From contig OZ244650.1 in NCBI GenBank assembly GCA_965218785.1, positions 896,001-960,000 of the forward strand: a stretch of 64,000 nucleotides of DNA, in the 5' to 3' direction. Below the pieces are notes generated by a model. It was given only the letters and a program-made list of their open reading frames with translations, was not told where the DNA came from and ran no database searches. The position numbers and the translations under genes were made by a program. This DNA is from Nitrosopumilus sp. (GTDB lineage Archaea; Thermoproteota; Nitrososphaeria; Nitrososphaerales; Nitrosopumilaceae). Shown piece after piece: positions 1 through 64,000 of the stretch. The number at the start of each line of letters is the position of its first letter. Positions within the stretch are counted from its first letter, which is position 1.

Positions 1-96
1 GCCTTGAGCCACCTCTTGAAAAAAGGGTATGTAAAAAAGAAGATCTCAATTAGGGATGCCAGACAAAAGATCTATGAGATCTCAAAGATAGAGTGA
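1..96 (+). CDS. 3' end of a small winged-helix (MarR/Lrs14-like) DNA-binding protein, truncated by the window edge
   Basis: Frame 1 reads ALSHLLKKGYVKKKISIRDARQKIYEISKIE*, which resembles a wHTH wing (L..L...G.V......D.R...Y). Confidence 0.6.
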   Translation, partial: ALSHLLKKGYVKKKISIRDARQKIYEISKIE

Positions 97-147
97 GTCT
101 TGTGCCGTGCATCCAAGGCTGCCAATAACAGCAGTACAACCCGGCAA

Positions 148-1785
148 TTACTTTTCTGATGCTGCCCTGATAAATTCCACAAATGACTCTTCTGGAAATC
201 CGGGCCTGCTGTTAAATTCCGGATGAAATTGAACCCCGAGATAGAATTTATGTGATGGAATCTCAAGCATCTCCATTCTTTTCCCCCCGTCACTCTCGGC
301 TGAAAATATCATCCCTTTTTTTTCAAATTCTGAAATGTACTCTTTGTTAACTTCGTATCTGTGTCTGTGACGTTTGCTGATACTCGACGAGTTGTATATT
401 TTTTGTGCAACTGTTCCCTTCTTGATTGAAATTTCATTTGCACCCAATCTAAGGGATCCACCCATGCCTGAAACCTCCTTTTGTTCTGGAAGCAGGTCTA
501 TTATGGGATTTTTGGCATCCCTCTTAATTTCAGTCGAATTTGCATCCTCGAGATTCAGCACGTTTCTTCCAAATGCGATTGCAGCTAGCTGAAATCCAAA
601 GCATATTCCAAGGTATGGTATATTTTTTTCACGTGCAAAGTCGGCAGTTTGAATGATTCCCTCAGAGCCCCTGGTTCCAAATCCTCCGGGAACCAGAATC
701 CCATCATAGTTTGACAAGACACCCCAGTCTGTGACTGTTTCTGAATCTATCCAGTCAATCTCTACTGCCTTTCTTATTTGGGCGCCTGCATGTTTTAGTG
801 CGTGATTTACACTCACATAACTGTCTGCAAGTGTGACATATTTTCCCACCATTGCAATTTTTATCTTCTGTCCTTCGTAATTGATCATGTTCTGTACTAC
901 CGTGTTCCACCTGTCCCAATTGGCAGAGGCGTTGACCATTCCTACCTTGCCAAACTTTGTAAACATTGAATCCATGATTCCCTGATCATAAAGCATTTGT
1001 GGCACCTCAAAGATTGATTTTGCATCATGACATGATAACACATTTCCCGTCGGTACGTTTGTAAACATTCCAATCTTCTTTTTTGTCTTTTCCTCCAGCT
1101 GTGTCGTACATCTGACTGCCAAAAAGTCCGGCTGAATGCCTATCCTTCGCAGTTCTTGAACGCTGTGCTGGGTCGGCTTTGTCTTTTGCTCCCCTACCAC
1201 GTCTAGTGACGGTGCTAGTGTCACGTGAATAAATATTATCCTTTGCTGCTCCTCCTCGACTTTCATCTGCCTGAGTGCCTCCAAAAACGGCAGTGACTCG
1301 ATGTCTCCCACTGTTCCACCGCACTCTACGATCAAAAAATCCAGTTTTTCATCGTCTGCGATTTTCTTGATTCTGTTTTTGATTTCATCAGTTACATGGG
1401 GAATAATCTGAACGCATACCCCCAGATACTCCCCCCTTCTTTCTGCTTCAATTACTGAAGAGTAAACCTGCGCCGTTGTAATGTTGTGGCTTTTTGGAAT
1501 ATTCTGATTGAGGAATCTTTCATAATTGCCAATATCCATGTCGCACTCCCCGCCGTCTTCTGTTACAAATACCTCGCCGTGTGCCACCGGATTCATCGTT
1601 CCGGCATCATAGTTCAGATATGGATCTATCTTGACACAGGAGACTTTTTGATCTGCCAGCTGGAGTAGTTTTGCAATCGAGGAAGTCGTTACGCCCTTTC
1701 CAAGGCCGGACATTACGCCGCCTGTGACAAAAATAAATTTCGTCTGACTTTGATTGTCCATCTTGCTATCTTTTGTCTGGGACAT
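148..1785 (-). CDS. pyrG: CTP synthase
   Basis: Motifs KFIFVTGGVMSGLGKG, DPYLNYDAGTMNP, GGTVGDIES, GICFG and QFHPEF are present. The true start may be the second Met at 1761. Confidence 0.98.
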   Translation of the reverse strand: MSQTKDSKMDNQSQTKFIFVTGGVMSGLGKGVTTSSIAKLLQLADQKVSCVKIDPYLNYDAGTMNPVAHGEVFVTEDGGECDMDIGNYERFLNQNIPKSHNITTAQVYSSVIEAERRGEYLGVCVQIIPHVTDEIKNRIKKIADDEKLDFLIVECGGTVGDIESLPFLEALRQMKVEEEQQRIIFIHVTLAPSLDVVGEQKTKPTQHSVQELRRIGIQPDFLAVRCTTQLEEKTKKKIGMFTNVPTGNVLSCHDAKSIFEVPQMLYDQGIMDSMFTKFGKVGMVNASANWDRWNTVVQNMINYEGQKIKIAMVGKYVTLADSYVSVNHALKHAGAQIRKAVEIDWIDSETVTDWGVLSNYDGILVPGGFGTRGSEGIIQTADFAREKNIPYLGICFGFQLAAIAFGRNVLNLEDANSTEIKRDAKNPIIDLLPEQKEVSGMGGSLRLGANEISIKKGTVAQKIYNSSSISKRHRHRYEVNKEYISEFEKKGMIFSAESDGGKRMEMLEIPSHKFYLGVQFHPEFNSRPGFPEESFVEFIRAASEK

Positions 1786-1975
1786 ATCAACTGTATTTTA
1801 AAGGACTTTTTAACATTTTTTGATGTGGGATCTGTCTGATGGATATGAAATACCATCTTCGGGATTGAAGTTTTGTGTCTGTTTGGCGCCTTTTTATTGA
1901 GGCGTTTTAAATGGGGTTTCCCATGGTTAACATCCTTGGGTGCTCAAATACAGGTCTTCTTGGAATTGATAGAGA

Positions 1976-2020
1976 GGTTCTGGTGTAAAATGGTGATTTA
2001 TATCACAAATATTGGATTTT
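1976..2020. repeat. Degenerate copy of the ~47-bp palindromic repeat
   Basis: GGTTCTGGTGTAAAATGGTGATTTATATCACAAA aligns with the left part of the copies at 3365, 4942 (rc) and 5107 (rc). Confidence 0.5.
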
Positions 2021-2324
2021 ATGTTATTTTGTCGATTTAAAATGAACTCTATTGTTTTTAGTACATCCCTTTACAAGGAAAATTAGGAACAAGATCCATC
2101 ACGATAACCCGACAGAACCATGAATGTAAATTAATAAATCATAGTATTTCTATATAAAAACACGGAATCTGGGGTTCTGTCAGGTTATAGACACCTGAAA
2201 AGATGTCCAAGGCTCCAAGTGCATTCATAACCAGCAAAATATGGAAACGATTGATTTAGAGTTTGTAAATTTACAGAATTTCCACAGGTGATGATTTATT
2301 AAGTTGGATTTTTGATATTCGTAA

Positions 2325-2768
2325 ATGGAACAATGGAATCTGGGAATTTTTACAATTATGTCTGCAATGGTTACGGTAATAGGAATTATTCTAGCTTCTC
2401 GTTTTGTATATGTAGATAATAGATACAGTAACATAATTAAAAACAAAGAAGTGGAGGTGCAAAAATTAAATGAAGTCAGAGATAAATCAGAATCTGATAG
2501 TCAGGAGATTATTACGAAACAATTGATGATTAACTTGATAATAGGAGAATACAAATCTAAACGTAAAGATAATAGAAGAATTGGAATAATATTGGATCTG
2601 ATTTCTTTATTTGCCATCATAATATTGGGAACAGTGACTACTTTGGGTTATTTTGGAAATTTTTATAATTTTATATTACTTATCATCTTATTGATATTCT
2701 TGTTTTCCCTACCAACACTGAATTTTTTGTTCTATGTAAAACATGTAAACAAATATTCGTCAATCTAG
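2325..2768 (+). CDS. Hypothetical membrane protein (~3 TM), passenger of the TIR element
   Basis: 147-aa ORF with one N-terminal and two C-terminal hydrophobic stretches; AT-rich. Confidence 0.6.
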   Translation: MEQWNLGIFTIMSAMVTVIGIILASRFVYVDNRYSNIIKNKEVEVQKLNEVRDKSESDSQEIITKQLMINLIIGEYKSKRKDNRRIGIILDLISLFAIIILGTVTTLGYFGNFYNFILLIILLIFLFSLPTLNFLFYVKHVNKYSSI

Positions 2769-3242
2769 TGAATTTTTTATTGTACTATTGACGGTGTATT
2801 TTGGATATGCCTCATAAATCTGTTTTAACATTTCAATGAAATTCATGGTTTGTAATTGTCTAATCTTGTCATTAATTTTCATCATTTCGTCTGTGGTGTT
2901 GTAGAATAATTTGCGCCATTTAGTACGTCCTTTAAGTGTAAGCGTATACTGGTTGTAGTTTCTTTCTTTATCAATTATCTTTTTAGCTAATATCTCATCT
3001 GTAATACATTCATCAATATCTTGGTTTAACTGTTTACTGTATGGTCCAAAATGATGAGGTATCCAATCATCATAAAAATTAAAAGTAGGATAGGTTTTTT
3101 TTAATTTTGTTAATTCCTTTTGATATTGTTTGAATAATAAAAAACCATATTTTTGAAATCTTGTAGAACCTCGTATGATATTGTCATTGATTATGAATAA
3201 TACTCGCTCTTCTGATTTTAATACAATTGTATTTGTTTCCAT
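2760..3242 (-). CDS. SocA/Panacea (DUF4065)/YwgA-like winged-helix protein, putative antitoxin
   Basis: Pattern G.TRFQK..FLL ... W.P..FGPYS..L ... Y.LT.KG ... L...Y..YP.Y. Confidence 0.55.
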   Translation of the reverse strand: METNTIVLKSEERVLFIINDNIIRGSTRFQKYGFLLFKQYQKELTKLKKTYPTFNFYDDWIPHHFGPYSKQLNQDIDECITDEILAKKIIDKERNYNQYTLTLKGRTKWRKLFYNTTDEMMKINDKIRQLQTMNFIEMLKQIYEAYPKYTVNSTIKNSLD

Positions 3243-3364
3243 TATTTATTCGTCCACACCAGTAATTGCCTTTTATCTTTGATTTTTTGCATGTCTAGAA
3301 TATGTATTATTATGCTTATGTGCTTTGTGCATTAATACACATATTCCGATGAATGCGGCGAGGA

Positions 3365-3411
3365 GATTCTGGTGCAAAACAATGATTAGATTACCAAAAT
3401 GCATCAGAATC
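3365..3411. repeat. 47-bp imperfect palindromic repeat
   Basis: GATTCTGGTGCA...TGATTAGATTACCAAAATGCATCAGAATC; same length and ends as the copy at 4942-4988. Confidence 0.75.
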
Positions 3412-3550
3412 GATCATTAGATAGAATCACAAGCAGGAATTCTTTTAAAATGTCTAATTTACTGAAATTCATTAAATAAGATGGTTTTACCCATTTTAGC
3501 ATTAATTTGTCCTTACAATAGCCCAAGGTCTAATAGCATTAAGTAGCGAC

Positions 3551-3595
3551 TCCAATACAGTAGAATCCAACACAGTGGAATTCAATACGGTAGAA
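3551..3595. repeat. Degenerate 15-bp tandem repeat, 3 copies
   Basis: TCCAATACAGTAGAA / TCCAACACAGTGGAA / TTCAATACGGTAGAA. Confidence 0.7.
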
Positions 3596-3781
3596 CCCAT
3601 TAGATCATATTATGAAAATGGAAAATTAACAACTGAATTTCATATTGGAAAAAAATATCAGGGTAGTAAATACATAAAAAAATAATCAAGTCAAAATATT
3701 ATTAATAATCTAGTCTATTTTTTAATAATCTTTATTGTGCATAAAAATCATCTTTTCAGGTGTCTATAACCCGACAAAATC

Positions 3782-3997
3782 GAATCTGGCAATACTAGTA
3801 AATTTACTATTCATATTCAAAGAGAGGATGATGGCGGATATAGCGGTCGGTGCCTAGAAATTCCGGCGGCTATAAGTCAGGGCAATTCATTAGATGAATT
3901 AAAAAAGAATGTGCAAGAAGCCATACAACTATCTTTAGAATATTTAAAAGATAAAGCCAAAAAAGAAAACAAGGAATTAATCGAGATTTATACATAA
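3782..3997 (+). pseudogene. hicB: HicB-family antitoxin, separated from its start by the TIR element
   Basis: Reads ESGNTSKFTIHIQREDDGGYSGRCLEIPAAISQGNSLDELKKNVQEAIQLSLEYL...*. There is no standard start codon, and an in-frame TAA lies at 3767. Confidence 0.85.
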
Positions 3998-4000
3998 TAA

Positions 4001-4216
4001 TTGACTCTTAGAAATCACAAATAGCGTGATGTTTATCGGGTTTTAGTTGATCATGGATTTTATGTTGATAGACAACGAGGGGATCACATGCACATGATCA
4101 ACTCTGCTGGTAGACATGTTGTTCTTGTAAAAACTAGTCCGATTAAAATCGGCACTTTGAAAAATATCTTAATTCAGGCTGACATAACACAAGAAGATTT
4201 TATTAAAGAAGTTTAG
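4001..4216 (+). pseudogene. hicA: HicA-family toxin with premature amber stop
   Basis: Reads LTLRNHK*RDVYRVLVDHGFYVDRQRGDHMHM...IKIGTLKNILIQA, with the HicA GF...RQ.G.H and GTL..IL motifs. TAG is at 4022-4024. Confidence 0.85.
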
Positions 4217-4287
4217 AAAAATTCAAATTCATTTAATCCAATATTGATAATTTTTATAATAATACTGGTAGAATGAATAGTAAACTG

Positions 4288-4705
4288 TCAATTCATCCTG
4301 TATCTAAAATATTTTCTGCCGTATTTAACATCAGGCTGTGCCGCCACATTTGATATTTTCCGGTCTGCGTAGTGTAGACAGTTTGGTCTTTTCTTTGACT
4401 TCCATTTCACTGCTAAATGACTAATTAACAAAGATGGAACAGTTGTACAGATTTCTTTTGCTTCAATTGGAGGAGTTGCATCATTTCTAATGTGAGATGC
4501 TGCAACTGTAACATATCCCATTGCCTCACCTTTAATTTTTAGCTGATACATTCGAATTATATTCTCTAACATCACCTAAAGAAATGTTTTGATAGTAATC
4601 TGTAAATTCTGGTACATCGGATTCAAAATCATCCTCTAACAAATCTGATTCTTGAACTTGCAGTATTCATATTCTATTGAATTGAAATCTATCTTTGGTA
4701 AAGAT
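4288..4705 (-). pseudogene. Frameshifted GNAT acetyltransferase (TacT/AtaT-like toxin)
   Basis: Pieces in different frames: ...DDFESDVPEFTDYYQ.., then IRMYQL..GYVTV...VPSLLISHLAV. The C-terminal acetyl-CoA motif is lost. Confidence 0.55.
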
Positions 4706-4717
4706 AATTTTTAAAAA

Positions 4718-4867
4718 TTAGAAATTTGATTTAGGATTGGCTTTTTCTACGTGTTCTTGAGCTCTTTTCAAATTTGCCATCTGTTCGGGGGTTGCTCCTG
4801 TTTTCAAGTTTTCTTGTAATTTTCTAGTTTGCATTTTATCAAATGGTTTAACGTCTCGCAATGCCAT
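4718..4867 (-). CDS. 49-aa protein directly upstream of the GNAT gene, putative antitoxin
   Basis: MALRDVKPFDKMQTRKLQENLKTGATPEQMANLKRAQEHVEKANPKSNF*; TA-like position, with an AT-rich TATA-like stretch upstream. Confidence 0.5.
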   Translation of the reverse strand: MALRDVKPFDKMQTRKLQENLKTGATPEQMANLKRAQEHVEKANPKSNF

Positions 4868-4941
4868 AGTAATATGAATATAAGAAATGTTATAAAAAAA
4901 TACTATGAGATTATCGGGATCTGATTATATAGGTTAGACTT

Positions 4942-4988
4942 GATTCTGGTGCATTTTGGTGATCAGATCACTAGAATCCACCAGAACC
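4942..4988. repeat. 47-bp imperfect palindromic repeat
   Basis: GATTCTGGTG-CATTTTGG-TGATCAGATCA-CTAGAATC-CACCAGAACC; near-identical to the reverse complement of 27852-27897. Confidence 0.9.
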
Positions 4989-4990
4989 AT

Positions 4991-5082
4991 GCAGAGGCTG
5001 TCTAGTCTGGTATGTCGTTTGCCTTAAGAGTGGATGACTGTCATGAGTTTCGGGGGGTTCAAATCCCCCCTTCCTCTCTGCG
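4991..5082 (+). tRNA. Degenerate tRNA-Leu(TAA)-like gene, probable pseudo-tRNA
   Basis: Acceptor GCAGAGG/TCTCTGC, D-loop TAGTCTGGTA, anticodon loop CTTAAGA, long variable arm, T-arm GGGGG-TTCAAAT-CCCCC. The D and anticodon stems are weak, and extra bases precede the 3' acceptor strand. Confidence 0.65.
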
Positions 5083-5106
5083 TCAGCTCCCGCTAACTTA
5101 CCGGAG

Positions 5107-5152
5107 CATCCTAGGATGTTTTGGTGATCAGATTATCATTTGTATCAGAACC
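5107..5152. repeat. Degenerate copy of the ~47-bp repeat, same orientation as 4942-4988
   Basis: TTTTGGTGATCAGATTATCATTTGTATCAGAACC. Confidence 0.7.
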
Positions 5153-5211
5153 ACATAAAATTTCAATCTGGAGAAGATCATATTTTGTGCCATATCTGCA
5201 TACTTGGTACC

Positions 5212-5401
5212 TATATCGCTATTAGAAATAGTATTTAAAACAAAACGATATATCGCTATCCAAAATAGTATTTAAAACAAAACGATATATCGCTATCCAA
5301 AATAGTATTTAAAACAAAACGATATATCGCTATCCAAAATAGTATTTAAAACAAAACGATATATCGCTATCCAAAATAGTATTTAAAACAAAACGATATA
5401 T
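5212..5401. repeat. 37-bp tandem repeat, 5 copies, no spacers
   Basis: Unit ATATCGCTATCCAAAATAGTATTTAAAACAAAACGAT; period 37 (e.g. 5251, 5288, 5325, 5362). Confidence 0.95.
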
Positions 5402-5434
5402 TTTTATTAAAAATGGTGTCTAACAAACCACATA

Positions 5435-6058
5435 ATGAAAAAGGAGATCCGTACTAATATCAAAGATAGGGTGGCAAGAATACTGTTTAATGAACCGGGC
5501 GGAACACTGACAAAATATCAAATAGCAAAATTAGCAGGTAGTGGGTATCCGTGGATTCATAGTCTTTTGAAAAAATTAGAACAGCAGGGAATCATTCAGA
5601 AAACCAAAGTAAAGAATTTTGAATCATTGATGGAATGGTGGAAACAATGTCAACCCATTCCAAAAAATAGAGAATATATGATTCAAAGACCGTTAGAATT
5701 ATTAAAACAGACCAATCTGGAATACGCCCTTACAACATACCAGGCAGAAAATATGGTACAAAATTACCTATTTCCAACACGAACCGATATCTATATCCGT
5801 CAATCAGACAAACTAAAGTGGCACAAACTGCTAGTTCAAAACGGACTGGTCGGTAGGGGAAACATGAGGATTTTCATTGGAGATGATCATGTATTTTACA
5901 AATCGTTCAAAGTAGACGGCTTTTCACTGGTGTCAGTACCTCAAATAATGTCTGATTTGTATCGGGAGGGCAATGTTGGTATCGAGGCAGCAGATATGCT
6001 GTTAAAAAAGGTGGAGAAAGGCGCTCTGCAAAATCAAGTCAGACATATCAAAATATAA
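5435..6058 (+). CDS. AbiEi-like type IV TA antitoxin / HTH regulator (orphan)
   Basis: N-terminal HTH, then YALT...A......P...DIYI, GN.RI and VS.PQI..DL...G..G.EAA..L. Confidence 0.6.
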   Translation: MKKEIRTNIKDRVARILFNEPGGTLTKYQIAKLAGSGYPWIHSLLKKLEQQGIIQKTKVKNFESLMEWWKQCQPIPKNREYMIQRPLELLKQTNLEYALTTYQAENMVQNYLFPTRTDIYIRQSDKLKWHKLLVQNGLVGRGNMRIFIGDDHVFYKSFKVDGFSLVSVPQIMSDLYREGNVGIEAADMLLKKVEKGALQNQVRHIKI

Positions 6059-6219
6059 TTTAATCAGTGCTTTCAATACTTTTTTTCTAAACATTTTAAA
6101 CAAATTATCGGATGTAATTAACCCGAAAAGATTCCCGTCCGGTACTGCTTAAATTGAAATATCCGTTACCCGTCTGCTATTTCCGTATGTCTGCTTTTAG
6201 GATTTTGATGAATATGTAG

Positions 6220-6759
6220 TTATACCATGCCGGCTTCTGCATTTGAATCTACAGAAACCGAAATAGACGTATTGTGGATGGCGTGAATTATGGGATCTCC
6301 CAAATCATTACTATACTCCGGATACAGATAAGCCGTATTAAGCGTAGTTTTAGTTCTTAACATGACGGGTGTCTCCCCCTGTAATACATATTCATTCCAG
6401 GGTTCATCTGTTTGTTCTTTTATTATATATGAAAACAGATCTTGTTTTTTACTGGAATTGATAAACTGAGGCTGCCAACGTTTTGCGGATTTTATTTTTT
6501 CACCCTGATTGACATATCCCACCATTGGATGATAGGATATAAAATATCTCATATGATCAGGAATGTTTACCATGTTGGGAACATTTGCAAATTTTTCATC
6601 ACGAACTTTTAAAATATTGATAGGTATGTTTGCAACACGCAAAAACCCCTTTACTGATGGATGTTCAATTTTGTACATATTGTATTCGAATTTTTTAACC
6701 TTAAACAGAATTGAATCTGCATCCTTTTTGGGATTGATGGAAATAGAGCGGTCTGACAT
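6220..6759 (-). CDS. Hypothetical protein
   Basis: 179-aa ORF, 3 bp downstream of the Zn-ribbon gene. Confidence 0.65.
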   Translation of the reverse strand: MSDRSISINPKKDADSILFKVKKFEYNMYKIEHPSVKGFLRVANIPINILKVRDEKFANVPNMVNIPDHMRYFISYHPMVGYVNQGEKIKSAKRWQPQFINSSKKQDLFSYIIKEQTDEPWNEYVLQGETPVMLRTKTTLNTAYLYPEYSNDLGDPIIHAIHNTSISVSVDSNAEAGMV

Positions 6760-6762
6760 TTC

Positions 6763-7152
6763 TCATTGACCTGGTTTTATCATGGGTTTCTGCAGATGTT
6801 TTAGATCCGTTGTGGATTCTCCGGTGAATTCTTTATCATTATACTTTGAGATATTTTCAGAAATATTGGATGTAATCTCTGCATCAAAGGAATCAAGAAA
6901 AACAGTTTCCCCATCCACGCTGACCTGAGCCGTTCTCTGTATTGTACCTGCCTGATATGCTGATCTTTGCAAATCCTCATATTTTTTCTCAGAGAACATG
7001 CTATAATGACACATTGGGCAGCGCAAACCATCAAAAGCACCCAGAAAACTACCATCCTCAAAATAGGGTACAAGACTTTTAGCAAGTGCGGTTTTACAAT
7101 CCGGACAACCAAATGCCCCTGATTTTAACTGAATTGGGTCTTTTTGTGTCAA
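6763..7152 (-). CDS. Zinc-ribbon protein (YgiT/MqsA-like CxxC...CxxC)
   Basis: CPDC and CPMC pairs; TTG start. Confidence 0.55.
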   Translation of the reverse strand: MTQKDPIQLKSGAFGCPDCKTALAKSLVPYFEDGSFLGAFDGLRCPMCHYSMFSEKKYEDLQRSAYQAGTIQRTAQVSVDGETVFLDSFDAEITSNISENISKYNDKEFTGESTTDLKHLQKPMIKPGQ

Positions 7153-7632
7153 GTTGCTAGTCCTACTATCTCAGGTAATTATTTAATATAAATGGTTTTT
7201 AAAAATAATTTACAGGTGTATTGAGAAGCATTACAATCAAGCCTGATTTTATCCGATAAGCACATTTTTTATTTTTGTCGCCTTGAAGTACATCCTACTT
7301 TTGTTTTGGGATGCCGTGTTTGATTCTGACAGGATTTTATTTAACGCGTCTGGCAGCATGTCATAAACAACATGCAGATCGTATTTGGCTACCTGGATCC
7401 CAAGCATGATTGTCAAACCCGCCTCAATAGATTGCGATCATAGAATCTGCCAAAATGATCTTATCATTTCAAGATCTTTACAACTGTAAAAAAATCCCTT
7501 GTTTTTTTAACGACTATACAGGATTTCAGAGGATCTTTTTTATTTTTCCAATGCGTATCATACATGAAGACCTCGAGTTCGGTGGCCATATCTGGGGTGA
7601 CCTCCATCATATCAGATAATTTGGCCGCCACT

Positions 7633-8448
7633 CTATGACGATTCAAGCATTGTCTGTCTCTTGAGACTTTTTGTAAATGATGCAATTTTTGCCTCCAGTT
7701 TATTTTGGGGTGTTTTTTCAATCAGTTTCAAGTATGCACTTCCGACGATTACCGCATCTGCACCGGCACTGATGTATCTTTTTACATCCTCCGGAGTTGA
7801 GACGCCAAAACCCACCCCCACCGGGAGTCCTCCTCCTTTCCTGGTGTATCTTTTGACATCCCTGATTGCCTTTAGCGTGTAATCTTTAATCCCCGTCTTG
7901 ACACCTGTCGTTCCGTAAACTGCTACAAGGTATAGAAATCCAGTCGATGCCTTGGCAATCTCCCGTATTCTTGTCTTTGTGGTATTGGGCGATATCAAAA
8001 ATATCGTGTCTGCCTTGTTCTTTGCCGCGTGCAGGTACTCTTTTGACTCCTCTACTGACATGTCTGGGAGAATAAACCCGTCAATTCCCGCCCCTGTCGC
8101 TTTTGAAATAAATTCCTGATATCCCATGTGATACAGTATGTTGGTGTACGTCATTAGTACCAGTGGGATATCAGTCTCCTTTCTGATCTTTTTTACAAGA
8201 TTCAGAAACTTGTCCACAGTAGTGCCTTTTTCAAGTGATACGGTACCTGCATTCTGAATTACCGGTCCGTCTGCCAGGGGATCTGAAAATGGAAAGCCCA
8301 GTTCTATGATGTCTGCCCCGCCCTTTACCAGCCCCCTTACTGCCGTAATTGTCGCCCTCTCATTTGGGAATCCGGCCATGATATATGAAATCAGCGCCTT
8401 TTGATTTCCTGCCTCCATCTCTGCAAACTTTTCCTTAATCTTTGACAT
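7633..8448 (-). CDS. trpA: Tryptophan synthase alpha chain
   Basis: [33 protein letters not shown]. Confidence 0.97.
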
Positions 8449-9625
8449 TTTTATTCAGATAATTTTGAACCTCTTCGACATCCTTGTCCCCCCGTCCTGA
8501 AAGTGTTACTACTATTGATTCTGATGCCCTTCCCTTTTTTGCCACCTTGAGTGCCTCTGCTACTGCGTGAGCTGATTCCAATGCCGGAATAATCCCCTCT
8601 GTTCTAGTCAGCATCAAAAACGCGTCAATTACCTCGGCATCAGTGGCCGAGTGATACCTTACACGTTTTGTATCTTTAAGGTAGGAATGCTCCGGACCGA
8701 CTCCGGGGTAATCCAGTCCTGCTGAAATGCTGTGTGTCTGTGCAATCTGTCCCTCTTTATCCTGAAGCAGGTATGTCATCATGCCGTGTAGCACCCCCTT
8801 TGTTCCCTTTGATAGCGTGGCCGAATGCAATCCTGATTTTAATCCTTGACCTGCGGCCTCTACTCCGATAATCTCTGCGTTTGTATCTATTAATGGATAA
8901 AACGTCCCGATTGCATTGGAGCCTCCGCCAACACATGCTATCACGTTGTCCGGTTCCCTGTTGTTGATTTTTTTCATCTGTGATTTGATCTCCTCTCCTA
9001 TCACACTTTGAAAATCCCTTACCATGACCGGGTATGGGTGCGGACCCACGGCTGATCCTAGCAGGTAATACGTTGTCTCTACATTTGTGATCCAGTCGCG
9101 AATTGCCTCGTTGATTGCATCCTTTAGCGTCTTTGAACCTGATCTTACCGGATGAACCTTGCAGCCAAGAAGGTCCATTCTAAACACGTTGAGCTTTTGA
9201 CGAATCGTATCTTTGTATCCCATGTATACCTCGGTCTTTATCCCCAGTGCCGCGCATGCCATGGCAGTTGCAACGCCGTGCTGGCCTGCACCAGTCTCTG
9301 CAATGATCCTCTTTTTTTTCATCTTCTTTGCAAGCAGCGCCTGGCCCAGCGTGTTGTTGATTTTGTGTGCGCCTCCGTGCAGCAGATCCTCCCGCTTGAG
9401 ATAGATCCTAGAGCCTCCGATTTTCTCTGACAGGTTTTTTGCATAGTATAACGGGGTTGGCCTGCCGGCATAGACTCTGAGATAGTAATCCAGTTCCTTT
9501 TTGAAGTTTTTATCATTTTTGTATTTGAGATAATTCTCTTCTAGCTCCTCGATGGCAGGTACCAGCGTCTCGGGAATGTACCTTCCGCCAAATTCCCCGA
9601 ACCGTCCGTTCCTGGGATATCTCAG
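8435..9625 (-). CDS. trpB: Tryptophan synthase beta chain, probable CTG start
   Basis: The frame stays open upstream of the called ORF: (L)[20 protein letters not shown]...[15 protein letters not shown] (PLP lysine) continues into AETGAGQHG. The CTG overlaps the trpC TGA. Confidence 0.95.
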
Positions 9626-10401
9626 TATGCCCCCACCAACTCTTTTACCTGCCTCTTGATATCACCGCTTTTCATTATGCTTGAGCCTATCAAAAACGCA
9701 GCTGCACCACACCTTTTTAGATACCGGATATCCTCGACACTCTCAATACCGCTTTCTGAAAGAATCGGTCTTGCGTCATCATCATATCCTTTTAGAACCA
9801 TCTCCGTATTCTTCAAATCAATCCCCAACGTATCTAAATTTCTATTATTAATGCCGATAAGATCGGCATCAGTCCTTAACGCATTCTCAAATTCCTGTTT
9901 TGTGTGGACCTCGAGAAGGATTTTTAATCCTTTTTGGTGTGCATACCTGACAAATTCGTCAATCCCGCTGAGAAACCCCCGGTCAAAGAGCGACTGAATC
10001 AGCAGGATATAGTCTGCCCCGATCTTCTCTGCAGCGTCAATTTGTACCTTATCTATCATGATATCCTTCATCAGTAACGGAACATCCACTGCATTTCTGA
10101 CTTTGATAAAGTAATCCGGTGAGCCATGAAACAGGTGCGGCTGTGTCAGTACAGATAACGCCCTTGCACCACCCGAGATCATCTGCCTTGCAATGCCTGC
10201 AGGCTCTGCAGTGGTCCTGATTTTTCCAAGGGACGGTGATGCGAATTTTATCTCGGTGAGCAGCGTTGGATGGGGATTTGTATTTATAATTTCAATGAGA
10301 TCCCTGCCTGATTTTTGCAGGTTTACATCAACGTCATATGTGCCATCATCAATTGCCATCTGTGAATTATTTACCAGTTTTTTTAGGATGTTTTCTGCCA
10401 T
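9622..10401 (-). CDS. trpC: Indole-3-glycerol phosphate synthase
   Basis: [31 protein letters not shown]. Confidence 0.95.
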
Positions 10402-11444
10402 TATCTCATCTCCGCCAGTCTTGCAGCATCCCCGGTATCTGCCACAAAGTTCTCCAAGTGTCTGAATGCCTTTCCATCTTTGATTGTGTTTAATGCGATC
10501 TCCACCCCATCCTCAAAGTCATCTGCGATGTTTGCGACAATCAGCCCGCCTGCCGCATTTAGCGCCGTGGTTTCAATCATTGCCTGGTTTGCAGTATTAT
10601 TAAGAACGCCCACAAAGCATTTGACGGCATGCTCTTTTCCTTTGACTAGTATGTCTTTTAGCGAGGATTTATGCAGTCCCACCGCCTGGGGATCCACCGT
10701 ATCTGTTGATATCTCCCCGCCATCACGCATGATGCATACCCTGTTAACTGAACTAGTTGAAAATTCATCCATTCCATCATCAGAGCGCACCGTCATTATA
10801 TTTTCTGCCTTTTTTCGTTTGAGGATTGCCGGCAGCCTCTGAAGATACTCGCTTGAAGACACCCCTATCAGCTGGTTTTTGACTCCTGCCGGATTTGACA
10901 GCGGACCTAAAAGATTGAACGCCGTTCTTTTACCTGCCTGTTTTCTTGCCGCTGCAACGTGCCTCATTGCCGGATGAAATTTCTGTGCAAACATGAAACA
11001 AATCCTGTGTTTTTCTAAAATGTTTGCAATGACTGCCGGCTCTTGATTCAGATCATATCCGAAATATTCAAAAATATCCGCGCTTCCTGATGCGCCCGAG
11101 CTTGAGCGGTTTCCATGCTTTGCAACTGTTCCTCCCGCGGCAGCTACTACAAACGAGGCGGCAGTCGACACGTTAAACGTGTGCAGTCCGTCCCCGCCCG
11201 TCCCACACATGTCGATGAGTGCCCCGCAGTTCTCAGGCTCGATCTTTAGGGATATCTCCTGCATCTTATCTAGCATTCCCAATAATTCGTCATCTGTCTC
11301 CCCCTTGACTGCAAGACTGGATAGAAAATCCGTGTTCTCCTGCAGGGTGGTGTTTCCTGAAAGAATCTCTGCAGTGACACTGTTTATCTCATCGTATGTC
11401 AGGTCCGTCTTTTCCTGCAGTTTTTTAACGATCTCTGAGATCAT
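10401..11444 (-). CDS. trpD: Anthranilate phosphoribosyltransferase
   Basis: DMCGTGGDG..TFNVST, AKHGNRS.S..SGSAD. Confidence 0.97.
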   Translation of the reverse strand: MISEIVKKLQEKTDLTYDEINSVTAEILSGNTTLQENTDFLSSLAVKGETDDELLGMLDKMQEISLKIEPENCGALIDMCGTGGDGLHTFNVSTAASFVVAAAGGTVAKHGNRSSSGASGSADIFEYFGYDLNQEPAVIANILEKHRICFMFAQKFHPAMRHVAAARKQAGKRTAFNLLGPLSNPAGVKNQLIGVSSSEYLQRLPAILKRKKAENIMTVRSDDGMDEFSTSSVNRVCIMRDGGEISTDTVDPQAVGLHKSSLKDILVKGKEHAVKCFVGVLNNTANQAMIETTALNAAGGLIVANIADDFEDGVEIALNTIKDGKAFRHLENFVADTGDAARLAEMR

Positions 11445-12031
11445 CTCTCTCTTACCTGCCTTGTGAAATTCTCCAGGATTTTCTTGCCACCTTCAGTCAT
11501 TATTGACTCGGGATGAAACTGCACCCCCTCGATGAGGTATCTCCTGTGTCTTACTGCCATGACTTCCCCGTCATCTGCGGCAGTGGCAGTCACTGCCAAC
11601 ACGTCTGGAATTACCGTCTTGTCTCCCACCAGACTGTGATACCTTGTCGCCCTAAACGGGTTTTTTACCCCCTTGAACAGCTCTGAATTTTCATGACGTA
11701 TCATGCTTGTCTTTCCATGTCTTACGCGTCCTGCATTAGTCACCCTTCCGCCAAAGGCATGAATGATTCCCTGGTGTCCCAGACAAACTCCCAGTATGGG
11801 AGTTGTTGCCCCCATCTCCCTGATTACCTTGCCGCACACCCCAAAGTATCTTCGGTCTTCGGGTGTCCCGGGCCCAGGTGAGATTACTATGGCGTCATAA
11901 CCGCCTTTTTTGATCTCCTCCAGGGTGATCCTGTCATTTCTGATGACCTTTGATTCCACTCCGATCTCCCCGAGATACTGTGCAATGTTAAATACAAACG
12001 AGTCATAGTTGTCGATAATTAAAAATTTCAA
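11441..12031 (-). CDS. trpG: Anthranilate synthase glutamine amidotransferase subunit
   Basis: IDNYDSF, SPGPG, GVCLGHQ, QFHPES. Confidence 0.96.
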   Translation of the reverse strand: MKFLIIDNYDSFVFNIAQYLGEIGVESKVIRNDRITLEEIKKGGYDAIVISPGPGTPEDRRYFGVCGKVIREMGATTPILGVCLGHQGIIHAFGGRVTNAGRVRHGKTSMIRHENSELFKGVKNPFRATRYHSLVGDKTVIPDVLAVTATAADDGEVMAVRHRRYLIEGVQFHPESIMTEGGKKILENFTRQVRER

Positions 12032-13377
12032 CTTGATGCCTCCGTTAATGCCTGCAGCATCGCCTTTGCCTTGTGCTCTGTCTCTTTGAATTCGTGCTCG
12101 GCTACTGAATCTGATACGATGCCCGCACCTGATTGAACAAACCCCCTGCCGTCTTTTAGGAATATGCTTCTGATGGCAATTGCAAAATCACAGCATCCGT
12201 TAAATGAAAAATATCCCACGGCCCCCGCATACGGCCCCCTGCCCTCATCTTCCAAGTCGTCGATTATCTCCATGGCCCTGACTTTTGGCGCACCTGATAC
12301 CGTACCTGCCGGAAACACCGCCTTGAATGCATCAAACATGTCATTTTCAGGCGCCAGATTACCTGCCAGGTGGGTGACAATATGCTGAACATGGCTAAAC
12401 CGTTTTATCTGCATTAGTGATTCGGGATGGACCGTACCATACCTGCAGACCCTGCCGATGTCGTTTCTTCCCAAATCCACTAGCATGGTATGCTCTGCCA
12501 GCTCTTTTTGATCGCAGAGCAGCTCTGCTGCCAGCCTTTCGTTGTCTTTTTCATCATCGGTAATCTTTCTGGTTCCTGCAATCGGAAATGTTTCCACAAT
12601 ATCATCTGTTATTCTGACTAGCATCTCCGGTGATGCCCCTATGACTGTCTTTTTATCCTGTTTTAGATGATACATGTAGGGGGAGGGATTCAGTTTTCTC
12701 AGCGTCTTGTATAACGTTAAATCATCCCCCGTCACATCAAATGTGAATTTTCTTGACAGTACCACCTGGAAAACATCGCCGTCATGAATGTATTTTTTTG
12801 CCTTGCCTACAATGTCTGCAAACTTTTCCTTATTCATGTTTGGAGTGACACTGCCGGAGTGAAACTCCCCAAACTCGTCTTTGCCGATCTTCAGGCGCTC
12901 AAACCTGTTCTCATCATGATAAAAATAAAACAGTTTCCTGCGTACATTGTCGTATAATATCCCGTCATCGTATATTCCAAATTCCATTAATGGCTGCGAT
13001 GAGACATGGGCATCTGGAATGTCTTCTACCAGTCTGACTGCGTCATAGTTTACAATTCCCACGGCTCCTCCGAGATACCTGTAACTTTGATCCTCTGACT
13101 TGCCTACTAGTTTTTTCAGCTCTTCAAACGGGTCGCGTGTCTGAATGGTTTGCGTCTCCCCGTCTTTTGTTATCTCCACCCTGTCGGCGTATCCTTTGAA
13201 AATGATTTTTGGATCAAAGCCCATCACGGATGTTTCAGCTAGAACCTCGGGGCCAGTCAGTGATTCAAAGAGAAATGAATGTGAATAATTTTTAGAAATC
13301 CTGTTATATGTCTGAAACTGGTTTTCAGATAAATCTAGTGGTACTACTGTTACTTGCGAGTTTCCAAAGGCATCCAC
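12028..13377 (-). CDS. trpE: Anthranilate synthase component I
   Basis: LFES, QVVLS, NPSPY, EHTMLVDLGRND, PAGTVSGAPK. The start is placed at the GTG at 13377 rather than 13464 (inferred). Confidence 0.95.
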   Translation of the reverse strand: MDAFGNSQVTVVPLDLSENQFQTYNRISKNYSHSFLFESLTGPEVLAETSVMGFDPKIIFKGYADRVEITKDGETQTIQTRDPFEELKKLVGKSEDQSYRYLGGAVGIVNYDAVRLVEDIPDAHVSSQPLMEFGIYDDGILYDNVRRKLFYFYHDENRFERLKIGKDEFGEFHSGSVTPNMNKEKFADIVGKAKKYIHDGDVFQVVLSRKFTFDVTGDDLTLYKTLRKLNPSPYMYHLKQDKKTVIGASPEMLVRITDDIVETFPIAGTRKITDDEKDNERLAAELLCDQKELAEHTMLVDLGRNDIGRVCRYGTVHPESLMQIKRFSHVQHIVTHLAGNLAPENDMFDAFKAVFPAGTVSGAPKVRAMEIIDDLEDEGRGPYAGAVGYFSFNGCCDFAIAIRSIFLKDGRGFVQSGAGIVSDSVAEHEFKETEHKAKAMLQALTEASS

Positions 13378-13502
13378 CCATAGACAGAATCCTGATGGTT
13401 TATTATTTAAATTGATGAGTAGGATTTCCCGTGTTATCCCTCTGAAATATCTGATTTCAGGCATGAATAATTACGGTATGGTACGGTACCTTTATATCAT
13501 AT

Positions 13503-13712
13503 TTGATCGTACATCTTGCAATGCCTAGAATACACAGAGCAATCATGCAGGATATGCAGGTTATCAGGGAATCACCCAGTATACAATCTAGCGTTCAGGC
13601 AGTCGAGTGCTATGTGTGTGGGAAAGGACTAGCAGACGGCCACTGCATTACTGCAAAAACACTGGCAAACGGGATAGTTTTATTTTGTGACGTCCATTAT
13701 TCATTACAATGA
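13503..13712 (+). CDS. Small Cys/His metal-binding hypothetical protein
   Basis: CYVC...FCDVH; divergent from trpE. The start may be a downstream ATG. Confidence 0.55.
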   Translation: MIVHLAMPRIHRAIMQDMQVIRESPSIQSSVQAVECYVCGKGLADGHCITAKTLANGIVLFCDVHYSLQ

Positions 13713-13759
13713 ATTATTTGGATTGTCTCTTTTCATATTTTGTCGTGATGGATTACTGA

Positions 13760-14783
13760 AATGACGAGTCATACATCCAAGAATTCTTACACTGCTTTAG
13801 ATCACGCCGGCACAAACACTTTTCTCAGGCGTAGCATGCAAAAATTACTTTAGCTAAAAGTAATTTTTTTTAATCCCGATTTTTTAATTCAGAGATCGTT
13901 TTTTAGTTATTGAGTCAGAGACATCTTGCGGTGTTAGCTGGGTGGGCCCTAATGCTCACATAAACTAGTTAATACATGGTCTCCAAAGTAATGGAGACTG
14001 ACTTTTTTTTCTGCGATCATATAATCAATGTGGTTACCTACCACTAAAGTCCTAGTCATATCTCCCCTACGATATTTTTTCATGCGTCATCCATGTTTAA
14101 TTACAATCACTACTGGATTCACTGCTTGGATGACTGGGAATTTTTATCACGATGGTGAATGAGAAATAAACGAGGATGAGACACAAAAAAAGCGATCTCA
14201 TTTACTGGATTATTCCATACCTGGGAAAAAAGATCACTAAACTAGGCATATGATAAAATTCAGAGAAAACAGTGTTATTGATACTTGCTAAAAATCTGGC
14301 GAAGAATGGCATGAGACTCTTTTTCAGTTATAACCAACCCATCACCAATGGTAACAGATCTGAGTTTTAGTTTTTTCATAGAAATATTATATGACATCAT
14401 AATAAAAGCATTTCATGGTCAAACATGGAATTACAAGAACAAATCATAAAACTGTCTAGTCAGTTTTTCCATGTCAGGATAAAATTAGATATGTAAAAAC
14501 AGAATTTTCAATTATGGCATCTTTTTTGGCAGTGTCATCGTCTTTTCTCTCTGGTGTACCTCCTGCTTTCCCGCTTTCATGTCAGTGAGTCAGACATGGG
14601 TGGGTTTGGATTTTCATAATAATTCAGCTTTGCGGCAAGTGTGTCGATCTGACTTTGCATCTGTAATTTGAAAAAACCGTCAATCCGGTTCTTTTGCCTG
14701 ATATGATGTTGTTGAATATTTGAGGGCAATCTACATTTTCCTGCATTCGGTCTTTTGCCATTCATGGCTGGAATAACAGTCAT
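13760..14783. pseudogene. Heavily decayed transposase remnants, possibly IS66-like
   Basis: The minus strand has LAAKLNYYENPNPP.S.SL, resembling an IS66 N-terminal coiled coil + NS/PPS motif. The plus strand near 14300-14450 has fragments resembling an IS66 C-terminus. Many stops. Confidence 0.35.
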
Positions 14784-14888
14784 GATTAATGGCTCATGCT
14801 TTTACCTTGCTGATAAAATTGTGAGGGTAGGACCTCATATAATCAAATATGGAAGGTATAATTATGGCGTTGAATGTTGACGATATAA

Positions 14889-15752
14889 TTGTCAAGATAT
14901 GAAAATCCAAAGGTCAATGTTAATGTAGGGGCGGCCAAAGCCGTCGTAGGTGTAATTATTGCGTTAATCGTAGCCGGTGTTATAATAGCTTCTTCTATTC
15001 AAATCGTGGATGCTGGGCACAGGGGCGTTTTACTTCATTGGAGTGCAGTTGATACCTCTGTTCCTCCTCTGGATGAAGGACTACACTTTGTAGCTCCATT
15101 TGCAGACACTGTTGTGAATATAGAGGTTCGAACACTAAAGTATGTAAAATCAACGTCTTCGGCATCCAAGGATCTTCAAACCGTCACGACTGCAGTCACT
15201 GTCAACTATCATCCTTCTCCAAACTCGATTCATCATCTTTACAAAGAAATCGGTCTTGATTATGAAAACAGAGTCATCCAGCCGGCAATAGAAGAGGTCG
15301 TAAAACAGGTTACTGCAAATTATAATGCCGAAGAATTAATCACAAAAAGACCATTGGTAAAGTCCGACATCGAGGCCGAGATTAGCGTACGACTGACTGG
15401 ATTTAACATCATTACCGAGGTCATCTCAATTACCGACTTTCAATTCTCACCACTTTTTGCACGGGCAATCGAAGATAAGGTAGAGGCAGAACAAAAAGCC
15501 CTCAAAGCAGAAAACGATCTGAGACGAATTGAAGTGGAGGCAAGACAGCACGAGGCACAGGCTCAGGGTATTGCAGGGGCAAACATTGCAGAGGCGCAAG
15601 GTGAGGCAGAGGCAATTAGAATTATCAATACCGCACTGGCAGACAATCCAAATTATCTAGAGTGGTTGAAAACACAGGCCTGGGACGGACGATTACCTCT
15701 AGTAGTCGGCGAGGGTGGAACACCTTTTATTGAAATACCAACGCAGCCTTAA
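14889..15752 (+). CDS. SPFH/band 7 (prohibitin-like) membrane protein
   Basis: N-terminal TM, AG.RGV, EGLHF..PF, SKDLQ.V, AIE.K..AEQ, A.G.AEA. Confidence 0.92.
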   Translation: MSRYENPKVNVNVGAAKAVVGVIIALIVAGVIIASSIQIVDAGHRGVLLHWSAVDTSVPPLDEGLHFVAPFADTVVNIEVRTLKYVKSTSSASKDLQTVTTAVTVNYHPSPNSIHHLYKEIGLDYENRVIQPAIEEVVKQVTANYNAEELITKRPLVKSDIEAEISVRLTGFNIITEVISITDFQFSPLFARAIEDKVEAEQKALKAENDLRRIEVEARQHEAQAQGIAGANIAEAQGEAEAIRIINTALADNPNYLEWLKTQAWDGRLPLVVGEGGTPFIEIPTQP

Positions 15753-16093
15753 TCTCTTTTGTTACATACAAGATACGATACGACAGATAAGACGGTTCTA
15801 GTAAATTTGTGATCTGTAGCACAAATCATGAAATACACATATCCTCCAAATTACGATGATCAGTTCGAATCCGTTCTTCTCTGGCGACGTTTTTCATGAC
15901 ATATCTAATGGAAATCATATTTGCACTTTGGATATTGCCTTTTTTATTCCAGTTCTTTATTGCAGGCAGCAGAAACGTCATACTTGTTATGTTCAGGGTT
16001 TGCGTGAGATCGACTGCATAAAATTCTCAGTTCAGATACAATCGGAATTTTTGATCAAAAACAAAAAGTAAAATGTCCAAGTTTGATATAATG

Positions 16094-16582
16094 CTAATCT
16101 TTTTTACTGTCTTCTGATTTACCGTTTTCTGATTTACTGTTTTCTGATTTACCACTTTCTGATTTACTGTCTTCTAATTCACCACTCTCTGATTTACCAC
16201 TCTCTGATTTACTGTCTTCTAATTTACCACTCTCTGATTTACCACTTTTTAATTCACCACTCTCTGATTTACTGTCTTCTAATTTACCACTCTCTGATTC
16301 ATCCCTGATGGAATCATACATTGCAAGGAACTGTTCAGGCTCGTGCTGTCTGTAGCGTTTTTGCATCTGTGAAATCTCCTTTTCTGAAATCTTCTTTCCT
16401 TTTTTAATGTGAAATTCTTTTATGATCTGGAACTGGGTTTTTTTAATATCGTATTTTCGGAGTGTTTGATTGACTGTTCTGTTGCAAAAATAATCATAAA
16501 GTACAAAACGATATGTCAAATAACCGATTATTCCGGCAATGACGACTAGGGTAAGTGGTATGATGATGATTGCGATTGCCAT
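16094..16582 (-). CDS. Membrane-anchored hypothetical protein with low-complexity repeat tail
   Basis: N-terminal TM; C-terminal 5-aa repeats such as ESGKS/EDSKS. Confidence 0.8.
   Translation of the reverse strand: MAIAIIIIPLTLVVIAGIIGYLTYRFVLYDYFCNRTVNQTLRKYDIKKTQFQIIKEFHIKKGKKISEKEISQMQKRYRQHEPEQFLAMYDSIRDESESGKLEDSKSESGELKSGKSESGKLEDSKSESGKSESGELEDSKSESGKSENSKSENGKSEDSKKD
16098..16297. repeat. Degenerate 15-bp coding tandem repeat
   Basis: Units such as CTCTGATTTACCACT and TTCTGATTTACTGTC. Confidence 0.85.
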
Positions 16583-16714
16583 ATTCTTGTTAATTTACAT
16601 GCTATTTAAAAACGAAGAGGAAAAACCTGCTGGAATCGTGTTTTATCATGTTTGACAAATTTATTCGTAATAATAGTAGGATTGCGATGGATAATCCGAT
16701 ATATTCATCATGGA

Positions 16715-17932
16715 TTAGAACAACCTTTCAATTTCATCATAATGCATTTGAGATATGTCCCATCCTCTTTCTAATAATTTTATAGAGGTTTCACTAGTAA
16801 TACATGCGATGTTTTGAGTGTTTGTATTTTTCATAAGGACGTATTCTTTTTTACATTCAATATCATCTGGATGAATTCCCATATCCAGCTGTTGCTTTGG
16901 GGATACCTGTTCGGCAAAATCTAAAACACGGGTCGTAGCAAAAGATGTCCCGTCAAGTATTCCACTATCGTATGAAATATCCTCCTGATTTATTATCCCT
17001 CTCCACTGTGTGTTCATTTCTTTTGTTTTGACTAGTACTAGATTCTGTTCAATTTTTTTTGGATCAAAATCTATACTCATACGCAATAACCACTTGTCCA
17101 AAGGATCATACTGGATTAACGAGGGTGGAAAGTCAGTATACGAATATCTATTATTAGAAAACTCTTCCACAAATACCGTATCCACTCCTGGAACAAAATA
17201 TGGCAAGTCTGAAAGTGTGTATAAAGTGAATCTCATCTCCTCCATATCTGATGTCATTGATCTAAATGGCAGCATTGGATATTTGCTTGGAAAAGTAAAT
17301 TCAATCGGACGTAATTTTCCATCAATGTTTCCATTCCCGTCAATTTTTGCTTCATTCATGTTGACCTTAAAGACCACAAAAAAATAACCGCCTTTTTGGA
17401 TATAGTAATCAAAATTTTCTTCATCCCTTTCAGTATACACGAATTCATTTTCATCCAACCAGTTTGTCATGGATGAATTATTTTCGGCAGTAAGGGTAAC
17501 AGTACTATAATCTCCGACATCTTTGGTATCAATTATTGTTATTCCTAAATTCCCCGATACCCCCTCCGCTGCCATCGATAGGCTTTCATCACTTTGAGGC
17601 ATTGCAAGCTGTGGTGTTGTAATAAGTTCAAGATCCTTAAAAATATCTTCGTTTGTTTCAGTTATTGTTGGTTTTCCTGGCAGCGGCAAGACCAACCCGA
17701 ACTCTTTTGCTGTGCCATGAAATGAAGGCTGAATTACCAGCGTCTCCATTTTCTCAAATTCATCGTAAGAAATCAAGACCTTTGTATTGTCATCGGGCAT
17801 TATTGTAAGTTCCATCGGTGCAAATCCTGCCGGACACGCGGCAAAGGCAGGGCTAAAAAATAGGGATATGCCAATTATGAATGAAAAGAAAATAGAAAAC
17901 TGTTTGGAGATATTTTTTGAAAAACACTGCAC
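16715..17932 (-). CDS. Secreted DUF2330-like protein with thaumarchaeal C-terminal SP.KQ...G.....I.C motif
   Basis: Signal peptide; FG.V.PLP..P, VG.Y....L, WL..N.F, L.PI...F...P..P.R; tail SPKQQLDMGIHPDDIECK...AC......L.ERGW. Confidence 0.65.
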   Translation of the reverse strand: MQCFSKNISKQFSIFFSFIIGISLFFSPAFAACPAGFAPMELTIMPDDNTKVLISYDEFEKMETLVIQPSFHGTAKEFGLVLPLPGKPTITETNEDIFKDLELITTPQLAMPQSDESLSMAAEGVSGNLGITIIDTKDVGDYSTVTLTAENNSSMTNWLDENEFVYTERDEENFDYYIQKGGYFFVVFKVNMNEAKIDGNGNIDGKLRPIEFTFPSKYPMLPFRSMTSDMEEMRFTLYTLSDLPYFVPGVDTVFVEEFSNNRYSYTDFPPSLIQYDPLDKWLLRMSIDFDPKKIEQNLVLVKTKEMNTQWRGIINQEDISYDSGILDGTSFATTRVLDFAEQVSPKQQLDMGIHPDDIECKKEYVLMKNTNTQNIACITSETSIKLLERGWDISQMHYDEIERLF

Positions 17933-18079
17933 GATATGCTGTTGATTAATTGAGATATATATGTTAAAGTAAAATGATTTAAATGGTTCTATTTAACGCT
18001 GGATCAACTAAATTGAAATTAAAACATCGTCGTAATAAAATTAGAAAATTAATAAAACCTGTTATGGAAGGTATTTGAT

Positions 18080-19003
18080 TTGAGAACTGGTAAAATTCTT
18101 GTCCTTGTCCTAATCTGTATTGTTTCAAGTATTATAATTACGACAATCTCATTACGATATGACAGTGTTGATGAAGTATTGATTGCTCGAGATTTCATAC
18201 ATGAACAACTAGAATCTCAAAATGCGCCAATATTTTTTAAAATACATCCCCTGGAGAACCCTGGGCAATACCTGGTGTCCTACTGCTATGCTGCAGTGGA
18301 TATTACCGGCTCCACGAGAAGCCATCTTATTGATATAATAATTCAAGATCAAATAGTTACTGCCGGATATGTCGATGGGCAATGGGATGTTTTGAAAAAT
18401 TCAGTAATTGATGGTAATGAATACATCGATCCGTCTTTTTGTGATCCTATACTGGCTGGAACGTTTTCAGATTTTTATGAAATTATATTTGATATTTTGC
18501 AAACATTAACAAAACTTTTGATATACACTCAACTTGGAACATTGATATTTATTGCATTTGTTGGAATTGTAATTTACAAAAATTTTATAGGTCGAATTAG
18601 AAGCAGATATTCCCGTAATACCCAGACGACGTTATTTGATTATTCTCTAGGTCTTTCAAAAAATATTGGCCAAAGAATTCCCTTGTTGACAATTACCCCG
18701 TCACTTTTTGGCATCTGTGGCGTGGCACAGCTGTACAATAGGCAGATACGAAGGGGCATTTTTATCATGATTTCGGGGATGATCCTGTTCACATTCTTCA
18801 TAGTTGTTGCAAGTTTTAGTTTTAACCTGATATGGAATTTTCACATTTATGATTTAGATGATTTTCCACAGTGGGATATTACTGAAAACCCTGGACTAGT
18901 CATCAACACAATTACTGTTTGGACATTGGCGTATGTTGTATTTTTTATATGGCAGTACTTTGACTCTAGAAAATCAATTCAAAAGAAAAAAAATTACATG
19001 TGA
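18080..19003 (+). CDS. Hypothetical multi-pass membrane protein
   Basis: 307-aa ORF with several TM segments and a G.AQLY..Q..RG motif. Confidence 0.7.
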   Translation: MRTGKILVLVLICIVSSIIITTISLRYDSVDEVLIARDFIHEQLESQNAPIFFKIHPLENPGQYLVSYCYAAVDITGSTRSHLIDIIIQDQIVTAGYVDGQWDVLKNSVIDGNEYIDPSFCDPILAGTFSDFYEIIFDILQTLTKLLIYTQLGTLIFIAFVGIVIYKNFIGRIRSRYSRNTQTTLFDYSLGLSKNIGQRIPLLTITPSLFGICGVAQLYNRQIRRGIFIMISGMILFTFFIVVASFSFNLIWNFHIYDLDDFPQWDITENPGLVINTITVWTLAYVVFFIWQYFDSRKSIQKKKNYM

Positions 19004-19161
19004 ACCTGAATCATCACGATTTACAGTCGTCTGGTTTTGACTGCGGATCATTTCATATGTGGTGGTCCTCTCAACAGGTTTTGTTTTGTTAAATCCGAAA
19101 TCCAGATTAAAAAACGGCCATCTGAATCATTATCTGTCAACTAACCGATTATTTCATGCCG

Positions 19162-19512
19162 TCATTCTTCCCATACCGGCTGTGTTTTAAGCCATGCAAT
19201 CAGATCCTGATACAACTTGCTTTTTTGCATGTTTAATACCCCTATTTCCAGATTGGTGGATGATTTGACTGTTTTTGCATATTTTTCGTGTTTTGCAAAA
19301 ACTATCTTGTCCAGGTACATCTCACCTTGCATCTCCTTTTTTGCCAGTTCCTCGGATTCTGTCATGGCAAAGCTTGCAAACAGCACGCCGTCTACCCAGT
19401 ATCCGCTGGCCCCCTCAAGTGAGGACATCATTCCTATGAGATCATCTAGGCTCAACTTTACCATGTCACGAACAAAAATCCGTTCATATGGTTTGTGGAT
19501 AAAATCTGCCAT
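19162..19512 (-). CDS. Hypothetical protein
   Basis: 116-aa ORF with genome-typical composition. Confidence 0.75.
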   Translation of the reverse strand: MADFIHKPYERIFVRDMVKLSLDDLIGMMSSLEGASGYWVDGVLFASFAMTESEELAKKEMQGEMYLDKIVFAKHEKYAKTVKSSTNLEIGVLNMQKSKLYQDLIAWLKTQPVWEE

Positions 19513-19580
19513 GAAATCTGTTTTTTGTAGAGTTTAATGAGTATTTGTAAATTTTATAACTGGTTTTTTTTAAATCATCT

Positions 19581-19818
19581 TATGGCCGGCAAATCTGATG
19601 ATCTCTCCGAACATGATCTATTCATCACGGAATTTCCAAAAAGCGGATACAGCATCATAGACTATCTTCAGGGAAGGGTTCACTTTGCTTTACTTGATCA
19701 GATGAATCTCATGGCCACGTCTGGCATGAAACAAACCCAAATTAAAGAAACAGTCATTGCCAATGTGACTGAAATTATAAATAATTTTGAGCCCAAAAAA
19801 GACTCAAAAAGTCCTTGA
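19581..19818 (+). CDS. Hypothetical protein
   Basis: ORF MAGKSDDLSEH..., probably starting at the ATG near 19582, after a TTTAAA box. Confidence 0.55.
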
Positions 19819-19954
19819 TTCCATTCTTGCTGATTCTGCCATGATGATTTTGTGGCATCTGCAATAGCAGTTAGCATGGGGCATGTCGTTTTGATTTCTA
19901 TATTTGCACTCTTTTGTGTGCTCTATTGTTGACATTTTTCAGGGGTTTTGATCA

Positions 19955-20347
19955 TTATTCCCTTGTCGGATCCCGGCTTAGTATGTTCAGTACGTGCTCT
20001 ACGATCTGCTTTTGACCTCCGGCATGAAGATCAGTCCGCACCTCGTCTGAACCCAGACTCACAAAAATTAGATTGCTATCCTCCAGCGGGAATGTCATTC
20101 TTGTAATTTTTTCAAACGCCGCTACTGCATACAACCCCCTTCCGATTTTTGGACCAAGCGCCTTTCTTCCCTTCCACGCGCTTGCGGCTCTTTTGAGGGA
20201 TGCTTCTGTTTCTTCCTGGGACAGATAATTTCTGATCCCCTCCCGATGGCTTGTGGCAAGTATGTTTCCTTCGTTATCTGTAACTATGCTGTGTCTGATG
20301 TTGATATCCGACTCCATTATCCTCTTCAATAAATTCTCAAAATCCAT
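19955..20347 (-). CDS. Roadblock/LC7-like (DUF6659-type) protein
   Basis: D.NIR...V.D.EG.I.....REG....L..EE, KIG...Y.VA.FEK..R.TFPL. Confidence 0.65.
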   Translation of the reverse strand: MDFENLLKRIMESDINIRHSIVTDNEGNILATSHREGIRNYLSQEETEASLKRAASAWKGRKALGPKIGRGLYAVAAFEKITRMTFPLEDSNLIFVSLGSDEVRTDLHAGGQKQIVEHVLNILSRDPTRE

Positions 20348-20699
20348 TGATTATACTATCACAGAATATTACTTAAGGGATCCTAAAATCGATTCTATAG
20401 TGTTATCGTGATATTGGGGTCCCTCTAGAATTGTAACGCTGCGATACATACGCTTTTTGAGCAGGTTGGGGTACTGTCGAATCGTTCCACAAGACACTCA
20501 AAAAAAAAATATTTGCAGCCGCGCGAGTTTGCAACTATCGGGAGGCAGAAGTCATTGCAGAGCCGTATCTGGATTACAATCACTTGATCCACTTGGCACC
20601 TGGATATGTGACTCGGGAAATTCTTATCAGACGGGATGTGAGAAATAAATAATGACGATTAAACATGCAAAGGCGTTCTTATTTGGGAATCCGCCCCGG

Positions 20700-20918
20700 T
20701 TATCTCCAAATTTTAACGCAGATAAAAACTAGTATGACACTAATTGCAAAAACAAAAACAGAACTGCCTATCCCAATAAATTGTGCTGTCTGAGGAGGGG
20801 GTTCTACAATAACATAATTTAGTAAAAGATAGCGAAAGGGTTCAACAAGTATTAGGTAAAGAAGAACGGGACTGAATATTATGAAAATTTTCATGATCTT
20901 TTTTTGTGAAAGCAACAT
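20700..20918 (-). CDS. Small two-TM membrane protein
   Basis: 72-aa ORF with two hydrophobic helices. Confidence 0.45.
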   Translation of the reverse strand: MLLSQKKIMKIFIIFSPVLLYLILVEPFRYLLLNYVIVEPPPQTAQFIGIGSSVFVFAISVILVFICVKIWR

Positions 20919-21209
20919 ATTTCACAAACCATATGCTAGTAAAAAAGGGATTCTGTAAAGTTACGGAGATCTTAAATCATGATCTGTTCGTGATTGAAAT
21001 TTTATACCTGTTGAGAACTTTTGTTCAGTGAGACATTTGAATGGTATTCCAAAAGTGGGAAATAATCCTTCAGATGCAGCGTTAACAAGGCTGGCTGAAT
21101 AGACACAGATTAATCCGGAGAAGATCATGATTTCATGTCTCATGTCTGGCATCAGATGACTTTGGTACCTAATCTGATCCATTTTATTAGATAGTACATG
21201 ATCCCAACT

Positions 21210-21824
21210 ATGACAAAATTAACGACGATAAACCCATTGCCTGCAATTGTATTGCTTGTTTCAACTGGCATGAATTATTCATTTACACGGCAAACGCCAT
21301 GAGAAAAAAAACCTTACAGAGATTTGCCCGTAACTAACGTTAATGAACAAACGGATATTCTTGGTAATAGGGGAGCCGAAATATTTGGGTTATTGGAAAA
21401 CACGACAGATAAACAAACAACCAATGAACTAGAAACAGAACTTGAAAACATCAAAGCTACTTTGATAACACATGGTATACCGACAGTTGAGGAATATGAC
21501 TCAGATAAAGCATATTGGAGACAAATAACTGCACAGCATCATTTATCTAAAGAAAAAGATCAATGATTTATTTCCAATGTACGTTATGCATTTCATGGAG
21601 TGATGTGTGTAATTTCACTCCAAAAGTTGTTTCCAATCAGACTAGATTGCTATGGATTTGGTGGAATGTCATGTATCTCCTCTGGTTGGAAAAATCTTCA
21701 AGATGTAGAAAACGGTGATCAAACATTAATTGCTGGTAATCTACTACCCAATCAGCGCTTTTTAATCTTACACCAGCAATTGGGGCTGCATTCGGGGTTG
21801 GAATCGGACATTTTACTCATCTGA
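21210..21824 (+). pseudogene. Fragmented gene, probably a secreted protein
   Basis: A signal-peptide-like start near 21210 is followed by short ORFs in different frames (21324-21566, 21600-21824). Confidence 0.35.
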
Positions 21825-22071
21825 AACAAGCCATGATAATCCGATGACATCCTCCCACACCGGCTTATAATCGTCATCTTGCATATTTTGTTGTGGCAAA
21901 ATTCCTATTTAACACTGATGAATGATTCATCAGTGTATGTGTGTACCACCGGATATGACCTGATTTTTAATTATCTGCCAAGCAAAAGTACGGCAGCGGC
22001 AGTAATTACAACAACAACAACCGACACGATTCAAAATTCATTAGACTAAACTCGTCGCTTTGATTTGGCTG

Positions 22072-22533
22072 TTAGGAGCTTGCTGCTTTTTCATAAAAAA
22101 ATTCCTGCTTTTTCAAATCTTTTTCAGAAATAATCCTGCACTTTCTCATGGGAACCAGTCTGGAAATCTGCTCGTACGTGCTCATGTCCCTGACATCTGC
22201 GGCATACGCGATTTGTAAAAGCGGTGATTTTTCCTCAATCATGGGCTTTGCCTGCTCATATCCGCTGCTCTGTCTCATACCCGTCCTGAATAATCCTATA
22301 CGCCTGTCACTTTTTGATATTTGTGGATCCTGATAGCAGCAAATTGCAAACTCATCATCGTCTTTTTCAATAATTGTCAATCTGGTGAATTTATCACTCC
22401 AATCTTCTATCTCTTCTGCAATGGATGCTGCCACTTTCTTGTCCTCAAAAACCATGGATACGACCAGTCGGTCCTTCTCATATGCCCATGAAATTCCAAA
22501 AAAATCCCGGTGCCAGTCAATCTCAAATGACAT
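22072..22533 (-). CDS. Hypothetical protein
   Basis: 153-aa ORF with TTTAAA upstream. Confidence 0.75.
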   Translation of the reverse strand: MSFEIDWHRDFFGISWAYEKDRLVVSMVFEDKKVAASIAEEIEDWSDKFTRLTIIEKDDDEFAICCYQDPQISKSDRRIGLFRTGMRQSSGYEQAKPMIEEKSPLLQIAYAADVRDMSTYEQISRLVPMRKCRIISEKDLKKQEFFYEKAASS

Positions 22534-22795
22534 GTATCATGTAAAAAAATTCTCAAATTAATGCCTTTAAATCCCGTTGATCGTATCAATATCTTGATTC
22601 ATTTTCAAGGAAACGGTGACTGGAGGCAGTCTGTCCAATTACACGGGGGTTAATCCTGTCTTTTCAACAGCGCCTCTTCTGGGGTCTTTTCCTTATTTGA
22701 CTCCATATGCCAGTTATGATGTTTTTTCCAGTGCGTTTCTAATTCTGCCGTAGTCGGCTCCTTTCCAAGCGGAGTACCGCATAATTTACACTGTT

Positions 22796-23233
22796 TCATT
22801 TTCTCTCTCTGCTGATTTTTTCTTTTTTGGTTTTATTGCCCTGCGATCCTGGGGGAAAACTCCTGCCACCTTCCGTTATCTTTGTCCTTTTATTATTATT
22901 ATTATTCCTCCTAAACGAACCTGGCTTCTCCCTTTTTCTTTTTCTTTCCAAATCCATGATTGCATATGTCTGCCCTGTTGCACACAGTTTCATCTCCCCC
23001 GTGGCTACATTGTGACTTGATTCTAGCACTCCGTCTACTAGCAACTCCCCTACGACATCCCACGCCCTGCTTTCTGAAATTTCAAACTTGTATGGTATTG
23101 TAGATACCTTGGTGAAAAAACCGTTATTTGAATTTCTAAGAATAAACTCTTGTATCTTTTGCTCTATTGTCAGTACGGGTTCTCTTTTCTTAAACTTTCT
23201 AAACGGTCTTCTTTCTGACATTATTCTTTTCAA
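22796..23233 (-). CDS. Basic hypothetical protein, possible winged helix
   Basis: Open frame with a globular core and Lys/Arg-rich termini. The start may be the ATG at 23221. Confidence 0.7.
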   Translation of the reverse strand: MKRIMSERRPFRKFKKREPVLTIEQKIQEFILRNSNNGFFTKVSTIPYKFEISESRAWDVVGELLVDGVLESSHNVATGEMKLCATGQTYAIMDLERKRKREKPGSFRRNNNNNKRTKITEGGRSFPPGSQGNKTKKEKISRERK

Positions 23234-23250
23234 TCCTTTCGGTATTTTAT

Positions 23251-23387
23251 CTGTTATTTTGCCTGTTATTTTGCCTGTTATTTTGCCTGTTATTTTGCCT
23301 GTTATTTTGCCTGTTATTTTGCCTGTTATTTTGCCTGTTATTTTGCCTGTTATTTTGCCTGTTATTTTGCCTGTTATTTTGCCTGTA
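23251..23387. repeat. 12-bp tandem repeat (CTGTTATTTTGC), ~11 copies
   Basis: Seen directly; overlaps the stop codon of 23374-23967. Confidence 0.95.
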
Positions 23388-23967
23388 ACGTATCTGGATC
23401 ATTGTTTCCAGGCAGATATCTGTCTCCGAGCTTGAGTTTCATTTTTTGATCAAACTCTTCTTGGAGTCTTGTAAGATAGATCTCCGCCTCTGTCTCATCT
23501 TCTGGAACGCCCGTATCTGCATCATAGTTAAAACCCGTAGCCAGATGATAAAATTCCTCAAAAAATTCCTTACAGTCAATGACGTCTGCCCTGAGATCCA
23601 CTGACATTACCAGACAGTCATCCTCCATTCTAAAATTGAGGCCCGTTTCATCCTCAATCATAACGTCTGCTGTGACTGCCATAAGATATGGCACGTGTCT
23701 TTGTTCCAGACCGTCCTGCCCCCTGCCTGTAATACGCAGCTCATATCCGTCTGTAAGATGATCAAAGGTCTTTTTTATCACGTCTCGAATCTCCGAGTCC
23801 CGGTAAACTGATTTTGCATTCCATGATGATTCTGCCTGATAGTCTTTTGGCTCAACGCACAAAATGTCAAATGTCAAGCCTTTATTTTTTTGTTCAAATT
23901 CCCAGATCTGTTTGTTGGTCCACATCGGTGAAAGACTGTCGATTAATTTTTTTGTTTCCTGCTCCAT
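23374..23967 (-). CDS. Acidic hypothetical protein
   Basis: 197-aa ORF. Confidence 0.75.
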   Translation of the reverse strand: MEQETKKLIDSLSPMWTNKQIWEFEQKNKGLTFDILCVEPKDYQAESSWNAKSVYRDSEIRDVIKKTFDHLTDGYELRITGRGQDGLEQRHVPYLMAVTADVMIEDETGLNFRMEDDCLVMSVDLRADVIDCKEFFEEFYHLATGFNYDADTGVPEDETEAEIYLTRLQEEFDQKMKLKLGDRYLPGNNDPDTLQAK

Positions 23968-24006
23968 TCAAATCCTTTGTATCCCTTCTGTTTAATCTAT
24001 TCTGAT

Positions 24007-24213
24007 TCAGTTGTTGACCCCTGATTTGAGAAATTCCAGCGTGCATTCTGCAAGCTGCTTGTTGCTGTGTTCTTTGATTTTATGTCTGCAATTAGGACAG
24101 ATTCCTGCATCTTCTTCTGTAAATTCCCCGCCCACCTGTTTGATGCAGCATTCCATCAATTCTGATGTTGAATGCGATTCCATCGAAAGCTTGCATGTGG
24201 GGCACTCTGTCAT
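24007..24213 (-). CDS. Small protein with duplicated CPxC....H......C motif (Zn-binding)
   Basis: CPTC...ESHSTSELMEC and CPNC...KEHSNKQLAEC. Confidence 0.7.
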   Translation of the reverse strand: MTECPTCKLSMESHSTSELMECCIKQVGGEFTEEDAGICPNCRHKIKEHSNKQLAECTLEFLKSGVNN

Positions 24214-24434
24214 TTGTCTCTGTTTTATAGAAAATTAACAGCTAATAAAATATGATGATCGATGATTTGCCAGTCATACTCCTAAAACAGATCTGAATTG
24301 AATTTCATCCACAACCAGTACACGATGTTAAATGAAAAGCCCGGCACCGCCAAATCTGCCTGCCTGTCTGGCAGTTCACGTATTTGCAAGCTTTCAAACC
24401 CGAATAAAACAATATTTTTGGCAGGGGAGAAAAA

Positions 24435-25307
24435 TCATAGATATTTTTTATTTTCCCTCAAGTATTTTGTCACAAACCATTTTACAAATATAAAATCGTT
24501 ATTTTTTAGGCAGGACGACTCTAGTTTTTTGATGTATGTTTGTTTTTCTTTTGGCAGAATATTCATCATGGGATATCTGTTCCTGTGCAATACCCGCAGC
24601 ATCAACATCCTTCCGATCCTCCCATTTCCATCAATAAACGGATGTATCAACTCGAATCTTTTGTGAAATATTGCAGATAACTGTACTGGATTAACATCCG
24701 TCTTGACTTTGTCGTACCATTTTAGCAATTCCCCCACGTCTGAAATGACATCTGCCCATGGAGCATACTCTGTCTTCCCCGGATAGGGTGCCACATCTTC
24801 TCTTCTAAAACTTCCTGCGTTGTTGGTGTCTGTCCTTTCAAATAATTTTCCGTGCCAGTCAAGAATCAATTTTTTAGAAATATCCTTGCTGGGATTTAGC
24901 ATGTCATCGAAAATTACTGCCATTTGTTCTGCCTCTATAATATCCTCGGTGGATGTATCTTTGGGTGACAGATGATCCTCCAATAACTTTTTTGTCTGCC
25001 CTAACGTCATGGTACTTCCCTCAATTCTTTGCGTGCTGTAGATGTGGATAACTTTGAATCCATGATGTTCTGATTTGAGGATTTTCGGATCAGTTTTTTT
25101 AGAAAATCCAGAATATTTTTTTTTAATTTTTTCTAACAGTGGGTTTTTTTCATCTTGAAAAATCCCCCCTTCAAATTCTTTTTCCAGTCGTTCTAGATTG
25201 TCAGGTATTTTTCTGCCCAGATATCTTTCATATTGTTTTATGCCTGTCTTGTGAATTAGATAATAATATTTACCATTACCTTTAGTTCGTTTAATTGTTG
25301 ATACCAT
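24435..25307 (-). CDS. Fic-domain protein
   Basis: Canonical HPFIDGNGRIGR motif plus the inhibitory-helix motif STQRIEG. Confidence 0.93.
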   Translation of the reverse strand: MVSTIKRTKGNGKYYYLIHKTGIKQYERYLGRKIPDNLERLEKEFEGGIFQDEKNPLLEKIKKKYSGFSKKTDPKILKSEHHGFKVIHIYSTQRIEGSTMTLGQTKKLLEDHLSPKDTSTEDIIEAEQMAVIFDDMLNPSKDISKKLILDWHGKLFERTDTNNAGSFRREDVAPYPGKTEYAPWADVISDVGELLKWYDKVKTDVNPVQLSAIFHKRFELIHPFIDGNGRIGRMLMLRVLHRNRYPMMNILPKEKQTYIKKLESSCLKNNDFIFVKWFVTKYLRENKKYL

Positions 25308-26184
25308 GATTTACTTGCCCAGAATATATTAATATATTTTGTAAAATTGCAATAAAACGCTGGGTAATAATTTGATATGCTGTTTTATAAAAAATAAAAA
25401 ACCAGGTTTTACGCTCAATGACACCCTCATCAATGACATGCCCTGCGTAATCTGATGAATACCCCTTTTGAAAGCAGACATCAAATGCTCTGTGACGTAA
25501 ATTACCTGCTGAAAATTAATGCAACGGCATCAACTGAGACCCTCAGTTGCATGCACGCCAGATTCAAGTAATTACCATCCAAACAGTATGATGAATCCTG
25601 CCGCTGATGCCATTATTGAAATTCCCATCCAGACATAGAACTTCCCCATCATACTACGTGGTGGAATTCACTAAAATTAATAGTTTGGAATTTGGAAAGC
25701 AAGCAGTATGATATCTTTTTTTGTATCGACTCTTTGGGAGTCACGACCAGATATCAAACCGGCAATCATCTCGCTTCCAATGTTTGTAATACCCTGTATC
25801 CTGAAAAACTCTTAAAATAAAACATGTCTTCAAATTTGATCAAAATGGGTGGAAAAAATGATCCTTTTTTCAAGGAATCAAGCCTCGACTTGGTGTCTGC
25901 ATTGTTGTACCTATCTGTTGATTCCCCGTTACGGCGTTTTATGCTTGCTTTGAAGAAACGCCTCCGAATCCGGGTCTTGCTGCTGGAAAATTTTTTTCAA
26001 TTAAGGATCATTGGGCATTCTTGATAGTGTGCAGGGATTCAAAATAACCAGACATGAGCATCCCAAATACCTGAATCTGATCCACTCTTGGCTGACCTCA
26101 TGCCCAATCACCCCGTAAATTTGACAGAATGACAAAAACGGACCTGATCTTAATAATTTTATTCCACTAACTGACAAGACAGAC

Positions 26185-26721
26185 ATGGGCGAGAATAACG
26201 TCGTAACCTGGTCAGAGAACACATTTCTCAAACAGTCTGATTTTCAAGCAGAATCCAACCCCGCGGCATTTGAGGACTCGCACAGTATAATCAAATACCG
26301 ATACACCTGGACTGTCAATTCTGACGAGATAAAAGACCGGATTTTGTTTTTTATTGAAAACATCCTGATCTCAGTCGAATTCCATCCGCTCCTGTCATGG
26401 GTTCGGTCTTCCCAGTACGATGATGCGTTGTTAAAGCATGAGCAGGGGCATTTTGATCTAGCTGAATTAGTAAAGCGGGAAAGCTTGGAACGGATTCAAA
26501 ACGAATTTACTGACAAACAATTTCCAACCAGAGGTAAAAACGAGGAACAAAGAAAGCAGTTTGCAAGGGAGGATTCCGGTAGGATGATTGCCAACGAAGT
26601 TGAGAAATTAAGCGTGCTTTTTCTGCAAAAAAAACAAAAATATGATCAGGAAACAAACTTTGGCAAAGACCCGACCAGACAGTCGGAGTATGATTCAATC
26701 TTTGAGCGGCTACGGCTCTGA
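26185..26721 (+). CDS. DUF922-like putative Zn-metalloprotease
   Basis: L..SDF, SWV, LLKHEQGHFDLAE, Q..YD.ET..G....Q. Confidence 0.7.
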   Translation: MGENNVVTWSENTFLKQSDFQAESNPAAFEDSHSIIKYRYTWTVNSDEIKDRILFFIENILISVEFHPLLSWVRSSQYDDALLKHEQGHFDLAELVKRESLERIQNEFTDKQFPTRGKNEEQRKQFAREDSGRMIANEVEKLSVLFLQKKQKYDQETNFGKDPTRQSEYDSIFERLRL

Positions 26722-26982
26722 TCATTTCCCGATGATCTTGTTTTCTGGAACCGAACTGATATAATTTACCAGACTTCTATAATATTTCAAATGAAAGTCA
26801 AGATCCCTTATCTCAGTCTGTTTCAACTCTTCGAGTTCTGGTCCAAAATCCCTCTTGTCTGTTTGAATCTGGTTTAACGTATTTTCATTTATCTCTATCA
26901 TGTGAAACAGGCTGTGAAGCACGTCCCCCTTTGTGAGGGTGTTTTGGCACGATTTTTCCAGTAACGCTTCAACCCAGCTCAT
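26722..26982 (-). CDS. Hypothetical protein
   Basis: 86-aa ORF. Confidence 0.65.
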   Translation of the reverse strand: MSWVEALLEKSCQNTLTKGDVLHSLFHMIEINENTLNQIQTDKRDFGPELEELKQTEIRDLDFHLKYYRSLVNYISSVPENKIIGK

Positions 26983-27068
26983 ACCTTTGAACCCTGAATT
27001 ATTATATCTGGATCTGAATTTGATTAATTCCTGTCTTTACTCTATTTTTTTTAGTTGGACCAAAATGA

Positions 27069-27200
27069 TCATTGTTTTTTGGCACGTTTTTTCCGGTTCA
27101 TAATCTCCCTGTTTCTTTCCACGTCTGAATGAACCTCGAGATGCTCGTATAGCTGCTCTTTTGAATCAAATATCTGCTCACAGTAATAACATTGGTGCAT
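27069..27200 (-). CDS. Small C2H2 zinc-finger protein (43 aa; below the ORF-track cutoff)
   Basis: MHQCYYCEQIFDSKEQLYEHLEVHSD... fits C-x2-C-x3-F-x5-L-x2-H-x3-H. Confidence 0.8.
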   Translation of the reverse strand: MHQCYYCEQIFDSKEQLYEHLEVHSDVERNREIMNRKKRAKKQ

Positions 27201-27262
27201 TATATAATCACGTCAGTCTCGAATTAATCACTTTCTATTTTTAACCGTCTTTCCAAATTATA

Positions 27263-27580
27263 CTAGGGGGCTTTCAGCTCTATTTCAGAATTACATGTGG
27301 GCAGATTGCCTGACTCGTCCCTGAATTGCTGGATTAACCGAATCTGGCGTTCTTTTGGATTGTCTGTAAACTCCCTTTGATATGACTGGGTTTTTTGCAT
27401 GCATTCGTTTCCCTCAAAATCCGTATCCACGTATTTTGTGAATCTCTCTTGCAGGTTTTCTGACTGGCCAATGTATATCACCTCTTTTTTCCTGTCATAC
27501 AATACGTATACGCCGGGAATTGATTTTACAAATTTGGCACTCTCCAGCCAAATCCTCATTTTATCCTCAAGTAACTGCAT
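27263..27580 (-). CDS. GIY-YIG nuclease-family protein
   Basis: PGVY.L.......IYIG.S.NL..R...Y, ending P.CN. Confidence 0.85.
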   Translation of the reverse strand: MQLLEDKMRIWLESAKFVKSIPGVYVLYDRKKEVIYIGQSENLQERFTKYVDTDFEGNECMQKTQSYQREFTDNPKERQIRLIQQFRDESGNLPTCNSEIELKAP

Positions 27581-27851
27581 ACTATGCGATACTTCTACTA
27601 GATATTAAACTAAGGTACAATATACCTGATATCTGACTTTTTTAGCACCGAAGATCTGTATCTTTTGCTTTTTTGATTTTGTAATGTCAAATAATGATTG
27701 GTAATCTTGATCTAAAACAAACCTTGCAACAAAACATGCCTGATCTGAAATAACGTTTTGGAGCACCTGCGACGTAGTTTTGCCCCGTCGATCCCTTGAC
27801 CATCAGAACCGATTTGTACCATTCAACCATTCTGATCTTTGGGCTGCCACA

Positions 27852-27897
27852 GGTTCTGTGGATTCTAGTGATCTGATCCCCAAAATGCACCAGAACT
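27852..27897. repeat. ~46-bp palindromic repeat, left copy
   Basis: 27850-27894 is identical to 28255-28299 (45 bp). Confidence 0.95.
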
Positions 27898-27960
27898 CTC
27901 CATTACGACAAATACAGGTTTTAGAGGCGTAATAGAGAGAGAAAGTCAGTTGGAAATAGT

Positions 27961-28030
27961 GTGGACTGGGAATCGAACCCACGCCTAAGAGGTTTTAACT
28001 CATGATGCTACCATTACACCAAGAGCCCAC
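27961..28030 (-). tRNA. tRNA-like gene (pseudo/atypical; anticodon loop TTAAAAC)
   Basis: Reverse complement: GTGGGCTCTT GGTGTAATGGTAGCATC ATGAG-TTAAAAC-CTCTT AGGC GTGGG-TTCGATT-CCCAG TCCAC. D- and T-loops are clear; the acceptor/T-stem junction is aberrant. Confidence 0.6.
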
Positions 28031-28256
28031 CAGGTTTATTAAAAAATACAAAGTAATAATGTTGAGGTTTCAACTCTAAAACGCGCTAATTACATTGGCC
28101 TGGTTTTCCTTTCTGCCATCAGCCCACAGCTTTTGAAGAGAAAGGAAAACAAATTTTTGTTATATCTGAGGATTTGATGCAGGGTAGGTTGTTTCAACTA
28201 GTAAAAGATTGTCACAAACCGGCCCTGCAATTTTTCTCTATCTGGTTTTATTCCCA

Positions 28257-28302
28257 GGTTCTGTGGATTCTAGTGATCTGATCCCCAAAATGCACCAGAT
28301 CC
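28257..28302. repeat. ~46-bp palindromic repeat, right copy
   Basis: Direct repeat of 27852-27897, 405 bp downstream. Confidence 0.95.
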
Positions 28303-28444
28303 TGTCACATTCTTTTCTAAAGAAGATCGGCCATGTTTTAAATCCTGCCGCATATGCTGATCCGGATTGAAGCCAAACCCTGCAAAATCCCTGATATCAC
28401 AAGAACCTTCATACTTTTAATATTGTGAAAAAACATGATTAATA

Positions 28445-30124
28445 CTGTCCCTTTTAAAAAAATTCCCTGAAGCGTTTACTCCTAGAGAAATTCAAAAAGA
28501 GATCATCTCAGAGATCGAAGAAAAAATCGAGTCAGGATATAAGAAAATTATTTTATGTGCGCCCACCGGCGTTGGAAAATCCCTGGTGGGCGCCACCATC
28601 TCCAGACATTTTGACAGCTCCTTTACCGTGACTGCGTCAAAACACCTGCAGGATCAATACATCAAAGACATTCCCTTCCTTAAACCGGTAAAGGGCAAAC
28701 AGAACTTTCCCTGTCTCAAACTAATGTCCTCTGAAAAAGTTGACAGCCCCGTACAGGCCATGAGTTGGAGACTGACATGTGAAAAGGGACAGTGCCAGGA
28801 GAGGACAAGTAAAAATGGAAAGCAGGTAGTCGAGGTCTGTAAATTCAAACCGACAATCAAGCAGGTTGAAGAAAACACTCAGGACCCGCAGTCCTGCCAT
28901 TATTATCTGCAAAAATATCAGGCCCTTGCATCAAAACATTCCTTGTGGAATTATCATGCCTTTTTTCAAATCATGAAATTCAACAAAAAACTTTTTGAAA
29001 AATACCTTGATAGAAAGGTCTCCATTTTTGACGAGGCACACAAGATAGAAGATCAGATAATACAGTTTGTCGGGTTTGATATTTTTAGCCGCCAGATTGA
29101 TGAATGTAATCTGAATTCTGAAAAATATGATTTTACAGATTTGGATTCGATGATTCAACTAACTGACGATGTTGCCTATTCTTATGCCAATAAAATCAAG
29201 GACATAAAGGAAAGCCCCGCCTTTGAGAATAAACCTGATTATGAATTAATTACAAGCTTGGAGAGGCGTTATGACAGGGCCGCACAGGCAAAAATTGACA
29301 TCCTGTCTGATAAGGAGAATTTCATCGTAAATGATCCCGTAAAAGACCTGAATGGAAATTTTAGAACCATCTCTGTAAAGCCGATCGACGTTTCAAAATT
29401 TGCAAGTACTTTTTTTGACACCGAATATCAGATTTTCATGTCTGCCACTATTGACAAATCCAGTTTTTGTGATAACATGGGTCTAAAAAAAGACGATGTC
29501 GCATTCGTTGATACTCCAAAATCACCGTTTCCAATCGAACACAGAACAATCAGTCTTTTGAATGTCTGCCGCCTCAGTTATGGCTCTACTGAAGACGATG
29601 AGATTAAAGTCATAAAGGTAATTGATGAAATTTTAGACGAGCATTCAAATGAACGGGGACTGATACTGACTTCCTCCATTCCCCGGTGTCAGAAAATTCT
29701 TCGATACCTCTCACCAAAGAACACCAAAAGAATCAGAATCTGCCATAGTAAAAACAGAGACGGAAAGACACAGGATGAAATTATCTCCGAACATGCCTCT
29801 GATACTACGAGTGTTTTGCTGTCCTCCTCCCTGTGGGAGGGAGTGGATCTAAAAGATGATTTGTCAAGATTCCAGATTATTGCAAAGGTGCCATACCCAA
29901 ATTACAAGGAAAAGAGAACAAGGGCAAAAATGGATAAATTTCCCACGTGGTACACATCTAAAACCCTGACCAAACTGCTACAGGGATTTGGCCGTTCAAT
30001 TAGGAGCAACGATGACTGGGCCAAGACCTATGTTCTGGATGCTGCTGTCAATAACGTGTTTTTTAAGGCACAGCAGATGATTCCAAAGGCATACTATGAC
30101 GTTTTAGGAATGGAGGATCCCTAG
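28445..30124 (+). CDS. DinG/XPD-family (Fe-S) ATP-dependent DNA helicase, probable CTG start
   Basis: The frame extends upstream of the called ORF through a Q-motif (PREIQ) and Walker A (APTGVGKS). DEAH, SAT, EGVD and QG.GR.IR are also present. In-frame TGA at 28436. Confidence 0.92.
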   Translation: MSLLKKFPEAFTPREIQKEIISEIEEKIESGYKKIILCAPTGVGKSLVGATISRHFDSSFTVTASKHLQDQYIKDIPFLKPVKGKQNFPCLKLMSSEKVDSPVQAMSWRLTCEKGQCQERTSKNGKQVVEVCKFKPTIKQVEENTQDPQSCHYYLQKYQALASKHSLWNYHAFFQIMKFNKKLFEKYLDRKVSIFDEAHKIEDQIIQFVGFDIFSRQIDECNLNSEKYDFTDLDSMIQLTDDVAYSYANKIKDIKESPAFENKPDYELITSLERRYDRAAQAKIDILSDKENFIVNDPVKDLNGNFRTISVKPIDVSKFASTFFDTEYQIFMSATIDKSSFCDNMGLKKDDVAFVDTPKSPFPIEHRTISLLNVCRLSYGSTEDDEIKVIKVIDEILDEHSNERGLILTSSIPRCQKILRYLSPKNTKRIRICHSKNRDGKTQDEIISEHASDTTSVLLSSSLWEGVDLKDDLSRFQIIAKVPYPNYKEKRTRAKMDKFPTWYTSKTLTKLLQGFGRSIRSNDDWAKTYVLDAAVNNVFFKAQQMIPKAYYDVLGMEDP

Positions 30125-30597
30125 ACCACATAAAAATTCATCATCTGGATTGACTGCCATGTAAGAATCATAAATGATGCCGACACGGGTTTCATTTAAT
30201 ATTCTAGCATTCAGGCAGAATCACATTGTTGTAAGATGCCTGAAATCCGATACGTCATATCTCATTCTCAAACCGGTCTCATATCTAAAGCCCTATGTCT
30301 CATGGCTCCAACATGAAGCCATATCTGACTTGATGTATTATTCGGAGACAGGCAACACACGCTTTTCCTGATGGATCTCTGTTTGAGGATCGGGAATCGA
30401 GGATCAGATATTCAAACTGTGTGAGATCTCTTAGGGCTCATGATGAGTTATTCCTGTAAATCATGTATTATATTGGGAATGGCAGAATCTGCATGACATC
30501 CTGGATATGGCGTATAATTGCTGATTTTTGTAAATTTACAGACAATACCCACCAATCACAATTTAATATATAAAACATCAATCTATTTTTCTATGGT

Positions 30598-30714
30598 ATG
30601 TATACTTGCCGATTTATCTCAAACCAATTGTTGTTGGGATGGTGTAGGACTAAAATGAGGGGTGAAGAATGAATTGCGAGTAAATCCCGCATATCCTACT
30701 CTTTATCATACCCC
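30598..30714 (+). promoter_or_regulatory. Conserved leader of giant gene 1
   Basis: Alignable to 53955-54076: ATGTATACTT...G(G/A)GGTGAAG...AAGAATGAATTG...GCATAT...TCTTTATC...TTGAG. Confidence 0.6.
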
Positions 30715-33700
30715 TTGAGTCCTGCATCTGCTGCAGTCATTTGCGTGCTAGCCCTCTCCCTCTCTGCCGGACTGGTATTAGATGCACATGCCCAAGCAAT
30801 TCATCAAATATACAATATAGACTCCCTTGACCTCCCAGACAACGGATACCGGCACAATCTGACACATCTGACTGGTAATTATTACGTCTCCTCACACACT
30901 GTAATCACTCCTGACACCACCCCCACACAACTGGATTCGGCAGTCACCCTCAGATTATACAGCATCATTAATGAGCACATCACGCTGATTGGCAGCCAGG
31001 TAATACAAAACAACGCCCAAGACAAAACCCTGTCACTACACGAACTTTCAACAGAACCCAAATCAACTGCCCTCACCCGCGTGGATGATGATACAATCGC
31101 AGTCTCATATGTAGTTGGCAGTACGTCCAGTACCGTTACCACATATGATGTTGATACCGGTTCTACCACACCGTTTGGTAATCCTAAAAGTGCGGACTTT
31201 AGAGATGGTACCAACGGCGAACAGACGCAGAACCATTCTCTAGTAACACTTGATGCAAACAGGCTGCTAGTTGCATATTCGTATCCGAACAGTTCTCCCA
31301 CCGGCTTTATGCATGTCATCACCATTGATCCCAACACCGGTGCCCTGAGTGCCGGTACCCCCGCACCAATCACTGCCAACCAAGGGCTGTACCCGTCCAT
31401 GGTAAAGCTCGATGATGACACGGTGGTACTTGCATACAGGGGCAACTCTGCACATCCATTCATACAGACATTTGATGTTTCAGCTGATAACACCATTACT
31501 GCCGGAACCGCATATGATATCGAGGATAGAATAACGGCATACAACTCTCTTATCCGGGTCGATGATGACACGGTGGCACTCGCATACTCTGCGATTGGTG
31601 CCAGCACATCCGCATCTGTCGGGCACGGCACCATCAAGGTATTTGATGTCACCTCAGCCGGCGTCATTACTGAAACGGACAGCCAAACGTATTACGGTGC
31701 TGCCGCAGACGCAACATTTGAAGAACAGGTACACCTCAACTCGCTGGCACTGCTGGATTCTGACACTATTGCCCTCGCATACAGGGGAGATGCTGCAGAC
31801 GGCTTTATCCGATTATATGACATTGATCACACCACGGGCACCCTGACGGCAGCAGGCATACCATTTGAGCATGACCAGGCAGACGGTTCATTCAACTCGC
31901 TTGTACGAGTCGATGATATCACACTGGCACTCGTGTACGGAGGGGATCTTTTGGCTGCCATGCCGGATTCCACTGCAACCCCCAACAGAATCAAGACACT
32001 TACTGCTGTAGACCCCGGCACATCCCCGCCAGTCATCGTGTCTGCCGTGGCCAATGATGCGACCATGATCGTACTTGCCGCATCCGAACCCCCTGAAGGA
32101 ACCGCATCTGTTCAATACGCCGTTACGGCGGATACACCGCCCACTGTTGTCATATCCTCAACTACTGCCTTTGATGAGACCGCCACAAACACCGGCACCC
32201 TATCCTACACTGCTGAATTTACAGAGCCCGTGACAGGCTTTGATGTGTCAGACATCCGCGTAACTGGAACGGCATCAGGCGGCTCTCCTATGGCATCAAA
32301 CTTTGATGGGACCAGTGATAGATACACCTTTGAGGTGAAAACCACTTCTGATGGAACAGTCCTGCTATCAATTCCCGCAGGTGCGGCAGCAGATGCGGCA
32401 AACAACGGCAACAGGGCATCCGGCATATACGTCATTACAGTCGATACTGCCATTCCCGAAATTAACTCAATAGTTCTCACCGATTCTAGTACGGTCGTAC
32501 TTGTCGCATCAGAACCCCTCGTAGATGTTCCTGATACCGGCACCTTCCAAGTCTCCGACAACACAGTATTTGGCACCTCACTCTCTGATAGAATCATAAC
32601 ACTCACAGTCAATATGCCCATCAAAGCAACCGGGGTCATTAAAGTCACCTACACCGGCTCGAATTTTGCCGATTCTGCGGGAAACCCGCTTGCCGACTTT
32701 ACTGACATGTCCGTGATAAACAGCATATCTCAAGTACGGATTGTCCATGCCGCCCTGGATGAAAACAGCGGAATACTTGAGATACGGTTTAGCGGCACCA
32801 TCCAGTCTGATGAAGTATCCCCTGAAAAAATCCACATCATAGATTCTGATTCTGCTGCAAACAGCGTAACGCTCTCTGATGGCGAACTTGTCGGAGTGGA
32901 TGGGACCGTGGTAACATTCAGACTTGATGAACAGAACAGACAAAACGTAATTCTGTTTGATGTGCCGACCCTTAGTTTTGACTCTGTCGCAATGTCCTTT
33001 ACAGACGGAAAAGAATTCCCCCAGTCCACAGACACATTCAGGGCGGTTCCAGTCACGAGTCTTCCGCTTGAACCATTCCAGTCAGCAGATGACACCATAT
33101 ACAGCATTCCCGGAGTGGAGATAGGCAATAACGGCACAAAAATGTTTATTCTGGAATTAATAGGTTCCGTCTACTTTGTGGAATACGATCTTGCCACTCC
33201 GTTTGATATTTCAACTGCCAGCCGCGTACAATCCGTGTACCTGGGATCCGGTACGGATCTTCATATTTCTCCGAATGGTACAAAATTATTTTTCGCAAAG
33301 GCTACTGACCCAATAACGACATATACGCTTTCCACGCCCTTTAATATTTCCACTGCGACACTATCTGATTCCGCCCAATTTCTATCAGACAATAAATATG
33401 TGAGTGGAATTGACATGACACCAGACGGCACAATGTTGTTCATATATGACGATTTTGCTGATTTAGTATACCAGTACGATCTTGTCACCCCCTTTGATGT
33501 CAGCACGGCCGAAAGTAATGGCACGTTTCTGGTACCTGGAGATTTTACTACACCCATCACTGCCCTGTCAGTATCTGATGACGGCGGACACCTGTTCTTA
33601 CTAGATGTTACACAGGGCATGACCCGATATGCCCTTGCCACGCCATTTGATGTCACTACCGCCCACAGTCCTGAAACAATACTGCCCCCCGTCCGTTTCA

Positions 33701-36700
33701 ACTATGGAATTGCGTTATACGATGATGACACAAAGATGATCCTCACATCAGATACGGATCGCAGCATACACCAGTTTGCGCTGTCAGTATACGACCTTGA
33801 GACAACACATGCCGTCATGGACATACCTGTTATCACATCTGTCTTTGCAGCCCCCGGCATCTACGGCATTGGGGATACTGTTGATATTACGGTGCGATAC
33901 TCTGAGGATGTACGTGTAACTGGAATACCCAAGATGGGAATCAGCATCGGGGATCAAATCATACAGCTTGATTACAGCCCCGCCCCGCCCTCCTCTGATC
34001 TTCTCTTTCAGTATGTTGTACGGGAGGGAGATAATGTCAATCCGCTGGACCATGCCGGAACAGAGTTGATACTCCCGGATGATGGCGCATTCCTCGTCTC
34101 CTTTGAGCATGGCGTGGAAACCTTCAACGCGCTTCCAGAGCCCGGCTCTGCCGCATCCCTTGCAACCTCTAACGTGGTACTTGACGGCGTGAGACCCACA
34201 CCCCACCAGTATCCGGAGATATCAGTTGATACCATAACAGTACAACTGACTGAGCAGATCAGCCTCGCCGGTTCTCCTGCCTTTAACTTTGCCATACGCG
34301 GTCTTGAATCCAATCCAACTGTCAGATCAGTTAGCATGTCTGGTACGAATGCCACGCTGACCCTCTCCGGACCTATCATGTTACACCAGGCCCCTACCCT
34401 CTCATACGTGCCATCAAACGTGGGCTCCATATCTGACCCTGCCGGAAACACCTTACTTGGCTTTACCATGCCGTTGTCGCATCAAGGCTCAGTTGATCTT
34501 GTCTCGTTATTCATGGATGAGGATAACAAATGGATAGAGGCAAAATTTGACAGCATTATAGACGTATCCACCATAGCACCTGCAAACATGCGGATTATTC
34601 CATCAGGCTCGGCGGACATACTGCTTGCTGATGACGCTCTTTTAACCGTGTCTGATTCAGATACGATACGACTACAACTGACAGACGCGCAGATAAACAC
34701 GATAAGACTTGCAACGCGCACCACCCTCCATTTTGACTCTGTTGCGATGCATGATGTGGCAGGCGATCCCTTCCCCACGCCGTTCCACGTGGTATCGCCT
34801 GTGAATGCCGGCTCTGTCGAATTTCCAGCAGTTGGAAACCCGACCGGACTGGCATTCTCCAATGACGGGCGCAAGATATTCCTATCTGATGGCGGCTCAC
34901 ACATCATATCAGAGTATTCGCTGCCCGTCCCCTTTGTCCTGACACAGGCGACGTTTGTGAGCTCACTTGATGTGGACTCTTATGCCGGCGATAACTACCA
35001 GGTCGTCTTTTCTGATGACGGGCTCAAGATGTTTGTTTCAGCACGCTTTGGCGGCATTGTCGAGCATTCGCTATCCGCACCGTTTACACTATCAACTGCC
35101 ACGTTTGTACGCGAGTCTGCTGGAATCATATCTGATACCACTACGGCCTCTGAAGGACTGACATTCTCCGGTGACGGCAGCAGCATGCTTGTAACAACTG
35201 ACCGTGACGGTATTGTTATGGGCCAGTTTGACCTTCCAGTACAGTTTGATCTGGCCGCATTTAATCGCGGCTTCCTCCTGGATCTGAGTGAGGATATCAC
35301 AAGCCCGGTACAGGTGATAATATCCGATGATGAAAACAGGGTGCTCATTTTGGACTCTAGTAATGACACAGTTCACACATACAACAACCAGAGGCCCGAC
35401 ATACCATTTGATATACAGAATCTGATTCATGCCGGAACTGCCACGCTGGAGGGGACGGATATAGATCCCAGGACAATGACGTTCTCCGGTGACGGTCTTG
35501 ATCTGTTTGTAGGGGATGTCTTCGGCGATGGGAAGGTAAGGCAGTACTCCCTTGCCACATTCGAATTATACGTGGATCCCGTGTGTGCAGGAGACCAGAC
35601 AGTCGTTGGCGGTGTATGTGTAGACCCCGTATGCGTCGGTGACCAGGTCCTGACCGGCGGTGTATGTGTAGAGCCCACATGCATCGGTGACCAGGTCTTG
35701 ACTGGCGGCATGTGCGTGGAACCAACATGTATCGGTAATCAAGTTTTAACTGGCGGCATGTGCGTGGACCCGACATGTTCTGCATCATCCATCCTGGCTG
35801 CCGGCATCTGCCGGGATGAAGTCGATGACTATCTGCGTCTGGCATCATTTGATCCGAATTCGGGAACATTCTCCCTCACCTTTGAAATTGTCATCGATAA
35901 TGACACCATTGATCCTGCAAAATTCCAGATCCGAGAATATGATACTGTCTCGGGGGTGACCCTCTCCGCTGCCGAGCTTGTCACATCTGTTGATTCCAGA
36001 GAGCTGATCTTTACGCTGACTGATACAAACAGGCAGACCGTATCGGGGTATCTCAGACCGACTGTATTCCTTGAAACATCTGCAGTAACTGATGCCAATG
36101 GAAATACATTTCCGACATCCAGTGACATTAGCAACGCGGTGGAGCTAAAGATACTCTCACTTGATACCATACTTGGCGAACTGCCGGTGTTTGGGGACAT
36201 TGAGTTCTCCTTTGATGGAAATACTTTGTACATCGTTGAGAGATACAACACGATAGAGACGAGAGAGATGAGAGACCAGCTGTCCCAGTTCTCGCTGGAC
36301 GCACCGTTTGATGTTGAAGATCCGACTGAGATGGGAACCACCTCGCTTGAGGCCCAGAACAGATTTCTGCGCGATATAGAGCTATCCAATGACGGAACAA
36401 GCATGTTCATACTAGATGATGAGAACGGCATATACGAGTATTCACTGTCTACACCCTTTGACACGTCCTCGCCGACCCATGTGAGGACGTTTGCAGCAGG
36501 TGCCAGTTTACAGACTCCGCGCGGAATGGATTTTTCTGCTGACGGCATGGATTTGTTTGTAATTGAGGCCAGATCAGACATTGTAACGCATTACTCGTTG
36601 ACTGCCCCCTTTGACATACGGTCACCAACCGAGGTCAGCAATTACTCCATAGCAGACAGGGAGAGTAAACCGCTAGATGTAGAGATCTCCGAGGATGGAC

Positions 36701-39700
36701 GAGAGATGTTTGTGCTGGGATCACAGGCCAACAGCGTAATCCAGTATGGCATGTCCGCCCCCCTTGATCTTAGCACTGTCACATATAGGCATTCTTTAAC
36801 TCCACACCCCTTTGACGTACTGTCCCGCGGAATAGAGTTCTCCCCTTCCGGTGACAGAATGTACTATCTGGGAGACGCACTTAACAATCTGCACCAGTAC
36901 TCCCTCAACACGTTTGATATTGGAGTTTGCGAGGGATCCCAGACAATCGTTGACGGGATATGCATGGATCCCACGTGTACCGGAGACCAGACCATTGCAG
37001 GCGGCATGTGCGTGGACCCCGTGTGTGCCGGAAACCAGATGGTCCTTGACGGGGTATGCATGGATCCGACATGTATCGGGGATCAGATGACCATCGGCGG
37101 CATGTGCGTGGACCCCGTGTGCATCGGGGATCAGAGCGTCGTTGAAGGGATGTGCATGGATCCCGTGTGCCCTGCAAACGAACACGGGATTGGAGGAGTA
37201 TGTATCAGCATTGAGATCGTTTTGGATTCTGTGACCCTGAACTATTCCACGGGGAGGATGTTTATGATATTTAGCGATATAATCGATCATGCCAGCATCA
37301 CCCCTGCAAAAATCCACATTATGGGTACGGGCGGCGATTCTGAGGATATCGCACTCTCTGCAGCAGAGCTAGTCGTCTCCTCTGACTCGTCCGTGGTAAT
37401 ATTTGATCTCTCGGATCAAAACCGGCAAAAGGTCGCGTCATTTGTGAATCCCGCCGTCCACTTTGATATACACTCGCTCTCGAGTCTGGACCGTAAAATG
37501 TTCCCCGTCGCATTTGAGCTGTCTGAGCTGTCCCTTGCAGACTCTGTTGATATTGATGATCCTGACGATCCTGACCGGTCTGCGTTAACTCTGGGGGATG
37601 CGACATTCTCTAATGACGGCAGTACCATGTTTGTAACGCAGACAGATGATTACAAGATATACCAGTATGCGCTCTCCGTACCATTTGATGTTGGCACCTC
37701 CATGCTTGTATCATCCTTTGTATTTTCAAACAGTTTGACACCAGAAGCAGTGGACTTTGATGATGACGGTACAACGATGTTTGTGCTGCAGACAGATTCT
37801 GGCACGGCGACTGCAGGCGTATACCCGTACACCCTGTCTACCCCGTTTGACATATCTACAATAGAATCCCCCCTCGTAAACCCGAGCGGATTCTCAGTAT
37901 CTGACCAAAGCAGCTCTGCCACGGGCCTGGCGTTTTCAGGTAACGGAACTGGCATGTTTGTAGTGGGGACCGGTGATGGAAAAATATACTGGTACTCGTT
38001 GACTGCACCCTTTGACATATCCACACCGATGTTTGCAGGCAGTTCCGCTGCACCCTTTGATGGCGGTGTCGATATCACGGGCCTGGAATTCTCTGATGAT
38101 GGAAATACAGTGTTTGTAGCAGACTCTGATAATGACGAGATAGACCTGTATGCCCTGACTGCACCCTTTGACATATCCGCACCGGTGTACCTGCGTTCCC
38201 TGGGCATCTCAGAGGATGACACCCCGGCAGACGTTTATTTTTCCACGGATGCCAGCGCCCTGTTTGTAACAGGCTCCCAAACTGACAGGGTATACCGGTA
38301 TGATCTGAGTGTTTCATATGACGTGCCTGGCTGCGGAGAGGATAGTTCATGTACTGGTTCATCCCTTGATATCCTCTCTGCAGTATGGCGGGATCCCGAC
38401 GAGTCTGATACTGTCTTATCAGACGGCGATGAGCTGAGCATCACGTTTAACCAGGTTACTGACATGGCGGGATCTCAGGTGCTCTCAAAGTCAGTCCTTG
38501 ATGCAATCTTTGAGTTTGGGGGGACGCTTGGGGCAGATTACACCGGCGTGTGGTCTGATGCCAGAACGCTTGTAATTACCGTAATTGACTCGACTGGCGG
38601 TGATGCGGCGGTGGGTGATACCATCTCGCCGTTTAGGGGGACGGCATTCATATACAGCCTTGATACTGCGGGCGGAACCGCATTTTTCCGTCCTGCCGAA
38701 GTTGCAACAAACTCCACGGGGCACATCTTTGTTGCAGACTTGAACAACGTCCAGATATTTGATCCGGATGGAACGTATGCCGGAGCACTTGACACCGCGG
38801 GCGGAACCGCATTTTCACGTCTTGCCGGCATTGCAACAAACTCCACGGGGCACATCTTTGTAGCTGATGACGGACTCAACCTGGTCCGGATATTTGATCC
38901 CGATGGAACGTATGCGGGAGCCCTTGACACCGCGGGCGGTCAGACGTTCAGGGTGCCTGCAGCCGTTGCAGTGGGACCCGATGACAGGATCTACGTCAGC
39001 GATACTGACGCTAGCAACGTAGACAAGCGAGACCGGCGCAACGTCCAGATATTTGATCCGGACGGAACGTATGCCGGAAGACTTGCCACCACTGTCAGCA
39101 CAGAATTTGACACACCCCTGTCTGTTGCAACAAACTCCACGGGGTACGTCTTTGTGGCAGACAGTGGCAATGATGATATCCGCATATTCCATCCGGACGG
39201 GAGAAACATTGCCAATATAGACGCAACCGGCCAGAGCGGCTCCTCAAGTCCTATTGCAGTCGCCACAAACTCCACGGGGCACATCTTTGTATCATTTGCA
39301 AACGTTGGTGCTGCTGCTGACAGCATCGAGATATACACGGGCTCTGGCGTGTACATCGAGGATCTGCCCCTGAGAAACGTGGATTTTGGACGGGCGTCGG
39401 GGATTGCAGTGAACCCCGATGATCGGCTGATCATCGTTGATTCCCAAAACAACGAGGTGTATGTCTTTGGCCATCAGATAATATACTCTGATACGGGACT
39501 GCAGCAGTTCGCCTCTGACGCAGATACCTCCGGCAACTTTGGAATACTTCGCCCGACTGTATCTGTAACATCCGATGTACTCCCGGGTGCTACTACCGCA
39601 CTTGACACGGTAGGATTCACCGTGGTATTCAGCGAGGAGGTTACCGGATTTGATGCGTTAGATATAGCAGTAACTGGTATGGCGCAGGCCGCAGTCGTTC

Positions 39701-42700
39701 CATCAAGCTTTGATGGTGCTGCCAACCCGACATTCACCTTTGACGTGCTGGCAACTGCTGACGGGGAGATGACAGTCTCTGTTCTGCCGCTTGCTGCAAG
39801 TGCGACTAGCTCCGGCAATGCCAACCTTGCATCAAACGATTATACCATAACCGTAAACACGTCTGACCCAACTGTAACCATATCCTCCTCTACCCGGGAC
39901 GGCTCTGTTATACCATCAAACCTTGTCTCCTACAGGGTCACCTTCAGCGAGGAGGTCACCGGATTTGATGCCGAAAACGTTGCAATAACCGGAGGCGCGC
40001 AGGCAAAAGTTGTATTATCAAGCTTTGATGGTACTGCCAACCCGGTATTCACCTTTGATGTACTGGTGTCTGCTGATGGGGTGATGACTCTGTCAATACC
40101 TGCAAATGTTGCAACTGCCGCTGCCACAGGTCGCACCAATGTCGCATCAGCCGAGTACACCGTAACAATAATCACGTCAAACCCGACTGTGACGGTATCC
40201 TCAGTCGTTGACAGCGGGGCTAGTACCAACCTGCGCCAAATACTGTACACTGTGACATTCAGCGAGGAGGTCGCCGGATTTACAGCATCAGACGTTGTAG
40301 TAACCGGTTCGGCAGGAGCCACAGTTGACGGGTCAAGCTTTTTTGATGCGCTCAACCCCGTATTCACCTTTAACGTACTGGCAACTGCAAGCGGACAGGT
40401 AACAGTGTCGATTCCGTCTGGCGCTGTAAATGCAGCAGTCTCCGGCAATGCCAACACCGCGTCAGCTGAGCATTCCATAACAGTCGACCTGACAAACCCG
40501 ACTGTGACGGTATCCTCAGTCGTTGATAACGGGGCAAGTACCAACCTGCGCCAAATACCGTACACCGTGAGATTCAACGAGGCAGTTACCGGATTTGCAG
40601 CATCAGATGTGGCAATAACTGGCACGGCGCAGGCAGTCGTTAACGAGTCAAGCTTTGATGGTACTGCCAACCCGTCATTCACCTTTGATGTGACGGTATC
40701 TTCAGACGGGCAACTAACAGTATCCATACCTGAAGGCGCTGCAAACGAATCCGACTCTGGCAATCCCAACATTGCGTCAGCCGAGCATACGATAACTGTG
40801 GATACGTCCGGCCCGACTGCAACGGTATCCTCAGTCGTTGACAGCGGGGCAAGTACCAACCTGCGCCAAATACCCTATACTGTGATCTTTGGCGAGGCAG
40901 TTACCGGATTTGAAGCATCTGATGTCACGGTAACTGGAACTGCAACTGAAACCGGCGGCTTCATTGTGTCGCACTTTACATCTGTTGGCGGCTCCGTGTA
41001 TACATTTGATGTTGAAATTATCAGTAATGGAACTGTATCAGTATCCGTTGCTGGGAATGAGGTGGTAAACCTGGCAGGCAACGGCAATACTCACTCTAAC
41101 ACGCACACAGTTACAGTTGACACGGTACCAGTCAAGATACTCTCTGCAGTATGGATGGATCCCGACGACCTTGACTTTGTCTTGTCTGACGGTGATGAAC
41201 TTAGCATCACCTTTGATCATGTTACTGACATGGCAGGACTTTCGGTGCTGACAAAGCACGAGATAAATTCCATCTTTGAGTTTGGGGGGACGCTTGGAGC
41301 CAACTATACCGGTGTGTGGTCTGATGATGCCAGAACGCTTGTAATTACCGTAATTGACTCGACTGGCGCTGATGCTGAGATCGGCGATACTGTCTCGCCG
41401 TTTAGGGGAACCACCTACATACGCAGCCTTGATACCACGGGCGGAACAGCATTTTCGCTGCCTGCCGGAGTTGCAACAAACTCCACCGGATACTCCTTTG
41501 TTGTAGATTTTACCAACCGCAACGTCCAGATATTTGATCCCGATGGAACGTATGCCGGACTCCTTTACACCGCAGGCACAGGCGAAGTTCCACGTCTTGC
41601 CGGCATTGCAACAAACTCCACGGGGCACATCTTTGTAGCTGATGACGGACTCAACCTGGTCCGGATATTTGATCCCGATGGAACGTATGCGGGAGCAGTC
41701 CTTGACACCGCGGGCGGTCAGACGTTCAGGGAGCCTGCAGCCGTTGCAGTAGGACCTGATGACAGGATCTACGTCAGCGATACTGACGCTAACAACGTAG
41801 ACAAGCGAGACCGGCGCAACGTCCAGATATTCCATCCGGATGGAACGTATGCCGGAAGACTTGCCACCACCGTCGTCACCGAATTTGATGATCCCGTATC
41901 CGTTGCAACAAACTCCACGGGATTCGTCTTTGTGGCAGACGCCGGCAATGATAACATCAGGATATTTCATCCGGACGGAGGGGTAAACATTGCCAGTATA
42001 GACACGACAGGCCCGAATGCCTCTTCTAGTCTGAGGGCGGTCCTCACAAACTCCACGGGGCACATCTTTGCGGCATACAGCGGCGGCGGCGGCGACAATG
42101 CTGATATCATCCAGATATACACGGGTTCCGGCGCATACATCGGGGATCTGCCTTCCGGGGATGTGGGCTTTGGAAACGTGCTGGGGCTTGCAGCGACTGG
42201 TAATGACCAGTTGATCATATCTGATGCCCAAGCTGATGCCGTGTATGTCTTTGGCCATCAGGTGCTGTACTCTGATACTGGATTACGGCAGTTTGCGTCT
42301 GCCACAGATACCTCCGGCAACTTTGGAACGCAGCCAGTCGTGACTGGCATATCTGCAACGGATGGCATCTACACCACGGGCCAGGTCATTGCAATTACCA
42401 TGATATTTAGCGAATCAGTAACCGTATCTGATAAACCGCAGTTATTCCTGGAGACTGGTGACACTGATGCAACAGCAGTCTATGACTCCGACTCGTCGTC
42501 TGGAACCAAACTGGTATTCCAGTATACGGTTGCAGCAGGGGATAATTCCGCTGATCTCAACTATGTCGATGCAGACCCATTTACACTAAACGGCGGAAGC
42601 ATCATTGCCAATGATCGAGGCAGGCCTGCAAGTCTGCAACTTCCTGCAACCACTCTGGATGACTCACTTGCCGGCAGCTCTGATGTAGTGGTGGACACTA

Positions 42701-45700
42701 TGGCACCTGCCGTCAAGTCTGCTGCAACCACCGGTCCGACCACGATTGTAGTTGTGGCAGACGAACCCCTTGAAGGAACTACGACTGCCGGTCACTTTGG
42801 CGTTTCTGCCAACACCGTATCTGAGGCACCTGTGATATCTGGCCGCAGTATAATTATAACTGTGGATGATGCAATAGTGCCCGGAACCCCACTCACTGTG
42901 ACGTACATGGGTGGCGGCATAACTGATGTCGCAGGAAACGCACTTGGAACATTTACATCCCAGTCCGTGACAAACATCGTGGGGACCACAGCCCATACCA
43001 TATCCCAGATAGGCTCTGTCGAACTTCAAGGTAACAGTTACCGGCACAACCTGACACATCTCACCGGCAGCTATTACGTCTCCTCACATACTGCAGTCAC
43101 GCCTAATGACGATTCGTCCCTCTGGAATTATGACACGGTCCTCAGACTGTACAGTATTACTGATGGGGATATCTCACTGATTGGAAGTACGACAATCCAG
43201 GTCAACACCCAGGATAAAACCACGCAGATTCACGAATTTAACACTGAACCTAGTTCCACTGCCGTTATACGCGTAGATGATGACACCATCATAGTTTCAT
43301 ATGTGGATGGTGATTCGGCAAGCAAGATTGCAACGTATAACGTTGATACCGGTTCTGCTGCTACTACTACCACTAGCCCCTTTACCGTTCATAACACCAT
43401 CAACCTTCGATCAGGCACTGATGGCGGGCAGACACACAACCACTCTATGCTAGCACTTGATGCAAACAGGATGGTAGTTGCGTATTCGTATCCGGACAGC
43501 TCTCCTGCCGGCTATATGCAGGTTATCACTGTTAATCCCAGCAAGAACCTGATTGGCGGCCCCCTTGAAACAGTTACGCCCGATAATGGACAGTACATCT
43601 CCATGGCAAAACTCAATGATAACACGGTGGTAGTTACGTACCGGGGTGAATCTGAGATGGGATTCATCCGGACGTTTGATATTTCAAACAGCAGTGCCAT
43701 TACTGCCGGAACCGACTATCCGATCGAGGATGCAAGAACGGCGTACTACTCCCTTGTCCGGGTCGATGATGATACAGTGGCAGTAGCATACTCTGTGATT
43801 GGTGATGACACACCCACGCCTGACAGGCACGGACGGATCAAGGTCTTTGATGTTGATGCCTCAAACGTTGACATTCCCGGAGTGGGCGGTCCGACATATT
43901 ATAACGCCGCAGCAGATGCGGCATTTGAAGAGCAGGTGCATCTCAACTCGCTTGCACTGCTGGATTCTGACACGCTGGCCATTGCATACCGGGGGGCATC
44001 AGGTGACGGCTTTGTCCGGCTGTATGGTATAGATCACATGACAGGCAGTCTGACTATTACCGGCGAGCCGTTTGAGCATGACCAGGCAGACGGCGCATTC
44101 AACTCGCTTGTCAGAGTCGATGAGAACACACTGGCCCTGGTGTACGGCGGGGATCTTCCATCCGTTATACAGGATTCCACTGCAACTTCCAGCAGAATCA
44201 AGACGCTCTCCGTCGTGCTCCAGGATACGGTTCCGCCAACCATTGAATCCGCTGTAACCACCGATGCTAATACGATCGTACTAACTGCATCAGAACCGCT
44301 TGCAGGAACTGCCGATGCGACAGACTTTGAAGTATCTGGCAGTAATGCCATTGCTGGCAATCCCGTGATATCTGGCAGCAGCATAACGCTGAGAGTCGGT
44401 ACTGCAATAGTGCCCGGCGCCGCATTCACCGTGGAATACTCTGGCACTCCCATAACTGATGCTGCAGGAAACATACTTGTGACGTTTGACCCCATGTCCG
44501 TGACAAACAACGTGGGGGCAGCAATTCATACCATATCCCAGACACGCCCTGTCGACCTTCCAAATAACGGGTACCGCCACAACCTGATACATCTTGCCGG
44601 CAACTATTACGTCTCATCACACACTGTAACCACGCATGATGTCGATGTATCTGTGGATTTTAATGCCATCACCACCCTCAGACTATACAGTATTACTAGT
44701 GAGAATATCAGACTGATTGGCAGTGAGATTGTACGAATCAACAACCAGCCTGTAAACACGCCGATTCATGAATTTGATACCCATCCGACTTCTACTGCCA
44801 TTACCCGAGTGGATGATGACACCATTGCAATTTCATATGTGGGTGCCACCCGGACTAGTAACGTTCGAACATATGATGTTGATACCGGTTCTGACAGCAG
44901 CAGCCCCTTTACTCATTCTAGCCTGGTCTCCTTTCTCTCAGATGATGATGGCAGTCAAACACATAACCACTCCCTGATAACACTTGATGCAAACAGGCTG
45001 GTACTTGCGTATTCGTATCCGGACAGTTCACCTGCCGGCTATATCCGGATTATTACAGTTGATCCTGACAGCGGCGTTCTGCGTGCGCAGCCTAGTACGA
45101 CAATTACCGCAGATCAGGGACAGTACCCATCTTTGGTAAGGCTCGATGATGACACGGTGGTACTTGCGTACCGGGGCGTATCTGAAAAGGGGTTCATCCA
45201 GACATTTGATGTTTCAGCCGACAGTGACATTACTGCCGGAACCGCCCTTGAGCACGAGCCTGCAAGAACTGCGTACAACTCGCTTATCCGGGTCGATGAT
45301 GATACGGTGGCAGTAGCATACTCTACTATTGGTGATGCCGCATCCACATCTGACGGGCAGGGTATTATCAAGGTCTTTGATGTCGACGCTATGGGTGTCG
45401 TTACTGCAGAGGGCGATCGTACGCTGTATTATGGTGCCGCAGCAGATGCGGCATTTGAAGAACAGGTGCATCTCAACTCGCTGGTCCTGCTGGATTCTGA
45501 TACAATGGCAATTACGTATAGGGGAGCAGACGGCGACGGCTTTATCCGGCTGTATGGTATAGATCACCTGACTGGCAGTCTGACTACTGATGGCGGGCCG
45601 TTTGAGCATGACCCGGCATACGGCGCATTCAACTCGCTTGTCAGAGTCGATGATCAGACGCTGGCCATGGTGTACGGCGGGGATATGCCGGGCGCCATAC

Positions 45701-48700
45701 TGGATTCAACTGCAACCCCCAACAGAATCAAGACGATTGCCGCTACTGCTCCGGATACAACACCGCCAGTCATCATTACCGCAACTGACACACCTGCCAT
45801 ATCTGATGGATCAGACATCCAGACCCTGGGTGCCATCACCGCATCTGACTCTCCGGTACTAACTGACACCGCATCACTGAACATCCCCATTACCGCAACT
45901 GACACACCTGCCATATCTGATGAATCAGATATCCAGATCATGGGTGCCATCACAGTATCTGACTCTCCGGTACTATCTGACACCGCATCACTGAACATCT
46001 CCATTACCGCAACTGATGCACCTGCCATATCTGATGAATCAGACATCCAGACCCTGGGTGCTCTTATCGAATCCGACACTCCGGTCATAACCGATTCAGC
46101 ATCACTGAACATCCCCATTACCGCAACTGATGCACCTGCCATATCTGACGAACCGGACATTTCTGACATCAATGCGCCAACTGTAGTCGGCGTATCTGCA
46201 ACATCTAATTCATACAAAGAAGATGATGAAATTGAAATCATAGTAACGTTTGACCAGTCAGTAACGGTATCTGGTGGCACCCTGCAACTGTTACTGGATA
46301 TTGGCACCACTGATAACGTGGCAGTCTATACCTCCGGCTCGCCTGGAGACGAACTGACATTCACATATACCGTTGCTGCAACACACAACACTGATGCTCT
46401 CAACTATGTCGGTACGGACTCGCTATCTATAACTGGTGGTGGAACCGTTACTGCCACCACTGCTGGCGATGCTACTGCATATCTGAGACTTCCTGCCACC
46501 ACTGATGATGCATCACTTGGCGGCTCTGATGTAATAGTGGATACTGTGGCACCCACTGTAACCATAGTTAACGATCAAACCGCTGCTGATGGTGATGCTT
46601 CCACCACCCGCACCCTTACCTACACTGCCACCTTCAGTGAGCCCGTGGAAGACTTTGATGCCATAACTGATATCACAGTATCTGGAGCTGCAACTGCAGC
46701 TGATGCTGCACCTGCCGGATCCGATGACACGTACACCTTTACTGTAACTGCCCCAGCCGATGGTACAGTCGTTGTATCAATTCCTGTAGGTGCGGCATCA
46801 GATATGGCACGCAACGGCAACGTGGCATCAGCCCCATACACTGTCACATTGGATATCGCCGTACCGATTGCCGTTTTTGTTAATTCGCTTGGCAGTTCCA
46901 GTTCGGGCACAGACAACGGCCAGTTTGACACTCCATACGGAGTCGCAGTAAACTCTGCGCAGATATCAGTCGTGGAATTTGGCAATTCAAGGGTGCAGAC
47001 ATTTGATCTGGACGGCAATTATGTCAGCAAGTTTGGCAGTCCGGGCTCGGGCAACAACCAGTTCCAGTCCCCCCGGGGAATTGCGACAACCTCCATGCAC
47101 ATACTGGTTTCAGACACCCTCAACAACAGGGTGCAGGTATTTGATCTGGACGGCAGCTATCTCAGTCAGTTTGGCAGTCAAGGCACAGCCAACGGCCAGT
47201 TTAACCAACCCGGGGGAATTACCGCAAACTCCACGCACATACTGGTTACAGATTCCATTAATGCCCGAATACAGGTATTTGATCTGGATGGTGATTATCT
47301 CAACCGGTTTGGAGATATCGGCTCAGACAACGGTCTGCTTAACTTCCCCTCGGGAATCACAACAAACTCCACGCACATACTGGTTGCAGATACCCAGAAC
47401 CACAGGATACAGGTATTTGATCTGGACGGCAATTATGTCAGCAAGTTTGGCAGTCTCGGCTCAGATCCCGGTCAGTTTAGCGGTGTTCGAGGAATCACAA
47501 CAACTCCCACGCACATACTGGTTGCAGACACCTTCAACGACAGGATACATGTATTTGATCTGGACGGCAATTATCACAGCAAGTTTGGCCGTCTCGGCTC
47601 AGGTGACGGCCAGTTTGACAAACCACGAGGAATCACAACAAACTCCACGCACATACTGGTTGCAGACAGCAAGAACCACAGGATACAGATATTTGATCTT
47701 ACACCCACCGTGGTCATATCTTCTGTCACCCCTGATGGTGGCACGCACCGCACTGACACGGTATCCTATACTGCCACCTTCAGTGAGGCCGTGATGGACT
47801 TTACCATGGAAGATATCGCCGTATCTGGAACAGCAACATTCAGAGACACACCTGATGAAATATCAAACTTTGTAGAAACCGTTTCTGGCACCACATACAC
47901 CTTTGATGTGGCAACTACCGTTGGTGGTACAGTTACCGTATCAATCCCCCAACGTGTGGTAAGTGACACCGCAGGCAACGCAAACCAGCCATCCACTGCA
48001 TATGCCGTTACAGTAACCACATCTGAGAGCATTGTTACATCTGACTCTCCGGTCATAACTGACACCGCATCACTGAACATCTCCATTACCGCAACTGACA
48101 CACCTGCCATATCTGATGAATCAGACATCCAGACCATGGGTGCTCTTATCGAATCCGACTCTCCGGTCATAACTGACACCGCATCACTGAACATCTCCAT
48201 TACCGCAACTGACACCCCTGCCATATCTGATGGATCAGATATCCAGACCGTGGATGCCATCACAGTATCTGACTCTCCGGTCATAACTGACACCGCATCA
48301 CTGAACATCTCCATTACCGCAACTGATGCACCTGCCATATCTGATGAATCAGACATCCAGACCATGGGCACCCTTGTCCAATCCGACACTCCGGTCATAA
48401 CCGACTCTGCATCACTGAACATCTCCATTACCGCAACTGATGCACCTGCCATATCTGATGAATCAGACATCCAGACCATGGGCACCCTTGTCCAATCCGA
48501 CACTCCGGTCATAACCGACTCTGCATCACTGAACATCTCCATTACCGCAACTGATGCACCTGCCATATCTGACGAACCGGACATTTCTGACATCAATGCG
48601 CCAACCATAGTCGGCGTATCTGCAACATCTGATTCATACATGGAAGGTGAGACAATTGAGATCAGAGTAGCGTTTGACCAGTCAGTAACGGTATCTGTCG

Positions 48701-50187
48701 GTAGTACCCTGCAACTGTTACTGGATATTGGCACTACTAATACCGTGGCAGTCTATACCTCCGGCTCGCCTGGAGACGAACTGACATTCACATATACCGT
48801 TGCTGCAACACACAACACTGATGCTCTCAACTATGTCGGTACGGACTCGCTATCTATATCTGATGGAACCGTTACTGCCACTGCTGGCGATGCTACTGCA
48901 TATCTGAGACTTCCTGCCACCACTGATGCTGCATCACTTGGCGGCTCTGATGTAATAGTGGATACTGTGGCACCCACCGTGGTCATATCTGCTGCCACCG
49001 CTAATGGCGGTACCCACAGCACTAACACCGTATCATATACTGCCACCTTTACCGAGGATATGACAGGCTTTGATGTGGGAGACATCACCGTATCTGGAAC
49101 GGCATCAGGCGGTTCACCTACAGCATCAAATCTTGCAGGAAGCGGTGCCTCCTACACCTTTGAGGTGGCAACCACCGGTGATGGCACTGTCCTAGTAACC
49201 ATTCCTGCTGATGCGGCAACGGATGCGGCAGGCAACGGCAACATCGCATCTGCCACATACACCGTTACAGTCGATACCAGAACACCAACACCTGAACCCG
49301 CACCAGCACCTAGAAGGTCTGGCGGTGGCGGTGGCGGTGGCGGTGGCGGTGGCGGTGGCGGTGGCGGCGGTGGCGATAGCAGCGGCGGTAGAGGCTCACC
49401 CTACGACCTATCCTTTAGCTTTACATCCGACGGAGCAAACGCATTGACAGGTTCATCAAAAATAACAATCAAACCTGACGCACTACTTACAGTAACACCA
49501 CAGATAACGCCCTTTGATGCACGCCAGAACATCCTAAAGATGGAGATAATCATCTCGGATCATACGACACCGCAACAACCGGATGCCTTGATACAATACA
49601 TGTTAATTTCAAACATTCTCACACATGATGAATGCACAGGCAAGGAATATGCGTCAGACCGTCTTTATGTCTGTGATGCTTCCTCCATCATATCTGAGAC
49701 ACAGTTATCCTACACTGAATCCGGTGATCAAAACACAAAGCGTTTTGATAGTATGGTGATACCCTTTGAAGAAGAATTCTCAGGCAGTCTCACCATGTTC
49801 TTACAGGACAACCGTGGAATATCCCTCTCTTCACACGGTGACAAGACATATGGCATTGTTGTAACATCAGGTGATGATGATAAACCAAAGCCTGCAGAGA
49901 AAATGGATCCAGAACCAGTACCAACTGATCCAGAACCAGTACCAACTGATCCAGAACCCGTATCCAAGGATCCAGAACCTCCAACTGATCCAAAACCCGT
50001 ACCAATGAATCCAAAACCCGTACCAATGAATCCAGAACAACCAATGAATCCAAAACCCGTACCAATGAATCCAGAACAACCAATGAATCCAGAACCAATA
50101 CCCGACGATGGCATACTTGAACTGTTCATCAGATGGATTCAATCATCATTTGCAATCCCAATATCCTGGATCCAGAACAATCAATGA
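30715..50187 (+). CDS. Giant modular cell-surface protein, 6490 aa
   Basis: Signal peptide (DAHA/Q), three copies of a propeller-like module, Ig-like repeats, Y.L..PFD.ST propeller repeats, 17-aa Cys repeats, NHL repeats, 37-aa repeats, a poly-Gly linker and a Pro-rich tail with an amphipathic end. Confidence 0.93.
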   Translation: MSPASAAVICVLALSLSAGLVLDAHAQAIHQIYNIDSLDLPDNGYRHNLTHLTGNYYVSSHTVITPDTTPTQLDSAVTLRLYSIINEHITLIGSQVIQNNAQDKTLSLHELSTEPKSTALTRVDDDTIAVSYVVGSTSSTVTTYDVDTGSTTPFGNPKSADFRDGTNGEQTQNHSLVTLDANRLLVAYSYPNSSPTGFMHVITIDPNTGALSAGTPAPITANQGLYPSMVKLDDDTVVLAYRGNSAHPFIQTFDVSADNTITAGTAYDIEDRITAYNSLIRVDDDTVALAYSAIGASTSASVGHGTIKVFDVTSAGVITETDSQTYYGAAADATFEEQVHLNSLALLDSDTIALAYRGDAADGFIRLYDIDHTTGTLTAAGIPFEHDQADGSFNSLVRVDDITLALVYGGDLLAAMPDSTATPNRIKTLTAVDPGTSPPVIVSAVANDATMIVLAASEPPEGTASVQYAVTADTPPTVVISSTTAFDETATNTGTLSYTAEFTEPVTGFDVSDIRVTGTASGGSPMASNFDGTSDRYTFEVKTTSDGTVLLSIPAGAAADAANNGNRASGIYVITVDTAIPEINSIVLTDSSTVVLVASEPLVDVPDTGTFQVSDNTVFGTSLSDRIITLTVNMPIKATGVIKVTYTGSNFADSAGNPLADFTDMSVINSISQVRIVHAALDENSGILEIRFSGTIQSDEVSPEKIHIIDSDSAANSVTLSDGELVGVDGTVVTFRLDEQNRQNVILFDVPTLSFDSVAMSFTDGKEFPQSTDTFRAVPVTSLPLEPFQSADDTIYSIPGVEIGNNGTKMFILELIGSVYFVEYDLATPFDISTASRVQSVYLGSGTDLHISPNGTKLFFAKATDPITTYTLSTPFNISTATLSDSAQFLSDNKYVSGIDMTPDGTMLFIYDDFADLVYQYDLVTPFDVSTAESNGTFLVPGDFTTPITALSVSDDGGHLFLLDVTQGMTRYALATPFDVTTAHSPETILPPVRFNYGIALYDDDTKMILTSDTDRSIHQFALSVYDLETTHAVMDIPVITSVFAAPGIYGIGDTVDITVRYSEDVRVTGIPKMGISIGDQIIQLDYSPAPPSSDLLFQYVVREGDNVNPLDHAGTELILPDDGAFLVSFEHGVETFNALPEPGSAASLATSNVVLDGVRPTPHQYPEISVDTITVQLTEQISLAGSPAFNFAIRGLESNPTVRSVSMSGTNATLTLSGPIMLHQAPTLSYVPSNVGSISDPAGNTLLGFTMPLSHQGSVDLVSLFMDEDNKWIEAKFDSIIDVSTIAPANMRIIPSGSADILLADDALLTVSDSDTIRLQLTDAQINTIRLATRTTLHFDSVAMHDVAGDPFPTPFHVVSPVNAGSVEFPAVGNPTGLAFSNDGRKIFLSDGGSHIISEYSLPVPFVLTQATFVSSLDVDSYAGDNYQVVFSDDGLKMFVSARFGGIVEHSLSAPFTLSTATFVRESAGIISDTTTASEGLTFSGDGSSMLVTTDRDGIVMGQFDLPVQFDLAAFNRGFLLDLSEDITSPVQVIISDDENRVLILDSSNDTVHTYNNQRPDIPFDIQNLIHAGTATLEGTDIDPRTMTFSGDGLDLFVGDVFGDGKVRQYSLATFELYVDPVCAGDQTVVGGVCVDPVCVGDQVLTGGVCVEPTCIGDQVLTGGMCVEPTCIGNQVLTGGMCVDPTCSASSILAAGICRDEVDDYLRLASFDPNSGTFSLTFEIVIDNDTIDPAKFQIREYDTVSGVTLSAAELVTSVDSRELIFTLTDTNRQTVSGYLRPTVFLETSAVTDANGNTFPTSSDISNAVELKILSLDTILGELPVFGDIEFSFDGNTLYIVERYNTIETREMRDQLSQFSLDAPFDVEDPTEMGTTSLEAQNRFLRDIELSNDGTSMFILDDENGIYEYSLSTPFDTSSPTHVRTFAAGASLQTPRGMDFSADGMDLFVIEARSDIVTHYSLTAPFDIRSPTEVSNYSIADRESKPLDVEISEDGREMFVLGSQANSVIQYGMSAPLDLSTVTYRHSLTPHPFDVLSRGIEFSPSGDRMYYLGDALNNLHQYSLNTFDIGVCEGSQTIVDGICMDPTCTGDQTIAGGMCVDPVCAGNQMVLDGVCMDPTCIGDQMTIGGMCVDPVCIGDQSVVEGMCMDPVCPANEHGIGGVCISIEIVLDSVTLNYSTGRMFMIFSDIIDHASITPAKIHIMGTGGDSEDIALSAAELVVSSDSSVVIFDLSDQNRQKVASFVNPAVHFDIHSLSSLDRKMFPVAFELSELSLADSVDIDDPDDPDRSALTLGDATFSNDGSTMFVTQTDDYKIYQYALSVPFDVGTSMLVSSFVFSNSLTPEAVDFDDDGTTMFVLQTDSGTATAGVYPYTLSTPFDISTIESPLVNPSGFSVSDQSSSATGLAFSGNGTGMFVVGTGDGKIYWYSLTAPFDISTPMFAGSSAAPFDGGVDITGLEFSDDGNTVFVADSDNDEIDLYALTAPFDISAPVYLRSLGISEDDTPADVYFSTDASALFVTGSQTDRVYRYDLSVSYDVPGCGEDSSCTGSSLDILSAVWRDPDESDTVLSDGDELSITFNQVTDMAGSQVLSKSVLDAIFEFGGTLGADYTGVWSDARTLVITVIDSTGGDAAVGDTISPFRGTAFIYSLDTAGGTAFFRPAEVATNSTGHIFVADLNNVQIFDPDGTYAGALDTAGGTAFSRLAGIATNSTGHIFVADDGLNLVRIFDPDGTYAGALDTAGGQTFRVPAAVAVGPDDRIYVSDTDASNVDKRDRRNVQIFDPDGTYAGRLATTVSTEFDTPLSVATNSTGYVFVADSGNDDIRIFHPDGRNIANIDATGQSGSSSPIAVATNSTGHIFVSFANVGAAADSIEIYTGSGVYIEDLPLRNVDFGRASGIAVNPDDRLIIVDSQNNEVYVFGHQIIYSDTGLQQFASDADTSGNFGILRPTVSVTSDVLPGATTALDTVGFTVVFSEEVTGFDALDIAVTGMAQAAVVPSSFDGAANPTFTFDVLATADGEMTVSVLPLAASATSSGNANLASNDYTITVNTSDPTVTISSSTRDGSVIPSNLVSYRVTFSEEVTGFDAENVAITGGAQAKVVLSSFDGTANPVFTFDVLVSADGVMTLSIPANVATAAATGRTNVASAEYTVTIITSNPTVTVSSVVDSGASTNLRQILYTVTFSEEVAGFTASDVVVTGSAGATVDGSSFFDALNPVFTFNVLATASGQVTVSIPSGAVNAAVSGNANTASAEHSITVDLTNPTVTVSSVVDNGASTNLRQIPYTVRFNEAVTGFAASDVAITGTAQAVVNESSFDGTANPSFTFDVTVSSDGQLTVSIPEGAANESDSGNPNIASAEHTITVDTSGPTATVSSVVDSGASTNLRQIPYTVIFGEAVTGFEASDVTVTGTATETGGFIVSHFTSVGGSVYTFDVEIISNGTVSVSVAGNEVVNLAGNGNTHSNTHTVTVDTVPVKILSAVWMDPDDLDFVLSDGDELSITFDHVTDMAGLSVLTKHEINSIFEFGGTLGANYTGVWSDDARTLVITVIDSTGADAEIGDTVSPFRGTTYIRSLDTTGGTAFSLPAGVATNSTGYSFVVDFTNRNVQIFDPDGTYAGLLYTAGTGEVPRLAGIATNSTGHIFVADDGLNLVRIFDPDGTYAGAVLDTAGGQTFREPAAVAVGPDDRIYVSDTDANNVDKRDRRNVQIFHPDGTYAGRLATTVVTEFDDPVSVATNSTGFVFVADAGNDNIRIFHPDGGVNIASIDTTGPNASSSLRAVLTNSTGHIFAAYSGGGGDNADIIQIYTGSGAYIGDLPSGDVGFGNVLGLAATGNDQLIISDAQADAVYVFGHQVLYSDTGLRQFASATDTSGNFGTQPVVTGISATDGIYTTGQVIAITMIFSESVTVSDKPQLFLETGDTDATAVYDSDSSSGTKLVFQYTVAAGDNSADLNYVDADPFTLNGGSIIANDRGRPASLQLPATTLDDSLAGSSDVVVDTMAPAVKSAATTGPTTIVVVADEPLEGTTTAGHFGVSANTVSEAPVISGRSIIITVDDAIVPGTPLTVTYMGGGITDVAGNALGTFTSQSVTNIVGTTAHTISQIGSVELQGNSYRHNLTHLTGSYYVSSHTAVTPNDDSSLWNYDTVLRLYSITDGDISLIGSTTIQVNTQDKTTQIHEFNTEPSSTAVIRVDDDTIIVSYVDGDSASKIATYNVDTGSAATTTTSPFTVHNTINLRSGTDGGQTHNHSMLALDANRMVVAYSYPDSSPAGYMQVITVNPSKNLIGGPLETVTPDNGQYISMAKLNDNTVVVTYRGESEMGFIRTFDISNSSAITAGTDYPIEDARTAYYSLVRVDDDTVAVAYSVIGDDTPTPDRHGRIKVFDVDASNVDIPGVGGPTYYNAAADAAFEEQVHLNSLALLDSDTLAIAYRGASGDGFVRLYGIDHMTGSLTITGEPFEHDQADGAFNSLVRVDENTLALVYGGDLPSVIQDSTATSSRIKTLSVVLQDTVPPTIESAVTTDANTIVLTASEPLAGTADATDFEVSGSNAIAGNPVISGSSITLRVGTAIVPGAAFTVEYSGTPITDAAGNILVTFDPMSVTNNVGAAIHTISQTRPVDLPNNGYRHNLIHLAGNYYVSSHTVTTHDVDVSVDFNAITTLRLYSITSENIRLIGSEIVRINNQPVNTPIHEFDTHPTSTAITRVDDDTIAISYVGATRTSNVRTYDVDTGSDSSSPFTHSSLVSFLSDDDGSQTHNHSLITLDANRLVLAYSYPDSSPAGYIRIITVDPDSGVLRAQPSTTITADQGQYPSLVRLDDDTVVLAYRGVSEKGFIQTFDVSADSDITAGTALEHEPARTAYNSLIRVDDDTVAVAYSTIGDAASTSDGQGIIKVFDVDAMGVVTAEGDRTLYYGAAADAAFEEQVHLNSLVLLDSDTMAITYRGADGDGFIRLYGIDHLTGSLTTDGGPFEHDPAYGAFNSLVRVDDQTLAMVYGGDMPGAILDSTATPNRIKTIAATAPDTTPPVIITATDTPAISDGSDIQTLGAITASDSPVLTDTASLNIPITATDTPAISDESDIQIMGAITVSDSPVLSDTASLNISITATDAPAISDESDIQTLGALIESDTPVITDSASLNIPITATDAPAISDEPDISDINAPTVVGVSATSNSYKEDDEIEIIVTFDQSVTVSGGTLQLLLDIGTTDNVAVYTSGSPGDELTFTYTVAATHNTDALNYVGTDSLSITGGGTVTATTAGDATAYLRLPATTDDASLGGSDVIVDTVAPTVTIVNDQTAADGDASTTRTLTYTATFSEPVEDFDAITDITVSGAATAADAAPAGSDDTYTFTVTAPADGTVVVSIPVGAASDMARNGNVASAPYTVTLDIAVPIAVFVNSLGSSSSGTDNGQFDTPYGVAVNSAQISVVEFGNSRVQTFDLDGNYVSKFGSPGSGNNQFQSPRGIATTSMHILVSDTLNNRVQVFDLDGSYLSQFGSQGTANGQFNQPGGITANSTHILVTDSINARIQVFDLDGDYLNRFGDIGSDNGLLNFPSGITTNSTHILVADTQNHRIQVFDLDGNYVSKFGSLGSDPGQFSGVRGITTTPTHILVADTFNDRIHVFDLDGNYHSKFGRLGSGDGQFDKPRGITTNSTHILVADSKNHRIQIFDLTPTVVISSVTPDGGTHRTDTVSYTATFSEAVMDFTMEDIAVSGTATFRDTPDEISNFVETVSGTTYTFDVATTVGGTVTVSIPQRVVSDTAGNANQPSTAYAVTVTTSESIVTSDSPVITDTASLNISITATDTPAISDESDIQTMGALIESDSPVITDTASLNISITATDTPAISDGSDIQTVDAITVSDSPVITDTASLNISITATDAPAISDESDIQTMGTLVQSDTPVITDSASLNISITATDAPAISDESDIQTMGTLVQSDTPVITDSASLNISITATDAPAISDEPDISDINAPTIVGVSATSDSYMEGETIEIRVAFDQSVTVSVGSTLQLLLDIGTTNTVAVYTSGSPGDELTFTYTVAATHNTDALNYVGTDSLSISDGTVTATAGDATAYLRLPATTDAASLGGSDVIVDTVAPTVVISAATANGGTHSTNTVSYTATFTEDMTGFDVGDITVSGTASGGSPTASNLAGSGASYTFEVATTGDGTVLVTIPADAATDAAGNGNIASATYTVTVDTRTPTPEPAPAPRRSGGGGGGGGGGGGGGGGGGDSSGGRGSPYDLSFSFTSDGANALTGSSKITIKPDALLTVTPQITPFDARQNILKMEIIISDHTTPQQPDALIQYMLISNILTHDECTGKEYASDRLYVCDASSIISETQLSYTESGDQNTKRFDSMVIPFEEEFSGSLTMFLQDNRGISLSSHGDKTYGIVVTSGDDDKPKPAEKMDPEPVPTDPEPVPTDPEPVSKDPEPPTDPKPVPMNPKPVPMNPEQPMNPKPVPMNPEQPMNPEPIPDDGILELFIRWIQSSFAIPISWIQNNQ
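35572..35810 (+). repeat. 51-bp coding repeat (17-aa Cys-rich unit); second cluster ~36925-37205
   Basis: VDPVCAGDQTVVGGVC-type units. Confidence 0.85.
45770..46170 (+). repeat. 111-bp coding tandem repeat (37 aa); second cluster ~48040-48595
   Basis: SDSPVITDTASLNISITATDTPAISDESDIQTMGALI-type units. Confidence 0.9.
49321..49376 (+). repeat. (GGCGGT)n microsatellite encoding poly-Gly
   Basis: Seen directly. Confidence 0.95.
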
Positions 50188-50538
50188 ACCTCGAACCAAA
50201 ACTCATGATGGCATATTTGAACAGATCATCAGATGATTCCCATAATCATTTGGATAAACACGTGTATCTTTTGCAGGAAGATGACGACTATATGATGCAG
50301 GACAATCTTATTTTGACGGATCATTGGGAACCCGCTATGTTTATCCTTTTGTTTTTTATTTTTAGGAATAATTTCAGTGTCTTGTCTGCAATTTACGGTA
50401 ATGTCTGCAACAAAACCTTGATCTTTCTTAACTAGTGTTGAACTGTTACCTTGATGTTTGTTTTGATTTGATTTATGGGCTTCTGGAAATCACCACATAT
50501 CATCATATCATATCTTGTTCTACTGACTTTGTCATCTG

Positions 50539-51285
50539 ATGAAGAACTATGATTTTACCGTACTTGGAGTCCTGGATGTTTTTGACTCGAGACATGCAGA
50601 CCTGTCTGGCATTTCGTCACCGCCTCTGTCTGTCTCAAAGACAGTACAGGCAGCACATGTCAAAATAGATGAAAAAGGTACCGAGCCAATAGTTCTACAT
50701 TACATTGCGTACATGACCCCTCTTTACCGGACACCCACCGTGCCATTAACTGTGGATCATCCGTTCATCTTCATAATCCAGCACGAGAAAAGCGGCGCAA
50801 TACTGTTCATGGGGAGGCTTTCAAACCCCGCCGCAGGCGCATTATGGGGCCTCCCAATAGACGGGTCTGAAAACAACCCCCCGGAATTTGAGACAAACCG
50901 CAGCCCCATCCGTCTTCCTGCAAACGGTGCCACATCATTTACAGAAACGGCATCAGACGCGGACGGTGATGATATTATATTTGACATAGACCGTGGTTCG
51001 CTGTCTCCTAATTACAATGGTGTCCTGGACACCGTTCCCATACTGTTGCCTTGTAATGTCATACAGATAACAGACCACGACAACGGCACTGCGACCATAT
51101 CCATCGACTTTTCGAACGTCATCGCCCCGCTCTATCATGAATATCCACAGTATTACCGATTCTGGCTCACCGCATCAGATGGAACAGACACAACACGTCA
51201 GGTGTACGCGGTGGTTGTGTGTCCGGATACCAAATATCCAGATCACAGTGAAAATATAATTGGAATACAATGTACGTATGATTAA
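50539..51285 (+). CDS. N-terminally truncated serpin fused to a cadherin/Ig-like domain (possible pseudogene)
   Basis: LG..D.FD...ADLSGI, V.IDEKGTE, VDHPFIFII....SGAILFMGR..NP; then NNPP.F...A.DADGD.I.F...A.DG. Confidence 0.8.
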   Translation: MKNYDFTVLGVLDVFDSRHADLSGISSPPLSVSKTVQAAHVKIDEKGTEPIVLHYIAYMTPLYRTPTVPLTVDHPFIFIIQHEKSGAILFMGRLSNPAAGALWGLPIDGSENNPPEFETNRSPIRLPANGATSFTETASDADGDDIIFDIDRGSLSPNYNGVLDTVPILLPCNVIQITDHDNGTATISIDFSNVIAPLYHEYPQYYRFWLTASDGTDTTRQVYAVVVCPDTKYPDHSENIIGIQCTYD

Positions 51286-51794
51286 AGGCGTAACTGAGGT
51301 CAAGTTCTGGAATCCGGCATTTTTCCGTCATTCTTTTTTTCATATATCTGTGATCGGTGCAGTCAAATAATCTGTTACAGTGCTTTGGATTCTAGGAGGA
51401 TTGCGCTTCGTACAATAGAGTGTTTTGTATTCTCCGTTCCAAGATGACAAAGTACAATATGGAAGATAATAATGCAACCTAACATCTTTTTTTATTTTAG
51501 ATTATTTTTTGGTTTTTGTGGTGCTATCATAATTGCAGCTGCTTTAATTTTTCTTAGTTATGAAATTTATCAGGATGGGTTTTTCTTGGATTAAACACGT
51601 TTGATATTTCAGAGAATTATATTACTTTTATCTTGTATTGTTTGTGTTTAATTCTGATTTGTTGATTTTGATTTTGTATAAAATGTATAAAAAAAGACAA
51701 TCCCCTAGGAATTACAATGTATTGAAATCCAAACTAATAAAATAAATTAACAATAAAAACTGCATCCTCTGAAAAAGTGTGATGTTCTGATCTA

Positions 51795-52450
51795 CTTGAC
51801 ATGTTTGGAGAACCCCTCCGACTTGAAGATGGAGATAACCATCTTGGATTCTGCAACACTGCCACAACAGTATACCTTGGCTGTTTTGTAAGAATATGGT
51901 GAGATGATCTAATAATTCTTCTTCAAAAAGCATCACTATACTATCAAAACGCTTTGTGTTTTGATCACCGGATTCAATGTGGGATAACCGTGTCTCAGAT
52001 ATGATAAAGGAAGCATCACAGACATAAAGACGGTCTGACGCATATTCATTGCCGATCCATTCGTCATGTGTGAGAATGTTTAAAATTAACATGTATTGTA
52101 TTGAGGAATATCCCTCTCTTCATACAGTGATAAGACATGATACTGTTGTAACATCATGAGATGACAAATCCAAGTCTGTAGAAGATATGACTCCTGAACC
52201 ATTCCAATCGATCCTGAACCGGTTCCAATGAATCCTGAACTAACTACGATAAATATTGGACTAACTACGATAAATATTGGACTATCTACGATGAATGTTG
52301 GACTAACTACGATAAATATTGGACTAACTACGATAAATATTGGACTAACTACGATAAATATTGAACCGGTTCTAATGAATCCTGAATACACAGGTGATTA
52401 TAATACCTTTGAGAAGATCATGACTGGCTCCAGTCATTGTTTGGAATCCC
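51795..52450 (+). pseudogene. Relic of a giant-protein C-terminus with internal inversion (51878-52103)
   Basis: Colinear DNA similarity to ~49515-50150, with the middle part on the minus strand. Confidence 0.85.
52237..52362. repeat. 21-bp tandem repeat, 6 copies
   Basis: GGACTAACTACGATAAATATT. Confidence 0.92.
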
Positions 52451-53058
52451 TTGGCAAATCCTATTTGAGTCATTTCTTATTGGTGTTTTGTATCTGATAA
52501 GAACTAACTATATGAAGAAAAACGAGATTCAGATGGTACTGAGATTGTCCCATCTGGAAAAAAGATAGTTTCCAAGAAAAAAACAAACAAAATCATTAGA
52601 GCAAAAAAGACGAAATCTATGACCCATGGGAATCAACCTGCACAATGAATTCCTCAGGTAGATACATTGGATAATGAGTTTGTACCTATTTGACTCAACT
52701 CTGAAGACCATAACATAATGGAAGTTTTTCCGATCATAATCCCAAATATCTGATCGCTATCAACTCATAAATTCCTGATTCATCTCGTCTAAGATCAATT
52801 ACTTATAAACAGAACATCCATTATTTATAAACAGTTGTATATTGTATGGCAATGTTGTCAGATCCGGCAGATCGCATATGCATTCGATCATCTTGATAAT
52901 GCAATTATTTATTATAAAACCATGAATGAGAATTCCAAGCAGTAACACACTGTATTATTTCCTTTCAATCAAATGTACAAATGATAAATTACTCTAGGTT
53001 TGCCGATTGAATCAAATTCCAGACAGAAGACACTAGACAGAAGATTCAAGATTCTTTC

Positions 53059-53154
53059 CATCCACAACATCATCCACAACATCATCCACAACATCATCCA
53101 CAACATCATCCACAACATCATCCACAACATCATCCACAACATCATCCACAACAT
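53059..53154. repeat. 12-bp tandem repeat (CATCCACAACAT), 8 copies
   Basis: Seen directly. Confidence 0.95.
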
Positions 53155-53954
53155 GGGAAATCTGTTTGTCTCAGAAAGAATGGTGGATGAAAATCCGGCA
53201 TCCGTTGATATTTTATTATTAAAAATTGCAAGTCCCGTGTGATGTAGATCGAACACGAAAAAGAACAGATTATAAATTATATGAATTGATATTGATATCG
53301 CACAAAGACAAATTAAAACGGTGAGTCACATGTGTTTGGATATAAATTACAATGAGTCGTTCTACTTACAAACTAATTATTCCATCATCCTCAACATCAT
53401 CACCATAAATATTCATGACTTCAAATGTTTGATGATTTGTTTGAATTATTTTTTTAGATTCGCATAATATTTTGTCAGATCCGGCATGGATGACAGTTCA
53501 CTGCCAATCAAGCAGAAAAAAGAATCTAAAATTAATCTGTTCAATCAAAACATATCCAATGCGCCACGAGTTAATCAATCTGATAGAGTTTACAATTATC
53601 AAAATGATCAAGAATTGTATTCTCATAGAAAAACTTGATTGAATTATAATTCCAAACACTCTAGAAGATATTTGAAATTAAAAATCACATGAAATCATTA
53701 GAATATAGAATCATGTGTCAATTTGTGTGTCTGTGTATCATATTGCAATCTATTACAATTTGATGATTGGATGGGTGAGGAATGCGAGAATTGTAAAGAG
53801 ATGCTTTGTTGTTAGACCTGTTGAAAATTATTTTTAGAAATATCTTGTCCGACCTCATTAGATCCGGACTATCCAAAATATTTGATTCGTGCCTATCTTC
53901 TTTTCTATCAAACCACAATATAGATAAACTCAAAATGAATTCATCATTTGTAAC

Positions 53955-54076
53955 ATGTATACTTACAGATACGTTAAATCAGCTGATGTTGTATGGAATG
54001 TAGAAAATAAAAGGAGGTGAAGGTTAAAGAATGAATTGTAACCATATCATGCATATTTTGTTCTTTATCTGATACT
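53955..54076 (+). promoter_or_regulatory. Conserved leader of giant gene 2, with strong SD GGAGGTGA
   Basis: Paralogous to 30598-30714. Confidence 0.6.
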
Positions 54077-57000
54077 TTGAGGTTTACATTCACTGCAATT
54101 TATCTGGCAGTAATTCTCATATCTGTCGGACTGCCGGTATCGTCCGATGCACATGCCCAGACGACCTATGACATATCCAATGGGGAGTCAGTTGCCCTTC
54201 CAAATACCGGCTACAAGAACAGCCTGATACATCTTACTGGCAACTATTACGTCTCCTCCCACACTGTCGGAATTTCTAGTGGAGGGAACCTAAATTATGA
54301 TTACGAACTCAGACTGTACCGCATAATTGACGATGACATCACCATGATTCACAGCCGTGCTTTGTCATCATTCGGTCAGGCAACTCCGGGTGTCTCTCAA
54401 AATTTTCATCCGCTCTCCATCTCCCTTACGCGCATAGATGATGATACAGTTGCAGTCGCACTTCCATCCGGTGGATTCACTGATGACGATGGTATTAGAA
54501 CCGGTGCCGGATCATATATTGTCACAGTTGATATAGATACCACTGCCGAAAATCCCCAAATATCGATGGTTAACAAATTTGTTAATTATGGAATGGCCCC
54601 CAGCTACACACTTAATCCGTCCCTGGTAGCACTTGACGAGAATAGACTGGTACTGGCACACTCACATCCGCACAATTCCCCCTCTGGTTCTCTGAATGTT
54701 TTCAGAATTGATTCGGGTACAGGTGACCTGGCTAGAGACGGCCCTGTTACTCCGTTTGATCCTCCACAACAGGGACGATACTCTTCGATGATAAAACTCG
54801 ATGATGACACCGTGGTAGTTGCATACAGGAGTAGTGGTGCCGATGGAGTCATAAGAACATTTGACATTGGAGAAGGTGCCGACTCCCCGGTTACACAGAA
54901 TGCCGAACTAAGACACGAGTCTGGCAGGATATCATTTAACTCACTTGTCCGCGTGGATGCCGATACTGTGGCCCTTGCATACTCTGAGATTGGTGATAGT
55001 AACAGGGCAGATGACGGGTCGGGGCATCTCAAACTGTTTGATATTTCAGCAACAGACGGCAGCATCAAGCAAAGGGGCAGTACCCTGACATACTATGATG
55101 GGGCAGCACCCGCACCCCTGGATCCCGACATACACCACAACTCGCTTGTACTCTTTGATGCTGACACCCTGGCCCTCGCATACAGGGGGGAGTCAGGTTA
55201 CGGCTTTATTCGGACGTACGACATAACTGCAACGGACCTGATATCAAATGGCGAACCATTTGAGCATGACCAGGCAAATGGCGCCTTTAACGCGCTTCTC
55301 AAAGTAGACGATGACACACTAGCACTCGTGTACAGCGAGGATTATCCTGCCAGCATAGTCGGCAGCACATCCACTGCCAACACAATAAAAATACTTGATG
55401 TCGTAAATCCCAATGCCGGCAGACCTGCCGTAACCATATCTGCTGACACCCCCAATGGCAGCACGTACGGCACTAGTACCATATCCTACACTGCCACCTT
55501 TACAGAGATCGTAACCGGCTTTACCATGGATAATATCGTCATATCCGGAACCGCATCCGTAGGATCGCCCCCCGTATCAAACTTTGCAGTATCCGACGCA
55601 TCATACACCTTTGATGTGCTGACCACTTCGGATGGTACCCTCACAGTATTCATTCCCGAAGGTGTTGCAACAGATAATACCAACAACACAAACACGGCAT
55701 CCAATGAATATACCGTTACAGTGGCAGATACAATACCCGGTGTGAGCAGAGTATCTGCAACAGGCGACAGTACATATGACACAGGTGACGTCATTTCAAT
55801 TATCGTAACATTTGACGAGTTAGTAAGAGTAACAGGAAACCCTCAGTTATTACTGGATATTGGCACTAATGGCGCAACTGCAGTTTATTCCTCCGGTTCG
55901 CCTGGAACTTACATGACGTTCCTGTATACCGTCCTTGCAGGGGATAACTCCGCTGATCTAAATTATGTCAATGTAAATTCGCTGTCATTAAGCGGCGGAA
56001 CCATCAGATCCGCTGATGATGGCGCGACTGCCAATCTGAGGCTTCCTGCAACCACTCTTGATAACTCCCTTGGGGGCTCTGATGTAATAGTCGATACCAT
56101 ACCTGCCGTAGTCATAACTAGTAGCGATATAGATAATGGAGGTACCACACACTTCAACACCATATCCTATGTTGTCACTTTTACAGAGACTGTTACAGGC
56201 TTTAATAATGCATCTGATATCACACTATCAGGTAATGCGACTGCGACAGTATCTGACCCTGATGGAACCGGGGGCACTTACACCTTTGATGTGACTGCCA
56301 CCGATGACGGCACTGTCATTGTATCAATTCCTGCAGGTAAGGCAATTGATACGGCAGGCAACGGCAATGACGCCTCAAACACGCACACAGTTACAGTTGA
56401 CACCCAGTCCCTTGAGATACTCTCCGCTGTATGGCGGGATCCCGACGAGTCTGATACTTTCTTGTCAGACGGCGACGAGCTGATTATCACGTTTAACCGT
56501 AATACTGACATGGCGGGATCTAAGACGTTATCCAGATCCGAACTTGATGCAGTCTTTGTGTTTGGTGGATCACTTGGGACAGATTACACCGGTGTATGGT
56601 TTGATGCCAGAACGCTTGTAATTACTGTAATTGACTCGACAGGAGGTGATGCTGTGATAGGTGATACCGTCTCGGCATTTAGGGGAACCACATACATACG
56701 CAGTCTTGATACCACGGGCGGAGCAGCATTCTCTAATCCTAACAGTGTTGGTACAAACTCCACGGGACACGTCTTTGTTGGAGATACTTTCATCCCTCTC
56801 CCTACTGAAGATGATGACATCAACAGCCGCGTCCAGATATTCCATCCCGACGGAAGTTATGCCGGCGTCCCTAACACCACGGGCGGAGCAGCATTTTCCC
56901 GTCCTGAAGGCATTGCAACAAACTCCACGGGGTACACCTTTATCGCAGACAACGGATCCAACCTGGTCCAGATATTTGATCCAAGCGGGGTGTATGCCGG

Positions 57001-60000
57001 GGTGCTTGACATCGCGGACGGTCTGATGTTCCGGGAGCCTGCCGGCGTTGCAATAGGTAAGGATGACATGATCTACGTCAGCGATGTTGAGCAAAGCACG
57101 CGAAATATCGATGACCGGCGCATCGTCCAGATATTTGATCAGGATGGGACGTATGCGGGAGTGCTTACCACCACTGTTACCACCGAATTTGATGTTCCTA
57201 TATCTGTTGCAACAAACTCCTTGGGGCACGTCTTTGTGGCAGACCGTGGCAATGACAACATACGCATATTTGATTCAAAGGGGGAGGTAAACACCTCCAA
57301 TATAGATACCACCGGTCCGACCGGACTCTCGACCCTGCGTGCCGTTGCAACAAACTCCACGGATCACCTCTTTGTGGTGTATAACAACAACAACAACAAC
57401 GGTGTTGATACAGTCCAGATATACACTGCCTCCGGCGTGTACGAGGGGGATCTGTCCTTGGGGGACGATGTGAGTCTTGGAACCATATCGGGGATTGCAG
57501 TGGGCTCTGATGATAAGATAATCATCTCTGAGCGCTCAAACAGCGACGTGCACATCTTTGGTCACCAGGTGCTGTACTCTGATGCGGGATTGCGGCAGTT
57601 TGAATCTGAGGCTAACACCTCCGGGAACTTTGGAACGCTTAGTACGGCAGTATCCATATCATCTGATGTGGATAATGGCGCCACCATCGCAGTTACCCCT
57701 GTAAGATTCAATGTGGAATTTAGTGATCCCGTGACGGGCTTTGATGTATCTGATATTTTACTATCTGGTACGGCAGATGCGACTGTTACTGTGTTGTCTG
57801 GAAGCGGCACCACGTACATCTTTGATGTGGTTACCAGCACTGACGGTACGGTCATAGTGTCAATTCCTGCTGGTGCCGCATTGGATGCGGCAAACAGCGG
57901 CAACGCGGCATCTAATGCATACATCTTTACCGTGATGGATATCGTGCCGGTTGTAACCGGCGTATCGGCTAAAGACGGTGTATCGGCTAAAGACGGTGTA
58001 TATAACGTAGGTGATACCATTGATATTACTATTATATTTAACGTGCCAGTAACTGTTACTGGCTTCCCGCAGTTATTCCTGGATACTGGCACTAATGACG
58101 CGGCTGCAGCCTATTCCCACGGTTCGCCTGGAACTGACATGATATTCCGGTATACCGTCCTTGCAGGGGATAACTCTGCTGATCTAAATTATGTCAATGT
58201 ACGTTCGCTGTCATTAAACGGCGGAACCATACTTGCTGAAGATGGTGGCGCGGCTGCCAGTCTGGCACTTCCTGAAACCACTCTTGATAACTCCCTTGGA
58301 GGCTCTGATGTGATGCTGATTACACCCCCAACTGTCGTCATAACTGCTAGTACCACTGATGGCGGTACACAAGACATCAACACGATATCATATACTGCTA
58401 CATTCAACGAGGAAGTGACAGGTTTTGATATGTCAGATATAACGATATCGGGATCCGCATCAGGAGGTTCCCCCGTCATATCAAACCTTGCAGGAACGGG
58501 TAATGTATACACCTTTGAGGTGGCAGTTACCTCTGATGGTACAGTCACAGTATTCATCCCACAATCCGTGGCAATAGATGCGGCAGGCAATCAAAACAGG
58601 GCATCCAACGAACATACCATTACCGTGGATACGCTACCCTCCGTAGTCATAACTACTACTGCTGCATCTGATGGCGGCGTCACAACATCCAACACGATAT
58701 CATATGTTGCCACTTTCAGCGAGGTCGTGATAGGCTTTGATATGTCAGATATAACGATATCGGAATCCGCATCAGGGGACCCACTAGTGGCATCAAACTT
58801 TGCAGAAATCATCCCCGGTGTCTCATATACCTTTGAGGTGTCAACTGATTTGGATGGTACAGTCACAGTATTCATCCCACAATCCGTGGCAATAGATGCG
58901 GCAGGCAACCAAAATACGGAATCAGACAGATACACAGTTACAGTGGATGCCACCGCACCGAGTGTGACTGGAGTATCTGCAACTGGTGGTTTCTACAACG
59001 AAGGTGACGTCATTTCAATTACCGTAACATTTGACGAGTCAGTAAGAGTAACAGAAAACCCGCAGTTATTACTGGACATTGGCATTAATGGCGCAACTGC
59101 AGCCTATTCCCCAGGTTTGCCTGGAACTGACATGACATTCCTGTATACCGTCCTTGCAGGAGATAACTCCGCTGATCTAAATTATGTCGATGTACATTCG
59201 CTGTCATTAAACGGCGGAACCATCACATCCGCTGATGGCACGACTGCCAGTCTGGCACTTCCTGCAACCACTCTTGATGACTCTCTTGGAGGCTCTGATG
59301 TAATAGTGGATAGTATCGCGCCAACTATAGCCATAACTGCCAATACCATTAATGGCGGTACACAAAACATCCGCACTATATCATATACTGCTACATTCAA
59401 CGAGGTCGTGACAGGTTTTGAGATGACAGATATGGAGATATCCGGAACTGCATCCGGAGGCTCACCCGTCATATCAAACTTTGTAAAAACGGATAATGTA
59501 TACACCTTTGAGGTGGCAGTTACCTCTGATGGTACAGTCACAGTATCCCTTCCAGAAAATATGGTAGCAGATACGGCAGACAACAGCAACACTGGATCCA
59601 ACGAATATACCGTCACAGTGGCAGATACTCCATCAAGTGTGACCGAGGTATCTGTAAAAGGAGATGGTCCCTACAGAGAAGGTGACGTCGTTTCAATTAC
59701 CGTAACATTTGACGAGTCAGTAACAGTAACAGGATTCCCGCAGTTATTACTGGACATTGGCATTAATGGCGCAATTGCAGTTTATTCCCACGGTTCGCCT
59801 GGAACTGACATGATATTCCGGTATACCGTCCTTGCAGGGGATAACTCCGATGATCTCAACTATGCCGATGCAAATTCACTGTCATTAAGCGGCGGAACCA
59901 TACTTGCTGAAGATGATGACGCGGCTTCCCGTCTGAGGCTTCCTGCAACCACTCTTGATAACTCCCTTGGGGGTTCTGATGTAATAGTCGATACCATACC

Positions 60001-63000
60001 TGCCGTAGTCATAACTAGTAGCGATATAGACGATGGAGGTACCACAAACTCCAACACCATATCCTACGTTGTCACTTTTACAGAGACTGTTACAGACTTT
60101 GATGAGGCATCTGATATCACACTATTAGGTGATGCGACTGCGACAGTATCTGTCCCTGATGGAACCGGGGACACTTACACCTTTGATGTGACTGCCACCG
60201 ATGACGGCACTGTCCTTGTATCAATTCCTGCAGGTAAGGCAACTGATACGGCAGGCAACGGCAACACGGCATCCGACGTATATGCCGTTACAGTCGATGC
60301 GGACGTACCTGTTGCAACTTTTATCGGTTCGATTGGCAGTTCCGGTCCAGGCAACAACCAGTTTAACATTCCAAGAGGAGTTGCAATAACTGCCACAAAC
60401 ATACTGGTTACAGAAGCCGGCAACTCCAGGGTACAGATATTTGATCTGAATGGTAACTATCTCAGCGAGTTTGGCAGTGGCGGTGACCGTGATGGTGATT
60501 TTAGACTTACAAACGGAATTACAACGACCTCCCAGCATATACTTGTGACAGACTCCTTTAACCATCGCATACAGAGATTTGACTTTGACGGTCAGTTTGT
60601 TGATTCGATTGGCAGCTCCGGTTCAGGCAACAACCAGTTTGACTTTCCAGCTGGAATCACGACAAACTCGACGCACATCCTGGTTGCAGATCGCGAGAAC
60701 CACAGGATCCAGGTAATTGATTTTGATCGCCTGTTTGTAGGCACGATTGGCAGTTCCGGCACAGATCCGGGCCGGTTTGCAAATCCCAATGGAATTACAA
60801 CAAACTCGACGCATATACTGGTTACAGAAGCCGGCAACAACAGGGTACAGATATTTGATCTGAAGGGTAATTACGTCCATACGTTTGGCAGTCCCGGCAC
60901 AGGTCCGGGCCAGTTTTCAAATCCCGATGGAATTGCCACGACTTCCACGTACATCCTGGTTGCAGACAGCGACAACCACAGGATACAGGTATTTGATCTG
61001 GATGGCAACTTTGTCCGTACGTTTGGCAGTTTCGGCTCAGGTCCGGGCCAGTTTAACTTTCCACAAGGAATCGCAACAAACTCGACGCACATCCTGGTTG
61101 CAGACAGCAACAACCACATGATACAGGTATTTGATCTTTCACCAACCGTAACCATATCTGCTAGTACCCCTAATGGCGGCATACACGATGCTCCAACTGT
61201 ATCTTATACTGCAACATTCAGCGAGAATGTAACAGGCTTTGAGATATCTGATATAACGGTATCAGGATCCGCATCCCGGGGATCACCAGTCGTATCCAAC
61301 TTTGCAGGAAGCGGTGACACGTACACCTTTGATGTGGCAACTAATCCTGTCGGTACTGTCACAGTATCAATCCTTGCAAGTGTGGCCACAGATGCCCTGG
61401 GGAGCCCAAACAGGGCATCAGACGCATATACAGTTACAACGATTCCGCTGCCAGTTGGAATCTTCGTCGACGAATATGGCAGTTTCGACAACGATGATGA
61501 CGGGTTTAGATCCCCCTTTGGAATCACGACAAACTCGACGCACATCCTGGTTGCAGACAGAGACAACAACAGGATACAGATACTTGATCTGAGTGGTAAT
61601 TTTCTCAACACTATTGGTAGTGGCGGCTCAAACCCTGGCGATTTTGATTTCCCGCAAGGAATTGCAGTAACCTCCACGAACATACTGGTTGCAGACAGCG
61701 ACCGCCACAGGATACAGATATTTGATCTGGACGGCAACCATGTCGGCCGGTTTGGCAGTTCCGGCACAGACGACGGCGAATTTACTTTGCCCATAGGAAT
61801 CACAACAACTCCGACAACCATACTGGTTACAGACAGCTCCAGCAGGATACAGATATTTGATCCGGAGGGTAACTATCTCAGCAAGTTTGGCAGTGTCGGC
61901 ACTGACTTTAACAAACTTTTCAGTCCCAGCGGAATTGCAGCAAACTCCACACACATACTGGTTGCAGACAGAGGCAACAACAGAATACAGATATTTGATC
62001 CGGCAGGTAATTTTGTCAGCACGATTGGCGGTCTGGGGAGTGACTTCGGCGAGTTTGACCGTCCCGAAGGAATAGATATAAATGATAACTTCATATTTGT
62101 TGCAGACAGTAACAACAATAGGATACAGGTATTTGACACTGATGGCAATTTTGTATATCAATTTACCAGTTCCAGTTCATCTTCTGGCATGGGTGATGGT
62201 GAGTTTAATCGCCCCTCTGGAGTTACGACAAACTCTACACATATGATAGTTGCAGACACCGGCAACCACAGGATACAGGTATTTGATCTCTTTCCCCTCG
62301 TAACGCTATCTGCCAATGTTATCAACGGCGGCATTATACCCTCTGCTACCATATCTTATACTGCCACCTTCAGCGAGGACGTGACAGGCTTTGATATATC
62401 TGATATAATGGTATCAGGATCCGCATCCCTGGGATCACCGGCCGTATCCAACTTTGCAGGAATCGGCAATACATACACCTTTGATGTGGTATCTGATTCG
62501 GATGGCACTATTAGAGTATTAATCCCCGCAGGTGCTGCAACAGATGCGACAGGTAGTAACAGTCAGACATCTGTTCCATACACGGTTACCGTGGTTTTAC
62601 CCTCCATAATCATAACTGCCCCCACCGATGATGGCAACACGCAAAAATCCGACAGTATATCCTACACTGTAACTTTTGCTCTGCCCGTGACAGGCTTTGA
62701 GGCATCAGAAATCCTGGTATCTGGAACAGCGTCTGGGGGCTCGCCTGTCGTATCCAACTTTGCAGGATCCGGTAACACGTACACCTTTGATGTGGTGACT
62801 ACAGGCGATGGCACAGTCACAGTATCAATCTCCGCTGGTGTTGCAATGGATGCTGCAGGCAATCTAACCATGGCATCCAATGAATACACCGTTATAGTGG
62901 ATACTGCCATACCAATTGGAGTTTTTGTCCAAACGATTGGCGAGTTTAGATCCCCCGCAGGAATCGCCACAACCCCCACGCACATACTGGTTGCAGACAT

Positions 63001-64000
63001 CATCTACGAAAGGATTCAGGTATATGATCTGAACGGCAAATTTGCCTACGAGTTAGGCAACGGCAATCTTAAATTACCACACGGAATCACGACAAACTCC
63101 ACGCACATACTGGTTGCAGACTCTGGCAACCACAGAGTACATGTATTTGATCTGAACGGCAATTATCGCAGCCAGTTTGGAAGTTCCGGTTCAGGTGACG
63201 GCCAATTTGTTATTCCACAAGGAATCACAACAACCTCCACGCACATACTGGTTGCAGACAGCAGCAACCACAGGATACAGATATTTGATCTGGATGGCAA
63301 CTACGTCAGTAAGTTTGGCGAATTCGGCTCAGTCGGCGGCAATTTTAATTTTCCCCAGGGAATCACAACAAACTCCACGCACATACTGGTTACAGATCGC
63401 GAAAACCACAGGGTACAGGTATTTGATCTGGGTGGCAACTACGTCAGCGAGTTTGGCAGTTTAGGCTTGGATCTGGGTCAGTTTAACCGTCCAGATGGAA
63501 TTACAATCAACAAGGGATACATACTGGTTGCAGACAATAATAACAACAGGATACAGGCATTTGACACTGATGGTGGTTTTCTCAGCACACTTGTCCTCTC
63601 TGATCCGGAGATCGGCGCGTTTAACAGTCCTAGTGGAATCACGACAAACTCCACGCACATACTGGTTGCTGATGCTGGAAACCTCAGGGTACAGACATTT
63701 GATCTTTTACCATACGTAGAACTGTCTGCCAATACCCCCCACGGCGGCACACAAAATATTAAAACCGTATCATATGTGGTGACATTCGACGAACCCGTGA
63801 CAGACTTTGAGATATCAGACATACTGGTATATGGAACGGCATCAGGGGGCGCACCTACAGCATCAAACTTTGCAGGAACCGGTACCACATACACCTTTGA
63901 TGTTGTGACCATCTTGGATGGAACAGTCATAGTATCAATTCCAGAGTCCGCGGTGATGGATACAGCTGGTAATGTCAATGCAGCATCTGACACATACGAC
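54077..64000 (+). CDS. Second giant modular surface protein (>3300 aa, runs off the window; absent from the ORF track)
   Basis: TTG start and signal peptide LRFTFTAIYLAVILISVGLPVSSDAHA/Q. It has the same propeller, Ig-like and NHL modules as gene 1. Start and window end are in the same frame, and the track lists no terminated ORF in that frame. Confidence 0.9.
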   Translation, partial: MRFTFTAIYLAVILISVGLPVSSDAHAQTTYDISNGESVALPNTGYKNSLIHLTGNYYVSSHTVGISSGGNLNYDYELRLYRIIDDDITMIHSRALSSFGQATPGVSQNFHPLSISLTRIDDDTVAVALPSGGFTDDDGIRTGAGSYIVTVDIDTTAENPQISMVNKFVNYGMAPSYTLNPSLVALDENRLVLAHSHPHNSPSGSLNVFRIDSGTGDLARDGPVTPFDPPQQGRYSSMIKLDDDTVVVAYRSSGADGVIRTFDIGEGADSPVTQNAELRHESGRISFNSLVRVDADTVALAYSEIGDSNRADDGSGHLKLFDISATDGSIKQRGSTLTYYDGAAPAPLDPDIHHNSLVLFDADTLALAYRGESGYGFIRTYDITATDLISNGEPFEHDQANGAFNALLKVDDDTLALVYSEDYPASIVGSTSTANTIKILDVVNPNAGRPAVTISADTPNGSTYGTSTISYTATFTEIVTGFTMDNIVISGTASVGSPPVSNFAVSDASYTFDVLTTSDGTLTVFIPEGVATDNTNNTNTASNEYTVTVADTIPGVSRVSATGDSTYDTGDVISIIVTFDELVRVTGNPQLLLDIGTNGATAVYSSGSPGTYMTFLYTVLAGDNSADLNYVNVNSLSLSGGTIRSADDGATANLRLPATTLDNSLGGSDVIVDTIPAVVITSSDIDNGGTTHFNTISYVVTFTETVTGFNNASDITLSGNATATVSDPDGTGGTYTFDVTATDDGTVIVSIPAGKAIDTAGNGNDASNTHTVTVDTQSLEILSAVWRDPDESDTFLSDGDELIITFNRNTDMAGSKTLSRSELDAVFVFGGSLGTDYTGVWFDARTLVITVIDSTGGDAVIGDTVSAFRGTTYIRSLDTTGGAAFSNPNSVGTNSTGHVFVGDTFIPLPTEDDDINSRVQIFHPDGSYAGVPNTTGGAAFSRPEGIATNSTGYTFIADNGSNLVQIFDPSGVYAGVLDIADGLMFREPAGVAIGKDDMIYVSDVEQSTRNIDDRRIVQIFDQDGTYAGVLTTTVTTEFDVPISVATNSLGHVFVADRGNDNIRIFDSKGEVNTSNIDTTGPTGLSTLRAVATNSTDHLFVVYNNNNNNGVDTVQIYTASGVYEGDLSLGDDVSLGTISGIAVGSDDKIIISERSNSDVHIFGHQVLYSDAGLRQFESEANTSGNFGTLSTAVSISSDVDNGATIAVTPVRFNVEFSDPVTGFDVSDILLSGTADATVTVLSGSGTTYIFDVVTSTDGTVIVSIPAGAALDAANSGNAASNAYIFTVMDIVPVVTGVSAKDGVSAKDGVYNVGDTIDITIIFNVPVTVTGFPQLFLDTGTNDAAAAYSHGSPGTDMIFRYTVLAGDNSADLNYVNVRSLSLNGGTILAEDGGAAASLALPETTLDNSLGGSDVMLITPPTVVITASTTDGGTQDINTISYTATFNEEVTGFDMSDITISGSASGGSPVISNLAGTGNVYTFEVAVTSDGTVTVFIPQSVAIDAAGNQNRASNEHTITVDTLPSVVITTTAASDGGVTTSNTISYVATFSEVVIGFDMSDITISESASGDPLVASNFAEIIPGVSYTFEVSTDLDGTVTVFIPQSVAIDAAGNQNTESDRYTVTVDATAPSVTGVSATGGFYNEGDVISITVTFDESVRVTENPQLLLDIGINGATAAYSPGLPGTDMTFLYTVLAGDNSADLNYVDVHSLSLNGGTITSADGTTASLALPATTLDDSLGGSDVIVDSIAPTIAITANTINGGTQNIRTISYTATFNEVVTGFEMTDMEISGTASGGSPVISNFVKTDNVYTFEVAVTSDGTVTVSLPENMVADTADNSNTGSNEYTVTVADTPSSVTEVSVKGDGPYREGDVVSITVTFDESVTVTGFPQLLLDIGINGAIAVYSHGSPGTDMIFRYTVLAGDNSDDLNYADANSLSLSGGTILAEDDDAASRLRLPATTLDNSLGGSDVIVDTIPAVVITSSDIDDGGTTNSNTISYVVTFTETVTDFDEASDITLLGDATATVSVPDGTGDTYTFDVTATDDGTVLVSIPAGKATDTAGNGNTASDVYAVTVDADVPVATFIGSIGSSGPGNNQFNIPRGVAITATNILVTEAGNSRVQIFDLNGNYLSEFGSGGDRDGDFRLTNGITTTSQHILVTDSFNHRIQRFDFDGQFVDSIGSSGSGNNQFDFPAGITTNSTHILVADRENHRIQVIDFDRLFVGTIGSSGTDPGRFANPNGITTNSTHILVTEAGNNRVQIFDLKGNYVHTFGSPGTGPGQFSNPDGIATTSTYILVADSDNHRIQVFDLDGNFVRTFGSFGSGPGQFNFPQGIATNSTHILVADSNNHMIQVFDLSPTVTISASTPNGGIHDAPTVSYTATFSENVTGFEISDITVSGSASRGSPVVSNFAGSGDTYTFDVATNPVGTVTVSILASVATDALGSPNRASDAYTVTTIPLPVGIFVDEYGSFDNDDDGFRSPFGITTNSTHILVADRDNNRIQILDLSGNFLNTIGSGGSNPGDFDFPQGIAVTSTNILVADSDRHRIQIFDLDGNHVGRFGSSGTDDGEFTLPIGITTTPTTILVTDSSSRIQIFDPEGNYLSKFGSVGTDFNKLFSPSGIAANSTHILVADRGNNRIQIFDPAGNFVSTIGGLGSDFGEFDRPEGIDINDNFIFVADSNNNRIQVFDTDGNFVYQFTSSSSSSGMGDGEFNRPSGVTTNSTHMIVADTGNHRIQVFDLFPLVTLSANVINGGIIPSATISYTATFSEDVTGFDISDIMVSGSASLGSPAVSNFAGIGNTYTFDVVSDSDGTIRVLIPAGAATDATGSNSQTSVPYTVTVVLPSIIITAPTDDGNTQKSDSISYTVTFALPVTGFEASEILVSGTASGGSPVVSNFAGSGNTYTFDVVTTGDGTVTVSISAGVAMDAAGNLTMASNEYTVIVDTAIPIGVFVQTIGEFRSPAGIATTPTHILVADIIYERIQVYDLNGKFAYELGNGNLKLPHGITTNSTHILVADSGNHRVHVFDLNGNYRSQFGSSGSGDGQFVIPQGITTTSTHILVADSSNHRIQIFDLDGNYVSKFGEFGSVGGNFNFPQGITTNSTHILVTDRENHRVQVFDLGGNYVSEFGSLGLDLGQFNRPDGITINKGYILVADNNNNRIQAFDTDGGFLSTLVLSDPEIGAFNSPSGITTNSTHILVADAGNLRVQTFDLLPYVELSANTPHGGTQNIKTVSYVVTFDEPVTDFEISDILVYGTASGGAPTASNFAGTGTTYTFDVVTILDGTVIVSIPESAVMDTAGNVNAASDTYD

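Follow-up and report, generated by a model that had tools for sequence, protein, structure and literature searches.

Composite transposons made of two miniature inverted-repeat elements (MITEs) are known from bacteria, where MITE-flanked integrons have been called 'integron mobilisation units'. The palindrome-bounded units considered here resembled them in that two short non-coding repeats surround unrelated cargo, with a target-site duplication around the unit, and in the lack of an internal transposase, mobilisation being needed in trans. They differed in that each end was a complete 47-nt palindrome usable in either orientation, in the thaumarchaeal host, in a cargo of accessory tRNA and defence genes, and in having no known autonomous partner. 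REP/BIME elements, which are mobilised by RAYT (Y1) transposases, shared the short imperfect extragenic palindromes, present in tens of copies and often paired, but there was no Y1 transposase here, pairs carried 8-bp duplications and kilobase cargo, and distribution within the genus was patchy. Archaeal integrons were reportedly described in 2022. As in integron attC cassettes, imperfect palindromes bounded single-gene, often defence-like cassettes, and arrays occurred; unlike integron cassettes, the units had flanking target duplications and mixed orientation, with no integrase found nearby, and their ends read GGTTC...GAACC, whereas attC has the arrangement ...AAC...GTT....

Pack-MULEs of plants are non-autonomous transposons that capture cargo, and IS256 elements are their prokaryotic relatives. 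Duplications of 8-9 bp, long structured termini (in a relative in genome G152) and captured gene fragments as cargo were points of likeness; the Transposase_mut gene, however, was absent from 4/5 genomes and weak in G152, and kinship is only putative. Phages and other mobile elements also carry accessory tRNA genes. The tRNA cargo studied here was similar in consisting of intron-less extra copies of host-encoded tRNAs, sporadic in occurrence (6 and 12 of 151 genomes) and located in DNA rich in mobile elements, but it lay in very small transposon-like cassettes rather than in a virus genome, and most copies in this genome were decayed.

Proviruses, casposons, integrative elements and classical insertion sequences make up most of what has been catalogued as mobile DNA in ammonia-oxidising archaea (PMC6563490); 'MITE' was absent from that text, and 'palindrom' occurred only in a reference title. 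Titles and opening lines of abstracts in the literature coupling Nitrosopumilus with MITE contained nothing relevant. If the reading proposed below is correct, very small transposase-less cassettes would form an extra layer of mobile DNA in these archaea, and would move genes for defence and for spare tRNAs both inside a species and from one Nitrosopumilus species to another.

The window, that is, the whole stretch of 64,000 nt that was analysed, contained four occurrences of the 15-nt palindrome core TTTTGGTGATCAGAT with at most 2 mismatches (4954 and 5119 on the + strand; 27871 and 28276 on the - strand), compared with 0.38 expected; a count of 4 was reached in 0/100 shuffles. Features of the cassette at 4942-5152 and of its sister at 27.9 kb are given in Table 1.

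Table 1. Coordinates of the two cassettes, their parts and their surroundings (window positions unless stated otherwise)
Feature	Position	Strand	Detail
Palindrome, full 47-nt copy, variant A, left cassette boundary	4942..4988	+	GATTCTGGTGCATTTTGGTGATCAGATCACTAGAATCCACCAGAACC
Pseudogene of intron-less accessory tRNA-Leu(UAA)	4991..5082	+	anticodon TAA 5025-5027
Conserved trailer of accessory tRNA gene	5083..5111	+	ends in diverged ...GATAACTT.ACAGAACC-type motif
Palindrome, decayed copy, variant B, right cassette boundary	5107..5152	+	3' inner half ...ATCATTTGTATCAGAACC
Second repeat family (fam2), partial copy	5155..5192	+	core TTTCAATCTGGAGAAGATC
Palindrome, third decayed copy in same island	3365..3410	-	nhmmer 18.0 bits, genome 899365-899410
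Variable island holding the cassette, pyrG to trpA	1786..7632	.	Pfam
Island-flanking genes	pyrG 148-1785; trpA 7633-8448	- (both)	Pfam
Sister cassette with its promoter region	27852..28301	-	palindromes 27851-27897, 28256-28302
Decayed 72-nt accessory tRNA (Phe-GAA type, now AAA)	27962-28028	-	RF00005 27.8 bits
Left target-site duplication, sister cassette	27844..27851	.	CTGCCACA, 7/8 identical to CTGTCACA
Right target-site duplication, sister cassette	28302..28309	.	CTGTCACA

In the preliminary description, a palindrome ended 2 nt ahead of a sequence resembling tRNA-Leu(TAA), and this was borne out: the left palindrome was followed by the letters AT and then by GCAGAGG, the start of the tRNA-like sequence. 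The left palindrome was the highest-scoring copy genome-wide (62.5 bits; nhmmer) and its DNA hairpin was stable (-11.1 kcal/mol, z -3.9). A second copy in like orientation had also been described; it was present on the + strand, but was decayed and belonged to a variant sub-family. About one third of the right palindrome was diverged, the genome-wide nhmmer search matched only its core (12.0 bits, E 0.2), and it had no fold (DNA minimum free energy -1.4 kcal/mol, z +0.81); it clustered with variant-B copies having a common downstream flank. The order of palindrome, tRNA and palindrome agreed with the 27.9-kb cassette, as had been stated, all three lying on the + strand here and on the - strand there.

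The trailer could be aligned with trailers in G145, G162 and G151 and at 885.5 kb of the genome, and the motif at its end also closed the fam2 repeat. One fam2 15-mer had 37 matches in the genome and an overlapping 16-mer had 35 (each with at most 2 mismatches); the palindrome was likewise followed by fam2 at genome positions 55.3, 56.2, 740.7, 821.2 and 1278.6 kb. A likeness of the fam2 core to the tRNA 5' half was unsupported, the common stretch being the last 20-25 nt only. The distance from pyrG to trpA was 5.8 kb here, compared with about 1.1 kb between the matches in G158, where the gap contained an IS1595 transposase and the island itself was missing. Contigs from three metagenome runs (two studies) matched the tRNA-like sequence and beyond with 0 differences (4961-5212 in X3; 5026-5212 in X1 and X2). 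Contigs diverged at 4944 and at 4988/4989, as is expected of a multi-copy repeat. Contig joints from 4973 to 5164 and from 4989 to 5161 were rejected as excision products, because their extra letters fitted other palindrome-fam2 loci.

Of the 42 palindrome loci in the genome, 16 scored at least 48 bits (nhmmer); the outer arms of the 47-nt dyad read GGTTCTGGTG / CACCAGAACC. The palindrome was found in 19/151 genomes of the genus, with up to 37 matches, and the reversed control pattern had 0 matches everywhere; viral contigs also had 0 matches to the palindrome pattern, and the small second contig of the assembly (3.7 kb) was unrelated to the repeats. Neighbouring loci were separated by 3 kb or less in 19 cases, whereas 10,000 random placements gave 2.5 on average and never more than 10, and bracketing by chance, which had been named as grounds for discarding the initial proposal, did not account for the pairing.

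Duplications of 8 bp (at least 7/8 identical) flanked 6 of the 14 adjacent pairs, including the 27.9-kb one, compared with 1 of 182 mismatched control pairings; no duplication was found at the other 8 pairs, nor at single palindromes (0/42). Eight pairs were direct and six inverted. A 334-bp unit between an aminotransferase gene and a biotin-synthase gene was absent from G158, G144 and G151, in which the gaps were 68, 34 and 75 nt, compared with 394 nt here. A 2.3-kb unit of three genes had a counterpart in G151 at a different locus; the match (92.98% identity over 2294 nt) began and ended precisely with the palindromes, and the flanks were unrelated; pyrG and trp genes of the same two genomes were 75-77% identical. 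The G151 pair around this unit showed no duplication by eye. None of the three proteins encoded by this unit had a significant family; in one of them a HEPN-like R-x6-H motif was seen, by eye only.

Given the duplications, the empty sites of one unit and the presence of another unit in a second species at an unrelated place, the pairs behave as the ends of transposable cassettes. The palindrome is thus probably the terminal sequence of small non-autonomous transposable cassettes, and the tRNA-Leu(UAA)-like sequence probably decayed tRNA cargo in an old one. The mobile unit would consist of palindrome, cargo and palindrome, inserting with an 8-bp target-site duplication; a transposase would presumably act in trans and recognise the symmetric ends GGTTCTGGTG...GGTGATC, and both this enzyme and the way it would cut are putative. 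Cargo could be anything between two ends: defence genes, genes without assigned function or accessory tRNA genes. The best candidate for a target-site duplication at the 4942-5152 cassette matched in 5/8 positions, which was inside the control range. As this cassette had no duplication and its right palindrome was diverged, its former mobility rests on analogy with the sister cassettes, by which it may once have moved as a unit. It would be an old cassette, decayed at its right end too, within the variable island that separates pyrG from the trp operon, and its tRNA would owe its inactivation to an insertion where the T stem meets the acceptor stem, together with stem mismatches.

Pairs enclosed AbiJ, IetA (E 7.7e-89), ShosA (E 2.5e-72), an SDH-type protease and a GNAT acetyltransferase, and also genes of no assigned family and tRNA remnants. 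Among the three options initially put forward, the nearest to the results was a system for mobilising tRNA-like RNAs. Mobilisation agreed with the duplications at 6/14 pairs and with 5/6 accessory tRNA copies lying at palindromes; specificity for tRNA did not stand, AbiJ, IetA, ShosA, protease and acetyltransferase being carried as well. A repeat that targets tRNA loci found no support among the genuine tRNA genes, only 2/42 of which had a palindrome within about 300 nt (random mean 0.63; P=0.14). An operator or processing signal found no favour either: covariation in the palindrome's pairing did not exceed that of shuffles, and pair orientation was mixed.

The association with accessory tRNAs came from an unbiased profile search of this genome with two families. 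With the accessory-Leu profile, both significant matches outside the core Ser/Leu tRNA genes were inside or against palindromes; with the profile of the 72-nt family, this held for three of the four significant matches. The copies are related by duplication, and the resulting 5/6 corresponds to perhaps three independent events. A like association was present in G151 and G154. At 885.5 kb of the genome, a 3'-half fragment of the accessory tRNA adjoined half a palindrome, a configuration best explained by an internal deletion within a palindrome-tRNA unit. No palindrome lay within 1.5 kb of the intact accessory tRNA-Leu genes of other genomes, so the link of the Leu family to the palindrome was seen only in the two related copies of this genome; elsewhere, the neighbourhood of the accessory tRNA-Leu genes included transposases (IS3, IS110) and an EF-2 gene's 3' end.

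Searches for a transposase covered several families. The cargo examined (pairs in 6 genomes) had no transposase domain. Y1_Tnp (PF01797) had 0 matches in the genome (5 candidates scored; control positive in 6/14 reference genomes), and the TnpB Zn-ribbon had 0 matches. Elements of the IS200/IS605 type have TnpA or TnpB and insert without target duplication; an origin of this type was rejected on the absence of Y1_Tnp and the TnpB Zn-ribbon and the presence of 8-bp duplications. Among the five genomes searched for Transposase_mut, G152 had only weak matches and the other four none, and an IS256-type origin was rejected for want of the gene. IS1595 transposases had 35 matches in G144 and 21 in G158 and none in G000, G151 and G152, and the best candidate inverted repeats around two IS1595 copies (27 nt, 74% complementary; 23 nt, 78% complementary) were unlike the palindrome; an origin of this type was rejected on both grounds. 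Neither the cargo nor the searches for Y1_Tnp, TnpB Zn-ribbon, Transposase_mut and IS1595 revealed an autonomous element that shares these ends and carries a transposase gene, and self-comparison of the genome gave no classical multi-copy insertion sequence. A 10.9-kb inverted-repeat structure with fam2 copies (genome 69-80 kb) proved to be a restriction-modification locus of type I that can invert, with hsdS copies and a tyrosine recombinase, and was rejected as a transposon. A relative in G152 had ends about 240 nt long that carried three TGTTCAAAAG motifs.

A wider version, in which a putative transposase making 8-bp staggered cuts shuttles defence genes and accessory tRNAs, the tRNAs serving as spares or decoys, is rather unlikely. 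Under it, the units would form a hitherto undescribed gene-cassette system in a subset of marine ammonia-oxidising archaea; single defence genes (AbiJ, IetA, ShosA, HEPN-like) and intron-less tRNAs would shuttle between loci and species, and the tRNA cargo, rather than being junk, would buffer the cell, or else a mobile element, against defence nucleases that cleave anticodons. In the 72-nt family, present in 12/151 genomes, one body was retained and the anticodon varied (GAA, AAG, GTC).

Palindromes of this kind could also be REP-like or regulatory elements, such as operators or terminators, which spread or persist in intergenic DNA, bracketing then reflecting common residence in gene-poor islands. 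Their shortness, imperfect symmetry and restriction to intergenic DNA at about 40 per genome would suit such elements, as would the lack of duplications at single copies and the lack of enrichment near real tRNA genes. The duplications, however, flanked whole pairs, homology between species ended exactly at the outer palindrome edges, sites were found empty, occurrence was patchy (19/151 genomes), and neither a Y1 (RAYT-type) transposase nor compensatory changes were found in the genome and in the palindrome, respectively; this alternative is unlikely.

It is quite improbable that the palindromes are attC-like sites of an integron-like or other site-specific recombinase system, with cassettes entering by recombination at a site already present. 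Imperfect palindromes that bound single-gene cassettes would fit, and so would a defence-type cargo poor in promoters, the lack of duplications at single sites and an array (genome 816-821 kb) whose six palindromes share their orientation. Against this, the duplications at 6 pairs were of unrelated sequence, and site-specific recombination is not known to generate target-site duplications; pairs were oriented both ways (8 direct, 6 inverted), and no integrase adjoined the arrays examined, including the open reading frames of the 816-821 kb array.

Integrated elements of thaumarchaea often target tRNA genes, 39 of 68 being so counted in the accessible part of the source (PMC6563490). The tRNA-like sequences might accordingly be attachment-site remnants left by integrase-mediated integration into tRNA genes, and the location of the cassette in a variable island and the 3'-half fragment at 885.5 kb are compatible with that. 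The candidate was, however, full-length and of a family distinct from the core tRNA-Leu(UAA) gene, on which the accessory-family profile scored only 20.5 bits, over the 3' part alone; intact full-length homologues had their own trailer, and the 885.5-kb fragment, being joined to half a palindrome, is better read as the internal deletion mentioned above. Such an origin is very improbable. DNA of the candidate plus trailer was matched in 6/151 genomes of the genus, its own included, and 4 of the 6 loci examined gave an intron-less tRNA-Leu(taa) by ARAGORN. The four intact loci scored 49.3, 47.7, 39.2 and 31.9 bits on RF00005, and the candidate was 79-85% identical to the loci in G145, G162, G140 and G164, which span that range.

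The tRNA-like sequence at 4991-5082 is not a working tRNA; it is a pseudogene that arose by decay of an accessory tRNA-Leu(UAA) gene lacking introns. ARAGORN found 0 tRNA genes in the window and no tRNA in the excised candidate, and 0 Rfam families were present in the window at gathering score. At E up to 10, the 9 Rfam matches listed for 4800-5300 did not include the tRNA family; the T arm alone (5053-5069) matched positions 347-363 of the tmRNA model (12.3 bits). The candidate was absent from the 45 genome matches to RF00005 at E up to 1. ARAGORN gave no cloverleaf in which an acceptor stem of 7 bp abuts the T stem: in the alignment with the intact G145 gene (79% identity; 49.3 bits on RF00005), about 6 extra nt lay at the junction of the two stems, and the D stem was mismatched (GTC/GTC, compared with GCC/GGC in G145). 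The fold of the whole sequence was no better than that of shuffles (z -0.83), and its score on the profile of intact relatives was 64.6 bits.

The tRNA-like sequence of the sister cassette had lost 4 nt from the 3' acceptor strand and scored 68.5 bits on the profile of its intact relatives. Its homologues included 72-nt tRNAs with scores of 46.8-60.3 bits, and it could be aligned with genes that are intact in G154, G161 and G157 and with copies that are decayed in G151 and at 1344.5 kb of the genome. Scoring of both RNAs against tRNA covariance models, proposed as a check, went against working tRNAs: the first had no match, and the second stayed below the curated cut-off of RF00005 (29 bits). 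The tRNA-like sequences of the window are pseudogenes and no new RNA class.

That the candidate is a functional if unusual tRNA-Leu(UAA), with the palindromes as promoter, terminator or processing signals, is extremely improbable: its anticodon loop (CTTAAGA, 5023-5029), T arm (GGGGGG-TTCAAAT-CCCCCC) and acceptor 5' strand (GCAGAGG) were all recognisable, a palindrome ended only 2 nt from its 5' end, and ARAGORN and a first Rfam pass gave no other tRNA-Leu(UAA) in the genome, but both tRNA finders rejected it, it had the junction insertion and D-stem mismatch relative to intact homologues, the same palindrome flanked protein genes, the folded signal had no covariation support, and a canonical two-intron tRNA-Leu(UAA) was kept in 5/5 relatives.

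Comparison with the real tRNA set of the genome, another check proposed, also went against the candidate, the real tRNA-Leu(UAA) being a separate two-intron gene at genome 322202-322322. A Leu-tRNA profile matched genome 322206-322318 at 35.1 bits (E 2.2e-8), compared with 10.5 bits (E 1.1) for the candidate, and the tmRNA model of Rfam recognised the perfect acceptor stem and T arm of the 322 kb gene across an 85-nt insert. Removal of a 20-nt segment in the D arm and a 15-nt segment in the anticodon loop gave an 85-nt tRNA-Leu(taa) by ARAGORN; only five pre-specified splice variants were used, since a brute-force scan was too permissive (1325/5040 variants called). Standard tRNA finders miss this two-intron gene, and decayed accessory copies can mimic the missing gene, a practical warning for annotation. 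Among the five relatives searched, the two-intron gene was 95.9-98.3% identical over 120 nt in four, introns too, and in the fifth (G164) the match was limited to the two outer parts.

The cassette at 4942-5152 in the window had been described as a palindrome, a tRNA-Leu(UAA)-like sequence and a second palindrome, and this arrangement was confirmed: the 15-nt palindrome core occurred four times in the window, twice at this cassette and twice around 27.9 kb (0.38 expected; none of 100 shuffles got to four). The second copy was present as claimed, and was a decayed family member by both its profile score (see table) and its lack of a fold (z +0.81). The palindromes are cassette ends of the transposon type and not tRNA-specific signals. 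The cassette lies in a 5.8-kb island from pyrG to trpA, genes which in the relative G158 are ~1.1 kb apart with the gap filled by an IS1595 copy.

In the genome (1.99 Mb, 40.6% G+C), of which the window covers C1:896001-960000, a profile search found 42 palindrome loci at ≥ 11.5 bits, 16 of them at ≥ 48 bits, with flanks unrelated between loci. Three variants differed in the 3' inner half alone (CTAGAATCC, CTRTTTTGC and CCAAAATSC). Palindrome loci were strongly paired, with 19 neighbour gaps of ≤ 3 kb (2.5 expected; maximum of 10 in 10,000 random trials), a result at odds with bracketing of the tRNA-like sequence by chance. Segments enclosed by pairs had no mutual similarity and consisted of single genes or small gene sets. 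Among 151 genus genomes, only 19 contained the palindrome, the largest number of matches in one genome being 37 (reversed pattern, 0 matches). Its exact core was found in four records of the species collection, all titled 'Nitrosopumilus sp.', and had no match in viral contigs. Pairing covariation over 32 copies from several genomes was 0.105 against 0.098 when shuffled (65 of 500 shuffles at or above the observed value); pairing was thus no better kept than in shuffles, and the dyad looks to be conserved as DNA rather than as an RNA or single-strand fold.

Positions of the features described (window positions unless C1, in the same genome, or another genome is named) and cargo of the palindrome pairs
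Feature	Position	Details
Near-perfect 47-nt dyad	4942-4988	single-stranded DNA fold -11.1 kcal/mol, z -3.9
92-nt tRNA-like sequence	4991-5082	starts 2 bases past the dyad; read from the sequence
Second palindrome-related stretch	5107-5152	12.0 bits, E 0.2 (genome-wide profile search)
Second repeat family (fam2), partial copy	5155-5192	repeat of ~110 nt, at ~35 further genome places
37-nt tandem repeat	5212-5401	5.1 copies, 98% matches; just upstream of Crp-like HTH ORF (5435-6058)
Stretch similar to a different G151 locus	5307-6076	89% identity
Fic-domain gene	24435-25307 (-)	
Short ORF	27263-27580 (-)	first half only of a GIY-YIG nuclease domain; adjoins the 27.9-kb cassette
6490-aa ORF	30715-50187 (+)	~50% G+C stretch, against genome mean of 40.6%
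ORF	50539-51285 (+)	match limited to serpin C-terminal quarter
Type I restriction-modification locus (L036)	C1:69.4-80.3 kb	inverted hsdS copies and tyrosine recombinase; looks like an invertible specificity switch
Core tRNA-Leu(UAA) (L004)	C1:322202-322322	introns in D arm and anticodon loop; overlooked by ARAGORN and RF00005 search
Odd tRNA-like sequence (L005)	C1:812935-813019	scores 36.0 bits; GTC anticodon and long extra arm; a six-palindrome array (816-821 kb) lies 3 kb away
G152 element, inverted ends	L069 (G152:C9:27500-30300), 364-605 and 2179-2380	encloses TPR protein gene
Cargo: AbiJ		
Cargo: IetA		E 7.7e-89
Cargo: ShosA		E 2.5e-72
Cargo: SDH-type protease		
Cargo: GNAT acetyltransferase		
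Cargo: several proteins without assigned function		
Insertion within urease cluster		one
Cargo of small cassettes: tRNA remnants		

The 8-mers before the first and after the second palindrome agreed at ≥ 7 of 8 positions in 6 of the 14 adjacent pairs, against 1 of 182 mismatched control pairings, and no 8-nt flanking duplication was found around any of 42 single palindromes. The six duplicated pairs included the 27.9-kb cassette (CTGCCACA / CTGTCACA); four were direct and two inverted, and duplication at both alike fits functionally symmetric ends. A 334-bp unit in the gap between the aminotransferase and biotin-synthase genes was missing at the orthologous site of G158, G144 and G151. A 2.3-kb three-gene unit was 92.98% identical to its G151 counterpart over 2294 nt (core genes, 75-77%), and the match stopped exactly at the outer palindrome edges, with unrelated flanks. 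The empty site of the former unit and the sharing of the latter with G151 point to mobility. The flanks of the cassette at 4942-5152 agreed at 5 of 8 positions only, outside the six duplicated pairs, and no palindrome was found within 1.5 kb of the intact accessory tRNA-Leu genes of other genomes; past mobility of this cassette is therefore inferred only.

A palindrome-cargo-palindrome unit would best be read as a non-autonomous transposon, with staggered cuts made by a transposase acting in trans, as the 8-bp duplication implies. No transposase domain was found in cargo from six genomes; the Y1 and TnpB families were absent from the genome, and IS256-type transposases were absent or weak in five genomes searched. 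In a five-genome search IS1595 genes occurred in G144 and G158 only, and no palindrome-like inverted repeats were found around two copies examined. A related element in G152 had longer ends of ~240 nt, in which half-palindromes occur together with a fam2-like core and three TGTTCAAAAG motifs. Since these ends combine both motif types, the 47-nt palindrome and the neighbouring fam2 copy are suggested to be fragments of a formerly longer terminal structure. The fam2 repeat has the core TTTCAATCTGGAGAAGATC and ends in ...GATAACTTTACAGAACC; its start often lies directly 3' of a stop codon (e.g. of hsdS genes) and sometimes directly after a variant-B palindrome. PMC6563490 lists integrated elements of five classes along with 244 insertion sequences; palindrome-bounded cassettes and the term 'MITE' were absent from the accessible part of its text.

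The preliminary description had also proposed a system that mobilises tRNA-like RNAs, which holds for the transposon-type ends and not for tRNA specificity, given the AbiJ, IetA and ShosA cargo. Both significant matches of an accessory-Leu profile outside the core Ser/Leu genes, and three of the four significant matches of a 72-nt tRNA family, lay inside or against palindromes, and the pattern was repeated in G151 and G154. Accessory-tRNA copies (spare, intron-less genes) are thus associated with palindromes through few events and not as a statistical law, because the copies are related by duplication. Targeting of genuine tRNA loci by the repeat was not supported: 2 of 42 genuine tRNA genes had a palindrome within ~300 nt (random mean 0.63, P = 0.14), and in other genomes a tRNA lay within 600 nt of a palindrome at 2 of 13 loci.

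In the tRNA-like sequence the anticodon loop is that of tRNA-Leu(UAA) (CTTAAGA), the variable region is long and the T arm is of G6/C6 type. The sequence failed all tRNA tests. ARAGORN found no tRNA gene and Rfam no family at gathering score in the window; with E up to 10, tRNA was not among nine Rfam matches to the candidate region, and the tmRNA model matched its T arm only (12.3 bits). The tRNA set of the genome is of archaeal type with numerous intron-bearing genes, and tRNA-Leu(UAA) was found neither by ARAGORN (introns on or off) nor in a first RF00005 pass, so that the candidate might itself have been the genuine one. A profile built from the three intron-less Leu tRNAs matched the candidate at 10.5 bits (E 1.1) and genome positions 322206-322318 at 35.1 bits (E 2.2e-8). 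At the latter locus the acceptor stem and the T arm are both perfect and enclose an insert of 85 nt (24.5 bits with the tmRNA model). Removal of two segments (20 nt in the D arm, 15 nt at the anticodon loop) left an 85-nt tRNA-Leu(taa) by ARAGORN, a call made in 5 of 5 pre-specified intron-removal variants. This core gene was found in all five relatives searched, with 95.9-98.3% identity over 120 nt, introns counted, in four and matches at the two outer parts only in the fifth (G164). With this core tRNA-Leu(UAA) gene present, the cell has no need of the candidate. The Trp, Glu-UUC and third CAU tRNAs were also not found among the expected genome tRNAs and may be hidden similarly.

The candidate derives from an accessory tRNA gene and is now a pseudogene. 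DNA of the candidate and its trailer matched 6 of the 151 genomes, its own counted (in an earlier draw of 41 genomes, one short partial match outside its own). ARAGORN called an intron-less tRNA-Leu(taa) in G145, G162, G140 and G164 (Rfam, 49.3, 31.9, 47.7 and 39.2 bits), and the G151 copy, the one at genome 885.5 kb and the window copy were decayed. Compared with the G145 gene, the candidate has ~6 extra nt where the T stem meets the acceptor stem and a mismatch in the D stem. A trailer of ~30 nt, ending in ...GATAACTT.ACAGAACC, was common to all members. The 885.5-kb copy joins half a palindrome directly to a candidate-type variable arm and the same trailer; the best reading is that an identical palindrome-tRNA unit lost an internal segment there, and the entire unit would thus have undergone one or more duplications. 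Intact accessory Leu genes adjoin IS3 or IS110 transposases or, at its 3' end, the EF-2 gene, a known integration target within this phylum (PMC6563490).

The tRNA-like sequence of the 27.9-kb cassette (27962-28028; 27.8 bits) lacks 4 nt of the 3' acceptor strand and has a history parallel to that of the candidate. The cargo of this cassette matched 12 of the 151 genomes, and relatives carried intact 72-nt tRNAs with the same body (46.8-60.3 bits), anticodons GAA, AAG or GTC, and a conserved, TATA-like upstream region common to the family. Of the four members in the own genome, the copy at 1290013-1290084 was intact, and those at 923.9, 1344.5 and 1073.6 kb were decayed. This intron-less family occurred, beside the intact own copy, in G154, G161, G157, G144, G007 and G158, with two members in tandem in G144. 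It combines one conserved body (GTGGGCT...AGTCCACA) with a varying anticodon, and it is unusual for a body of class I to carry a Leu anticodon.

Follow-up and report, generated by a model that had tools for sequence, protein, structure and literature searches.

The intergenic region between a GIY-YIG domain gene and an XPD/DinG-type helicase gene of a Nitrosopumilus species probably harbors a non-autonomous, compound-transposon-like module that was made by a transposase and is bounded by two copies of a short repeat, denoted R. Its interpretation as a miniature (pseudo-)compound transposon is largely supported, since a number of R pairs in this genome are flanked by short direct repeats, the arms of R equal the tips of transposons, and another R-bounded module is shared at 92% identity across species. 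The same interpretation had been proposed in a sequence-only reading of this DNA. The flank repeats, the sister relationship of the two R copies and the transposon-tip arms are in line with that proposal, whereas a non-coding RNA as cargo is not.

The DNA originates from Nitrosopumilus sp. (assembly GCA_965218785.1, contig OZ244650.1, positions 896,001-960,000). This whole stretch of 64,000 nt is referred to as the window, and all coordinates are window-based unless marked as genome coordinates. The host genome comprises 1.99 Mb on 2 contigs (40.6% G+C, 97% complete). It is archaeal by its SSU and LSU rRNA and intron-bearing tRNAs, and tmRNA is absent according to ARAGORN.

The R-cargo-R module and the surrounding insertion

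The features of the locus are as follows (strand in brackets, where assigned):

27263..27580 (minus): GIY-YIG domain gene, left neighbor (Pfam PF01541, 26.4 bits)
27618-27633 and 28383-28398: imperfect direct repeat (16-19 bp) bounding the insertion, CAATATACCTGATATC and CAAAATCCCTGATATC
27634..28398 (no strand): lineage-specific insertion of ~765 bp containing the module, from comparison with congeners
27844..27851 (no strand): left candidate 8-bp target duplication CTGCCACA, 7/8 identical to 28302-28309
27852-28301: R-cargo-R module, within the larger insertion 27634-28398
27852..27896 (plus): left R copy, 45-nt double-ended mini-element GGTTCTGTGG...CACCAGAAC
27897..28256 (no strand): non-coding cargo of 360 bp
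27962..28028 (minus): tRNA-Phe-like pseudogene (Rfam RF00005, 27.8 bits; anticodon loop UUAAAAC)
28029..28064 (minus): A+T-rich conserved stretch (…TTTGTATTTTTTAATAAACC…) upstream of the tRNA-like body, nearly identical across three copies
28257..28301 (plus): right R copy, 45 nt, GGTTCTGTGG...CACCAGATC
28302..28309 (no strand): right candidate 8-bp target duplication CTGTCACA, from reading of the sequence
28435..30124 (plus): XPD/DinG-type helicase gene, right neighbor (Pfam DEAD_2 and Helicase_C_2)

The basic anatomy described in the sequence-only reading was confirmed. Two 45-nt repeats of 100% identity (27850-27894 and 28255-28299) lie 405 bp apart from start to start, and two repeat matches occurred in none of 100 shuffled sequences. 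The 8-mers at 27844-27851 and 28302-28309 are present as placed; their 7/8 match requires that the right R ends with ...CACCAGATC (28301), one base shorter than the consensus. No credible protein gene is encoded inside the pair, as no ORF of at least 60 aa lies wholly between the copies and the longest stop-to-stop frame comprises 55 codons. The possibility that the duplication is an assembly artefact, which had been raised as well, is excluded by Logan contigs from three runs (two or three studies, the source sample possibly being among them). These contain flank-R, R-cargo-R (27865-28284) and R-flank pieces at similar depths, hence the R-cargo-R structure is not the product of one particular assembly. 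The Logan contigs end within R, and joints leading from 27896/27897 to 28263 derive from other R copies. Compared to its congeners, the helicase gene shows a frameshift right behind the ATG, as seen in translation and alignment. When the module and one 8-mer are deleted in silico, an 83-codon open frame extends across the junction on the minus strand.

The two flanking genes adjoin each other in 22 of the 24 congeners matched and in G041, a second R-rich genome; larger gaps between them are found in the other two congeners (G019 and G023). Eight congener sites were aligned at the insertion locus. Since the module sits inside an insertion of ~765 bp that is absent from the aligned congeners and G041, these cannot provide its exact empty site. 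A single CTG(C/T)CACA between the GIY-YIG and DinG genes, the empty site anticipated in the sequence-only reading, occurs in none of them.

The absence of the entire block from all aligned congeners and G041 speaks for a different history of the locus. The segment 27634-28398 could have come, or stayed behind, as one foreign fragment, e.g. as what remains of an integrated element with the imperfect direct repeat of 16-19 bp at its ends, with R-cargo-R already inside and never transposed at this site. The repeat at the borders of the block is in agreement with this, as is one low-depth contig from run X3 joining 27620 to 28394, according to which a related strain may be without the whole block. 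Moreover, no allele possessing the 765-bp block and lacking the module was seen among the aligned congeners, G041 and the Logan contigs. However, searches of the host genome, G041 and the contigs compared gave no relative for the remainder of the block, so that nothing marks it as an element, and no integrase is located nearby. Import as a block also leaves unexplained the 7/8 repeat outside the R tips, which fits a pattern found throughout the R family (see below). It is compatible with a module that was formed by transposition elsewhere. Such a history is therefore considered improbable for the module itself, and its formation by transposition is preferred.

The R family, its parent transposons and the movement of R-bounded DNA

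R is not private to this locus. It constitutes a dispersed family with 46 sites in the host genome, as determined by BLAST, a tip-based search and an nhmmer profile. Further copies in the window are:

3365..3411 (plus; genome 899365-899411): R copy, variant with GCAAAAC arm
4942..4988 (minus; genome 900942-900988): R copy, near consensus
5119-5152: weak R copy

The R consensus of 47 bp, GGTTCTGGTGGATTCTAGTGATC-T-GATCACCAAAATGCACCAGAACC, consists of two 23-bp arms and one base between them. It displays a perfect outer palindrome of 10 nt, an asymmetric middle part and an inner GTGATC/GATCAC; in a variant of R, the left arm is GGTTCTGGTGCAAAAC. Both copies of the module differ from the 47-nt consensus by two private changes, a missing G and an A>C exchange in GATCACC. 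Such common changes are expected if one copy was copied from the other. In agreement, the two are mutual nearest relatives among 38 aligned copies, and the same applies to the R copies of three other modules.

Outside the host, at least 32 R sites are present in the examined loci of G041, for which 39 are listed by BLAST. The exact repeat pattern was found in a single other species-representative genome, assigned to Nitrosopumilus sp. With up to one mismatch allowed, the arm pattern is present in 18 out of 151 Nitrosopumilus genomes, most of which belong to the larger ones, and the reversed control pattern in 0 of 151. A scan of viral contigs for the R arm gave 0 matches.

Scanning of metagenome contigs with the arm pattern yielded 28 marine contigs, and in most of them the 23-mer forms the tip of an end of ~146 bp, in which CATGAAATATGGATCTTCTCCAAATTGGA... 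adjoins the arm and another arm-like repeat lies 122 nt further inward. Two such ends are found on marine contig L105, inverted and 7.65 kb apart. The genes of this element encode proteins of 1600 aa (surface-type), 300 aa and 537 aa; the last one matches PF13610 (IS6-type DDE domain) with 30.5 bits (cut-off 27), and its best NCBIfam match is the IS6 transposase model NF033587 with 42 bits (cut-off 125). Matches of these transposases to IS6 models are generally weak, namely 30.5 bits for Pfam and 42-116 bits for NCBIfam with its cut-off of 125. The congener G159 carries an element of 5,431 bp with the same ends; besides an 87% homologue of the 537-aa protein, this element contains two passenger ORFs, and its target duplication of 8 bp is perfect (TCCTCATA). 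In the congener G146, a solo 47-bp R is bordered by CCCTTGAT on either side (8/8). Target duplications are absent at the 7.65-kb element of L105 and at a transposon in the congener G145. Autonomous relatives with tips identical to R thus exist in G159, G145 and marine contigs, and forms of ~170 bp are present in other congeners.

The left arm of R is identical to the arm of marine contig L097 at 23/23 positions, and the right arm is identical to the right-end tip of L105, again at 23/23 positions. R therefore combines the two tips of this transposon family, left and right, and lacks everything in between. The sequence-only reading of the 45-47-bp repeat as a double-ended unit was hence appropriate, since each arm starts with an IS6-type tip and the arms equal transposon tips. 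R can be described as a minimal double-ended element, in which the 23 outermost bp of either transposon end are placed head to head.

A transposase with matching ends, for which a search had been suggested in the sequence-only reading, is not encoded in the host genome but by the elements of G159 and L105; a homologue of the 537-aa transposase was detected neither in the host genome nor in G041. Two IS6-like genes of the host were considered as source of R and rejected. One, encoding 464 aa, is intact; its right end reads GGTTCTGTGTAGTTG..., and its left end is degenerate. The second gene is broken. The similarity of their ends to R is confined to the first ~10 nt (GGTTCTGTG), and neither gene lies beside an R copy. 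An IS200/IS605 (PATE/REP-like) origin was likewise dismissed, as the Y1 transposase domain PF01797 has 0 matches in the host genome, which is 97% complete. Given the lack of flank repeats at solo copies (see below), the missing transposase homologue and the ill-fitting IS6-like genes of the host, the R elements of this genome are non-autonomous and possibly no longer active.

Evidence that R pairs move the DNA between them comes from their flanks. The 8-mers directly outside the outer tips were compared for R pairs up to 15 kb apart, with 2004 pairings of far-apart copies serving as control. In the host genome, 8 of 33 pairs show flanks identical at 7/8 or more positions, compared to 0.4% of the controls. 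As one left end was counted twice, the 8 pairs correspond to seven distinct modules (genome coordinates, except for the window module), with the following flanks:

15268-18200: CATATCTG / CCTATCTG
37123-38356: GCGCCTGA / GCGCCTGA, perfect 8/8
631120-631747: TGAATCTG / TAAATCTG
818525-818617 (or -819034): GACAACAC / TACAACAC
Window module: CTGCCACA / CTGTCACA
1073452-1073785: ATCCATCA / CTCCATCA
1414681-1416973: ATTTGTAC / GTTTGTAC

One of these matches is 8/8 and six are 7/8; three occur at offset 0 and four with a shift of 1 nt. The modules at 818525 and 1073452, involving degenerate R copies, are the weakest. The contents range from 240 bp of non-coding DNA up to three genes, and the R copies are in direct orientation in five modules and inverted in two. 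The inverted cases count against a single cointegrate event, which does not yield inverted copies. Among the solo R copies of the host genome, 0 of 46 reach a flank match of 7/8, their distribution being that of the control, and the same holds for 0 of 23 nearby R pairs in G041. Many flanks may have been shuffled via recombination among R copies.

Movement of an R-bounded module between species is shown by the module at genome 1414681-1416973, which harbors three ORFs without Pfam match. It is 92% identical to positions 1573899-1576151 of G041, the outer R tips are the exact limits of the homology, and the DNA outside differs. By comparison, the identity between both genomes amounts to only 70-75% for the GIY-YIG gene and the helicase gene. 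The module at genome 37123-38356 is absent in five congeners, where the conserved flanks are 40-50 bp apart; a single GCGCCTGA is not discernible at this empty site, because the intergenic DNA is too diverged.

These data also bear on the nature of R. It was considered whether R is a REP-like palindrome of the host, e.g. a terminator or protein-binding site, that was paired via local duplication or gene conversion and flanked by a 7/8 match by chance. R indeed folds as a hairpin (-8.4 kcal/mol, z -3.2, for a consensus copy, and only -5.4 kcal/mol, z -1.4, for the window copy) and many copies are located directly 3' of genes, and the missing duplications at solo copies of the host and at the pairs of G041 would be expected for such a sequence. 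On the other hand, a host palindrome accounts neither for arms that are the tips of transposase-bearing transposons nor for the excess of matching flanks at nearby pairs, the perfect duplication around the solo R in G146, the patchy distribution among the genomes of the genus, or a module with edges at the R tips that is shared with a distant species, so that this origin is very unlikely. Still less probable is a site of a site-specific recombinase (attC-like or dif-like) with the cargo as a cassette put into a pre-existing R, for which the imperfect palindrome with its asymmetric bubble, same-oriented R arrays with short intervening units (e.g. genome 816059-819034) and the lack of target duplications at most copies could be cited, but no integrase is encoded among 45 neighboring ORFs scanned or beside the window locus, the R tips do not fit integron core sites, and the 8-bp direct repeats at R pairs and transposase-bearing relatives point to DDE transposition.

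The tRNA-like cargo and the proposed history of the module

A tRNA-like sequence is present in the cargo, as stated in the sequence-only reading; its designation as a gene for a non-coding RNA was not borne out. With 27.8 bits (E 0.002, 1 kb searched), the Rfam match falls short of the gathering score of 29. The body has lost 4 nt from the 3' acceptor strand, and several of its pairs are non-standard. With default settings, ARAGORN called no tRNA in the window and did so only at lowered thresholds, with the anticodon AAA. The ARAGORN and Rfam results rule out a bona fide tRNA, and derivation from the tRNA-Phe of the host was dismissed too, the sequences being unrelated. The cargo is a decayed tRNA-Phe-like pseudogene, a passenger relic without sign of function, and not a credible functional RNA gene.

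This pseudogene is part of a larger unit (27904-28064), in which the tRNA-like body is combined with a promoter-like A+T-rich run and a tail of 33 nt that is well conserved; the stretch 28029..28064 resembles a promoter. A paralogue of the unit (80%) is located at genome C1:1344532-1344677, and G041 contains a relative (77%); the remaining cargo (28065-28254) has no second occurrence in the genome. In both relatives, the anticodon loop is UUGAAAC (GAA, Phe). The kind of damage differs among the three copies, and a tRNA is called for none of them, the two relatives being more degraded than the window copy. An R copy is situated at almost equal distance from the tail of both relatives (degenerate in the paralogue, intact in G041). 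The location of the unit beside R at a like distance in two other loci is in line with a capture in which one R was taken together with its neighboring DNA.

A lack of enrichment of repeat pairs for tRNA-like cargo had been named beforehand in the sequence-only reading as an argument against it. Only one of the seven modules carries such cargo. When 49 kb covering the G041 homologue and the regions of six further modules were scanned with Rfam, no additional tRNA-like sequence was revealed; the other modules contain protein genes or other short non-coding DNA, hence tRNA-like cargo is not a feature of the family.

From these observations, the following course of events can be proposed as the most likely one. 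Initially, an R copy would have resided ~35-40 nt from the already decayed tRNA-Phe-like relic. An IS6-like DDE transposase, supplied in trans, is supposed to recognize the GGTTCTG... tips and may have joined R plus 360 bp to a new target, CTG(C/T)CACA. This joining would have duplicated R plus 8 bp of the target and most likely would be replicative and of the cointegrate type, as for pseudo-compound transposons of IS26. Thereafter, the two R copies and the intervening DNA could move as a unit, creating an 8-bp target duplication. This specific replicative route is put forward tentatively and with somewhat less than even confidence. Present-day activity of the element is a matter of deduction, as are the acting transposase and the replicative route.

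A further-reaching interpretation, which is rather unlikely in its full extent, would regard R as the smallest working transposon substrate yet described, with two 23-bp transposase-binding tips back to back. R pairs would then be the archaeal counterpart of the translocatable units of IS26, capturing any neighboring DNA (defence or accessory genes, a tRNA-like relic) and shuttling among co-occurring Nitrosopumilus species, driven by the large IS6-like transposase from other genomes or extrachromosomal DNA.

Significance and comparison with known systems

Ammonia-oxidizing archaea are usually regarded as organisms with small, stable genomes and few mobile elements. In these archaea, a patchy transposon family is defined here in three forms, i.e. 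cargo-carrying elements of 5-8 kb with an IS6-like transposase, forms of ~170 bp, and tips-only derivatives of 47 bp. DNA located between 47-bp units appears to be moved by them; this DNA includes accessory genes that are 92-100% identical between species whose core genes are ~75% identical. The units would offer ammonia-oxidizing archaea a concrete way to exchange genes and rearrange their genomes. If true, the logic of IS26, where one end-unit is mobilized together with adjacent DNA, works with end-units of less than 50 bp and outside bacteria. A full-text literature search gave no description of the R family; supplementary tables, outside its scope, may list related IS. Likewise, R is not described in the accessible portion of a survey on mobile elements in thaumarchaea (PMC6563490), which does not use the word MITE.

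R resembles the IS6/IS26 family. According to the available excerpts of two articles, IS6 elements generate 8-bp duplications and have GG tips with the motifs cTGTt and caaa (PMC7986276), and the TIR consensus of bacterial IS6/IS26 elements is GGTTCTGTTGCAAA, with GG and G7 nearly invariant (PMC6807381). The R arms conform to the type of the IS6 TIR (GG tip, G at position 7, cTGTt, caaa). The variant R arm GGTTCTGGTGCAAA agrees with this bacterial consensus (GGTTCTGTTGCAAA) at 13/14 positions, and for the arms GGTTCTGGTGCAAAAC, GGTTCTGGTGCATTTT and GGTTCTGGTGGATTC the values are 13/14, 11/14 and 10/14, respectively (consensus as excerpted from PMC6807381). Position 8 of the R arms is G, not T, the copies of the window module (GGTTCTGTGG) being the exception. 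The tips GGTTCTG... (GG, G7), the 8-bp duplication (seen at only part of the R elements and their relatives) and the passenger between identical direct copies are shared with IS6/IS26 as outlined in these excerpts (PMC7986276, PMC6807381), where direct flanking copies of pseudo-compound transposons are explained as a consequence of cointegrate formation (PMC7986276). The DDE transposase of the related full elements has PF13610 and NF033587 as best matches.

However, the 'IS copies' of the module are only 45-47 bp long and geneless. The autonomous relatives measure 5.4-7.7 kb and have ~146-bp two-repeat ends, passenger genes and a transposase of 537-540 aa, whereas IS6/IS26 elements comprise about 800 bp with 14-bp TIRs and a transposase of about 230 aa. 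In addition, inverted R pairs are also accompanied by duplications, the model scores are far below the NCBIfam cut-off, and the host is an archaeon. Archaeal 'IS6' elements are considered only loosely related and perhaps not members of the family by Harmer and Hall, in the excerpted part of their article (PMC6807381). Because of this doubt and the long transposases scoring far below the NCBIfam cut-off, the module is described as working like an IS6-type element and is not filed as an IS6 member.

IS6-family MITEs, for which the excerpts name MITEBth2 and MITEHarch3 with 227 and 336 bp (PMC7986276, PMC6807381), resemble R in that two IS ends without transposase occur in many copies and depend on a transposase in trans. 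R differs by its size of only 47 bp, i.e. two 23-bp tips and one base, and most solo copies are without target duplication (0/46). With respect to the usual characteristics of MITEs, R is short and non-coding, has perfect tip repeats of 10 nt and 46 sites, and possesses autonomous relatives (none of them in the host genome). A duplication at each copy is not observed, as 0 of 46 solo copies show one at 7/8, the solo R of G146 being an exception. REPs, which are associated with Y1 (RAYT) transposases, and BIMEs are also short dispersed intergenic palindromes, often located just 3' of genes, but no Y1 transposase was found in the host genome and the R arms belong to the ends of DDE transposons. 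In bacteria, composite elements between two MITEs are represented, e.g. by integron mobilization units and by MITE-flanked integrons in Acinetobacter. As in the R modules, two non-autonomous inverted-repeat elements bracket and mobilize DNA with a target duplication; the bacterial MITEs have a length of hundreds of bp, in contrast to the 47-bp units in an archaeal host described here. MITE-bounded or pseudo-compound transposons are thus already known, and what is new here are the 47-bp end-units, the archaeal host and the newly delineated parent transposons with their long two-repeat ends and cargo genes.

Genes and further R sites in the window

Besides the R-cargo-R module, the window harbors additional copies of R, the 45-47-bp double-ended repeat whose arms correspond to the outermost 23 bp of larger transposon ends, as well as the following genes:

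Features of the window
3365-3411, R site, variant
4942-4988, R site, near-consensus
5119-5152, R site, weak
24435-25307, minus strand, Fic/DOC-domain gene (PF02661, 70.9 bits)
30715-50187, plus strand, single ORF of 6490 aa, immediately downstream of the helicase gene

The variant and near-consensus R sites are arranged in +/- order with 1.6 kb between them, and their flanks match at just 5/8 positions. Several small ORFs without family matches are located near the Fic/DOC-domain gene, the surroundings of which may represent an accessory region.

To the right of the module, the XPD/DinG-type helicase gene has lost its frame immediately past the ATG when compared with eight congeners: the start region (28435-28480) reads ATG ATT AAT ACT GTC ... 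and runs into a TGA stop. These letters are identical in contigs from three runs. The first possible ATG, GTG, or TTG start of the long frame is not found before 28586, and initiation at this position or later would result in loss of the Walker A motif.

Probable relics and repeat units in the source genome and G041

A motif, GAAATATGGATCTTCT, followed by a sequence resembling CCAGATTGAAAA, is found at about 23 places scattered over the chromosome (C1) of the source Nitrosopumilus genome, e.g. at 69412, 80276, 700073, 885386, 1168567, and 1957451. Since this motif is also the subterminal portion of the long transposon ends in congeners and marine contigs, the genome probably holds more relics of the R-related transposon family. 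A repeat unit of ~300-370 bp lies behind R copies at several places both in this genome (C1 817560-817849, 818618-818990, 819035-819363, and 1289150-1289456) and in G041, a second R-rich genome.

The species represented by G041 and the source genome are ~75% identical in their core genes. C1 664115-665327 is 100% identical over 1213 bp to a small, 8.4-kb contig of G041 (C2; L061 1-1213), which also bears an R copy; the common stretch could represent a plasmid-like element that both possess or one exchanged between them in the very recent past. The second contig of the source genome (C2, 3706 bp) contains a 60-nt inverted repeat (1994-2052/3265-3324); neither an R copy nor similarity to the chromosome was detected on it.

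IS6-like elements

The source chromosome carries an IS6-like element of ~2 kb (C1 1216932-1218914; L051 262-2244), encoding a 464-aa transposase that combines a SWIM-type zinc finger with a DDE domain. Its right end (GGTTCTGTGTAG...) is intact and its left end is mutated in the GG tip and G7; the element is probably immobile. Six copies of a 1694-bp IS are present on C1 of another compared genome, G002 (e.g. 853917-855610; L134 554-2247). This IS encodes an IS6-like transposase of ~404 aa, is bordered by ~84-bp inverted ends beginning with GGTTCTCCTGCATCATCGG, and is flanked by 9-bp direct repeats at two of the three copies examined. The IS is related to the family and differs from it in the length of the duplication.
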